Positions 1-52,975 of a stretch of DNA of 52,975 nucleotides are shown one piece after another. Under the pieces are notes generated by a model. That model searched no databases and was not told the origin of the DNA. It saw nothing but the letters and a program-made list of their open reading frames with translations. Positions within the stretch are counted from its first letter, which is position 1, and the number at the start of each line of letters is the position of its first letter. A program made the position numbers and the translations under genes. This DNA comes from a virus (lineage: Duplodnaviria; Caudoviricetes): positions 1 through 52,975 of IMG/VR virus record IMGVR_UViG_3300046170_000181. One strand, 5' to 3'.

Positions 1-1123
1 TTCACCAGTGCCATTAGGCGTAATATCAATGTTGCCGTTTGTGTTGGTGGATGTAATAGCATTACCATCAACCTTCAGGTTATCTACGCGAAGGTCTGTA
101 ACGGCAGAGTTTGTACCAATCGTTACGCCATCGATAGTACCACCATTAATATCAGCGGTTGTGACGTTACCTAAATTAGAAACTGTTGCGCCGGCAAAGC
201 TAATAGTACCGTCAACAGTCAGGCCAGTAAATGCACCAGACGCACGAGTACCCGCACCAATAACTGTGTTATCGATGTTACCGTTATTAATGTCTACGCT
301 GTCGGCGTTAAGCTGATCAATCTCAGCCGTTCCATCAATGAACAGATCCTGCCATTCATTTGAGCTTGAACCTAGATTATATGTACCATCCGTGGTTGGG
401 AGAATGCTTGTTCCAACACGTCCAAGGAATGCAATTGTATCATTGGTGTTGTTACCGAGGTTAGTATCGGCGTTGGCGTTTAGCGTTCCATTGACTGTGA
501 GATTCGAGTTAGTAGTGACATTACCACCGAAGTAACCCGTTCCAGTAATCGAAGCATTACCTGACTGAGTGAGATTACCAGTGAGAGTAATGTTCCCACC
601 GATAGAAGCGTTACCAGAAAGAGATAAAGTATCGCCGCTAACGGTATCAATATACCCCGTACCATCAATATGAATATCTTTAAATTGATATGTGCTCGTC
701 CCTATATCTACGGTGTTTGAAGTTAATGGCGTAATGTTATTATTGGGGCTGATTGCAACGCCCTCAGTCCACACCGCACTGCCGACTGTATTATTAACGC
801 AAATAAACAACCTGTTTGTGGTTGTGTTTAACCATACTGATGTTGGGGCATATCCCCGCGTTTGCATCATCTGTGGTGGTTGGGTTTGACGTAGCTGTTG
901 TATTACTACGACCACCTGTTCCGCCGTTTGCTGGAAGAAGATATCCCGATACGGAAGTTGCTAGGTTAATTTTAGGGGAGTTTCCGGCCGAGCCATCGTG
1001 AGAGTGGCCGCTAGTTGGATCAAACGCCGTCTGAAGCTGGTTGAATTCAGCATTCAGTGGCGGTGCCGTAATATTAGCCCCGTTAATGATGTCAGCTACA
1101 GACTGTCTTGTATATCCTGCCAT
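1..1123 (-). CDS. Long tail fibre, N-terminal part (+1 frameshift at ~856; runs off the window start)
   Basis: MAGYTRQS..NAEFNQL..GHSHDG N-terminus typical of marine podovirus fibres. Removing one C at 854-857 gives an open frame to position 1 with DINGGTIDG repeats matching 51376-52975. Confidence 0.8.
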
Positions 1124-2964
1124 TTAGCGTCTTCCTGCTACACTGAACTCGAAAACAATTCCTTGAATCGAGTATGGATTAAAATCGCCAAGCGTCACGA
1201 ATGTGAGCTGTACAGCGTATCCAGAACCTTGGATCGAGGTGGTAACGATTGGTTTTTCATTACCGCCGTAATTAATGCTGGTGCCGGCGTAAGAAATGTT
1301 TCGGCCCTTATATCTAACAGGCGCACCCTTAGATTGTTGCGAATATGAACTTGGCTTTGCTGTATTGGGGATCTTCCCAATCGTAGTTAACGGCCATGTT
1401 CAAAGTAAGGGGGCCTTCTGCGCGAATAAACGTATTAGTCTTTCGCATTGTCTTTCGTACTTCAGTATCCCCGAAGTCGAAGAATGGGGTTGCGTATACA
1501 GCTAAAATATCCGTTCCATCGAAGTTTGTACCCTTCTCTTGCTGATATATTTTGCCGTTATAATCCCCATGAAGAACCAGCTCTTCTCGGCCTACATATG
1601 CCGAGGTACAGGCACTGGCCCTAATCCCGATCAGCTCTCCAAATTCCCAACCTAATCGCTGGTCGGCGGATCTAAGACCACCAATAATTCCGAAGCTATC
1701 TGTCGTATCCGCATCCGTATCATTACCAATAAAATAACGGAGCTGGGATTTGCTTCTAATGACCACGCCGTTAAGGCTGTCTAGGTCAAAGTCTCGTGGT
1801 AAATCTACGAGAAGTTGTTGAATGCTTTTACTAATAGTTTCAAGTTCAACGTCACCGATCCTACTTGTACCCGCCACCGGTCTAAGTCCGTCCGGGGCCA
1901 AGAAGACCAGATCACCACCAATCTCAAGGACACTGTCCCGGGCAATACAGCCCACATTGGTTGTTACTTGGTCAAGAACAAATCCGGCTGTAAGGTCTGG
2001 GCTTACTTTTTTAATGCCGTTTGTTCCGAATACGAATAAATCACCACGGAAAGGTTTAAACTGGACTACATCAAAACCAATGGCCAACTGGCCTGAACCG
2101 TTTGCACTCGTAAAGTCTAGGGGGTCATTTGGTGCACTATAAGCAATCGTTGCTTCACTTAATGCATCCCCACCAAGAAATAGATGGTTCTCGAAGGCAT
2201 CTACCAATGACGGCGCATCTACACACTGTGCCCCACCCGGGCTTGATGATCCGCCTGAATTACCGCTCGATAATTCTTGCCAATTAACACCATCAAAAAG
2301 AAAAGCTTTATTAACACCATCAACAAAACAAATCTTGTTACCATCACCAAAATTAAAATTAACGTGTCTTAACTTGGTAACTTGAAGTGAGGTGTCACGC
2401 ATTGTGTGCGTTAACCCTGTGGTGTATTTAGTCCAGCCACCCGGTGCATATCGATATAAAGCATATTGATTAGTATCGATTACAACTGTGTCTCCTGCAC
2501 TTGCAGGGGAAGCTAACGTGACAGTATTACCAGATACAGTATAGTCAGAAGTAATATTAAGGTCACTTGAATTCTGACTGACATCTACTTCTGCCGGATT
2601 GGCAACTGTAAGTGTTCTGGTATTATCATCTGCGCCAGTGAAGGCGGTTTGTCCGGCCGTTGCGGTGAATGTATATTTTTTTACCTTACGGGCGGCAATG
2701 ATAACTGTCTCGTTAAGGTTATCGTCCTTTGAAAATAGCTACCGATAAAATCTTGCCTTCAGCGTTTGTAGGATCAACCTCTTGATATGTTGAATTATAA
2801 GGTTGAAATCCCTCGATACGCCTATAGCCCCCAAAGAGGCTAACCTCGTAATTAACGAGGCGGGTTGCGGCCCCGGGGTTGTTTTCACTGAGATCCAGAT
2901 GGTTCTCATTTGAATTCAATCCGCCACCACAAATAACTTTGTAGGACTGAATGCGATCTGGCAT
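1124..2964 (-). CDS. Tail tubular protein B (nozzle, T7 gp12-like); +1 frameshifts at ~2727 and ~1367
   Basis: ORF pieces 2719-2964 and 1329-2402 plus a C-terminal frame ending SVAGRR* join into one protein. GGLN N-terminal motif, VGCIARDSV and VFLAPDGLR motifs; lies after tubular protein A. Confidence 0.75.
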
Positions 2965-3690
2965 TTAACGTGTACTCAATAGGGAGCTTGAAAGACCACG
3001 GTGGCGGTGTATCCGGGTATCAGTGATGCTTTGGTATTTGTTTATCAGGATGCCCTGCATTTCTTTTAACCCTTGCTGGAATAGCTGTGCACTAACTCCT
3101 GCCGCCTCTGGGTTATCTCGGAACATATACATATGGTACAAAGCACCATCGATTATTACGTTGTTGTATGAATTTGGGATGCGGGACTCATCGTTGTAGG
3201 CTACTAGGTCTACGTTCGTCATGTAGTATCGAAACTTTAGCCCATATGCTTTGTCGGGGCTGGGGCTTACACCATATCCGTTACCATGTCCGGGGAATAC
3301 ATAAATGGGTACGCTTGTACCTGTTACCCCTGCATCATCGTCTTTGTCGTGATAACTTTTGTACCACTCATCCCGGGAGATAAACTGAAGTGTTGTATGA
3401 TCAATCCCGAGGTTTGCATCTTTTTGAAGCTGGAAGGAATTCCAATCAGCTACTTTAAAATATGTGGGCCATGAATATTCTTCCTGACCTACTGAAAGCG
3501 TCTGTGTGTGTTCAGCCGCATTAAAAGGCCATTCATATTCGGCCTGATTAATCTTTGAAATAGACGCCTTGATTGAGTCTTTAGCCAGAGCTTGAACACC
3601 ACGAGTGGTTCCAAAATCAGCTTGCGCGATTTCTACCTCATTAAGACGGCGTAATAGCTCGTTTGTAAGATCGATGTAGTTACTCGGCAT
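2965..3690 (-). CDS. Tail tubular protein A (adaptor, T7 gp11-like)
   Basis: 241 aa directly after the capsid gene; YIDLTNELLRRLNE N-terminus and EWPF motif. Confidence 0.7.
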   Translation of the reverse strand: MPSNYIDLTNELLRRLNEVEIAQADFGTTRGVQALAKDSIKASISKINQAEYEWPFNAAEHTQTLSVGQEEYSWPTYFKVADWNSFQLQKDANLGIDHTTLQFISRDEWYKSYHDKDDDAGVTGTSVPIYVFPGHGNGYGVSPSPDKAYGLKFRYYMTNVDLVAYNDESRIPNSYNNVIIDGALYHMYMFRDNPEAAGVSAQLFQQGLKEMQGILINKYQSITDTRIHRHRGLSSSLLSTR

Positions 3691-3717
3691 CTGGTCATTT
3701 TCTCAAATTAAAAAGCA

Positions 3718-3752
3718 TAAAAGGGTAGCCCCCCAAATCGAAAGGCTACCCA
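3718..3752 (-). terminator. Intrinsic terminator after the major capsid gene
   Basis: Minus strand GGGTAGCC-loop-GGCTACCC followed by TTTT. Confidence 0.75.
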
Positions 3753-3758
3753 GTTTAT

Positions 3759-4817
3759 TTATGCGAGGTTGTAAGTCGCAGTCATGATTGCTTCAGGACG
3801 AAGGATCTTCCGGCCGTACAACTGCATACCACGAACGATGTCCGCGAATGAGTCTGGGTCACGGTAGGCTTCAGTCTTGTTCAACTGCTGTGCAGTAGCA
3901 ACGGCTGACTGATGACCAGCAACTACGATTCCGAAGTTAGTCTCAGAACCTGTGGACAATGATGTGCCCGGCCCAGTGCCTTCGTATGGAAGGTTATTGG
4001 ACTTGTAGACACGGAAGCCACGGATCAAGCCTTCGCCAACACGGCCGTTGCGGATCTCTTCACCGCCGCCGAAATCAGCGTTAACGAACTTCGAGTCTTC
4101 ATCCATCAGGATTTCGTAGAAGACAGGGTCGGCTACAAACCAACGATCTGCGGTATCTACGTTTGCCTGATCCATTAGACGGGCCATGCGGTTCAGGATC
4201 TCCAGTGGAGAGCTGATACCAGATGCACCGCCGCCAGCGGCTACAGGGATAGAAGTTACTTCGGAAGCAACACCCAAATCAGATCCACCAAAGTCGGTGA
4301 TATCGAGTGAGTTTGCGGCCAAAAGTTCGTCATTACCGGCGGTTGAGTCAGCTTTAGTACCGTTTACTGCGGTACGTCTCTGCCATCCACCGGAACCATC
4401 GTCTTCCCAACCGGCAAGATAGCCGAGAACCTCTGCATCGAAAGTGTCACGCAAACGATATGCGGCACGATCTGTAGCAAGATCCATGAAGTTGACGTGG
4501 GAGTGGGCTTGCTCAATATCGTCCAATTTGAACATATAGTAGTTCGCTTGATCGACAATGAGTGAGAAATCGGCGTCACTCAAATTTTGCGCGGCGACAG
4601 CGGTGCCTCGTGCATATGAGCTAACTGTGATTTCAGGTTCTTTGATGATACGGACTGAGTCACCGTAGTTGGCGATTTCACCCATATAATCGGTGTTAGT
4701 GATATCTTCTACCACTGAGGACTTCCGGAAAGCCTTCTGGACTTTCTGGGAGTAAATGACGGGGCTAAAGTTACCGTTAGGTAGGTTTGCATAGCCCCCT
4801 GCGCTTGCAAATGCCAT
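3759..4817 (-). CDS. Major capsid protein
   Basis: NFSPVIYSQKVQ..TNTDYMGEI..GDSVRII and DSFADIVRGMQLYGRKILRPEA motifs of HMO-2011-like capsid proteins; strong AAGGAG RBS. Confidence 0.92.
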   Translation of the reverse strand: MAFASAGGYANLPNGNFSPVIYSQKVQKAFRKSSVVEDITNTDYMGEIANYGDSVRIIKEPEITVSSYARGTAVAAQNLSDADFSLIVDQANYYMFKLDDIEQAHSHVNFMDLATDRAAYRLRDTFDAEVLGYLAGWEDDGSGGWQRRTAVNGTKADSTAGNDELLAANSLDITDFGGSDLGVASEVTSIPVAAGGGASGISSPLEILNRMARLMDQANVDTADRWFVADPVFYEILMDEDSKFVNADFGGGEEIRNGRVGEGLIRGFRVYKSNNLPYEGTGPGTSLSTGSETNFGIVVAGHQSAVATAQQLNKTEAYRDPDSFADIVRGMQLYGRKILRPEAIMTATYNLA

Positions 4818-4849
4818 GATTCATCTCCTTGATGCTAAGTAGGCAAAAA

Positions 4850-5070
4850 CAACCTCATTTAGTTGAACAGTAGCTGAACTACGCCACTAGTGAGGTCGGG
4901 GTTTCTGGTACTAAACAGAGGAAACTCTCTCTTAGGGCTGAACCTTTACCGGGTATCTTCCATAGTGAATTAGCGGAAGGGCCGGACAGCTTCAGGTAAC
5001 TTAGAAGTGTTCTTCTGGTTTTTGGGGGGTTTTTGTAGAGGTAGGTTGAAGGGCAACGGCTCTACTATAA
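4850..5070 (-). promoter_or_regulatory. Structured 5' leader of the capsid mRNA, with a sigma70-like promoter upstream (TTGTAA..TATAAC, ~5079-5108)
   Basis: About 300 bp intergenic region with several nested stems carrying CC/nUAC internal loops. Confidence 0.55.
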
Positions 5071-5116
5071 CTGAGGATGTTATACCACAAGTATTGTACC
5101 TTTTACAAGTGGCGTT

Positions 5117-5893
5117 TTAACGAGCTCCACCAGATAAGTCGTATTCAAAGGTGCCATTCTTGATTGACTCCATGATTGCCGTCTCATTTTTTTCGTATTC
5201 GGCGGCTGTCATCTTATCAATTTGGCTCTCTTTGAACATTGCTCTGCCACCGGACGGGGCGGCTGTACCTGACCGACCTACGGCCTGTGCGGCAGAACTA
5301 TCACTTTTACGCTTACGCTTAATGCCTTTATCCGCTTTATATAAATCAATAGCGCGGGATGCGGCTTTAGCGTCAGTGTTATTCTTATAAAGGGCGTCCT
5401 GAACATATTGTGGTTGTTCAGTTACCCAATCATGAAAATCTCGACTTGCACGAATGTTGTCAAAATCGGGGTGGGTTTTGCGGAGCTCGGCTTCTGCCTT
5501 CTCTCGCTTTACCTGTCTCTCAAAGTTTTTAACTTCTTCGAGCTTTTGTTCACCAACCGTTAGTGCTTCTTGAACACGCTTCTGTGCGATTGTGTCGATA
5601 ATATTAGCGACATCGGGATACTTCTTTGCCCATGCGGCTACCTCTTCTTCAGACTTTGGAAACTTAATTTGTTGTTTCGTAGCCGAGTCGAGTTGGTTTT
5701 TCATTTCAGCAAGTTGGGCATCTCTATTTGCCATTTGCTGTTGCATATGCCGGCGAAGATCACCGTAACGCTTTTTGAAAGTAGCCTCTTCGTTATCCGC
5801 CGGGGCTTCGTTTAGATTTGCTTCGGGCTGTTGTTGTCCAACAGACTCCTCATTATACACGTCCTCGCGGTACGCGCCTTGATATTTAGCCAT
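5117..5893 (-). CDS. Capsid scaffolding protein
   Basis: Coiled-coil protein upstream of the capsid gene; FKKRYGDLRRH and HPDF motifs, C-terminal YDLSGGAR. Confidence 0.8.
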   Translation of the reverse strand: MAKYQGAYREDVYNEESVGQQQPEANLNEAPADNEEATFKKRYGDLRRHMQQQMANRDAQLAEMKNQLDSATKQQIKFPKSEEEVAAWAKKYPDVANIIDTIAQKRVQEALTVGEQKLEEVKNFERQVKREKAEAELRKTHPDFDNIRASRDFHDWVTEQPQYVQDALYKNNTDAKAASRAIDLYKADKGIKRKRKSDSSAAQAVGRSGTAAPSGGRAMFKESQIDKMTAAEYEKNETAIMESIKNGTFEYDLSGGAR

Positions 5894-5992
5894 GATTTCT
5901 CCTATGGGGGCCTCAAAGTAGACCAGATTAGCTAAGTTATAATTGAACTACGCCACTAATCCGGTGGTTTGCGGGTATGCCCTACCGCGCAA

Positions 5993-6928
5993 TTAGCGTT
6001 TCATCACGACAAAAGACATTGACGGACGATATGAGAACTGACCGGGATCTGACGGGTATTCTTCCTCGTCATATTCTTCGTATTCCGGCATCATCAGTTC
6101 TTCTTCAATTGTTCCAGATGCAACCTCTACTGTATTGCCTTCTGGTGTTTCATATTCCTCTTGAAACTCCCCTTGCCCTTCTTCGGCGTCACCGTCTTCG
6201 GCCTGAACTTCGGTGTCCGCAAGCTCTTCGCTATCGGATTCCTCTTGTTCTGTGGGAGCTTCTTCATATTCATTTTCGTCACCGATGGTCTGGATTTGCC
6301 CTTCAAAGTGCATTGCCATCAGACCAAGCTTCGCCTCATCCCTAAGAGCCATGAAAGTTTTTAGTCCGTGATATCTAACCACATCGGCTGGTACGACATA
6401 TTCACCATCACTGAGTACAGCGGGGATATCGTCACGGACATTCATTGCGTTGGAGCCGGGTGGAATTGGATTACCTGACACTTCATCATGACCAATATGA
6501 TAATCCATAGAATCTGGGCTCATCATCCCATCACTACAATCATCACAACCACAGGCCATCCCGCCGTGGTACATCTCAACGTGATCACTATCCTTCATCA
6601 TCGTTCCGTCTGGCATTGTGTGGTAGCCTTCAGGCACCTCTTCAGTTTCAGGCATTAAATTATCACTGCGCTCTTTGGCATAATTTTCAGCATCCTCAAC
6701 ACTTTCAAACAAAGGAAGTTCTTCACCTGTGAGTGGATCTACTGGGCCATTTTCTTCAACGAATTTTTCAAGCTCTGCCTGAGACATCTGATTACCTTCA
6801 GCATCAACAGAGGGGATTGTTATCCAGCCATCGTCTGTTTCAAATGTAATGCTACGCTCAGAATAGTTCTCACCAGTTTCTTTATCTTCATAGACCTTAC
6901 GGCCCTTAGTTGTCATCATATCCGCCAC
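5993..6928 (-). CDS. Acidic hypothetical virion-associated protein
   Basis: 311 aa; DDIPAVLSDGEYVVPADVVRYHG motif common in marine podoviruses; HTMPDGTMM motif. Confidence 0.65.
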   Translation of the reverse strand: MADMMTTKGRKVYEDKETGENYSERSITFETDDGWITIPSVDAEGNQMSQAELEKFVEENGPVDPLTGEELPLFESVEDAENYAKERSDNLMPETEEVPEGYHTMPDGTMMKDSDHVEMYHGGMACGCDDCSDGMMSPDSMDYHIGHDEVSGNPIPPGSNAMNVRDDIPAVLSDGEYVVPADVVRYHGLKTFMALRDEAKLGLMAMHFEGQIQTIGDENEYEEAPTEQEESDSEELADTEVQAEDGDAEEGQGEFQEEYETPEGNTVEVASGTIEEELMMPEYEEYDEEEYPSDPGQFSYRPSMSFVVMKR

Positions 6929-7143
6929 TATTTTGCTCCCTCAATAGCCTGTTCCCGAAGGGTCTTCATTCGGCGGATCTCCGCGATTGCCCCTTGTAGA
7001 TCAATTATTTTCTCGAACTCTTTTGTGTTCTCAAGATAGCCACGGAGTGTTTCGATCCGGCTATCTAGGTAGCCCATCAAGACATCATACTTATCGACAT
7101 CATTAACGAGCGGTAGGAGAGCCCTTGCGTTTGATTTATCCAT
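6928..7143 (-). CDS. Hypothetical protein downstream of portal
   Basis: 71 aa helical ORF, translationally coupled to both neighbours. Confidence 0.65.
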   Translation of the reverse strand: MDKSNARALLPLVNDVDKYDVLMGYLDSRIETLRGYLENTKEFEKIIDLQGAIAEIRRMKTLREQAIEGAK

Positions 7144-9279
7144 TATTGAATTGCGCCTTCAGGCCCGGGTGCGGGTGGTTGTCCACCGTTGGCTCCGCCG
7201 CCACCGCCAGTAAATCCAGCGGCTCCCGGCTCGGGTGCCATTCCCGGTGCAATATTACCATTACCTGTTCCGGTAGGGTCATTAGCTGATGGGACGCCAG
7301 CCCCTTCCGCTGGGCCTTGTTGACCACCCGGTGGTTGTGGCATCATAGCGGCAATCTCCGCCATCATCTGTGCCTGAATAGCCGCCTCGCGTGGATCATT
7401 AAGGATCTTGTCCTCATCTAGATCCATTGACGCTGAAAGCTCTCTCAGGATGTAGTCGTACTTAACAAACGGTGCCATAGCCGGGTTAGCGGTCATCTGC
7501 ATGAATTGAAGCAAGCGTTGTGAGCGTACTTCGTTACGCATCAGACTTTCAGTACCACGAGCAACAACATCCAAACTTCCCCGTATTGCGGGGTCAAAAT
7601 TGAACTGCATATTGAAACTGAATAGGCTTCTTCCAAGAGGGGCCAACAAGTAGTCATCGATATTCCGTACCACGGCTTTAATGTTTTGTGCCGCCGCGCC
7701 CATCAACATCGACATCCCACTAGCGGTTCTTCCAACACCCATCACACCACTAATACCGTGTGCATAGCTCGGCATTCCTGTGGACTCATCGGATAGTTGC
7801 CGTGCCTTGTCGAACATCATTAGACATTCATTTGTGACATTCGGAAACTTGGTGCCGAAGATAGCTTGACCCGGTGCCCCTGCTTGCCGGCGAAACACTT
7901 TGCCGGGATATACAGATAGGTCTTGTCCGGGGACGAGGTTAGTCTCGTCTATCTCAATCAACAGGTTAGATGACAATGCCGCGTTATCGACAGCCATCCG
8001 CATAAACCCGTTCATGATCTCTTGGGTGTCTTCCATGTTTTCTGCGAGGCCAACACCAAAGAAGCTGTAAGGATTCAATTCGTATGGCACCGCATGGTAT
8101 GGAATACGGCTAGGTGTAAATGGATTTAGTACCAGACGTAAAATCTGTCCGTTACATACCCATGCGTTAATCTGAATTTGGTCGTTATCAGCCAACTCAT
8201 CAGGGATATCAATGCCAGCTTCATCTGCAATATCAGCATCAACAATGCCCCAATATTCAAGGCACTCAAATCGGTCAACGTCACTAGAGGTGTTGTTATC
8301 CTCTAGAGCCTCTTCCCAATATTCAGCGGTGTAATTTGCTCCGTACTCAATAGCCAGCTCAATGGCTTCCTCACGGAAATAAGGACGCTTCTTTAATGCC
8401 CTCATTTGTGTCCGGTTCAGTCTATGTCTCTCAATAGCATATTCTGACTCGTTCATGCTTCGTGCGTCAGGATCAGGATAAAAATTCCAAATACTAACGG
8501 ACTCTACCTTTGGAATGTTGCGGAAAGCTGGGTCGTATTCACCTTCGTCATTCCAATTCGGGTATTCTTTCATATGAGCAAACGGGCCCTTGACGATGCC
8601 CGTTCCGAATAAACTCATTTCAAAAGCTACAGCTCTGAGGTGTTTACTTGCTTCACTCTCTTCAAGCTGGTCGTGGATGGTCTTTTCCATCTTCACGGCC
8701 GGCTTCTTTAGCTGGTTCAAAGGTAAATGCTGTTGGCGTTACGCCGGGCCCGGGGCGAAGGTTCTCTTCTACCCGTTCCAGCTTATTAGCCATATCACCC
8801 AGATTATCGAGGATCTCAGGACGTGCCGTAGTCGCATTTGTCCGGCGTGAAGGTTCCCCCGTTGCCTCTGCAATCTTTTCTTCGGTTACTTCCTGTGGGT
8901 CAAAATGGACAGATCCTGCCATTCCAACAGGTTTGCTAGAAGACTCAACCCCGATGGGGAATTTGCTTCCTGCAAAAAGGACATCAACAATCTGAGCATA
9001 TGCCGCCAATACCTTAGTTTTGGTAATCTTAATAAATGCTTGTGATTTTTCTGTATCGGTAAACTGAACATCGGGGCCATATAGACCACGGTAGTTTCGA
9101 TACGAGCGGAGCCAGCGTGTTTCATCTGTTTCTCGCCAAGATTTAGATTTGTTATAACGGCTTTCAATCCACCCGACTACGCCGGATAGTTCAAAATCAT
9201 CTGAGGGATCTTGGGCGTCTGCTAACCCTATAGCTCCATCTTCAATATCCATGTCTTCGGGACGATCTACTATTGCCAT
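7143..9279 (-). CDS. Portal protein (+1 frameshift at ~8700)
   Basis: ORFs 8662-9279 and 7143-8720 join. KITKTKVLAAY, FGTGIVKGP, WNFYPDP and PYELNPYSFFGVG motifs; follows the terminase. Confidence 0.88.
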
Positions 9280-9282
9280 GCT

Positions 9283-11196
9283 TTAATATCCAAATCTCAT
9301 ACTTGCCGGTTTCCAAATGGGCTCTGGTTTCTTCCCCCAACTATCGAAGGGAGATGCCGCCCGAGGCCGGCTCATTATTCCGTAGCGAATGCTGTCATAT
9401 GCGTGGTCGCTTCTGTAACGCTGATCGATGTCTTCCCCACCCTTCGGGTCATTGGGAATTACAGGGAGATCTGCGATAGCCTGTCGGCAGTTATTGAAGA
9501 ACACGATGCCGGGGCTTCCCGTCTCTTCGTCTACCTTCAGTAATTCATGAAGTCTGTTACGCCCTGCTATTCGGGCTCCGGCAGAACGATCACTCGGACG
9601 CCAACGGCATCCCATCGTAATCATTTCTTCTGCAATACTCGGGCCTATTTGGCCTCTGTTGTGCCAACAGGATGAGTCAAGAATACCATACTGTAAATTC
9701 TCACCGTGTTCGAGCTCAAGTATGGCCCTAGCTAAATCTTTACCGGTGTGCTTACTAACGTATAGTTCCCTATATACTATCAGAGTTTCCCATGACGGGT
9801 CAATGGCATACCAGTGAACAGCCGAGTATGAGCTGTAGCCGAAATCACAAGATCTAAACCTCCGCCAATCGTGTGGTATGTCGAAAGGTTCGACAACGTG
9901 TACGCCCTGTTTGAACTCAGGGAAGGCCGCTCCTTCAGCAATTGCCCAATCACCTTCCAGCAATTGGCGTCTTTGCATTTCAGGAAGAGAGAGAAGGTTG
10001 GCTTCATAACTGCCCTCTTTGAACAGATACGGATTGTCCTTGAGGGTTGCAGGAATAAACCGTCTGAAGAATAGAGGTATGCCAGCTTTCTCATGATGTT
10101 CCGGGTAAGTTAATGTTTCGCCTGTTTCGAGGTCTGTTGCCGCAAACGCCGTATTTGGCGGAGATGGGTCAATAAACATCTGCTTAACCCACTGGTGACC
10201 CGGGCCACCGGGGTTAGTAGTAGCTCGCATGAATATAGGAAGATCCGGGTCAGTTGTTCTGAGACGGCTTCGCATATAATTCCATGCAAACGGCGTACTG
10301 TGTTGAGTAAGTTCGTCAAAGCCGATGTAACTAAAGGCTTGACCTTGGTAACGTAAAACATCTTCTTCTCGTTCAAGATACGTCATCCATAAACGTGCAC
10401 CACTCGGGAATACCCACTGGCTTTTCTTTTCCTGCCATTTCGCTCCCGGGTACGCTTGCGGGTACAGTTCTTGACTCTTCCATACAAGCTCTCTGAGTTC
10501 ATCGTTGGTACGTCTAAGGATGAGTCCGTTGAAGTTAGGATTTCCAAAATACCGGAGGGGATCTGCGAGTAATCCCATCGATTTGCCTCCGCCGGCCGCT
10601 CCGCCGTAGAGGACTTCTCTTTCGGGTGCCGCCAAAAATTCTGTTTGGGGGCCGGGGTTTGGGCTAAAGACAACCTCTTTTTCTTTTGGTTGTGCTTGGA
10701 AGTCGAGCGTATCGCTGAACTGACCCTGTTTGGGTGGCGCACTGGGAACGTCTTCTTCTTCCCCATTTAAAGCACTGATCTTTTTCTTAGTTGCTGTGAG
10801 ACTTCGCTTCGCCGCCGCTTCACGCAGTTTGAGATCATGGAGTGCCTTCTCCTCTTTGGATTTAGGTGCGTTCTTTTTCTTACGCTGTTTGAGCTGTTTT
10901 ATCCGGGGGTTCTTATTATCACCACGGTTACGCTTCCATGCGTTTGCAATACCTTGGTGAGATACTTCCTTACCGGAATTCTCGCTCAACCACTGTGCCG
11001 TCTCACGGTAGGAATTACCTTGATCAAGATAATCCATTGCCTTTTCGAGAAACCCTATGAAGTGCCAATCAGGCACCAATACGAGCGGGTCATCCTCTGA
11101 CGGCATATACCCCATCGGAATATTCGATGTGGCATACTTCCGACTTTTATTTGGCCATTTATTCGGGGTCGTTTCCGTTGTCATATTCGGGCTCAA
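9283..11196 (-). CDS. terL: Terminase large subunit with ~170 aa N-terminal extension
   Basis: Walker A YGGAAGGGKS, Walker B IGFDELT, ATTNPGG, and nuclease motifs CDFGY and DHAYDSIRYG. Confidence 0.93.
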   Translation of the reverse strand: MSPNMTTETTPNKWPNKSRKYATSNIPMGYMPSEDDPLVLVPDWHFIGFLEKAMDYLDQGNSYRETAQWLSENSGKEVSHQGIANAWKRNRGDNKNPRIKQLKQRKKKNAPKSKEEKALHDLKLREAAAKRSLTATKKKISALNGEEEDVPSAPPKQGQFSDTLDFQAQPKEKEVVFSPNPGPQTEFLAAPEREVLYGGAAGGGKSMGLLADPLRYFGNPNFNGLILRRTNDELRELVWKSQELYPQAYPGAKWQEKKSQWVFPSGARLWMTYLEREEDVLRYQGQAFSYIGFDELTQHSTPFAWNYMRSRLRTTDPDLPIFMRATTNPGGPGHQWVKQMFIDPSPPNTAFAATDLETGETLTYPEHHEKAGIPLFFRRFIPATLKDNPYLFKEGSYEANLLSLPEMQRRQLLEGDWAIAEGAAFPEFKQGVHVVEPFDIPHDWRRFRSCDFGYSSYSAVHWYAIDPSWETLIVYRELYVSKHTGKDLARAILELEHGENLQYGILDSSCWHNRGQIGPSIAEEMITMGCRWRPSDRSAGARIAGRNRLHELLKVDEETGSPGIVFFNNCRQAIADLPVIPNDPKGGEDIDQRYRSDHAYDSIRYGIMSRPRAASPFDSWGKKPEPIWKPASMRFGY

Positions 11197-11569
11197 TCTG
11201 CTTTGGTGGCAGAATAAAAATACCCCCCTCTGGCCCCTTAACTTCTACCTGTTCCTTTTTAACAAGGCCGGCTCGGTCAAGGATTTGGCTTGCCGCACTA
11301 ACTGCATTTCGTGCACCCATTGCGGAAGGGTCGTTCAATACATCAACCATGCTGAACGTGGCCTTCGGCGCATTCATTGCAATCATCATGCTGGCCCGTT
11401 CGACAATCTCATCACGGATAGGCGCAACAGCCTCTGCAATCTTCGTTGCATCTGAGTACCCTGCAATACGCATCGCGGCGCGGATGTCTCCACGCGCTTC
11501 TCCGCATAAGGCTTCTAAAAAAGCCTCTTGCCGTTCGGTTATCTTTTTCTTCTCGGGTGTGTCTGACAC
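11159..11569 (-). CDS. Putative terminase small subunit
   Basis: TERQEAFLEAL..AAMRIAGYS HTH-like N-terminus and QILDRAG motif; immediately upstream of terL. Confidence 0.6.
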   Translation of the reverse strand: MSDTPEKKKITERQEAFLEALCGEARGDIRAAMRIAGYSDATKIAEAVAPIRDEIVERASMMIAMNAPKATFSMVDVLNDPSAMGARNAVSAASQILDRAGLVKKEQVEVKGPEGGIFILPPKQIEPEYDNGNDPE

Positions 11570-11574
11570 TTAAA

Positions 11575-19626: not shown

Positions 19627-19685
19627 ACTAGTGGCATAGTTCAGCTATAATTCAGCTTGACGAATCATGAAAATGGGTGTATTTC
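19627..19685 (+). promoter_or_regulatory. Primase promoter with an abutting 31-bp operator-like motif
   Basis: TTGACG-17-TATTTC (extended TG), preceded by ACTAGTGGCATAGTTCAGCTATAATTCAGCT. Confidence 0.55.
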
Positions 19686-19742
19686 TAGCGAGGCCGCTTC
19701 GGGGCCGAGCTTACCCGTAACCAGATCGAAGGGGAGTTCGAT

Positions 19743-20501
19743 ATGAAATCGGTAATAGAAAATATTAAGATTAAACCGGATGAAACAATCCGGATTGATT
19801 GCCCGGAATGTAGTGGTAAGGGAACACTAACGATTACATACAAGTCAGGTGCCGTGCTTTATAATTGTTTCAAGGCATCGTGTTATGTATCCGGGGTAAT
19901 TAATCGTGATTATGATATTGGTTACATAAAACGTAAGTTATCCGGACAAGGCTCGGACGCACCATCAAAATGGAAACGTCCATTACCTGATATGACATCG
20001 TGTCCATCCCATCATCCATCCGTACTGAAATACCTTGAAGATAATAATGCATTATACGCATTTACTGAGAGGTTAATTCAAATTAGATACGACCCGAAAG
20101 CAAACCGGTGTTTGTTTTATATGAATAACAACACAGGGGCTGTTGGCCGGCATCTAAATGGTCACAAACCCAAGTGGATGGCATATGGTGATGTAACTGG
20201 AATACTTCCCGTGGGTAAATCAGATCATGGTATTGTCGTAGAAGACGCGGCCAGTGCCTGTGCGGTAGGTGCTACGGGTGTATATACAGGTATCGCTTTG
20301 TTAGGCACAAACCTAAATACAAAACAAAAGTCTCAACTATTATCATTTAACAAATTAACTATATGCCTTGACAAGGATGCCTCTCGTAAGTCATTAGTGT
20401 TACTACGTCAACTACAGGGGCTTGTACCGTGTTCGGTAAAGTTTCTTAACCAAGACCTAAAGTGCTACAACAGTTCGGAGATAGTTAGGGTAATAACATG
20501 A
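19743..20501 (+). CDS. DNA primase (zinc finger plus TOPRIM)
   Basis: CPEC..YNCFKASC zinc finger, VVEDAASA, ALLGT and ICLDKDA motifs. Confidence 0.88.
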   Translation: MKSVIENIKIKPDETIRIDCPECSGKGTLTITYKSGAVLYNCFKASCYVSGVINRDYDIGYIKRKLSGQGSDAPSKWKRPLPDMTSCPSHHPSVLKYLEDNNALYAFTERLIQIRYDPKANRCLFYMNNNTGAVGRHLNGHKPKWMAYGDVTGILPVGKSDHGIVVEDAASACAVGATGVYTGIALLGTNLNTKQKSQLLSFNKLTICLDKDASRKSLVLLRQLQGLVPCSVKFLNQDLKCYNSSEIVRVIT

Positions 20502-20635
20502 CATACCGCCGCAAAAATTACGATGGTTCCTGTCATGGCCGAAAGGCATCTTCATGGAGTGATCCACATCAGGCCCCCCCTTTGTCGATTTAGTATTTTT
20601 AACAATTTAAATTGACCTAAAAAGGGTATGTAAAG

Positions 20636-20839
20636 ATGAAAGCAAGAGGAATCGTGGTCATAGATTATGACCTTCCCGGTGGGTATAGAGAAGCCGCCAT
20701 TGAAGAGGAAAAGTTGGAACAAGCTGTTGCCAGCCTAGTTAAAGGTAACCCCCGTGTAATATATCATGAGGTGGATATCCGTGAAAGGCGCGGTGATAAC
20801 AAGCCCGACATAAAAAAAATGAAGCTCAGAAGTAGCTGA
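20636..20839 (+). CDS. Small hypothetical protein
   Basis: 67 aa MKARGIVVIDY..DIRERRG, followed by its own terminator (~20869-20894). Confidence 0.65.
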   Translation: MKARGIVVIDYDLPGGYREAAIEEEKLEQAVASLVKGNPRVIYHEVDIRERRGDNKPDIKKMKLRSS

Positions 20840-20898
20840 TCTACCAAGCAAATATCAGAGTGATATCATCCCCGGCCATTGCGCCGGGGTTTTCGTTG

Positions 20899-20928
20899 TT
20901 GCCACTAGTGGCGTAGTTGTGTTAGAGT
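20899..20928 (+). promoter_or_regulatory. Helicase promoter containing the palindromic motif GCCACTAGTGGC
   Basis: TTGCCA-18-TAGAGT. Confidence 0.55.
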
Positions 20929-20964
20929 TCGACTATAGTACAACGAAAAGACGAGCAGAACCGG

Positions 20965-22189
20965 ATGGACATATCTCTCCTCAAGTCACTAACAAGTGCA
21001 AATTTTTATAATGAAAACAAGGCGAACCTGACTAAAAACCTGTTTGATGATGAGCTTCGTGAGATCTATGAAATCATAAGCGAAGCCCATGACAGGTTTG
21101 ATCACGACCTTCAGATCAATGACGTTATAGCGTTGTGGCAGAACAAGAACCCTGTCGCTACACGTTCTGATATTGAATCAATGAAGGGAGTGATTGCGAC
21201 CATAAAGGACGCCCCACCTCTTTCAGACTCCGTAGCAAGTGAAGTCCTGCACGGATTGTGGCAACGTCACATCGGAACCAAGATTGCCAGCATTGGCCTC
21301 GAAATAAGTGAGGGCAATGATACGGCAATGGACAGGCTCAATACTTTACTAGACCGTAGTAAGGACGGGTTTCTTCCAACCGACTTTGGTGACTTCACGA
21401 CCAAAGACATTGAAATACTATTGGCTGAAACAAGTAATGAAAGCCGGTGGAAGTTCAATATCGAAACTCTATCCCGTCATGTTTATGGGATAGGCCCTCA
21501 AGAATTCATGGTTACCTTTGCCCTACCAGAGACGGGCAAGACAGCCTTTATCGTTTCTATAGCCTGTGCTCCCGGTGGCTTTTGCGACCAAGGTGCACGG
21601 GTTATTTATTTAGGGAATGAAGAAAAGACTACACGAACAATGCTCCGTGCAATGCAAGCGTGGTCAGGCATGACCCGGGAACAGATACGGGATAACCCGC
21701 ATTTAGCTCGGGACAGGTTTGAAATGATAGCAGACCGTTTTCGATATGAACGAGATTCAGGATTGGGATCTTAATAAAATCGAAGCTTACTGCGAACAGG
21801 TAAAGCCAGACGTTCTCATTATTGATCAGGCCGACAAGGTTCATATCAACGGAAGCTTCAATGCAGGGCATGAAAGACTTCGAGAACTTTACCGGCGGCT
21901 CCGTGAAACTGCCAAGAAGTACGATTGTGCTCTGATAGCCGTTAGCCAAGCCAGCAATGATGCCAAGGGTAAAACTCGTTTGAGTGCCTTTGATATGGAA
22001 GGTTCAAAGATTGGTAAGGCGGCTGAATCCGATTTGATCCTTGGTATTGGCCGGCATGAGCCCGGTGATGTGGATGACAGTGAGCCGGATACCACACGTT
22101 ATTTAACCATCAGTAAGAATAAATTGAGTGGTTGGCACGGCACAGAGATCTGTAACATTCAGGCCGGCATCAGCCGCTATTCGGAGTAG
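20965..22189 (+). CDS. DnaB-like (SF4) replicative helicase (+1 frameshift at ~21740)
   Basis: ALPETGKT Walker A, YLGNEE, IIDQADKV, AVSQAS and KAAESDLILG motifs. Confidence 0.9.
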
Positions 22190-22192
22190 TGA

Positions 22193-22720
22193 ATGCTGGT
22201 ACAGATAACTAAGCGAGATTCTCTATCGGCTGAAGTAATGGCCAAGGATACCTTGAAGCTTCTTGAGCTACAGGGTGTGAGCCCACGTCTAGAGAATGAT
22301 AAACAATCCCGGTTAGACGCAAACATATACGGATTTAAAGCTGAGTTTGCGGTGGCCCGTCTTTTCAACCTAGACCCACCATCCATTAACGTAGCCACGG
22401 ATGGCGGTGTGGATCTGTGGTTTGATGATACATCGATTGATGTCAAATTTTGCAATCAGGAATACGGACAGCTCATATTTGATAGTGCCCAAGTATTCCG
22501 TTCTGAAATTGCTGTTCTTGTTGGCAAAACAAGTGACGAAGACATCATGCGTGTGAACGGATGGATCAAACGCCGGGACTTTATCAAACAACATAACAAG
22601 CATGATTACGGCTTTGGCACACGTCTGGTGATGCAAGCAGATCAGCTCAATTCAATCGAAAAACTATGGCTTGAATTTGCTCACAGAAAGCATGGGGCCA
22701 ATGAAGGGGAAATTAAATGA
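22193..22720 (+). CDS. Hypothetical protein, possible PD-(D/E)XK fold
   Basis: G..AEFAVA..DGGVDL..IDVK pattern. Confidence 0.55.
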   Translation: MLVQITKRDSLSAEVMAKDTLKLLELQGVSPRLENDKQSRLDANIYGFKAEFAVARLFNLDPPSINVATDGGVDLWFDDTSIDVKFCNQEYGQLIFDSAQVFRSEIAVLVGKTSDEDIMRVNGWIKRRDFIKQHNKHDYGFGTRLVMQADQLNSIEKLWLEFAHRKHGANEGEIK

Positions 22721-24831
22721 AAGCAGTCGTATTAGACCTCGAAACTACCGTGCAGGATATACTCGGGTTAAAGGATAACAGTCCATTTGACCCAAATAAT
22801 AAAATTGTAATGGCTGAATGGCGGCGTGTTGAAGATGGTGTCATCGGAGTAGCTAAAAGAGCTATTTTCTATCACAAGGATTTAACCAGCCCCGATAGTC
22901 CAAAAGAACTACAAGATGATTTGGATTGGGCAGATATCGGCGTGGCACATAATGCCAAGTTCGATTGGATGTATCTGCAAGAAGCCGGCTTTAAATTGCC
23001 AGAGCGCGTCTGGTGTACGATGATTGGTGAATACATATTTGCTAGATCTCAGCCAAAATTTAAGTCGCTTAAAGCTACAGCCGAAAGAAGGGATGTTACT
23101 CGTAAGAAGTCTGATCTTGTAGATGATTTATTCCAAGGTGGCACCGGGTTTGATCAGATGCCGCTCGACACTGTAATCGAATATGCCGAGGCAGATGTCT
23201 TGTCCTGTGCAGAGATTTATCTGGATCAATTAAAAGACCTTTCAAAAGATTCAAATAAAGGTCTTGTACCCGTATTTGACCTGATGAACGAAATGCTACT
23301 CTTCCTGTGTGAGCTAGAGCGTAATGGTATCTGTATTGATACTGACGTGCTTTTAAAGGTTGAAGATGAATACATCAAAGAAAAGGCAGAGATAGAAGAT
23401 ACGCTCAACGAGATTATCGAATCCGTTATGGGCGATACCCCAATTAACAAAAACTCTGGCATCGACATGACTAAGGTAGTCTATAGTCGCTTTGTTCCTG
23501 ACCGGGAATATCATCGCAGAGCATTCAACATCGGTAATAACCCCGCCGGCAAACCGCTCCCACCGCCTCGTATGAGCCCCTCACAGTTTGCTAATACAGT
23601 ACGCAAGAGCACCCGTAGGGTAATGAAGACTGTGGCACATCACTGCGAAGCCTGTGAAGGCCGGGGGCGTGTTCAGAAATACAAGGTTGATGGCAACCCG
23701 TACAAGAACCTGACCAAGTGTGAGGCTTGTGATGGTCTTGGATATATCCTTACAGAAACAGGTAAAGTAGCTGGATTAAAGCTCGTACCAGAGGGCCCAA
23801 GGGATGCCAGTATAAATGGATTTAAGACAGATAAGGTCACAATTGCACGACTGATTACTCAAGCGGAAGTAAAGGGCAATGAAACCGCTATACTGTTTTT
23901 AACTAAGTTATCTAGGTTGAATGCAATCAGTACCTATCTCGATTCATTTATTAAGAACATCAAACAATGGACACGGCCGGACGGACTTCTTCATGCTCAG
24001 TTTAACCAAACTATAACTAAGACCGGTAGACTATCGAGCTCCAATCCAAACTTTCAGAATATCCCAAAGGGGCACAAATTTCCTGTACGGAAGGCTGTAG
24101 TTTCTAGGTTCGAGGGTGGTCAGATATTAGAGGCCGACTTTTCCGGACTTGAATTCCGGGTTGCCGGGGAATTAAGCCGCTGTCATCAGATCATTGATGA
24201 TATTCAGTCTGGTAAAGATGTTCATAAACAAACGGCCAGCATCATCAATCAGTGTGACGTTTCTGATGTTACAAAGGATATGAGACAGGCCGCGAAAGCG
24301 TTTACGTTTGCCCCGTTGTACGGCGGCATGGGTGCCAATGAGGCCCCTCACGTTCAAAAGTATTTTAAGGAATACTTCAAAATCTACTCAGGTCTTGCCA
24401 AGTGGCACAAAGAGCTGATGGATGGCGTGTTAAAGGATGGTATAGTCCGGATACCTTCTGGCAGGGAATTTTATTTTCCCGGGGCAAGACGGCTTCGTAA
24501 CGGACGTGTTACTAACGCAACCAATATTGTAAATTATCCGTGTCAAAGTTTTGCAACAGCCGACCTTGTTCCGCTGAGTTGCATACGGGCATTCAAGAAA
24601 TTCAAGGAAATAGGACTCACCTCAAAATTGATCCTGACGGTTCATGACAGCATCGTGGTGGATGTTTTTCCCGGTGAAGAAAAAAAAGTTGTTGATGCAC
24701 TGAAGTGGGCAATGCGTGAAATGCCCTCAGAAGTGAAGCAACGCTTTGATTATGAACTCTTATTACCCTTGGACATCGAAGCGACAACCGGCCCCAACTG
24801 GATGGAGCAAGATGATATCCCGATTGACTAA
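22717..24831 (+). CDS. Family A DNA polymerase with an inserted DnaJ-type zinc finger
   Basis: Exonuclease DLETT and HNAKFD; two CxxCxGxG repeats; TGRLSS, ADFSGLE, RQAAKAFTFAPLYG, NYPCQ and TVHDS motifs. Confidence 0.95.
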   Translation: MKAVVLDLETTVQDILGLKDNSPFDPNNKIVMAEWRRVEDGVIGVAKRAIFYHKDLTSPDSPKELQDDLDWADIGVAHNAKFDWMYLQEAGFKLPERVWCTMIGEYIFARSQPKFKSLKATAERRDVTRKKSDLVDDLFQGGTGFDQMPLDTVIEYAEADVLSCAEIYLDQLKDLSKDSNKGLVPVFDLMNEMLLFLCELERNGICIDTDVLLKVEDEYIKEKAEIEDTLNEIIESVMGDTPINKNSGIDMTKVVYSRFVPDREYHRRAFNIGNNPAGKPLPPPRMSPSQFANTVRKSTRRVMKTVAHHCEACEGRGRVQKYKVDGNPYKNLTKCEACDGLGYILTETGKVAGLKLVPEGPRDASINGFKTDKVTIARLITQAEVKGNETAILFLTKLSRLNAISTYLDSFIKNIKQWTRPDGLLHAQFNQTITKTGRLSSSNPNFQNIPKGHKFPVRKAVVSRFEGGQILEADFSGLEFRVAGELSRCHQIIDDIQSGKDVHKQTASIINQCDVSDVTKDMRQAAKAFTFAPLYGGMGANEAPHVQKYFKEYFKIYSGLAKWHKELMDGVLKDGIVRIPSGREFYFPGARRLRNGRVTNATNIVNYPCQSFATADLVPLSCIRAFKKFKEIGLTSKLILTVHDSIVVDVFPGEEKKVVDALKWAMREMPSEVKQRFDYELLLPLDIEATTGPNWMEQDDIPID

Positions 24832-24852
24832 CGCCACTAGTTAATGTATTAT
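24824..24852 (+). promoter_or_regulatory. Internal promoter with the ACGCCACTAGT motif in its spacer
   Basis: TTGACT-17-TATTAT. Confidence 0.65.
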
Positions 24853-24878
24853 AAAAGACCCTAATAAAGGAGACAGCA

Positions 24879-25715
24879 ATGGGCGAACTCTCAACTATCG
24901 ATCAGTCAAAAGCTCTAGAATTGGCCGCTATTCTAGGAACAAGCGAGAAGGCATCAAGTGATCGTCTTCCACAATTAAAAGTAAATACTAAGCGGAAAGA
25001 TCCACAAGGCCGTAAGATTGAAGAAGGTATGTTCTTCGTTACGGATCAAGATGAAAACGTGTATTCGGAAACTGTCCGCATCCGTGTTTTAAGTCAGCTA
25101 TTCCAGTGGATTCATTACGATCAGGAAAAGAATAAAGTCGTTAATAAAACGATTCTTATTCCAAAGCTCCGTGATGAAGCGCGTGATATGAAAGGCGGCA
25201 CCCGTTGTGGTAAGCCAGCCTCAAAAGTCCTGCGTGAGCTACCGAAGGAAGAGCAAAAGAAATACACGGATATCAAGTGTTTTCGTCAGCTCCGCGTTCT
25301 TGTCAGCTATACCGGTAAAACTGCCGATGGTGACGAGGTTACGGTTGAAAACCTACCAGCGGTTATGTTGTTGAAGGGATCTAACTTCAGCCCCTTCGAG
25401 GACGAGTTCATTAAGGTAATTCCCCGGAATAATAACTATTATGATTTCTGGTGTGATGTAACTTTGGAAGAACTCACTAACGGTTCGGTGACGTATTATG
25501 TCAATCATTACAAGCCAGATCTAACTAATCCTGTCGCAATGGATGAAGATACGTTCGACACGATGGTTGGTATGGGTGAGCTTGTTAAAGCAGAAAACAC
25601 TCGTATCGAGAATATGCATCTGGCCGCTATGCGTAATGATGATTTGTCGGATGATGCTATCGAAGCTGTTATTGATGCGGCACCTCTCGAAGATGATTTA
25701 GAAGACGAAGAATAG
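24879..25715 (+). CDS. Putative single-stranded DNA-binding protein
   Basis: Position after the polymerase, acidic C-terminal tail, strong RBS and own terminator (~25730-25757). Confidence 0.55.
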   Translation: MGELSTIDQSKALELAAILGTSEKASSDRLPQLKVNTKRKDPQGRKIEEGMFFVTDQDENVYSETVRIRVLSQLFQWIHYDQEKNKVVNKTILIPKLRDEARDMKGGTRCGKPASKVLRELPKEEQKKYTDIKCFRQLRVLVSYTGKTADGDEVTVENLPAVMLLKGSNFSPFEDEFIKVIPRNNNYYDFWCDVTLEELTNGSVTYYVNHYKPDLTNPVAMDEDTFDTMVGMGELVKAENTRIENMHLAAMRNDDLSDDAIEAVIDAAPLEDDLEDEE

Positions 25716-25781
25716 TCGTTCCACATTTAGGCGGGGGCATTCGTGCCCTCGTTTTTTGTCCCTTAAACATGGAGCGGTTAT

Positions 25782-26648
25782 ATGTCTTTTAACATCCTAG
25801 AAACAAAAATCCGTATGGCCCTCGATAAGTGGTCAAACGATGAGCCTATCGAATACAAGGAAGAGTGGATCGAGGAAGCTGGTGAGCAATTCAAAGATGC
25901 TCTCCGTAAGCAATTAAAGCCTCGTGAAAAGCAATTTCGTATGCGTATGTCAAACATCGGACGGCCTCTGTGCCAGCTCCAGATGGAGAAGATGGGCGAA
26001 GAGCGCAGTCGTAATTCCTATAACAGTATTATCCGGTTTCTTCTTGGTGACGCCACAGAAGTTCTGGTTGAGTTTGTTCTGAAGGTTGCCGGCGTGAATG
26101 TTACCGGGGGCAAGAGTGAAGCCAAGCTGTCTGTTAATGGGACTACTATTCTTGGCGAAAATGATGTCGAGATAGACAATAAAATTTATGATACCAAATC
26201 ATCCAGCCCGTGGGCTTACGAGCATAAATGGGGTGATGGGTGGCAGGGTGTCGCAAAAGACGACCCTTTTGGTTACATAAACCAACTCTACGGATATTCT
26301 GAAGGTACGGGGCTTGAGCCCGGTGGATGGATTGTTGTGAACAAATCCACAGGTGAACTGCGCGTTGTTGATGCGGAATTCACTACTGATGACAAGGATA
26401 AGATCCGTACAGACGTAAGTAATACAGTTGAAAAGCTCATGAGTGACGCTCCGTTCGAGCGGTGCTTTGAGCCACAAGATGAATATTTCCAGCGGAAATT
26501 GACAGGCAGTAAGCGGTTACCAATGAACTGCACCTTCTGCCCGTATTTAAATAAGTGTTGGCCGGATGCTGTCTACAAACCTCAAACAGGTAGTAAGGCG
26601 GTTAGTCCACGGCACTTCTGGTATTCTGAATATGCCGGTGACAAATGA
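25782..26648 (+). CDS. PD-(D/E)XK (Cas4-like) exonuclease
   Basis: RMSNIGRPLC, GEND..DTKS, YINQLYGY and CTFCPYLNKC motifs. Confidence 0.8.
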   Translation: MSFNILETKIRMALDKWSNDEPIEYKEEWIEEAGEQFKDALRKQLKPREKQFRMRMSNIGRPLCQLQMEKMGEERSRNSYNSIIRFLLGDATEVLVEFVLKVAGVNVTGGKSEAKLSVNGTTILGENDVEIDNKIYDTKSSSPWAYEHKWGDGWQGVAKDDPFGYINQLYGYSEGTGLEPGGWIVVNKSTGELRVVDAEFTTDDKDKIRTDVSNTVEKLMSDAPFERCFEPQDEYFQRKLTGSKRLPMNCTFCPYLNKCWPDAVYKPQTGSKAVSPRHFWYSEYAGDK

Positions 26649-26660
26649 AAATGAAGTTAA

Positions 26661-27107
26661 ATGGCTTTCCGAAATCTACGAGCAAGAGCGATAGCCGCCG
26701 GCTACCGGTCAGGTCTTGAAGAAGACATCGGGAAACAGCTCAAGACGCTTGGTGTTAAGGCCGAGTATGAGCCATTCCCTATTCCGTATACGGTTCCAAC
26801 AATTAGTCGGAAATATACGCCCGACTATGTTTTACCCAACGGAATTATTATCGAAAGTAAGGGCCGGTTTACCCCCGAAGATAGAAAAAAACATATCTAT
26901 CTGCGCGACACGCACGGCACTTCCCTCGATATCAGGTTTGTCTTCAACAACCCGAGGTCAAAGCTCCGTAAAGGTGCAAAGACAACTTATGCGGATTGGT
27001 GTGAGAAACACGGGTTTCATTACGCCAAAAAGGAAATCCCCGAAGAGTGGATTAATGAAAAACCAAGGAAGCGTTGTTTGTCCTTGATAGAAAGATTGAG
27101 AGGCTAG
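26661..27107 (+). CDS. Endonuclease I (T7 gp3-like resolvase)
   Basis: YRSGLE, YTPDYVL, IESKGRF..DRKKH and TYADWCEKHGF motifs. Confidence 0.92.
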   Translation: MAFRNLRARAIAAGYRSGLEEDIGKQLKTLGVKAEYEPFPIPYTVPTISRKYTPDYVLPNGIIIESKGRFTPEDRKKHIYLRDTHGTSLDIRFVFNNPRSKLRKGAKTTYADWCEKHGFHYAKKEIPEEWINEKPRKRCLSLIERLRG

Positions 27108-27110
27108 GCC

Positions 27111-27461
27111 GTGTCTGAAGAAGATTTTGAAGGCGTATTTATTGAAATCACTCCGGGTGATGAGGGTAATGTCAGCTTTAAGTGTGGCTGGAAATTTCCA
27201 GATGATGCTGACCCCGGGGCGGTAGATTATTTTAAAAGTATTGTAGCCGGCATCTATGGGATTCTGAGTTCAGACCCCGAGGATCTGGTTTCAATTGGTG
27301 ACGTTGTTAGATCCGTATCTGACTTCGATAATCCAGTGGAAGAACAGGAAGAACCCATTTTGGTTTTTGAGCCGGATGAAGAATTCCTAAAGAAAATGGA
27401 AGACAGCAAAGTTGTTGATCTCTCCAAATTCAAACCCAAACCCAACTCAAAAAAACACTAA
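27111..27461 (+). CDS. Acidic hypothetical protein
   Basis: 116 aa ORF within the operon. Confidence 0.6.
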   Translation: MSEEDFEGVFIEITPGDEGNVSFKCGWKFPDDADPGAVDYFKSIVAGIYGILSSDPEDLVSIGDVVRSVSDFDNPVEEQEEPILVFEPDEEFLKKMEDSKVVDLSKFKPKPNSKKH

Positions 27462-27473
27462 GAGTATTTAATT

Positions 27474-28025
27474 ATGGCCGAATTAGTTATTGGTTTATGT
27501 GGTTCAAAAGGTAGCGGAAAGAGCACAATCGCGTCTTATTTAAAGGCGCACCATAACGCTACAATTATTAAATTTGCAGACCCGTTGAAAGATATGATGA
27601 GGGCATTCGGCCTCACCTCTGATCAAATAGACGGGCCCTTGAAAGAGGAACCCTGCGAATTATTGGGCGGTAAAACGCCGAGACACGCAATGCAAACCCT
27701 TGGCACCGAATGGGGCCGTGAGCTCATTACGGAAGACGTGTGGGTTGATGCGTGGATGTCTAAGGTCAAAGCCACAGAGGGCGTTGTCGTGTGTGATGAC
27801 GTTCGCTTTCCTAACGAAGTGAAAGCTATTGATGTGGCATGGGGCGTATCAGTCTGGGTTGAACGTGATTCAATCTATGAGCCCGGGGATGAACACCCAT
27901 CAGAAACATCACTGAGCTTTTCGTATTGTGATTTTACCCTTGATAACACCCGTAAGATTAGTCTGGTTGCAAAGGAATTACTCGATGATGCGTGGGTTCT
28001 TAGAAACTTGCAAAGGATCGGATAA
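27474..28025 (+). CDS. Deoxynucleoside monophosphate kinase
   Basis: GSKGSGKST, FADPLK, MQTLGTEWGR and DDVRFPNE motifs. Confidence 0.9.
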   Translation: MAELVIGLCGSKGSGKSTIASYLKAHHNATIIKFADPLKDMMRAFGLTSDQIDGPLKEEPCELLGGKTPRHAMQTLGTEWGRELITEDVWVDAWMSKVKATEGVVVCDDVRFPNEVKAIDVAWGVSVWVERDSIYEPGDEHPSETSLSFSYCDFTLDNTRKISLVAKELLDDAWVLRNLQRIG

Positions 28026-28600
28026 TGCACATTCACCAGTTTTTCCATATGCCCCTCTTTAACGATGAAGATTGTGACGCCGTTATTCGGGTGGCTAATA
28101 AAGATGCTTTAACCAAGGGGAAGGTTCTTGGTGGCAGTACCGGTATAAAGGAAAAGCTGACCAGAAACTGCGCCTTGAAATGGCTAGATCCGGACGCACA
28201 CACTAAGTGGATGTTTGAGAAGATCGGTAGTGCCGTACAGAAGATGAACAACGATACTCTCAAGTTCAATCTTGATGGTGGTATGGAAAAGCTACAATAC
28301 CTCGAATACGGATTTGGCCAGTTCTACGCAGTACATACAGATAACTCAGATGATAAGGTTGCAACCCGTAAGCTTACAGCAATCATTCAGCTATCTGACC
28401 CGAAAGATTATTGGGGCGGCACATTAAAGATCGAGGGAACTTGTCTCGGCCAGCCCGGTAAAGGAATGAATTCGGCCCCTAAAAAACGGGGTACTATAAT
28501 TCTATTCCCATCACACCTTCGCCACATTGCAATGCCCGTTTTTGTTGGAAAACGCCGGGCACTTGTTGCGTGGTTTCATGGAACACAACCCCTCAGATAA
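28025..28600 (+). CDS. 2OG-Fe(II) oxygenase
   Basis: HTD..RKLT..QLSDP..YWGG..FPSHLRH..R jelly-roll motifs. Confidence 0.88.
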   Translation: MHIHQFFHMPLFNDEDCDAVIRVANKDALTKGKVLGGSTGIKEKLTRNCALKWLDPDAHTKWMFEKIGSAVQKMNNDTLKFNLDGGMEKLQYLEYGFGQFYAVHTDNSDDKVATRKLTAIIQLSDPKDYWGGTLKIEGTCLGQPGKGMNSAPKKRGTIILFPSHLRHIAMPVFVGKRRALVAWFHGTQPLR

Positions 28601-28614
28601 TAAACGGAGATACT

Positions 28615-28944
28615 ATGTTAGACTTTGATACCTATCAGGCACACGCGGCAGAGACTGCGATTTACCCGGACAACGTGAAGATCATGTATCCCGCAATGGG
28701 ATTGGCCGGCGAGGTGGGTGAAGTCCTTAACAAAATTAAGAAGATTTATCGAGATGAGCAAGGACAGCTCAGTGACGCTAAACGTGAAGAACTTACGAAA
28801 GAGGTGGGTGACTGTCTCTGGTATGTAGCCGCTCTTTGCACAGATTTAGATATCTCGATGGGCCATGCGGCCGAGGGCAACTTTCGCAAATTAATTGACC
28901 GCATGAATAGAGGAGTCATCGGCGGTTCCGGTGACAATAGATAA
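28615..28944 (+). CDS. mazG: MazG-like nucleotide pyrophosphohydrolase
   Basis: GLAGEVGEV..EVGDCLWY and C-terminal GSGDNR. Confidence 0.9.
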   Translation: MLDFDTYQAHAAETAIYPDNVKIMYPAMGLAGEVGEVLNKIKKIYRDEQGQLSDAKREELTKEVGDCLWYVAALCTDLDISMGHAAEGNFRKLIDRMNRGVIGGSGDNR

Positions 28945-28956
28945 CAACAAAACAGG

Positions 28957-31059
28957 GTGAGGATTATGCAAAATTCTACTAACTACTTCCCCTCGGGATA
29001 CGAGGAATTCATTTTTAAATCACGGTACGCACGTTGGCTGGAGTCAGAAGGACGCCGTGAAGATTGGCCGGAAACTGTTGAACGTATGGTTACGTTTATT
29101 AAGGGCCAATTAAAAACCAATCATAATTTTAAATTGGATCAGAAGACTACGGACGAGATCCGTGAGGCGGTTCTGTCATTTGAAGTAATGCCATCAATGC
29201 GTTCACTGATGACCAGTGGCCCGGCACTAGCCCGTGATAATACGGCAGGATACAACTGTAGTTATCTTCCTGTTGATGATCCTAAGTCATTTGATGAAGC
29301 AATGTTTATTCTACTTTGTGGGACGGGCGTTGGCTTTAGCTGTGAATGGAAAAACGTACAGAAGCTTCCAGATGTACCGGATGCATTGTATGATAGTGAA
29401 ACGGTCATCATGGTGCGCGATAGTAAGGAAGGTTGGGCAAAAGCATTCCGTCAGCTTATTGCATTGCTGTATTCCGGCGAGATCCCAAAATGGGATGTGT
29501 CCCGAGTACGTCCGGCAGGAGCACGGTTAAAGACATTCGGTGGACGCGCCAGTGGCCCACAGCCTCTAGTAGACCTATTCGAGTTCACATCAAACCTATT
29601 TAAGAACGCGGCGGGGCGTAAGCTTAACTGCCTAGAAGCGCATGATATCATGTGTAAGGTAGGCGAGATTGTTGTTGTTGGTGGTGTGCGCCGTAGTGCA
29701 ATGATTTCTCTTTCGGATTTGTCTGACAAGCTTCTCGCAAATGCTAAGAGCATCTATGACGTTCAGGAATACATTCTTATTAACGAAACAGATACGGAAT
29801 GGCATTACACCCTGACAATGAAAGAAGGTCAGGCTACCCACCCAACCTATCGTATCAAACTGAATAAAGAGACGCACAAGTGGGATAGACAACAGCTTGA
29901 ATCAGAAAAGAAGATCGGCTGGTGGGTATTGGAGCCTCAGAGGGCTCTAGCTAATAACAGTGCTACTTATGAAGAGAGCCCGGATGTACTTACATTCATG
30001 GATGAGTGGTCTTCACTGATTGCATCACAGTCCGGTGAGCGGGGTATATTTAACCGAGATGCTTCCCGTAGGACGGCGGAGAAAACTGGCCGGCGTGACG
30101 TTAATCATGAGTTCGGAACCAACCCTTGTTCTGAGATAGTTTTACGCCCATATCAGTTTTGCAACCTTAGTGAGTGTGTAGTCCGTGAAAAAGACGATCT
30201 ACAAGACCTAAAGCGTAAGGTTCGCATTGCAACCATTCTAGGGACGTTCCAGAGCACCCTGACGCACTTCCCCTACCTTCGTAAGGTATGGAAGAGCAAC
30301 ACGGAAGAAGAGCGGTTGCTGGGCGTAAGCTTGACCGGAATAATGGACAATGCTGTCCTTGCCAACACAACGGATAGTGAGCGTTGGTTGCAGGAGCTTA
30401 GAGAGCTTGCAGTAGAAACGAACAAGACATGGGCGAAGAAGCTTGGCATCCCACAGAGTGCTAGTATCACTTGCGTGAAGCCTTCCGGTACAGTGAGCCA
30501 GCTTGTGGATGCGGCATCCGGAATTCATACACGCCATAACCCACACTACATCCGTACAGTTCGCGGCGATAAGAAAGATCCACTGACTCAGTTTATGATT
30601 GACTCAGGTATCCCTGCCGAAGATTGCGTAATGAAGCCTGATACTACAGTCGTATTCAGCTTTCCTAAAAAGGCCCCTACTAATGCGGTTTGCCGTAACG
30701 ATAAAAGTGCAATTAAACAGCTTGAATTATGGCTTTTGTACCAAAAGTTCTGGTGCGAACATAAGCCATCTGTTAGTATAACAGTTAAGGAAAGTGAATG
30801 GCTACAAGTAGGTGCATGGGTATACGATAATTTCGATGATATTAGCGGAATTAGCTTTATGCCGTTTAGCGAACATACCTACAAACAGGCTCCATATCAG
30901 GATTGCTCCGTTGAGGAGTATGAAGAAATGCTCAGTAAAATGCCGGCTAAGATCAATTGGTCTAAGCTGTCTGAGTATGAAAAAGAAGATAATACGATTT
31001 CTAGCCAGACGTTGGCTTGTACAGGGGGAGTATGTGAAATCGTAGATATCGCCAGTTAA
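28957..31059 (+). CDS. nrdJ: Class II (B12-dependent, monomeric-type) ribonucleotide reductase
   Basis: PSMR, YNCS, GGVRRSA, TNPCSEI, CNL, VKPSGT, EHKPS and C-terminal CTGGVC; no NrdB gene nearby. Confidence 0.92.
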   Translation: MRIMQNSTNYFPSGYEEFIFKSRYARWLESEGRREDWPETVERMVTFIKGQLKTNHNFKLDQKTTDEIREAVLSFEVMPSMRSLMTSGPALARDNTAGYNCSYLPVDDPKSFDEAMFILLCGTGVGFSCEWKNVQKLPDVPDALYDSETVIMVRDSKEGWAKAFRQLIALLYSGEIPKWDVSRVRPAGARLKTFGGRASGPQPLVDLFEFTSNLFKNAAGRKLNCLEAHDIMCKVGEIVVVGGVRRSAMISLSDLSDKLLANAKSIYDVQEYILINETDTEWHYTLTMKEGQATHPTYRIKLNKETHKWDRQQLESEKKIGWWVLEPQRALANNSATYEESPDVLTFMDEWSSLIASQSGERGIFNRDASRRTAEKTGRRDVNHEFGTNPCSEIVLRPYQFCNLSECVVREKDDLQDLKRKVRIATILGTFQSTLTHFPYLRKVWKSNTEEERLLGVSLTGIMDNAVLANTTDSERWLQELRELAVETNKTWAKKLGIPQSASITCVKPSGTVSQLVDAASGIHTRHNPHYIRTVRGDKKDPLTQFMIDSGIPAEDCVMKPDTTVVFSFPKKAPTNAVCRNDKSAIKQLELWLLYQKFWCEHKPSVSITVKESEWLQVGAWVYDNFDDISGISFMPFSEHTYKQAPYQDCSVEEYEEMLSKMPAKINWSKLSEYEKEDNTISSQTLACTGGVCEIVDIAS

Positions 31060-31074
31060 AATGGAGAAGCCAAA

Positions 31075-31242
31075 GTGAGTAGTACAACAAAGAAACCCCC
31101 GTTAGTAATGGCCTATGAAATGGGCTTAAACGCTTTTTACAGAGGTATCTTTGATAGCCCCTATAAAAAAAGCTCTGTGCTCCACAAGGAGTGGGAACGA
31201 GGCTTTAATACTTCTTACTTTGCCAATCAAAAGGCGGCTTAA
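31075..31242 (+). CDS. Rmf-like small protein (55 aa), absent from the ORF track
   Basis: AYEMGLNAF..SPY..EWERGF resembles the ribosome-modulation-factor pattern; GGAG RBS before a GTG start. Confidence 0.5.
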   Translation: MSSTTKKPPLVMAYEMGLNAFYRGIFDSPYKKSSVLHKEWERGFNTSYFANQKAA

Positions 31243-31245
31243 ACT

Positions 31246-31449
31246 GTGTACGTTTATGTACTGATGTTATTTTATTGGAATGGCCCGGTTATGTATCCGC
31301 AAGCTTTCAAAACTTTTGAAGACTTCGAGGAATGCATAGCCGAGGCCATTATTATCCAAGAAGATAAATCAATCCCTTTCAACGCGGCCTGTATGCCTAC
31401 ACGGCCAAAACCAACTGCTCAAATTAACAAAGGAGAAAAACATGGCTGA
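31246..31449 (+). CDS. Hypothetical protein
   Basis: 67 aa, hydrophobic N-terminus and two Cys. Confidence 0.5.
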   Translation: MYVYVLMLFYWNGPVMYPQAFKTFEDFEECIAEAIIIQEDKSIPFNAACMPTRPKPTAQINKGEKHG

Positions 31450-31702
31450 AGAAGCTAAAACCGTAGATGACATCCTAGAGGGATGTAAAGGCAAGATGGA
31501 ATCTTGTGTAGTTACCGGGTTTGATACAAACGGAAATCTGTTTATGTCTAGCTCAGTGAACAATGTTCCCTTCATGCACTGGACTTTAAATAAGTCTATT
31601 TTCGAGCTGGGTCTGTTTGAAAAGCAAGCCAATGCAAATAAACCCCCTCAAACGGAAGAAGCCCCTGCATCAGACGTTGACACAGAGGCTTCAGATTCCT
31701 AA
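31442..31702 (+). CDS. Hypothetical protein
   Basis: 86 aa with an AAGGAG RBS. Confidence 0.65.
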   Translation: MAEEAKTVDDILEGCKGKMESCVVTGFDTNGNLFMSSSVNNVPFMHWTLNKSIFELGLFEKQANANKPPQTEEAPASDVDTEASDS

Positions 31703-31708
31703 TATATA

Positions 31709-31780
31709 GATGTTCATTTTAGCTAGTGAACACCAGCCCCCGCTACCGTCTAACCAACGGATCAATGGCGGGGGTTTTTA
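31709..31780 (+). ncRNA. Candidate 3'-UTR small RNA plus terminator of the replication arm
   Basis: Hairpin TGTTCA-TTTTAGCTAG-TGAACA followed by a CCCCCGC..GCGGGGG-TTTTT terminator; 14 nt antisense to both cassette leaders. Confidence 0.5.
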
Positions 31781-31781
31781 T

Positions 31782-34700
31782 TTATTGTAGTGGTATGGCG
31801 TCTCGGGTGAGATCCGTATTTCTATCCTTGTATGCGCCCAGCGCACCCTTAGTAAAGTACCGGCTTGTAAGAGCAATCAAATCTTCTTGAGTGTGCTCTT
31901 TACCTACAAGCTCGAAGGCTTCTTTCATGTAGTTAGGGTTGGCCATCATCATATCAAATGTGGTCATATACAGCTCTTGAGCTTGTCTATCACTCATCTC
32001 CGTAAATACACGTCCTATGTTCCGCGCCTTTGTGGCAGTCGGGTTTAGTACGCCCAATGTAAGCACGATTAGCCGGTCTACTTTTTGACGGTTGTCGATA
32101 TTCTGTGCCGTATTTGATCCGAAGTTCCCCGGGCGATATGCTCGATTATTTAATGCAATATTCTGTACCTGTAGAAGATCTACGAGATTTTGGTACATTT
32201 CCGGATCATCGGCAAACAACTCTTTAGCAACAACTAGCGTATTATCTCCGCCCCGCTGGCCGAGTATTCTGTCGAGCTTGGCCGCACTCATTTCATTTAC
32301 TGACCCGGCACCACCTTCAAGAGGATCTGCACCAAGGCGTTTTGCTGTTCCTATTTGATCAGCCACATAATTGAAGAAGTGGGCTTTAATTCCATCACGG
32401 ATAAGCGGGTTCGTATTAGGGTTCTCAAGCATCCGTTTAATTTGATCAGGAGCATTCTTACTTTTTAGAAGCTCATCAAATGCGGCACTAGGGTTAGCAC
32501 GAACCGCTGTATTACCGGTCAGGTCACTAACAAAGATACTTGCCGCATCCATTTGTGCGTTACGGATAACTTGATCATAATTAGCCTGATTAGTTTCGAG
32601 AACTTCTTTAGCTGTTAGAAGACCGGCATCAACCTGCCTCTAGGTCTTTAATGGTTTGATCAAATGATGAAAGAATACCTCTTCCTGCATCCGTTGATTC
32701 AAGTTGTTGTATATATGGCTGTAGTGCAGTTCTTACTTGATCGGCTGATATAGGCTTGCCGGCTTCGCTCATATTAAGAAGAGCCTTCATTGCAAGTCCG
32801 CCGTATGCATTGGCAAGGTTCATATCTGTACCCGGCCCGGAAGCCACACGGAGAGCCTCTAGTAGCTCTTCCATCTGAACACCGCTTGGATCTGCTTCAG
32901 CTTGTTTAAGAAGCATATAACCTTGTGAAAGCGTATCAGGCAGTCCGACAGGACGCCCCGTTGCTGTTACTACATCTTTACCCTCTGCCGTGGTGCTTGG
33001 AATAATGTTGCCGGCATCATCAATTTGAGCGGATACACCCCGAGCTGAGTCTTCCCATGCAGAAAGTGCGCTGGTAGATCCCCATACGGATTCATGATCG
33101 GCATAAACATTTTTAGCATTAACGAATGCTTCATCACCACTTTGTGTGGCCATGTCATCAATAACACCCTTGAGCTGAACCAACAGGTTAGCCGCCGGGT
33201 TCTTGTCGGCTCGAAGAGTTGTAATCCGCCCGGACAAAGCTGGTCTTACTTTAGTGTAAAGGAATTTAAGTGATAGGCCCTCTCCTTCAAGTCTTGCAAC
33301 GACATCATCCATCGTTTCCATGACGGGCTTTTTATTAGCACCCTTACCGGTGAACATGAGCTCACCAGCATCATCCAGCTTCTGTTGAGGCTTAAACCCT
33401 TTAACAATGTCTGCAATCGGATCTTGTTTGGTTGCAGTGCTAGTAATGAAATCAATTGAGTTATCGGCTTTGAAGATATCGTTGAAGTCTTCAATAAATG
33501 ATTTTGTATCAATTGGGGCATCATCTGGAAGAGCCTTGAAAGCTTCATTATAATTATCGTAGCTCTGACGCCATGACTTATAAAGGTCTTCCCCGGTCAG
33601 CATACTGAATGTTTGCCGTTCAGCCGCCGTAGAACCAATAGCATTCTTATCACGAGTTCCGTCTAGGATAGTTACAATTCTATCTCTGTCTCGCACGGCT
33701 TTAGCCTGTGCCTCTGCTATATCGGCATTTACGGTTGCTGTATCAAGCAGACTACGAGCATCTGATACATCGGTTACAATTCTACTAGCCTCGGCTGTAG
33801 CAAGATCATCAGCGGCCACTACACCGCCGGGAAGAGCTTCGTCACCGGCTGTACGCAAGGTAGATGTTACCTGTGCATTGATCATTGAATCTGCCTGATT
33901 AACGATGGGTGCGTTAGATCGGCTTTGCTTCATTGCTACAATGCGGTTCGCCATGTCAGCGGCTTGTTCTTTTACTTCAGCCTCAAATGCTTCCTTGCCA
34001 ATGATTGGTTCACGCCACGCCATTGTACGGCGGAAATAGTTCTCTGCCCCGAGCATGATTGCGGAACCAGAGTCGAGACTTATTTCAGCACCATCTTTTA
34101 CAAGGTTAGTTGTGAACGAGCTGTTCTCCGCCATAACTGCGCCGAGCTCATATGCTCTACGGGCAATCTCATTAAGCGGGGTATCATCCGTGATAGTAGG
34201 ATCAATTTCCTTTAGGATAATCATACCAAGTTCGCGTTGACGCCGTGCTTCGCTACCCGCACCCTTCGGTACAAATTTACTAGTTAGATATTTTGCACCC
34301 TTAAAGCTTTTTGCGAGTACGTTAATTCCAAAGCTGAATACTTCGTTATCAATGTAATGAGCTAGATTTTTATTTTCTTCGGGATCTGCACCAAACATCT
34401 CAAGGACATCGTCACCTACCAAAGGTTCGGCTGTGTCTGGTGTTGTTACAGTAGCACCTAAGTTAGCACCGCGCTCAATCAGAACACCTTTCAGGAATAA
34501 TTCCATACCCTGTTTAAAGTTGTCTGGGTTAGCTTGCTTTGCCTCATCCCACATTTTAGAGACATATTTAGCCATCTTAGGTGATAATTTAACCACCTTA
34601 TCAAGCTTGGCTACAATGCCGGCACCAGTTGCACCACCCGCCACAATACTAGTTATTTCCTGTCCTACTTCCTCAAGGCCGCTGGCCGCTGGATATATTG

Positions 34701-35382
34701 GGAAATTCTCACGGACACTATTCGAGCTGGGGTCACCGCCGAGAAGTGGATCTACGAGGTAGTCTTCTACGAAGGCACCTGTTTCTTGAGCCCCTCTTAG
34801 AAGGCCACCCATTAATGTACGCTGAAAACCTGTGCTTTCTGCGCCGGGTTTAGGAACGATATATGTTCTCTGTCCGTCAGGAGTATCAAATACCTGTGTA
34901 CGGGTTTCAACGCCAAACGTATCCCCAAGAAATGTTCCGGGCCCACCTAGACTAGCCTCACCATAATCACGGAAGCGGCTCATGTTGGCTTCTGTAATGG
35001 CTCGTTCGAGCATCATATTACGGGTAATGCTGTCCGTGGCATTTTGATATTCATCAGACTCAACTACGTTAACGATGATGGGGTTTTTCTTCTCATCTTC
35101 CGTAATGGGTGTTTCCATACGGTCAATATTAATAAACCCAAGCGTAGCATCTTTAGGATCAAAATATCCGCCCATAGTGGAGTCTTCCTCACCGGTAAAC
35201 GGTTTGGAATCTTTCATGGCGTTTAATGCGGCCTGACGAGCTTTTTCGAGCTCGGCATCTATAGTTGCCTGAGTCTTTGCTTCTTCATCAGTAGCAACCT
35301 CAATATCAGCAAATGGGTCTGGTGTTCCATCTTCGGAGCCAGCTAAAGTTACATCTGCAAATGGGTCGTTAGTATCGGCCAT
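31782..35382 (-). CDS. Large internal virion (ejection) protein (+1 frameshift at ~32635)
   Basis: ORFs 32629-35382 and 31782-32552 join to ~1200 aa, helical; last gene of the structural arm. Confidence 0.65.
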
Positions 35383-35392
35383 TTATTTGTCC

Positions 35393-38300
35393 TTACTGCT
35401 TATAAAGCTTACCATCGATAATCTTATCACCAACGCTGGCACCCAAGTTTTGTAGGGATTGGCTATTAGCAATATCATCGGCGGTCAGGGTCTTTACGGA
35501 TGAGTATGTAGACCCTTGCTGTATGCCTTTAACTTTAGCAAAGGCGGAGTTCACAAAGTTCTGCACTTCGACTGAACGTCCCTTCATGGCAAAAGCCATT
35601 GGGTCATCCCACCAACGCTGTCCTTGGTTCATCATGTATGCCGCGCCGGGGTTGTCGCCTATAGTACGGGCACTTGCCGCGTTGTTGTTAAGCTGTTGGT
35701 AAACAACCCTCTCAAGGTTATCACGAATGACATCCATGTCGTTGCTATTAAATATTTGTTTGAAATAGTTGTCATAGTCTTTGTTAGACAATGCAGTTCC
35801 GCTGTTTCCTTGAGAACGTGCTAAAGTAAAGATAAGTGCCGCTTCCTGTGCAAGGATCTGTTTAACACCGGGAGCAAATTTATCACTATTGTTGATATTT
35901 GATATAAGAGACTGACGGTCAATATCAAAGATAGGATCACCGTTTTCATCAACGCGGTCTGTTTGGAACTTAACCCTATCAATGAGAGCATTCATCTCAA
36001 CACGAACAGTGTCACCAACCGCGTAGGTTCGTGCAATGAGAGTCCGTGCGTCCGGAACTTGCTCATAATAGGCCATGTATGTCAGAGCGGATTCAGCAAA
36101 GTTAGCACTTTCTGTTAGTGCATTCTTCTTCTTAATCCAATCAGATGCCGCAACACGTTCTGCTTTAATTGGTGCGTCTGGCGGTGCAGTAAACAAATTA
36201 GCTTCATCCGCCGCATCAACCTTTTCACCGTTGATATACAATCCGTCTGGTCGGCGTTCACCGTTACCAAGCAACGATATACCATTTTCTCCAGCCGAAT
36301 AAACTACAACAGGCTTTGGTGTGTTAGTATCAACATTTGCATTACCTTGAGCCTTGGCCTCGGTAGATGCAATAATTCCGTCCGTCAAACCCTGTTCAAT
36401 AAGATTAAGCTGTTCGAGAACATCTCCGTTATCTTTATATTTCTGACGGAGGCCGGGTAGCATATTAAGTGCAGTTACCTCTTCAGGCACAAACCCCACA
36501 CTATCATTAAGTTCCTTATTAACATTAAAGGTTGTTTCGAGACGATCCTCTAAAGATGTAGTTGTGGATAGTCGTAAACTGTTCTCTATACGTTTTAGCT
36601 GTCCTAGAATAATAGAATTATCTGCGTATTGCTCTTGTAGTCCCGGGATCTGATCCAGATTTGTTACAGTAGATGGGATAAAGCCCACTTCGTTATTTGC
36701 TTCCTGTTCAGCCACCGTAGTAGCAATAACACGGGTTTTTGTTGTCTCTTCGATGTTTGATAAAAGGCCGGTTTGAATTGCATCTAGCTGGCCGAGAACA
36801 GCCGGGTTGTCTTTATATTTCTGTCTAAGAGCCGGGATTTGGTTTACGTTTGTAACATCGTCCGGAATAAATCCAACAGCCGAATTTATAGATTTAATGA
36901 CGTTATTAGACTGTTCATTTGCAACGAGTAGTGCGCCAGCAATGGCTTCTTCATCATTTTCCCGAATGGCTTTTTGACCCGCATCAGTACGCAACCATAT
37001 ATTAAAGAAACCTTCTGATGGGTTCGCCATATCAAAATTAATATCAGTTGGGGAATCTGGGTTAAGTATTTTATCTAGCTCTGTAACTTTAGTTGTAATT
37101 GCATCAATATTTCCAGATTCTAACGCGGCTGTACCTTCTTCTGTCTCAATCCAAGTATTCATTACGCCGCCGAGGACAGAAGTTCCGAATAGAGATCCAG
37201 TACCCTTGCTCTCATATTGTTTCTTGTATTTAACAATAAGCTCCATCTGTTTTGCGGAGTCGTTATCTTCAAGGGCTTTAACAAACTCTGCGTCATCATA
37301 AAGTGCCTGAATCATCAGGTCATTCATATCTTTTGGAAGATCCGCCGCCGTTTTACCCGGGACAAAGTTACCAATAATCTCTGGCCTATTAGGATTATAA
37401 TCCCCGGTCATGAGAGTATCATATTCGTCCTGATCCATATTAAGCTGAGTTAGAATACGGCTCTGAATACCTTGTTGCCTCCGCTTCACGAGCATTGGCA
37501 AAGAACCCACCAAATATACCGGTGTTTTTATCTTCATTGAGAGCATCATCTGTTTGTTGGCCAGATCCGTCTGTATTGTCCGTGTTATTACCATCGGCAG
37601 TTACGGCCAGCGGCGCGGACTCTGTAGTTACATAAGCACCACTTTTATGACCCATCATCACTTCGTTAGTAAATGCAAGGCTGTCCGGAAGGCTTGTTAC
37701 ATCCTTACCGTTTTCGTACCACCATACGCGCGGATTATCACCACGGGTATCAACATGAATTGTATTTACACCAAACCCGATACCTTTAGCACCATTTGCA
37801 GATAGCTCTTTAACAACATCAAGCTTTTCTTGGTCGCTCATGCCCGTAGTATCAATATCGAATGCATTACCATTATGATTGGTTTCATCATCACCACGGT
37901 GTGCACTGTGAAGAGTTACACTATTTTTGCCAAGGTTCTTCATCGACTTAGACACTAGGTCAACAATCTCTTGGTTTTGATTTTGTGTGGGGTCGCCTTT
38001 ACGGCCCTTACCTTGAGCATATCCAGAGTAATTAAAGGTAAACTCACCCTCGTTTGAAAGGCCGAGATTATCCATTTGACTATCTGTTGTATTAGAACCT
38101 TCAACTACAGGTGCTACAACAGCCTCACCATTTAATCCGGTATTATCTACTTGTGTGTTTCCAATTTCAGGGAATGTGAATTTACCCTCAGTGAGGTCTT
38201 CCCGGATATCTTTAATTGCACGTCCTTGATCAATCCATGCATAAACCTGTCCGGTGGCTCTTTTATCTAGGTCAAATTCACTGACCAGAGACTCAGCTTG

Positions 38301-38480
38301 ATTTTTAATTTTATTAGCGGCCGTATCCAGCGCATCTTTTTTCTTACGCTTTTCACGCGCAAGCAGGACGCCGGTTTTAACCTCGTCATCCATTCTATCC
38401 ATAGAAGCTTGAAAAGTTCGTGTGAAAGTAGGTGCGAAGGTGCTTGCAAAGCCTTCACCAAATGCGTCCCAATCAGCCAT
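35393..38480 (-). CDS. Internal virion protein with a peptidase M15-like domain (+1 frameshift at ~37480)
   Basis: SAHR..NHNGNAFDI..GIGFGVNTIHVDTR (M15 Zn motifs); three internal VGFIP..VT..QIPxL repeats. Confidence 0.65.
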
Positions 38481-39040
38481 TATACAACCTCTTCTTCCTG
38501 CACGTCTTCATCCCCAGCACCATATCCGAGCATTGCTCTTTGTTCTTCTTCTGGTGCGGGTGCCATAAGCCCCTCAGTTTCTTCAGCTAAAATAAGTTCG
38601 GCTTCACCACGGACAGCATCGTCTGCCTCTTCTCTTTCAGGTTCACTAGCTTGGAACATTCGTAAGTATGGGGCTGTAATTTCAGGTGCTTCATCATCAA
38701 TACCGAGATCATACTCGATGTCATATTGCTTCGCCATTACGGTCAATAACCGTGCTACAGGGCCGGCCAGCAACAGTGCAAAGTCAGGTGTAAATTTACC
38801 TCTGCCTACATTAATTGTAACAATCATATCTGTTACTGAGGCAACCGTTACACCCACCTCAATCATTGCCATATAACGAAGATCACTGTCCGTCTCAGTG
38901 AGGTCACGAACAATAAACTTCATGGCCTCATCGAGATCCGTAATGTCGGGTGGACGGTGCCACGGATAATTACGGGTATCACTAGTGTAATTTTCGCCCG
39001 GGATGGGTGCGTTTGGACGTTTTGGATCAATCAAGCTCAT
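38480..39040 (-). CDS. Conserved virion-associated protein
   Basis: APIPGE..YPWHRPP motif typical of this gene block. Confidence 0.65.
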   Translation of the reverse strand: MSLIDPKRPNAPIPGENYTSDTRNYPWHRPPDITDLDEAMKFIVRDLTETDSDLRYMAMIEVGVTVASVTDMIVTINVGRGKFTPDFALLLAGPVARLLTVMAKQYDIEYDLGIDDEAPEITAPYLRMFQASEPEREEADDAVRGEAELILAEETEGLMAPAPEEEQRAMLGYGAGDEDVQEEEVV

Positions 39041-39230
39041 CTACAACGTCCTCTTCCTTTTTACCTTTGTCCTTGGATTTTTTATCAAGGCCATCAGCTT
39101 CTTTTTCGAGATCATCGAAGTATTCGGGCGTATAGGTAAAACTACCGCCGTTAGTTTCAATGTAGGCATTAGGCATAACGCCCTCGAAGTATTTTTTGAT
39201 GGATTGTTTTATTGCTTGTTCAAACGTCAT
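39027..39230 (-). CDS. Hypothetical protein
   Basis: 67 aa ORF coupled to its neighbours. Confidence 0.55.
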   Translation of the reverse strand: MTFEQAIKQSIKKYFEGVMPNAYIETNGGSFTYTPEYFDDLEKEADGLDKKSKDKGKKEEDVVDELD

Positions 39231-41098
39231 TAGACCAACTTCCGCATATCGATACGCTTATATCCGTCCTTGAATGTCTTCACTGCATCTGGACGTTTCT
39301 TCTCAACCTCTTGAGCGATAAAGCCGTGGTTTGGATCATCTGCCACACCAATTTCCTTGGCCTTTTCATTCCATTCCCAATCATAAATACCTAGACCGGA
39401 TGGGGTTTTTCCACGGAGTTCGATGTTATCTTTAAGTCTTGCATCAGACCCCGCAAACAACGCAGTAGCCGCCGGCCCTGCAAAAGCTCCACCTACGGCA
39501 CCAACTACGGAACCAATGGCTTTCATTTTACCCGCTTGACGCTCCGCATCAGCTTTCATTTGAGCCTGATAAAGTTCCATCTTAGCCAGCTCAATTTTAG
39601 TTTCGCGGTCTTTCTGGTTTTCACCTTCTTTCCACGCATAATCGAGTAGGCTATCCTGACGATCCCACATCTGGTTGAGGGTTTCAGTAGTCAGGTTCAT
39701 AATGTTCTTTACATCTGTAGCGGCCGCTTGGAACTGTTGTTCGTTCTCTGTAAGCGTTACTGTCTGACGCCACTTTGCATTAGCGGAATCAACCTGAAAC
39801 TGCATATTCTGGTAGAACTGTTCCCGGCTATTCTCAAGGTTTGCATTAAACTGAAATGTATCGTTCAATTCACCGGTATTAAATTGCTCCATTGTGTTCT
39901 TTTGACCGGTATTAAACTGATCAATTTGAGCACCTAACTGGTCGTAAAACTTGGTGATGTCGTTGTTAGATTCAGCCCCAAACCGCCGTGCCACATTTTC
40001 TGTATTGGCGTCTTCCATAATGGACTGAACACGGGCCTGAGTATTAACCAATTCTGTTTGCTGTTCATTGGCAAGGTTGGTCATATCGTAGCCCATAAAC
40101 GTCTTAGCGTTCTGAACTGCTACGGCTGTGCGGGTATCGAGATCAGCCAGCTCAAACTTAGACATTACGTTAGCTTTATTGATAATAGCCGTCTGTTTAT
40201 TGTCTAAATTCTTTACTGTTAGTGTTTGATAAAACTGTGACTCAGACTGTGCAATCGGAAGAGTTGCTTCCATAATAGCCTGTGTCATCGCCATTGTAGC
40301 GGCTGTTCCATTAATACCTTTGAAGGCAATAGTACGGCTAACACTACGAGCTAGGCCGGATGCCCATGTTGGGATCTTTGGATCACCAGTTACCGGGTCA
40401 ACAAACTCTTTTGAAAGAATTTCCATCTGGCCAGTAACGGTTGATTTTGCATCAATGTAATTACCTTCACCAAGGGTTTGGGCTAGAATTTTACCCGACA
40501 CAGTGCTTGTATCAATTACGTTAGATATGTCTTGTGTTGCAAACTGATTTAACGCCTGACCTGTTTGGTTTGTGCTACCGTCTACATTAACCCCTGTACC
40601 GAGCCCCTGCATATCAAGAGCAAGGCCGCTTCCATCTACGAGCGCGTCCTGATTGGTGGCCATCGTTGCCGCTTGGGCTTGATTGGTCGGATCAGATACG
40701 AGGTCGAAGGTAGTTGCGGCCTGATAGGTTTGTGCTTGATTTGGACGTGTAATACCAGCGGCTGTATCAGCGGCACCCTGTGCCCCAGCTACGTTAAGGG
40801 CATCCGTGTCCATCTGAAATTTATTTGCATCAATATTTGTACCCGCCGCATTGGCATCAATGGTCGGTACTTTATCGGATAAGGTAGCGTTATTATCTTG
40901 TATGAATGTGCTCGGGTCTTTTAAGATATCCCCGGTCATTTCAGTGACGTTAACATCGCCAATATAATCTGCATTATCTGCTACGGAAGAGCTAACGACT
41001 TTAAACGCCGATGCTCCAGCCGGGCCTGAATTAGCCACTGGAACCGCGTTTGGGTCGCCTACAAGTCCATCTGCTGTTGTTACATCTGCCATTGCCAC
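39230..41098 (-). CDS. Internal virion protein with a C-terminal S74-like auto-cleaving chaperone domain
   Basis: Q/N/A-rich coiled coil, Gly/Ala hydrophobic segment, then SDARLKDNI..GFIAQEV. Confidence 0.65.
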   Translation of the reverse strand: MAMADVTTADGLVGDPNAVPVANSGPAGASAFKVVSSSVADNADYIGDVNVTEMTGDILKDPSTFIQDNNATLSDKVPTIDANAAGTNIDANKFQMDTDALNVAGAQGAADTAAGITRPNQAQTYQAATTFDLVSDPTNQAQAATMATNQDALVDGSGLALDMQGLGTGVNVDGSTNQTGQALNQFATQDISNVIDTSTVSGKILAQTLGEGNYIDAKSTVTGQMEILSKEFVDPVTGDPKIPTWASGLARSVSRTIAFKGINGTAATMAMTQAIMEATLPIAQSESQFYQTLTVKNLDNKQTAIINKANVMSKFELADLDTRTAVAVQNAKTFMGYDMTNLANEQQTELVNTQARVQSIMEDANTENVARRFGAESNNDITKFYDQLGAQIDQFNTGQKNTMEQFNTGELNDTFQFNANLENSREQFYQNMQFQVDSANAKWRQTVTLTENEQQFQAAATDVKNIMNLTTETLNQMWDRQDSLLDYAWKEGENQKDRETKIELAKMELYQAQMKADAERQAGKMKAIGSVVGAVGGAFAGPAATALFAGSDARLKDNIELRGKTPSGLGIYDWEWNEKAKEIGVADDPNHGFIAQEVEKKRPDAVKTFKDGYKRIDMRKLV

Positions 41099-41104
41099 TA
41101 ATCT

Positions 41105-41371
41105 CTACTTGTTCTTGAGGTTGTCGCGCTCTTTCTCACAAGCGCGTATCCGGTCACGGAGTGAAGCATAGTCAGAAAGGGCTTCGACAATGGCCGGTTC
41201 ACCATCAGTCTCAGGTAAGCTTTCAAGTTCGAGAGCTAATTCGTTGTTAAAATCTTCGTCATATTGCGTGATAGAGGGGCAATAGACTTCAACTTCGGTC
41301 TTATAGACCGCCCCCGCGCAACCGGTTAACAAGACTACGCTTGTCACGAGGCTTATTGCTTTCAATCTCAT
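41105..41371 (-). CDS. o-spanin (lipoprotein)
   Basis: Signal peptide with lipobox LTGC; overlaps the 3' end of the i-spanin. Confidence 0.7.
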   Translation of the reverse strand: MRLKAISLVTSVVLLTGCAGAVYKTEVEVYCPSITQYDEDFNNELALELESLPETDGEPAIVEALSDYASLRDRIRACEKERDNLKNK

Positions 41372-41564
41372 TGTTTGCTTGCTCTACTTTCTGATAAAAC
41401 TCCGCCCGATCTTCGGCGGCGTCTAGGGCGGCTTTCTGTTGTTTAACAACCTCGCCCTTGGCTCCATCGCGGCGTCCAATGATGTAGAGGATCGGGATGA
41501 GTGCGGCTAATGCCGCCATCGCAATCAACTTAATCTTGGTAAAAATACCGCTAAATAGGAACAT
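41301..41564 (-). CDS. i-spanin
   Basis: N-terminal transmembrane helix plus coiled coil, directly after the endolysin. Confidence 0.65.
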   Translation of the reverse strand: MFLFSGIFTKIKLIAMAALAALIPILYIIGRRDGAKGEVVKQQKAALDAAEDRAEFYQKVEQANNEIESNKPRDKRSLVNRLRGGGL

Positions 41565-42301
41565 TAATGTACGCCTTCTTTATTATCTTTGATGCGTGAA
41601 TACGTTACGAGAGCGATACCGGCGATTGTAAGGCCAATGAAAATAAGCTTAATGCTATCACTATATGCTATCAGTCCCTCGATGTTAGTGGCGGCGTCAC
41701 CAATGACACTACCGATTGTACCAACCCCGGCTACACCCGCCCCTGCCATTGTCTTTGACTTCTTCAAGGACTTGGGGGCCTGTTGTTCGGGTTTTTGTGG
41801 CATTAAATCGCCGTCAGCGTCCGCTAGAGGAGCGTCTATGGCAAACAGTGCCGCTTCTGCACTCCTGCGCCGTGTAAGGCCCCTGAGAGGCTGTAGAACG
41901 CCATCTACTCGTGCTTTATTCCAGCGCATGATTTGTTCAGGAATTTCATCATATTTCCCGGAGTTCAGCTTTTTAAGAAGCGTACTTTTCTGGAAGTTAC
42001 CAGATCCGAGATTAAATACGAATGATACGAGTGAATCGAACTGTGATTGAGATAGCGGTACGTTAACCATACGCTTAACAGCTCTACCGGCTTCGTTAAG
42101 ATCTTCTACGAGCATTGCCTCACATTCGGCTACGGAAGCCCTCATGCCAGACTTTACGCCCTTGCAGTGGCCCCATCCAATTGTCCATTTTCCGGCGGGG
42201 CACCGATAGGCTCTTACGTCACCTTCTTCTGTCTTTTTGTGAAGACCTTCAAATTTTTTGACTAGGTTTATACCTGAGTCGGATACTGTTTCGGGGATCA
42301 T
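41564..42301 (-). CDS. Endolysin, phage lysozyme (GH24) with C-terminal hydrophobic helices
   Basis: KKFEG..AYRCPAGKWTIGWGH, QFDSLVSFVFNLG and GLTRRRSAE motifs. Confidence 0.92.
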   Translation of the reverse strand: MIPETVSDSGINLVKKFEGLHKKTEEGDVRAYRCPAGKWTIGWGHCKGVKSGMRASVAECEAMLVEDLNEAGRAVKRMVNVPLSQSQFDSLVSFVFNLGSGNFQKSTLLKKLNSGKYDEIPEQIMRWNKARVDGVLQPLRGLTRRRSAEAALFAIDAPLADADGDLMPQKPEQQAPKSLKKSKTMAGAGVAGVGTIGSVIGDAATNIEGLIAYSDSIKLIFIGLTIAGIALVTYSRIKDNKEGVH

Positions 42302-42564
42302 TTAAAATACCAAAATGTTGCTGTAATAGCGGCACTGGCCACTATCCAAAATACACGCTCTGCGAAGCGAAGGGTTTGTCCATTGACAATTACCCTGTCT
42401 TCTACCGTGTCTATTCTCCCCTCTAGAGCTTCTTGGCGATCTTCATACTTATCCATTCGGTTGAAGAGAGTAACCATTCGCTCTTCCATTCGGGCCAGAG
42501 ACACAACGGCCTCTGACAACTTATCGAGCTTTTCCTCGATTCTAGTTAGTCGTTGCTCCGTCAT
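42298..42564 (-). CDS. Coiled-coil protein with a C-terminal transmembrane helix (holin or XhlA-like candidate)
   Basis: RLTRIEEKLDKL heptads plus a C-terminal hydrophobic helix; upstream of the endolysin. Confidence 0.55.
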   Translation of the reverse strand: MTEQRLTRIEEKLDKLSEAVVSLARMEERMVTLFNRMDKYEDRQEALEGRIDTVEDRVIVNGQTLRFAERVFWIVASAAITATFWYFK

Positions 42565-42582
42565 GTCTCTGTGCTTCTCCTA

Positions 42583-43989
42583 TTATCGTGTCTGCGCGAA
42601 AGGAGACGCAAAGCCTGAATATACTGCCGCCGGCTGTGTTGCTGTCATGCCCGGGCTCATTGAACCCATTGCGGCATTAGAACCGGGACGATAACCAAAT
42701 TGATCCATCTGAGACATCATTCTGTTGATATCTAAAGATTGCTGATCTACTCGTGTTCCTGTTCTGTCGAACGCGGCGAGAAGAAGGTTACCTTGCTGGT
42801 CAAGTGCTCGGGATATACGAGAACCATCCGCGTTTGCACTACTTTGAATAAGCGCACCTTGATCGTCAAAGGAGCTTACTAGAGTAGAGTAAGTTTCACG
42901 GATACCGGCATCGATGTTTGCACCCTGATCTTGTAGAACAGTACGAACAGTGTTTAGCCTATCAATAAACTCATTTCGGGCTGATGCTGTTTCGGCAGAA
43001 CCATCGTCAAAACCAGTAGCGATTTGTTTCGCAATACGGCTAAAGTCTTTGGCCTGTGCACTCTCGATGTTATTGGCTGTTTGACCAACTTGCTGAACAC
43101 TCTGACCAACATTACCGAGCAACCGGCTTTGTGCATCAGAAGATTGTGCAATCTGTTCGCCAATCTGTGCTTGTCCGCCCACAACCGCGTCTTGGATACG
43201 GCCACGTTGCTGATTAGCAAGTGTAGTGTTGCGGTCATAATCACCACGGAACTGATCAAGACCTGTCTGCAATGCCGCCTGACGTGCCTGAGACTCCGTC
43301 TGACCTTGTGACAATGCTTGGAAGTAAGTATCCTGATTAGCACCATACTGGTTAACGAGGTCTTGAATACTAAGCTGTCCAGCTAGTACGTTTGCACTCG
43401 TTTCAGTAAGTTGGTTACCGAGATTAGCTCCGACATTAGTGACGTTTTCATTTACGCCAGCAAAGCCTTCCTCTTGTCCCTGCATCAGGGCCTGATCACC
43501 TTGCTGTACGGTATTACCGAGGTTTGTGAACCCGGTGCCCATATCAGTCATGACCGTGGCAAAGCCTGTGTTCATACCATCATTTAAGGTATTGAACCGG
43601 CTATCAACCTGATTACCGAGTCCGGTAAAGCCTGTCTCAACCTGATTACCTAGCCCTGTGAAGTTGGTATTCATATTCTGATCGAAGGTGTCCAGACGAT
43701 TACCTACGTCTGTACCAAGACCAGTGATCTGAGTACCCATATCCGAGAAGCCGGTGTCTACTGTATTACCGAGCCCCGTAAGTCCGGAGTCGATATCATC
43801 GAAACGATCCTCTTGTTCGTTAAAGCCTTTATAAAGCTTGTCCTGAATATCACGAGATTCGTCTTTAAATCCTGTATTCAGCCCACTTATGTCCTGTCGG
43901 ATAGTCGATTGTCCAGACTGTAGATTGCTGAACTGTGCTGAATAATCCGGCGGAGTTGGGGCTGGAGGAGGTGCTGGTGAACCGCCCAT
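42583..43989 (-). CDS. Internal virion protein (gp14-like position), coiled-coil repeats
   Basis: MGGSPAPPP N-terminus; 11-residue FTGLGNQVxTG repeats. Confidence 0.55.
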   Translation of the reverse strand: MGGSPAPPPAPTPPDYSAQFSNLQSGQSTIRQDISGLNTGFKDESRDIQDKLYKGFNEQEDRFDDIDSGLTGLGNTVDTGFSDMGTQITGLGTDVGNRLDTFDQNMNTNFTGLGNQVETGFTGLGNQVDSRFNTLNDGMNTGFATVMTDMGTGFTNLGNTVQQGDQALMQGQEEGFAGVNENVTNVGANLGNQLTETSANVLAGQLSIQDLVNQYGANQDTYFQALSQGQTESQARQAALQTGLDQFRGDYDRNTTLANQQRGRIQDAVVGGQAQIGEQIAQSSDAQSRLLGNVGQSVQQVGQTANNIESAQAKDFSRIAKQIATGFDDGSAETASARNEFIDRLNTVRTVLQDQGANIDAGIRETYSTLVSSFDDQGALIQSSANADGSRISRALDQQGNLLLAAFDRTGTRVDQQSLDINRMMSQMDQFGYRPGSNAAMGSMSPGMTATQPAAVYSGFASPFAQTR

Positions 43990-44405
43990 TATAATCTACC
44001 TCTTTTTCTGTCAGTTGGGTTATGCAATCTACGCCAATAAATGGGACGGGGTTTACCGTATTTATGTGCGTATTCTTGCTTGAGTTCGGCCACCATTTTT
44101 CTTGCGTGGCCATAAGGAGCTATAAATTCAACTCCCCATAATTCATCCCCATCATCAGGGATGTAATCCTCTTCCTGAAGAAAATAATCTTCATTGAGGA
44201 ATGCGTCAGCCTTCTCCTTACTGAGAAAGCAATATGTGAATAATCCTACGGGCTTACTATCTTCGTACCATATCCGTACACGGTCATACATGAGTGGATA
44301 TATGAAGTAATTATAAAACTCGTACATACAGTAGAGTCTATGGTCTTCAGATACATTGAAAAGGAAGATGCCGTCTAATACTGAGGCGTTACTTATTTTC
44401 TTCAT
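43989..44405 (-). CDS. HlyC/RtxC-family toxin-activating acyltransferase homologue
   Basis: SxxH (SEDH), PVGLFTY, D...GDELWGVEFIAPYGH motifs; own promoter TTGATA-18-TATAAT 8 nt upstream of the ATG. Confidence 0.8.
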   Translation of the reverse strand: MKKISNASVLDGIFLFNVSEDHRLYCMYEFYNYFIYPLMYDRVRIWYEDSKPVGLFTYCFLSKEKADAFLNEDYFLQEEDYIPDDGDELWGVEFIAPYGHARKMVAELKQEYAHKYGKPRPIYWRRLHNPTDRKRGRL

Positions 44406-44439
44406 GTAGGCTTATTATACCCTATAATAGGGGCATTTA

Positions 44440-44922
44440 TCAAGCACCCTTGGCCTTGATAAGAAAGTATATAAGTAATACCATTGCTCCGCCCAAAAGT
44501 AAAACTAAAAATATAATAGTTAGGGCTTCAACAAACTTTCTTCGCTTTTCACGTTGCTTATATAATGTTTCTTGTCTTTTCTTCCGAATATCCGCTTCGG
44601 TACGGACGAGTTCATCCCAAGCTGACTTTCCTAGAGTAAATGAAATCCAATTACGGAGCTCTTCTCTTTGGGATTGTGCTTTTCTCCGGGCGGCAAATAC
44701 TCGAATACTTTCGGCTTCTACAGACTCCCCATTAAACATCTTCTTAAAGAGAGGGGGATTTTTTGCTTCCTTCTCTGCTTGGTCTAAGTCGCTTAAAGCA
44801 CCCATCCAGCGGCTGAGATCCCCGGCCATAGATTCCAAATCGCGGCCAATGCTAAAACCTTTTTTTATTGCGGCGAATGCACTACTAGCAATCATAGCCG
44901 CGCTGGCCGGATCTACCATCAA
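44440..44922 (-). CDS. Hypothetical membrane-anchored protein
   Basis: 160 aa, coiled coil plus C-terminal transmembrane helix. Confidence 0.65.
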   Translation of the reverse strand: MMVDPASAAMIASSAFAAIKKGFSIGRDLESMAGDLSRWMGALSDLDQAEKEAKNPPLFKKMFNGESVEAESIRVFAARRKAQSQREELRNWISFTLGKSAWDELVRTEADIRKKRQETLYKQREKRRKFVEALTIIFLVLLLGGAMVLLIYFLIKAKGA

Positions 44923-44948
44923 GTCCCCCTACTGATGTTAGTTATTAT

Positions 44949-45161
44949 TTATTGGAAGATGTTTGTGGTCTTTGGATCGACCCAGATCGGAATGCAGTAG
45001 GCTTTTATAGGTGCCTTACTAAAATGGTAGCTGTTGTTATATGCCTGTCTATGTAACCGCGTAGCAAAATACCTACACCGGTTTAGGTCTTCCCAGTAAC
45101 TTGTTCTGTTACCTTGCTCTTCCCCGTTTAGTGAGATGATTAGTGCGAAGACGAGTTGCAT
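44949..45161 (-). CDS. Hypothetical protein
   Basis: 70 aa, C..FA..L..AYCIP pattern. Confidence 0.6.
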   Translation of the reverse strand: MQLVFALIISLNGEEQGNRTSYWEDLNRCRYFATRLHRQAYNNSYHFSKAPIKAYCIPIWVDPKTTNIFQ

Positions 45162-45164
45162 CCA

Positions 45165-45630
45165 TTATTCTGTAATATCAAATCTAACATTGGTGTGGTC
45201 TGGGTAGTTAACTACCACTTGTCCTTCTGGACATTCGTAATGAATGTACGCAACTAATGTTGCTTCCCCGAGTGCCACTTTTTCAGGCTCATCTAATGTT
45301 ATTTTATAAGCAAATGTGTCTACACGATCCGTAGCTGGGCCCATGAACTTTGTAATTGATGGGGTAGCTCTGTGAACGAGATACTCACTGTCGCGTACAT
45401 CTAAAATAAAGTCGCTTACTGTACAGTCATCCCTGTGCTTCTCACGGGCTACACTGACCTTAAATTCGCCTGTTGCTGGGCCATCAGATATTTCAAAATG
45501 CTCCTGGTGCCCATGTCAGGATAGCTTTGTCGAAAACACCAAGTTTGTCTGAGAGGGTGTATCCCCCACCGACTAACGCAAATGTAGCTGTAATAGCTCC
45601 AATGCCCTTGGTGATCCCGTCAATATCCAT
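45165..45630 (-). CDS. Hypothetical protein with an N-terminal hydrophobic helix (+1 frameshift at ~45505), absent from the ORF track
   Basis: MDIDGITKGIGAITATFALVGGGY.. continues as WAPEHFEIS..RFDITE* after removing one base; TAATG-coupled start. Confidence 0.6.
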
Positions 45631-46013
45631 TAGGGCTTAGTAGGCCACACAGCGTCATCCATAGATGTTGCAGACGCTGGAACGTCCCGCAAAGCCTGAC
45701 GATACGCAGTTTGCTCATCAGACATAGTAAGGTCAGAAGACGCCCACCAATCTGTTTCAGCAATCAAACGGTCACGTTCAGCCCGTACCTCTTTCATAGG
45801 TTCGGCGGCTGTTAGCTCCGTCTGTTTCGCAGATACGGCAGACCATGTTGTACCCCAATCATCAGGGTCTGAACTTTCAATGGCTGAACCATTGGCGTCC
45901 GCTCCTGTGACCTTCGCAAACATAGTTGCAAATTCTGCTTCGGTTGTAGGCTCTCCACGGAGAACCCATTCTGTAATGCCCAGATCGCTCAGGGCTTGTG
46001 CTACTGATGCCAT
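45630..46013 (-). CDS. Tail fibre assembly chaperone
   Basis: VRAERDRLIAETDWW..YRQALRDVP..WPTKP motif. Confidence 0.85.
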   Translation of the reverse strand: MASVAQALSDLGITEWVLRGEPTTEAEFATMFAKVTGADANGSAIESSDPDDWGTTWSAVSAKQTELTAAEPMKEVRAERDRLIAETDWWASSDLTMSDEQTAYRQALRDVPASATSMDDAVWPTKP

Positions 46014-46032
46014 ATTGTTTTCTCCTTTAATA

Positions 46033-47106
46033 TTAGCCAGTTATTTCAAATACAGTCAGCGTATGCTGTGTTTCGTTATCATAAGACAGAACTACATCGC
46101 CTTGTGAGGAGTAAGCATAACCAGTAAACTGACCTGTGAATGTTACAGGTGATGTTGTACCCGTCACTGCGTAGTAAACTTTTGAATCCCTAGTAAAAAA
46201 TCGGTCTGAAGCCCCATCTTGATAAAAATCGTACGGGCGATCCGATCCGTCATTAGGGGAACCGGTTACGGCTGAATTATTTTTATATATATTGAAGCCA
46301 TAGCCTTTGTCGGAGCTTGTATCTTGAGAAGAAAAATGACCCTCAAGTATGACCAAAAAATAGTTTGTGGAACTATTAGGTGTTATGGTTACGGAAAGCC
46401 CCATATCAGTCCACCCCTGACTAGCGTTTGTGATCGAAGTAGACGAGGTGTCGTTTTTCACCTGCACCACTGAACCACTCGGCATATCATCCGTACTCAG
46501 ATTGAAATCAGTCAGGGATGCGATGGATTGGTTATTGAGTTTAGTTAATGCCATGTCCGTTACCCCCGCTATTTCCATTACAGTCAGTGTGCAAACTCCA
46601 CCTAGATGGCCAACATCAGAAGCACATATTTTTAGAGGGCTAGTTCCCCCAACTCCGAAATGCTCTACTTGATAAGTTACCTGTGAAGTTGTGTTTGGTT
46701 GATCCAAATGAAAACCTGACGCATTCATAAGTAACCCTGTGGAGTTAGGTTGCGAAAAGTTATTATCTAAACCAAACCATCCATCTGATGTACTAGCGTG
46801 AAACCCTCTTGCGATGTGCGTTCCATCTCTTTTCAATCTTATCTGATTGCCACACCCGTTGTTTGATGTTGAATAGGATATATGACAGGTAATATACATA
46901 TAACTATTAGAAAACTTCGGGGTAATGTTGATTGTTAATCCTGTAATGTCACTAGCACTAGCACTATTACTATAGGTTGCTACAGAATTTACTTCTGCAT
47001 TTTTAACTTGCAACACAGACCCTGTGGTATTCAGCCCAAGATCACCCGCAGTAGGAGTAGAGCCGTTCGCTAACTGGATTTGATCGACTTTTAAGATACT
47101 GCTCAT
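46033..47106 (-). CDS. Two paralogous tail-fibre tip proteins, probably fused by an extra G at ~46565
   Basis: Removing one G from GGGGG yields EIAG* followed by MALTK at 46554; both halves have GSVxQV..ITP..EI motifs. Confidence 0.65.
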   Translation of the reverse strand: MSSILKVDQIQLANGSTPTAGDLGLNTTGSVLQVKNAEVNSVATYSNSASASDITGLTINITPKFSNSYMYITCHISYSTSNNGCGNQIRLKRDGTHIARGFHASTSDGWFGLDNNFSQPNSTGLLMNASGFHLDQPNTTSQVTYQVEHFGVGGTSPLKICASDVGHLGGVCTLTVMEIAGVTDMALTKLNNQSIASLTDFNLSTDDMPSGSVVQVKNDTSSTSITNASQGWTDMGLSVTITPNSSTNYFLVILEGHFSSQDTSSDKGYGFNIYKNNSAVTGSPNDGSDRPYDFYQDGASDRFFTRDSKVYYAVTGTTSPVTFTGQFTGYAYSSQGDVVLSYDNETQHTLTVFEITG

Positions 47107-47573
47107 TGTGCGATCTCCATAAGTTGCAACTTACAAGTGGCACTGTGTCTAGCTATAGTCATACTGCCTTCAGTTGTGACTGATGCAGAAACATAATGGG
47201 TTGCTGTAGACGAACAGGTAAAACTTCCATAATCACTTGCAGTTAAAGTTTGTGTATTACTAGCACCCGTGCCGATCATAGATGTCCTAGCATAAATGAC
47301 CCTAGTATTATCTGTCGGAGTTGCACTTGTTCCTATGTAATTATATAACTGGAAGTAATTTCCAGCGGTTCCTGTTATATTTGGTATTGTGCAAATAACT
47401 AAAAATTTACTACCTACAAATTTGGGTGTAAAAGACACATTTATAAGAGCATAATTGCCAGCGTTTATATTAACTTCTCCGGCTGTGCCTTGAACAACCT
47501 GAACCATATGACCCGGAATGCTTACGCCAGTACCCAAATTAGGCTGGAGATTATCAACGTAGAGTGTACTCAT
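47103..47573 (-). CDS. Tail-fibre tip paralogue
   Basis: MSTLYVDNL..GHMVQVV..FTPKF..EIAQ. Confidence 0.65.
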   Translation of the reverse strand: MSTLYVDNLQPNLGTGVSIPGHMVQVVQGTAGEVNINAGNYALINVSFTPKFVGSKFLVICTIPNITGTAGNYFQLYNYIGTSATPTDNTRVIYARTSMIGTGASNTQTLTASDYGSFTCSSTATHYVSASVTTEGSMTIARHSATCKLQLMEIAQ

Positions 47574-48118
47574 TGTGCGATCTCCGTAATTGTCATTGTA
47601 GACTTTGTATTGCTATTTGCACCAATCCTTCCAGCGTAGTTATTTATGCCAATCGTCCCAACATTGTTTGTTGTCCAATAAAGTTGATATGTTGTGGCTG
47701 ATGTAGTTGGCGCAGTGTGTCTGAATGTCCACGCACCAGATATGCCGTTGCCGGCATAAACATGACCAAGGGTGTCATCTAGTCGAGAAACAAGGCTTCC
47801 ATCACGATATAACGCAAGATACATAACTTCGTTTGCGGTACTTAAATAACCACCAGCAACAGTTATATGAACTAACAACTCACTGGTTGAAAATTTTGGT
47901 GTTATTGGACAGGTTAGTCCAGTAGAACCCCAGTTTGTTGATGTTGTTGTTGTCCATGTTGAGTATGTGTTTTGTTTGATTTGAACAACTTGGCCAGCAG
48001 AGGGATTAAGCGTCCCCGCACTAGCATCCAGCGTCTGGCCACTCGGTACGATGATCTTATTCGCATTGGCTCCAGAGGTAGGGCCTTTAATTGTTTGTAC
48101 TGTAATTTCTGATGCCAT
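47570..48118 (-). CDS. Tail-fibre tip paralogue
   Basis: GQVVQI..ITPKFSTS..EIAQ. Confidence 0.65.
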   Translation of the reverse strand: MASEITVQTIKGPTSGANANKIIVPSGQTLDASAGTLNPSAGQVVQIKQNTYSTWTTTTSTNWGSTGLTCPITPKFSTSELLVHITVAGGYLSTANEVMYLALYRDGSLVSRLDDTLGHVYAGNGISGAWTFRHTAPTTSATTYQLYWTTNNVGTIGINNYAGRIGANSNTKSTMTITEIAQ

Positions 48119-48583
48119 CTATACCACCGTAAATGTTCCGTTAACTGTGAGTGCCGCGTTAATCGTCACAGGCCCTGCTACAAAAGCATTCTGATTAGCG
48201 GCTACCGTTACGGCGTTATCCAACGTGTTAATGTTTGTACGGATCGGTGTATCATCTAGGACTAGCGTAGAAGCTAGTTTAGCAGGTGTAATTGTACCGT
48301 CTGATACGGAGCCTACATCGTAGACATCTCCCATACCGACAATGTAATCAATTACGTCAGATGAACTTACCGCCGCTGTGAATGTAATTGTATTACCACT
48401 AACAGTATACGCTACGTTAGGGGCTTGTGTTACACCGTTAACTGACACGATTAGACGTTCAGCCTGTCCCGGGTCATACGCTGAACCATTATACAGAAGA
48501 CTGTAGGAAGAGGCCCCGTTCGGTGTGATTGTATCAAGATTTTTGAACGAACCGCGTACAGGTTCTTTTCCTAAATAAGGCAT
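48119..48583 (-). CDS. Tail-fibre adaptor protein
   Basis: MPYLGKEP N-terminus and VSVNGVTQAP..YTVSG domain. Confidence 0.65.
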   Translation of the reverse strand: MPYLGKEPVRGSFKNLDTITPNGASSYSLLYNGSAYDPGQAERLIVSVNGVTQAPNVAYTVSGNTITFTAAVSSSDVIDYIVGMGDVYDVGSVSDGTITPAKLASTLVLDDTPIRTNINTLDNAVTVAANQNAFVAGPVTINAALTVNGTFTVV

Positions 48584-48765
48584 TAGTCAGAAGCCTCCTG
48601 TATTGTTAATTCACCCGCCTCAACCTGACGCGTAATTTCTGCGTAGTGTCGGTTGTTAGGATCGATAGGAACAACAATATTTCCACCCTCTATAGTAGCG
48701 TTAATACTATTAGTTGTGCCTTCTATAGAAACATACTGTGCGGAAGTAATATTCATTTCATACAT
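48583..48765 (-). CDS. Small tail-associated protein
   Basis: VPIDPNNRHYAEI..GELTI motif. Confidence 0.65.
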   Translation of the reverse strand: MYEMNITSAQYVSIEGTTNSINATIEGGNIVVPIDPNNRHYAEITRQVEAGELTIQEASD

Positions 48766-48767
48766 AA

Positions 48768-49781
48768 TTATAACTCCGCATCTATATTAAAGGTGTCGGG
48801 TTCTGTGTTCCCATTAGGCCCCCCAAGCAGGGTACTTTCATTGGCATTAAGGCCACTAAAACCCTCTACTTTTACAAGCATTCCATTATTATTGGAGTAA
48901 ATTCCGCTAACATTCGCGGAAGTCGTGTCTCTGTTTGAAACACCAAATTTATAGTAACGCATAGTTGTGGATATTAAACTAACAGATGGGGTTGCTCTTT
49001 TTGCAGTTTTGAAAGTAAGACCTGTCCAAATTCCCGTAGTTGAATTTGCAATACCCGGTGAACCTATGCCTGTTCGTTCAAAATAGCGTTGGCAAAGCTG
49101 TAGTTCTTCACCGTAGCTTCTATGCTCGAAGGAACTTGGCTCTCCTGAGCCATACTCTAGTTGGACGCCTGTAAGGTACAGGTCTTGAGGTGTATCGTTC
49201 GTTCCCATAAGTAGACGTAGAACAAGGCACTTCATATCACTAAGGCTCCCCGCACCAGCCGCCCATGTAGGGCAGGTGTAGTGGAACACAAAGCGTTGCC
49301 AATTGTTTGTCAGAGTACCATTACTTTCGGTTCTCGTAGCATTCTGTGTATAAGAATTACCATTCATACCGTTTGCTAAAAACAGAACAGGGTTAAGACT
49401 TGTTTGTGTTCCCGCAGAAGTCTTCTTCGCCCAGAATGAAAGAATAAGATTTGTGCCTTGGGCAAACTTTTGATAGTTACCTGCCTCGTCTAACTCAACT
49501 GCGGTACGAAGGTGGAAGCCATCATCAGTCGCTCCCGTGGCAGAACACTTCCATGAGTATGAAAAGTTTGTATTCACAGGAACATCTGTTGTACGATCCA
49601 CTGCCACAGTAGTACCGCTACGAGGTTCACATCGCCACATATCGGCGTTTGTGCCACTACCCGCAGAGGAAAAGCTAATTCCGCGTTGCCAAACCTGAAA
49701 CGCCCCGTTCAGAAACATATTTCTACGCCCACCAATCTGGCCTACATCAAGAGAGTTAGTTTCAATTTTAGATAGAGCCAT
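48768..49781 (-). CDS. Tail fibre or receptor-binding protein with a carbohydrate-binding-like domain
   Basis: RNMFLNGAFQVWQRG..LTGVQLE..FEHRSYGEELQLCQRYF; probable start MALSK at 49781. Confidence 0.75.
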   Translation of the reverse strand: MALSKIETNSLDVGQIGGRRNMFLNGAFQVWQRGISFSSAGSGTNADMWRCEPRSGTTVAVDRTTDVPVNTNFSYSWKCSATGATDDGFHLRTAVELDEAGNYQKFAQGTNLILSFWAKKTSAGTQTSLNPVLFLANGMNGNSYTQNATRTESNGTLTNNWQRFVFHYTCPTWAAGAGSLSDMKCLVLRLLMGTNDTPQDLYLTGVQLEYGSGEPSSFEHRSYGEELQLCQRYFERTGIGSPGIANSTTGIWTGLTFKTAKRATPSVSLISTTMRYYKFGVSNRDTTSANVSGIYSNNNGMLVKVEGFSGLNANESTLLGGPNGNTEPDTFNIDAEL

Positions 49782-50031
49782 TATCTGCCTCTCGTTCTGC
49801 CGCTGTTTGTACCCAGCCACGAGCGAATGCATCATTTACAATTTCATCTCGTGTCGTAGGAATTTGAACACCCTCGTCCAAAGCACGGGCTGTGTAGATG
49901 CTTATAATCTCATCCATTGCGATACGGGCGCGGTTAGTTATTGCATTATCGGCCCAAGCAAGGGGCGACATGGCAACATATTCCATCGCCTTCATTTCTG
50001 TGTCAGTTATATTTACTGATAGTGTTGCCAT
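49768..50031 (-). CDS. Small tail-associated protein
   Basis: 87 aa, WADNAITNRARIA; follows the C1q-like fibre gene. Confidence 0.6.
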   Translation of the reverse strand: MATLSVNITDTEMKAMEYVAMSPLAWADNAITNRARIAMDEIISIYTARALDEGVQIPTTRDEIVNDAFARGWVQTAAEREADNGSI

Positions 50032-50049
50032 TGTTTTTTCTCCGTTGAA

Positions 50050-51042
50050 TTAGCTTAACAAAATTCCTGAAAATGCATTATGATTACCACCGTAAAAATA
50101 TAAGTTTCCACTGTCAGAGGCGGCGGATACATAATCGTTTACGCTTAGATAGGTAACTGTAGAAAACATATTTCCAAGTGCGCCGGGGTCATTACCGGTC
50201 ATTGGCCTAAAGCCGCCAGCATGGCCGGATGTTGAGCCGTTAACCATAATTGTTGGTCTTGACTGACTGGTGGTGTTATTTGTTAGAGCAGACCAGCAAA
50301 ACAAATAGAATCCACTAACCGGTGCAGTAAACCTGTATGTTGTCGTGTCGTAGTGACCACCTACATTTTTATATGCGGTGTTTGCAGGAAATGCAGTACC
50401 GGAAGATACAGAAGTATAATTACTGTTGCTTGTTGCAGATGCCAAAAACGCTGGCTGATACGGCATCGTGACACGGCCTGAAGAATCAAGCCTCCAGCGG
50501 TATGAACTTGCGTTTCTGTCGTATATGACAAAACTGCCAGAACCTGTAGGGCCATTATCATCAGAACCCACTGTAAAATCTGAAGTATTATCACTATCTT
50601 GAAAACGAATAAACGCATTATGCACATCCCCTTTAACGCGCATAATATCAGTTCCGCCTGTGCTTCTAGTTATATCTACCTGATAGCTAGGGGAAGAATT
50701 ATTTACACCAACAGTTCCGTTAGCAACTGTACTTCCAGATATAGTAGCTTGAGAAGCCTCTAATGCGCTGTCTGAAGGGTGTACTACTGTCTGTAAAGCT
50801 CTACCTCTAAAGATAGCGTAAACGTCATCAGAAGAGCTTACAGCCTCAGTAAGAGTCAATGTAGAACCAGAACAAGAGTAAGCCTCAGTTGGCTCCTGTC
50901 GCACGTTATTGATAAAAAGCTCAATATCATTTGCGCCAGTTACAGGGTAATCAAGGCTGTAAGACGTACCACCGTTTCCAGTGATATCCTGCTTTGCAAA
51001 CGATACAAAATTGTTTACTGGCTTGTTACCCAAATATGCCAT
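50050..51042 (-). CDS. Tail fibre with a C-terminal C1q-like domain
   Basis: MAYLGNKP N-terminus; QPAF..NVGGHY..RFTAPVSGFYLF..FSGIL C1q pattern. Confidence 0.75.
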   Translation of the reverse strand: MAYLGNKPVNNFVSFAKQDITGNGGTSYSLDYPVTGANDIELFINNVRQEPTEAYSCSGSTLTLTEAVSSSDDVYAIFRGRALQTVVHPSDSALEASQATISGSTVANGTVGVNNSSPSYQVDITRSTGGTDIMRVKGDVHNAFIRFQDSDNTSDFTVGSDDNGPTGSGSFVIYDRNASSYRWRLDSSGRVTMPYQPAFLASATSNSNYTSVSSGTAFPANTAYKNVGGHYDTTTYRFTAPVSGFYLFCWSALTNNTTSQSRPTIMVNGSTSGHAGGFRPMTGNDPGALGNMFSTVTYLSVNDYVSAASDSGNLYFYGGNHNAFSGILLS

Positions 51043-51368
51043 TAAGTGATCTCCATTACGCCCATAACTACATCCAAGCTAGAAGCAGTATTTGATTTAA
51101 CTTGAATATCATCCGTAGGTTCTAGGATGTATTTCTGACCTGATAATACTTCGAGAGTTGAGCCAGCGGGGATATCAACACTTGTAAGCATCTTACGAGC
51201 ACTTGAGCCCGCATCCCTAAATTGGACATCTACTACGATAGATCCAGTAGTTGTGTTACACAGGGACATACCTAAAACCACTGTCGTGGTGCCCGCAGGT
51301 GCGGCATATACCGTAGCGTATGCTGTCCCTGTCCCTGCACTGTGAGCATTTTTAAATGTGTTTGCCAT
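51042..51368 (-). CDS. Tail-associated protein
   Basis: MANTFK..IPAGSTLE..KYIL..SLDV conserved small tail protein. Confidence 0.65.
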   Translation of the reverse strand: MANTFKNAHSAGTGTAYATVYAAPAGTTTVVLGMSLCNTTTGSIVVDVQFRDAGSSARKMLTSVDIPAGSTLEVLSGQKYILEPTDDIQVKSNTASSLDVVMGVMEIT

Positions 51369-51375
51369 ATTTTAT

Positions 51376-52975
51376 TTATCCCAGTGCGATTGCTAATGCT
51401 GTTGAATCATCCACCGTTGCGTAACCCGCATCATTGGTAAAAGTGCTCACGGTGGTTGGTTGAGTATAGCTGATTACACCAGTGCTACTGTTATAGTTAA
51501 TACTACCACTTGCACTTAACTCAGACCTTACATTAGCCTGTATACTTGTAATATCATTATAACTTATTGTCGCACTAGTTAAAACAGCATTTTGCACTTC
51601 ATTGCCATTTAAATTGAGATCCCCAGACATGGTAGATCCCGCTTTTGCTACATACGCCGTAGCCGCTTGGTTAGCGTAGTATTTTGCAGAGAATTCAGAT
51701 CCGTCAACAGTACCGCTTGTTTTTGTGGCCCAATCTTGGGCTAGTGTGGCACTTGTCGCCGCATTAGTTTCGCTAGTTGAAGCATTTGCCTCACTTGTTG
51801 CCGCCGCCGCCGCGCTTGCACTCGCCGCTGTAGCAGAACCAAGGATACTGTCTGCATAATTCTTAGTAGCCGCATCTTGAGCATTTACTGGGTCAACAAC
51901 ATTAGAAATGGTGTTTGTGCCCATGTTCAAGGTGCCAGACATAGTGCCACCAGATAGTGACAGCTTTAGAGCATCTTGCGTATCAACATATTGTTTGTTT
52001 GCCGCATCACCATTACCAGATGGTGTAGCGAGGCCAGTAATGTTGTTACTGCCCATTGCGATAGAACCAGACATGGTTCCACCAGCCAAATTAAGTTTAG
52101 TAGCGTCTACGCCATCTACATATGCTTTTGTAGTTGCGTCCGCTGATGCTGTAGGCGTTCCAAGATTGGTAATCTTGCTGGTGCCCATAACAATTGCGCC
52201 AGTCATTGTACCACCAGCAAGTGGCAGTTTTGTGGCTAGAGCATTTGTAATTGTGGTTGCGTAGTTAGGATCATCGCCTAGAGCCGCCGCCAACTCGTTT
52301 AGAGTATCAAGAGCTCCGGGTGCGCTATCAATTACAGCCGCAACCTCAGAGTCAACATACCCTTTAGTTGCCGCGTCTGAACTTGCACTAGGTGTTGCAA
52401 GACCTGTTACAGTATTGCCACCCATCGTGATATTGCCTGACATTGTGCCGCCAGCCAAGTTCAGTTTTAGAGCGTCATTAGTATCTACATAATTCTTTGT
52501 AGCCGCGTCTTGAGCGTTCGTAGGATCAGTTAGGTTTACGATGGTTGCAGTCGTAGCCGCATCCATATTCAACTGACCATTAACAGTCACATTGTTAAAT
52601 GTCGATGTGCCTGAAGAAGCTGTTACGTTACCAGTTAGATCACCAGTTACATCTCCTGTAACATTTCCCCCTGTCAGGTTACCTGTAACATTACCCGTTA
52701 CATTACCTGTTAAGTCTCCAGTAATCCCACTAGTAGCAGATAGAGTAGTAAAAGCACCACTGGAAGCTGTAGTAGCCCCAATAACAGTGCCGTCAATTGT
52801 CCCACCGTTAATATCAACTGTAGCAAGCGTTGCCTGTCCTGAAGTCGATACTGTTGTGAACGCACCTGATGCTGGTGTAGCAGATCCGATTGTTGCCGCA
52901 TCAATGCTACCCCCGTTAATATCAGCGGTGTCCGCAACGAGACTGTCAATCTGAGCCACACCATTAATAAACAGA
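51376..52975 (-). CDS. Long tail fibre, C-terminal part (5' truncated by the window end)
   Basis: Repeated DINGGTIDG and GGTMSG..DAATKxYVD fibre motifs, APGALDTLNELAAAL, C-terminal ALAIALG. Confidence 0.85.
   Translation of the reverse strand, partial: LFINGVAQIDSLVADTADINGGSIDAATIGSATPASGAFTTVSTSGQATLATVDINGGTIDGTVIGATTASSGAFTTLSATSGITGDLTGNVTGNVTGNLTGGNVTGDVTGDLTGNVTASSGTSTFNNVTVNGQLNMDAATTATIVNLTDPTNAQDAATKNYVDTNDALKLNLAGGTMSGNITMGGNTVTGLATPSASSDAATKGYVDSEVAAVIDSAPGALDTLNELAAALGDDPNYATTITNALATKLPLAGGTMTGAIVMGTSKITNLGTPTASADATTKAYVDGVDATKLNLAGGTMSGSIAMGSNNITGLATPSGNGDAANKQYVDTQDALKLSLSGGTMSGTLNMGTNTISNVVDPVNAQDAATKNYADSILGSATAASASAAAAATSEANASTSETNAATSATLAQDWATKTSGTVDGSEFSAKYYANQAATAYVAKAGSTMSGDLNLNGNEVQNAVLTSATISYNDITSIQANVRSELSASGSINYNSSTGVISYTQPTTVSTFTNDAGYATVDDSTALAIALG

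Follow-up and report, generated by a model that had tools for sequence, protein, structure and literature searches.

The 52,975-nt stretch of marine phage DNA analysed here (IMG/VR record IMGVR_UViG_3300046170_000181, called the window below) carries one short sequence both in front of two minus-strand genes and in a plus-strand hairpin at the end of the replication arm. This arrangement raises the question whether the hairpin belongs to an RNA which controls the two genes. In our judgement the element at 31.7 kb is probably a trans-acting antisense small RNA (sRNA) which represses translation of early genes, works like the c4 RNA of phages P1 and P7 and belongs to a new family. An RNA switch for the phage's own early genes is the most likely reading, because the hairpin loop is antisense to the leaders and because loop and leaders change together in related phages.

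A repeated 14-mer connects two early leaders with a distant hairpin

Three exact copies of TTTTAGCTAGTGAA had been claimed in the earlier note, and an exact-match scan of the window, repeated on the whole record, confirmed all three positions (15605-15618, 16548-16561 and 31717-31730), each on the plus strand. It is the sole 14-mer of the window with at least three occurrences, and no further copies were found in the window with up to two mismatches allowed. The two leaders share an identical 18-nt block (15603-15620 and 16546-16563). Chance copies of any 14-mer of this block elsewhere in the window, on either strand, are expected 0.0028 times under a first-order Markov model. A shuffle test which tolerated two mismatches was weaker, with a mean of 0.46 matches and three or more matches in 1 of 100 shuffles.

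Read on the minus strand, copies 1 and 2 become TTCACTAGCTAAAA. This is followed by AAAGGAATGTGAAAA-ATG at the start of ORF 14717-15589 and by AAGGAACGCGAAAA-ATG at the start of ORF 15832-16533, which bears out the proposed location immediately 5' of the SD of the DUF932 and Gp88-like genes (Table 1). Both cassettes are self-contained. That of the DUF932 gene has a promoter (TTTACA-18-TATAAT, 15684-15655) and a terminator-like site (14548-14521), while that of the GP88 gene has a terminator-like site (15724-15697) and, as read by eye, TTGCGT-17-GATACT upstream.

A hairpin with the stem TGTTCA (31711-31716)/TGAACA (31727-31732) has copy 3 in its loop (31717-31726) and partly in its 3' arm. It had been described as lying in a hairpin loop before a plus-strand terminator; loop and terminator are both present, and the copy also runs into the 3' arm.

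Table 1. Features of the putative sRNA locus and of its presumed targets in the window
Feature	Position	Strand	Remarks
sRNA promoter-like site	31677-31705	+	TTGACA (31677-31682), 17-nt spacer, TAATAT (31700-31705)
86-aa ORF, last gene of the replication arm	31442-31702	+	No Pfam match; PHROG 11040, unknown function
Predicted sRNA, ~70-78 nt	31706-31783	+	Fold -30.4 kcal/mol, z -5.2; covariance model R1, 77.7 bits
Hairpin 1, stem TGTTCA/TGAACA, loop TTTTAGCTAG	31711-31732	+	Carries the seed (14-mer, 31717-31730), antisense to both leaders
Terminator-type long hairpin	31736-31783	+	Inner stem CCGT/ACGG, loop CTAACCA (31750-31756), 3' bulge, T-run (31775-31783)
DUF932-family gene, presumed target 1	14717-15589	-	Pfam PF06067, E 1.3e-26; PHROG 12094, unknown function
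Target site 1, UUCACUAGCUAAAA	15605-15618	-	5' leader of the DUF932 gene; ends 15 nt before AUG and 3 nt before AAGGAA
Leader 1 5' stem-loop, GUGGU-type loop	15624-15646	-	Fold; directly after the promoter, upstream of the target site
GP88-family gene, presumed target 2	15832-16533	-	Pfam PF17338, E 3.1e-33; PHROG 1617, unknown function
Target site 2, 14-mer same as site 1	16548-16561	-	5' leader of the GP88-family gene
Leader 2 5' stem-loop, CCCGG-UGUGGUG-CCGGG	16566-16584	-	Fold

The 31.7 kb element is a conserved RNA structure

Relatives were reached via the DNA polymerase, by alignment of the 86-aa protein in metagenomes and with a gapped pattern over the conserved terminator loop. In IMG/VR, neither the neighbouring 256-aa protein nor the exact 22-mer of hairpin 1 found close relatives, and a narrow promoter pattern (TTGACNNNGAGGNTTCNGANNNNTAATAT) found only two contigs, both already known. 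Blastn against a phage collection gave no match for the leader region and only chance 25-nt matches in Lak phages for the sRNA. Four pattern matches in bacterial genomes consisted of one phage contig (G008) binned into a MAG and three chance matches which lack the hairpin. The equivalent junction of HMO-2011 has a terminator, a promoter-like site and a frame of 26 codons, but no recognisable homologue.

With covariance model R1, 72 copies of the element, 39 of them distinct, were identified in related marine phage contigs (89 sources). Absence of the 31.7 kb copy from relatives had been named as an argument against the proposal; the hairpin and terminator element proved to be conserved in 39 distinct sequences, with strong covariation. 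Compensatory changes on both sides affect 18 of the 20 base pairs, and 93.6% of the cells in the alignment are paired, as compared with 79.0% after shuffling and 36-52% in slid controls. None of 500 shuffles reached any of the observed covariation measures. The element has a conserved secondary structure backed by covariation, as trans-encoded base-pairing sRNAs do.

The two hairpins are conserved in different ways. The stem of hairpin 1 (4-7 bp) forms in all 39 distinct relatives, with 22 stem variants and double changes in all five modelled pairs; its loop is hypervariable (23 variants among the 39 sequences) apart from an invariant UAG(U). In the minimum-energy fold of the window's copy, 8 of the 14 seed bases are bound in the stem and the loop has just 6 nt. 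A control with non-cognate hairpin-1 arms discriminates moderately (mean score 10.2 versus 7.7, the cognate median being reached by 18% of the non-cognate pairs), and GG(A/G)C is common to many arms. The long hairpin is G+C-rich with the T-run at its end. RNAalifold predicts 14 pairs for it, 10 of them with compensatory changes; helices 2 and 3 of the element are paired to 94% and 99%, and the loop CTAACCA is kept in 35 of the 39 distinct copies.

The structure favours a plus-strand transcript. G·U cells outnumber A·C cells by 81 to 13, pairing amounts to 93.6% on the plus strand versus 84.8% on the minus strand, and only on the plus strand does a U-tract lie 3' of the hairpin. One copy (L010) is without the U-tract. 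In all three relatives checked, a plus-strand tRNA-Arg gene begins 1-3 nt past the T-run.

No Rfam 15 family, C4 antisense RNA included, reached its gathering score anywhere in the window. A permissive scan of 31600-31850 returned SscA, rdlD and RsaJ only, far under gathering (E 0.8-3).

Two further readings of the locus were rejected. A minus-strand promoter at copy 3 (TTCACT-18-TATATT, 31730-31701) was discarded since TTCACT varies freely in relatives. A coding reading, with a 26-codon ATG frame from 31711 found by eye, was discarded since the start codon is missing in L005, L054 and others.

Possible origins of the transcript

The promoter-like site in front of the RNA matches the consensus at 10 of 12 positions. 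Its -35 hexamer lies inside the 3' end of the 86-aa ORF, and its -10 hexamer overlaps the TAA stop codon (31700-31702). TTGA with 17-nt spacing to a TA.... hexamer is found in all 39 distinct relatives, including those in which the stop codon lies upstream (L054-L059, L037) or the upstream context is different (L077, L093, L096, L010). Good -10 hexamers (TAAAAT, TATAAT, TAGAAT) are likewise seen in relatives with an upstream stop codon or with another gene upstream. TAnnnT is present in 25 of the 39 distinct relatives; because the final T is missing in the other 14, an own promoter is not universal.

The sRNA is located between the stop codon of the 86-aa ORF and the T-run, which is the position of a 3'-UTR-derived sRNA. 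The idea that the RNA is the 3' UTR of the replication arm holds as far as the position after the stop is concerned, but with its conserved TTGACA-17-TAATAT promoter-like site it is probably not only a 3' UTR. Judged from the sequence, the RNA could be made from its own sigma-70-type promoter within the end of the 86-aa ORF, by read-through as the 3' end of the mRNA of this ORF, or in both ways.

Relatives of the 86-aa ORF were examined at 55 metagenome loci. The sRNA follows downstream at 44 of these and a variant form at seven; three loci are cut by the contig end, and one has none. Foldseek comparison of the 86-aa protein (AlphaFold2 model, mean pLDDT 69) with the PDB returned nothing under E 0.3, the weak top rows being winged-helix proteins.

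A 151-nt contig from an oligo-dT RNA library is 100% identical to 31637-31787, spanning from within the 86-aa ORF to the T-run; it is unstranded, may stem from carried-over DNA, and begins upstream of the start proposed for the sRNA. Two RNA-library runs contained small parts of the window as contigs, two more of which lie in the neighbouring minus-strand gene; uncovered parts are uninformative.

Seed and leaders change together in related phages

Ten phages have the RNA and the early region on one record, and in all ten the leaders, 23 altogether, are complementary to the loop or linker variant of their own phage. The earlier note had set this beforehand as the test of its claim, and the outcome was in its favour: complementarity persists in 10 of 10 records while the sequence itself drifts. 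The window has TTCACTAGCTAAAA twice. G005 has CACTACAAAAGGA and ACTACAAAAGG, facing the loop TCCTTTTGTAGTG; G019 has TACTAGCAAAA and ACTAGCAAAA. The leaders carry TCACTAGCAATG in G008, TCACTAGCTA plus TGGAG in G003 and CACTACAAA in G006; CACTAGCTA occurs twice in G001 and TCACTAGCAAA three times in L010.

In the cultured phages CRP-212 and CRP-3, the complementarity is divided between linker and loop. The leaders read ATTCTAACT..TGACCAAA (five times) in CRP-212 and TATCTAACTTG..TGACCAA (three times) in CRP-3, with the linkers UAGUUAGAAU and AAGUUAGAUAGC, respectively. Two sRNA architectures can thus be distinguished, one with the seed in the loop, as in the window, and a bipartite one with linker and loop.

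Within the leaders examined, the motif always follows the 5' hairpin and comes before the SD or AUG. The pairing extends over the SD itself in G005 (AAGGA) and G003 (UGGAG) and abuts the start codon in CRP-212 and CRP-3 (UGACCAAAUG). Two complementary blocks flank the SD in CRP-212. In some relatives, the leaders which follow the seed changes include those of the replicative helicase and of an integrase-like gene. The L010 leaders were seen first, and the matching sRNA was found later by the covariance model, as predicted. A seed complementary to translation-initiation regions, with the complementarity maintained in relatives, is a property of trans-encoded base-pairing sRNAs. Of 18 genuine whole records, 11 gave no leader-type match; all 11 are fragments (31-78% completeness) which lack the early region, and they are for this reason uninformative rather than negative.

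The sum of the cognate duplex energies is -567.5, as compared with -376.7 (sd 39) for random assignment, and none of 20,000 random sums was as low. Specificity between seed and leader is not strict. The own sRNA gives the lowest energy for just 12 of the 23 leaders, although it ranks first or second for 20. The G003 leader matches 16 nt of the window sRNA exactly (-29.9 kcal/mol), a better fit than the 10 nt (-24.5 to -24.7 kcal/mol) with the sRNA of G003 itself. In this energy matrix many leaders score well with the L010 query, which included some of its G+C-rich terminator arm.

Taken by itself, the co-variation does not distinguish between RNA pairing, a co-evolving DNA-binding factor and homogenisation of repeats, because complementarity to a transcript of the opposite strand amounts to identity on one DNA strand. 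The shared motif might be a DNA operator: a phage or host regulator would bind all three sites, the sites would co-evolve, and the structure at copy 3 would be merely a terminator. All three window copies do lie on one DNA strand, and co-evolving operators would likewise be identical within a genome and divergent from one genome to the next. The window motif also contains the short palindromes TAGCTA and CTAG, but the palindrome is lost in G005 and G006 (CACTACAAAAGGA). Overlap with or adjacency to a promoter, conserved dyad or direct-repeat symmetry and fixed spacing, which characterise a protein-bound operator, are not found at the leader sites: these adjoin the SD about 30-45 nt downstream of the -10 of the leader promoters, and the half-sites of CRP-212 are spaced variably (7-10 nt), which an internal loop of an RNA duplex tolerates better than a protein-DNA site. 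Furthermore, the orientation of the motif tracks the target gene on either DNA strand (L010, G008, the CRP-212 helicase) and is always opposite at the sRNA locus, where the motif is framed by a stem co-varying in five of five pairs with plus-strand G·U, a feature needless for a DNA site. No candidate regulator was identified. We regard an operator as improbable.

Predicted pairing of the sRNA with the early leaders

For site 1, the predicted duplex with the 5' part of the sRNA has an energy of -20.6 to -21.5 kcal/mol; besides the 14 bp it contains another helix, which lies over the SD. The perfect pairing in the window ends 3 nt short of the SD, and an internal loop and two G·U pairs are required to reach it. 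Extension of the pairing into the SD, as suggested in the earlier note, is obtained in the duplex prediction as a second helix of 6 bp over GGAAUG after a small internal loop. The site 2 duplex reaches -22.6 kcal/mol. Among 35,298 genome windows ranked by duplex energy, leader 2 is second and leader 1 third, and no other translation-start region is among the first 20; the top window (7277-7306) lies within coding sequence. Because the query included the G+C-rich terminator arm, coding windows rich in G+C scored as well as the leaders, and the scan does not amount to a clean search for targets.

The antisense sRNA encoded at about 31706-31783 of the plus strand would be non-coding and would present its variable seed in the 5' hairpin, with the conserved terminator-type hairpin next. 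The seed would pair in trans with the leaders of the DUF932 and GP88 cassettes, 15 kb away on the opposite strand, over 14 bp directly upstream of the SD, and possibly through a second short helix over the SD. Ribosome loading would then be blocked, with or without decay of the mRNA, and translation of the early genes would be shut down after accumulation of the RNA. We infer that the RNA is synthesized, that it pairs with the leaders in vivo, that it represses rather than activates, and that its biological role is temporal shut-off or immunity.

Pairing might instead activate or stabilize the targets, by opening an inhibitory fold or by protecting from RNase, or the sRNA might act mainly on host mRNAs via the loop CUAACCA. 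The 14-bp duplex of the window is located upstream of the SD, not on it, and a weak hairpin (UUCAC..GUGAA) is possible around the SD of leader 1, both of which would suit activation. However, in the folds predicted for the leaders the SD is unpaired and lies in a loop, and the structure of leader 2 beyond its 5' hairpin is insignificant (z -0.26), so that there is no obvious inhibitory fold to open. Pairing on the SD or next to the start codon, as found in the relatives, is a geometry of repression. As to host mRNAs, conservation of the second loop in 35 of 39 copies, as against 23 variants of the seed loop, suggests a second, conserved partner. Homologous leader hairpins with a (U/C)GUGGUG loop are present in relatives; the GUGGUG of the leader loop and the conserved CUAACCA showed no complementarity on inspection by eye. 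There is, in our view, little chance that activation or host mRNAs are the main function.

That the complementarity is functionless, with copy 3 being a relic or a recombination-homogenised repeat, such as a module boundary or a piece of leader picked up beside a terminator, and kept identical by gene conversion, is very improbable. Short repeated boundary sequences do occur in phage genomes, and identity on one DNA strand is a product of conversion. Ordinary conversion tracts, however, are longer than the common stretch of 9-14 nt, whose flanks are unrelated. In all 39 distinct sequences this stretch sits exactly within the loop or linker of a hairpin that co-varies. The same relation recurs in two different sRNA architectures, and it predicted the L010 copy.

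Comparison with known regulatory RNAs

To our knowledge, phage-encoded RNAs with control over the programme of their own phage have been described in a handful of temperate phages of enterobacteria. If the reading as an antisense sRNA is true, a well-supported and widespread RNA family would be added, in uncultured and cultured HMO-2011-type marine podophages, which are among the most abundant viral groups in the sea. Three features stand out: a multi-gene early regulon, joint evolution of seed and targets, and an unusually clean comparative signal, which combines covariation of the structure with co-variation of seed and target in 10 phages and two RNA architectures. Repression by the sRNA would also provide a rationale for the stereotyped GP88 and DUF932 leaders with their succession of 5' hairpin, motif and SD.

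Base pairing by a small phage RNA is also the means by which Sar of P22, OOP of lambda and the CI RNA of the satellite phage P4 control regulatory or early genes of their own phage. Of these, Sar and OOP are cis-antisense RNAs, encoded opposite their targets with full complementarity, and P4 CI RNA causes premature termination of transcription; the present RNA is trans-encoded, with a predicted seed of 9-14 nt adjoining or on the SD. CpxQ and SdhX are enterobacterial 3'-UTR-derived sRNAs which share the terminator of their mRNA. The present RNA resembles them in its location at the 3' end of a coding gene with a common intrinsic terminator, in its possible internal promoter, and in the order of 5' seed and terminator hairpin. 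Unlike them, it is phage-encoded and would target the phage's own early genes.

The c4 RNA of P1 and P7 (immI region) arises by processing of a transcript from the operon that also contains its target, and Rfam includes a C4 family. The present RNA differs in that it lies 15 kb from its targets, where the replication and late arms converge, matches no Rfam family in sequence or structure, has several independent target leaders (two in the window, at least five in CRP-212) and belongs to marine HMO-2011-type podophages. It shares with P1/P7 c4 that it is phage-encoded, would act in trans and presents its complementarity in loops; c4 blocks translation of a phage mRNA through pairing around the ribosome-binding site (PMC12197685), a geometry also predicted here. 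The bipartite pairing of CRP-212 and CRP-3 is a further likeness to c4. In the same review, joint change of c4 RNA and target between related phages is given as the basis of P1/P7 heteroimmunity (PMC12197685). STnc6030 of the Salmonella prophage BTP1 is described there as pairing sequence-specifically with a phage transcript in superinfection exclusion (PMC12197685). It is antisense to a late (tailspike) gene region, whereas the present RNA would be directed at translation-start regions of early genes.

A possible role in immunity

The seed is hypervariable, the remainder of the RNA almost invariant, and several early leaders track the seed changes, a pattern to be expected of a diversifying heteroimmunity, as with P1/P7 c4. 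In HMO-2011-type marine podophages the sRNA may conceivably determine the specificity of an immunity or superinfection exclusion based on RNA, a suggestion we make tentatively and consider rather unlikely. Integrases occur in members of this group, and the integration site of CRP-3 is a tRNA gene of the host (PMC6918029). The terms sRNA, small RNA, noncoding, antisense and repressor do not occur in the main texts of PMC6918029 and PMC9038755. With integrases in the group and the word 'repressor' absent from both main texts, a constitutive sRNA silencing the early regulon could be the missing maintenance or immunity factor. Literature searches found no link between HMO-2011 and sRNA, and nothing related, judged by title, for roseophages with sRNA. 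Such an sRNA could predict cross-regulation or exclusion among co-occurring marine phages. The system is directly testable, because the cultured phages CRP-212 and CRP-3 (Roseobacter strain FZCC0040) carry it.

A 14-nt repeat at the 31.7 kb locus and in two early leaders

The 52,975-nt window has exactly three copies of the 14-mer TTTTAGCTAGTGAA, which start at 15605, 16548 and 31717 and all lie on the plus strand. This confirms the copies claimed in the earlier note, and no others appear even when up to two mismatches are allowed. The window is a whole IMG/VR virus record of 99% estimated completeness. On the minus strand, copies 1 and 2 have the sequence UUCACUAGCUAAAA, with AAGGAA directly 3' and an ATG 14–15 nt away, and they do belong to the DUF932- and GP88-family genes, as had been claimed. 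The two leaders have an exact 18-nt block in common. A third copy of any 14-mer from this block is expected 0.0028 times by chance in the whole window, and TTTTAGCTAGTGAA is the only window 14-mer that reaches three occurrences.

Copy 3 sits between the plus arm and the long minus arm, which converge on a gap of 79 nt. The proposed TGTTCA..TGAACA hairpin ahead of a plus-strand terminator is present in the sequence. The 78-nt stretch of the predicted small RNA (sRNA) folds with −30.4 kcal/mol (z −5.2) and matches no Rfam 15 family.

Coordinates of features in the window and in related phages (L, metagenome loci; G, IMG/VR records)
Feature	Source	Position	Strand	Remarks
Minus arm	window	1–16677	−	early cassettes, then terminase, portal, adaptor
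DUF932-family gene	window	14717–15589	−	ATG downstream of copy 1
GP88-family gene	window	15832–16533	−	ATG downstream of copy 2
5' G+C stem-loops of target leaders	window	15624–15646, 16566–16584	−	also in G001, G003, G005, G006, G008, G019, L010
CTAAAATGAA	window	17038–17047	+	end of small ORF 16845–17060
Hairpin with T-run	window	17088–17122		3' of CTAAAATGAA
Plus arm	window	17302–31702	+	integrase-like, ThyX, DnaB-like helicase, family-A DNA polymerase, endonuclease I, dNMP kinase, B12-dependent RNR, small ORFs
Integrase-like gene	window	17503–18204	+	233 aa; first sizeable plus-arm gene
DnaB-like helicase ORFs	window	20965–21774, 21746–22189	+	overlapping
(A)CGCCACTAGT motif	window	4885, 19429, 19628, 20903, 24835		often GCTGAACTA just 5'
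Promoter-like site	window	TTGACA 31677–82, TAATAT 31700–05	+	17-nt spacing; −10 overlaps TAA stop of last plus-arm ORF
Hairpin 1	window	31711–32	+	stem TGTTCA/TGAACA, loop TTTTAGCTAG
Long G+C hairpin	window	between hairpin 1 and T-run	+	inner stem CCGT/ACGG, loop CTAACCA (31750–31756)
T-run	window	31775–83	+	3' of long G+C hairpin
Long minus arm	window	52975 down to 31782	−	
256-aa and 917-aa protein genes	window	31782–32552, 32629–35382	−	one 1158-aa ORF in L005 (14991–18467), one 748-aa ORF in L009
tRNA-Arg(ACG)	L023	3332–3408	+	
tRNA-Arg(ACG)	L049	3317–3393	+	
tRNA-Arg(ACG)	L084	12174–12250	+	
sRNA	L010	15025–15097		loop UUUGCUAGUGA
Structured stretch	L019	7370–7540		same junction
Terminal-repeat inverted repeat	G006	120–147, 53342–53369		TTTGTAG..CTACAAA

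Conservation of the RNA element

Relatives were gathered by DNA polymerase (16 IMG/VR loci), by alignment of the 86-aa protein encoded by the last plus-arm ORF (55 metagenome loci) and by a gapped pattern over the conserved terminator loop (28 IMG/VR contigs, one a chance match). In 44 of the 55 metagenome loci the element follows the 86-aa gene immediately. A variant form takes its place in seven, three loci are truncated at a contig end, and L072 has the terminator alone. A covariance model built from 10 copies and run on 89 sources matched 72 copies, 39 of them distinct. The hairpin described in the earlier note is kept in relatives together with its terminator, and 18 of the 20 base pairs of this whole element show two-sided changes. 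Paired cells amount to 93.6%, against 79.0% in column shuffles and 36–52% with slid partners, and none of 500 shuffles attains any of five structure measures; the alignment was fitted to the model's own structure, which favours that structure. RNAalifold, applied independently to a plain MAFFT alignment, gave compensatory changes in 10 of 14 terminator pairs, and a per-sequence search found a hairpin-1 stem of 4–7 bp in all 39 sequences, with 22 different stems.

The seed loop, the hairpin-1 stretch antisense to the leaders, has 23 variants among the 39 copies, whereas 35 of them retain the CUAACCA loop in the inner hairpin of the terminator. This second loop could be another seed (e.g. against a host RNA) or a protein-binding site. 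In the more distant relative L019, a strong TTGACC-17-TATAAT promoter-like site stands at the same junction; the structured stretch between it and a terminator is longer and of another kind, and may be an unrelated or highly diverged sRNA.

Transcription of the element

Pairing is better for plus-strand RNA (93.6%) than for minus-strand RNA (84.8%) because G·U cells outnumber A·C cells in the alignment (81 vs 13). A U-tract follows the hairpin on the plus strand only. All 39 distinct copies have a −35 TTGA and, at 17-nt spacing, a TA.... hexamer, which is TAnnnT in 25 and a poor −10 in 14. This conservation could be owed partly to Val-Asp codons and the stop codon. Good −10 boxes (TAAAAT, TATAAT) nevertheless stand at unchanged spacing where the stop codon has moved upstream (L054–L059, L037), and TTGATG/TTGACG-17-TAGAAT is found where the upstream context differs (L077, L093, L096, L010). 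The L010 copy is without U-tract.

In all three relatives checked, a plus-strand tRNA-Arg(ACG) gene starts 1–3 nt past the T-run, so plus-strand transcription must cross this spot there; sRNA and tRNA may be co-transcribed, tRNA processing setting the sRNA 3' end. No tRNA gene was found in the window. The one direct hint of RNA is a 151-nt contig from an oligo-dT RNA library, unstranded and possibly DNA carry-over, which covers 31637–31787 with no mismatches and begins upstream of the proposed sRNA start. Should the contig derive from RNA, it would agree with read-through from the 86-aa ORF, the 3'-UTR origin considered earlier.

The late minus-strand gene ends at 31782, the edge of the T-run. 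As no U-tract follows the hairpin on the minus strand, late read-through would give an RNA fully antisense to the sRNA, which could serve as a sponge.

Seed and leaders change together

Of 19 IMG/VR records taken whole, one (G015) was a chance match, leaving 18. The reverse complement of hairpin 1 was compared with each whole record for every exact match of at least 9 nt, a length that also arises by chance in coding sequence. In every record with the early region, the top or near-top matches fall in leaders of one build: TATAAT promoter, 5' hairpin with (U/C)GUGGUG loop, motif, SD and ATG. Each bears the complement of its own phage's loop variant. The window has TTCACTAGCTAAAA twice. G001 has CACTAGCTA twice, pairing resuming past a 1–2 nt bulge, G003 (= G012) has TCACTAGCTA, a small internal loop and UGGAG, and G006 has CACTACAAA-GGA. 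In G005, CACTACAAAAGGA and ACTACAAAAGG face loop UCCUUUUGUAGUG and the SD is covered. G008 has TCACTAGCAATG, with a second leader on the opposite DNA strand, and G019 has TACTAGCAAAA and ACTAGCAAAA. Three leaders with ACTAGCAAAA, two on the plus strand, were noticed in L010 before its sRNA was known; the sRNA, located later by the covariance model, has 11-nt complementarity to each. The other 11 genuine records are fragments (31–78% complete) without the early region and are uninformative either way.

In complete relative G006, the arms of a terminal-repeat inverted repeat equal its own sRNA seed and the complement.

Relatives of the 86-aa protein are encoded by Roseobacter phages CRP-212, CRP-3 and CRP-235, described as HMO-2011-type in PMC6918029. 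In CRP-212 and CRP-3 the sRNA has the variant form of L063–L069: a promoter-like TTGACC-17-TAAAAC or TATAAC; a hairpin with loop UUUGGUCA, whose stem is GAAUGG/CCAUUC in CRP-212 and GAAAAG/CUUUUC in CRP-3; a linker without pairing (UAGUUAGAAU and AAGUUAGAUAGC, respectively); and a terminator. Their early leaders are bipartite complements of the sRNA, the first block matching the linker of the own phage. The leaders of CRP-212 gp54, gp55, gp56 and gp59 read AUUCUAACU-GGAG-N3-4-UGACCA(AA)-AUG, those of CRP-3 gp57 and gp60 UAUCUAACUUG-GAGAC-UGACCAAUG and AUCUAACUU-AUGGAGAC-UGACCAAAUG. A related site lies upstream of CRP-212 helicase gp08; that of CRP-3 helicase gp09 is limited to the linker match (CUAACUUGAAA, 11 nt) and lacks the UGACCA half. 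Bipartite pairing would place a helix on each side of the SD and run right up to the start codon.

In the comparison that the earlier note proposed, complementarity is retained while the sequence drifts, in 10 phages with 23 leaders. Cognate duplex energies sum to −567.5 kcal/mol, against −376.7 (SD 39.2) when sRNAs are assigned to phages at random, and none of 20,000 such assignments reaches the cognate sum. Of the 23 leaders, 12 pair best with the sRNA of their own phage, and for 20 that sRNA ranks in the top two.

Proposed mechanism and alternatives

The element probably encodes a trans-acting antisense RNA that pairs with early-gene leaders. Hairpin 1 would offer its seed to the single-stranded leader stretch between 5' hairpin and SD, and the duplex would spread to 14 bp; part of the window seed is buried in the hairpin-1 stem. 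The suggested extension into the SD emerges in the predicted duplex as a second, 6-bp helix over GGAAUG. Loading of 30S subunits would be blocked, later mRNA cleavage being optional. The geometry points to repression rather than activation, since the paired region in relatives takes in the SD or extends to the AUG, and no inhibitory fold that pairing could open is seen in the leaders; that pairing has another outcome or another main target appears improbable. Given its sigma-70-type promoter-like site, the sRNA may be made as soon as infection starts, and replication-arm read-through would raise its level later; both would fit shut-off of the early cassettes.

Complementarity between opposite-strand transcripts is identity of one DNA strand, so co-variation alone is also compatible with a co-evolving DNA-binding protein on a shared operator or with homogenised repeats. 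However, the motif adjoins the SD, at some distance 3' of the leader promoters; its orientation tracks each target gene and is inverted at the sRNA locus only, where a co-varying stem with plus-strand G·U pairs frames it. Moreover, its internal palindrome is not conserved and the spacing between the two halves varies in CRP-212. We regard the operator as improbable too. Functionless complementarity from homogenised repeats is very improbable: ordinary gene conversion would need a longer shared stretch and flanks more alike.

As an antisense RNA, the sRNA may work like c4 RNA of P1 and P7, which, according to the review PMC12197685, binds around the ribosome-binding site through short loop-borne complementary stretches, blocks translation and differs in specificity among related phages. 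It belongs to neither the c4 nor any other Rfam family. In contrast to c4, its locus is distant from the targets, these are several independent leaders, and the phages concerned are HMO-2011-type marine podophages. The main texts of PMC6918029 and PMC9038755 mention no small, non-coding or antisense RNA and no repressor; a full-text literature search found no paper pairing HMO-2011 with sRNA and, for roseophage with sRNA, unrelated work only.

Rapid matched change of seed and target in otherwise similar phages (23 seed-loop variants in 39 sequences) has the look of immunity specificity. CRP-3 integrates into a host tRNA gene (PMC6918029) and the window has an integrase-like gene, so the sRNA could be an immunity or exclusion determinant. 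This is unlikely: many seeds have the CUAG core in common and would cross-react, and a strict pattern found no integrated copy in representative bacterial genomes. The 233-aa integrase-like protein matches PHROG integrase families weakly (E 5.6e-12), has no Pfam match and falls well short of the CRP-3 and CRP-212 integrases in length. One of the plus-strand ACTAGCAAAA leaders of L010 precedes its homologue.

Other features

Every target leader opens with a G+C stem-loop directly 3' of the promoter. Its (U/C)GUGGUG loop is constant in otherwise diverged phages while the stem varies (GGCG/CGCC, CCCGG/CCGGG, GCCUGC/GCGGGC), which suggests a second recognition element for a protein, RNase or RNA; a by-eye check found no complementarity between this loop and the sRNA.

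The repeated motif (A)CGCCACTAGT occurs in promoter-like contexts and at 24824–24852 fills the TTGACT-17-TATTAT spacer ahead of the gene at 24879. Its CACTAG recurs in the leader motif, and it could act as an operator or belong to a promoter family. CTAAAATGAA is a 10-nt match to the complement of the sRNA 5' arm and loop; together with the strong hairpin 3' of it, this is probably the region of the '17.1 kb RNA' of the earlier note. Helicase similarity is split across two ORFs, which may reflect a frameshift, a programmed shift or an assembly error. The window's 256-aa and 917-aa proteins correspond to single ORFs in two relatives and may likewise be a split gene.
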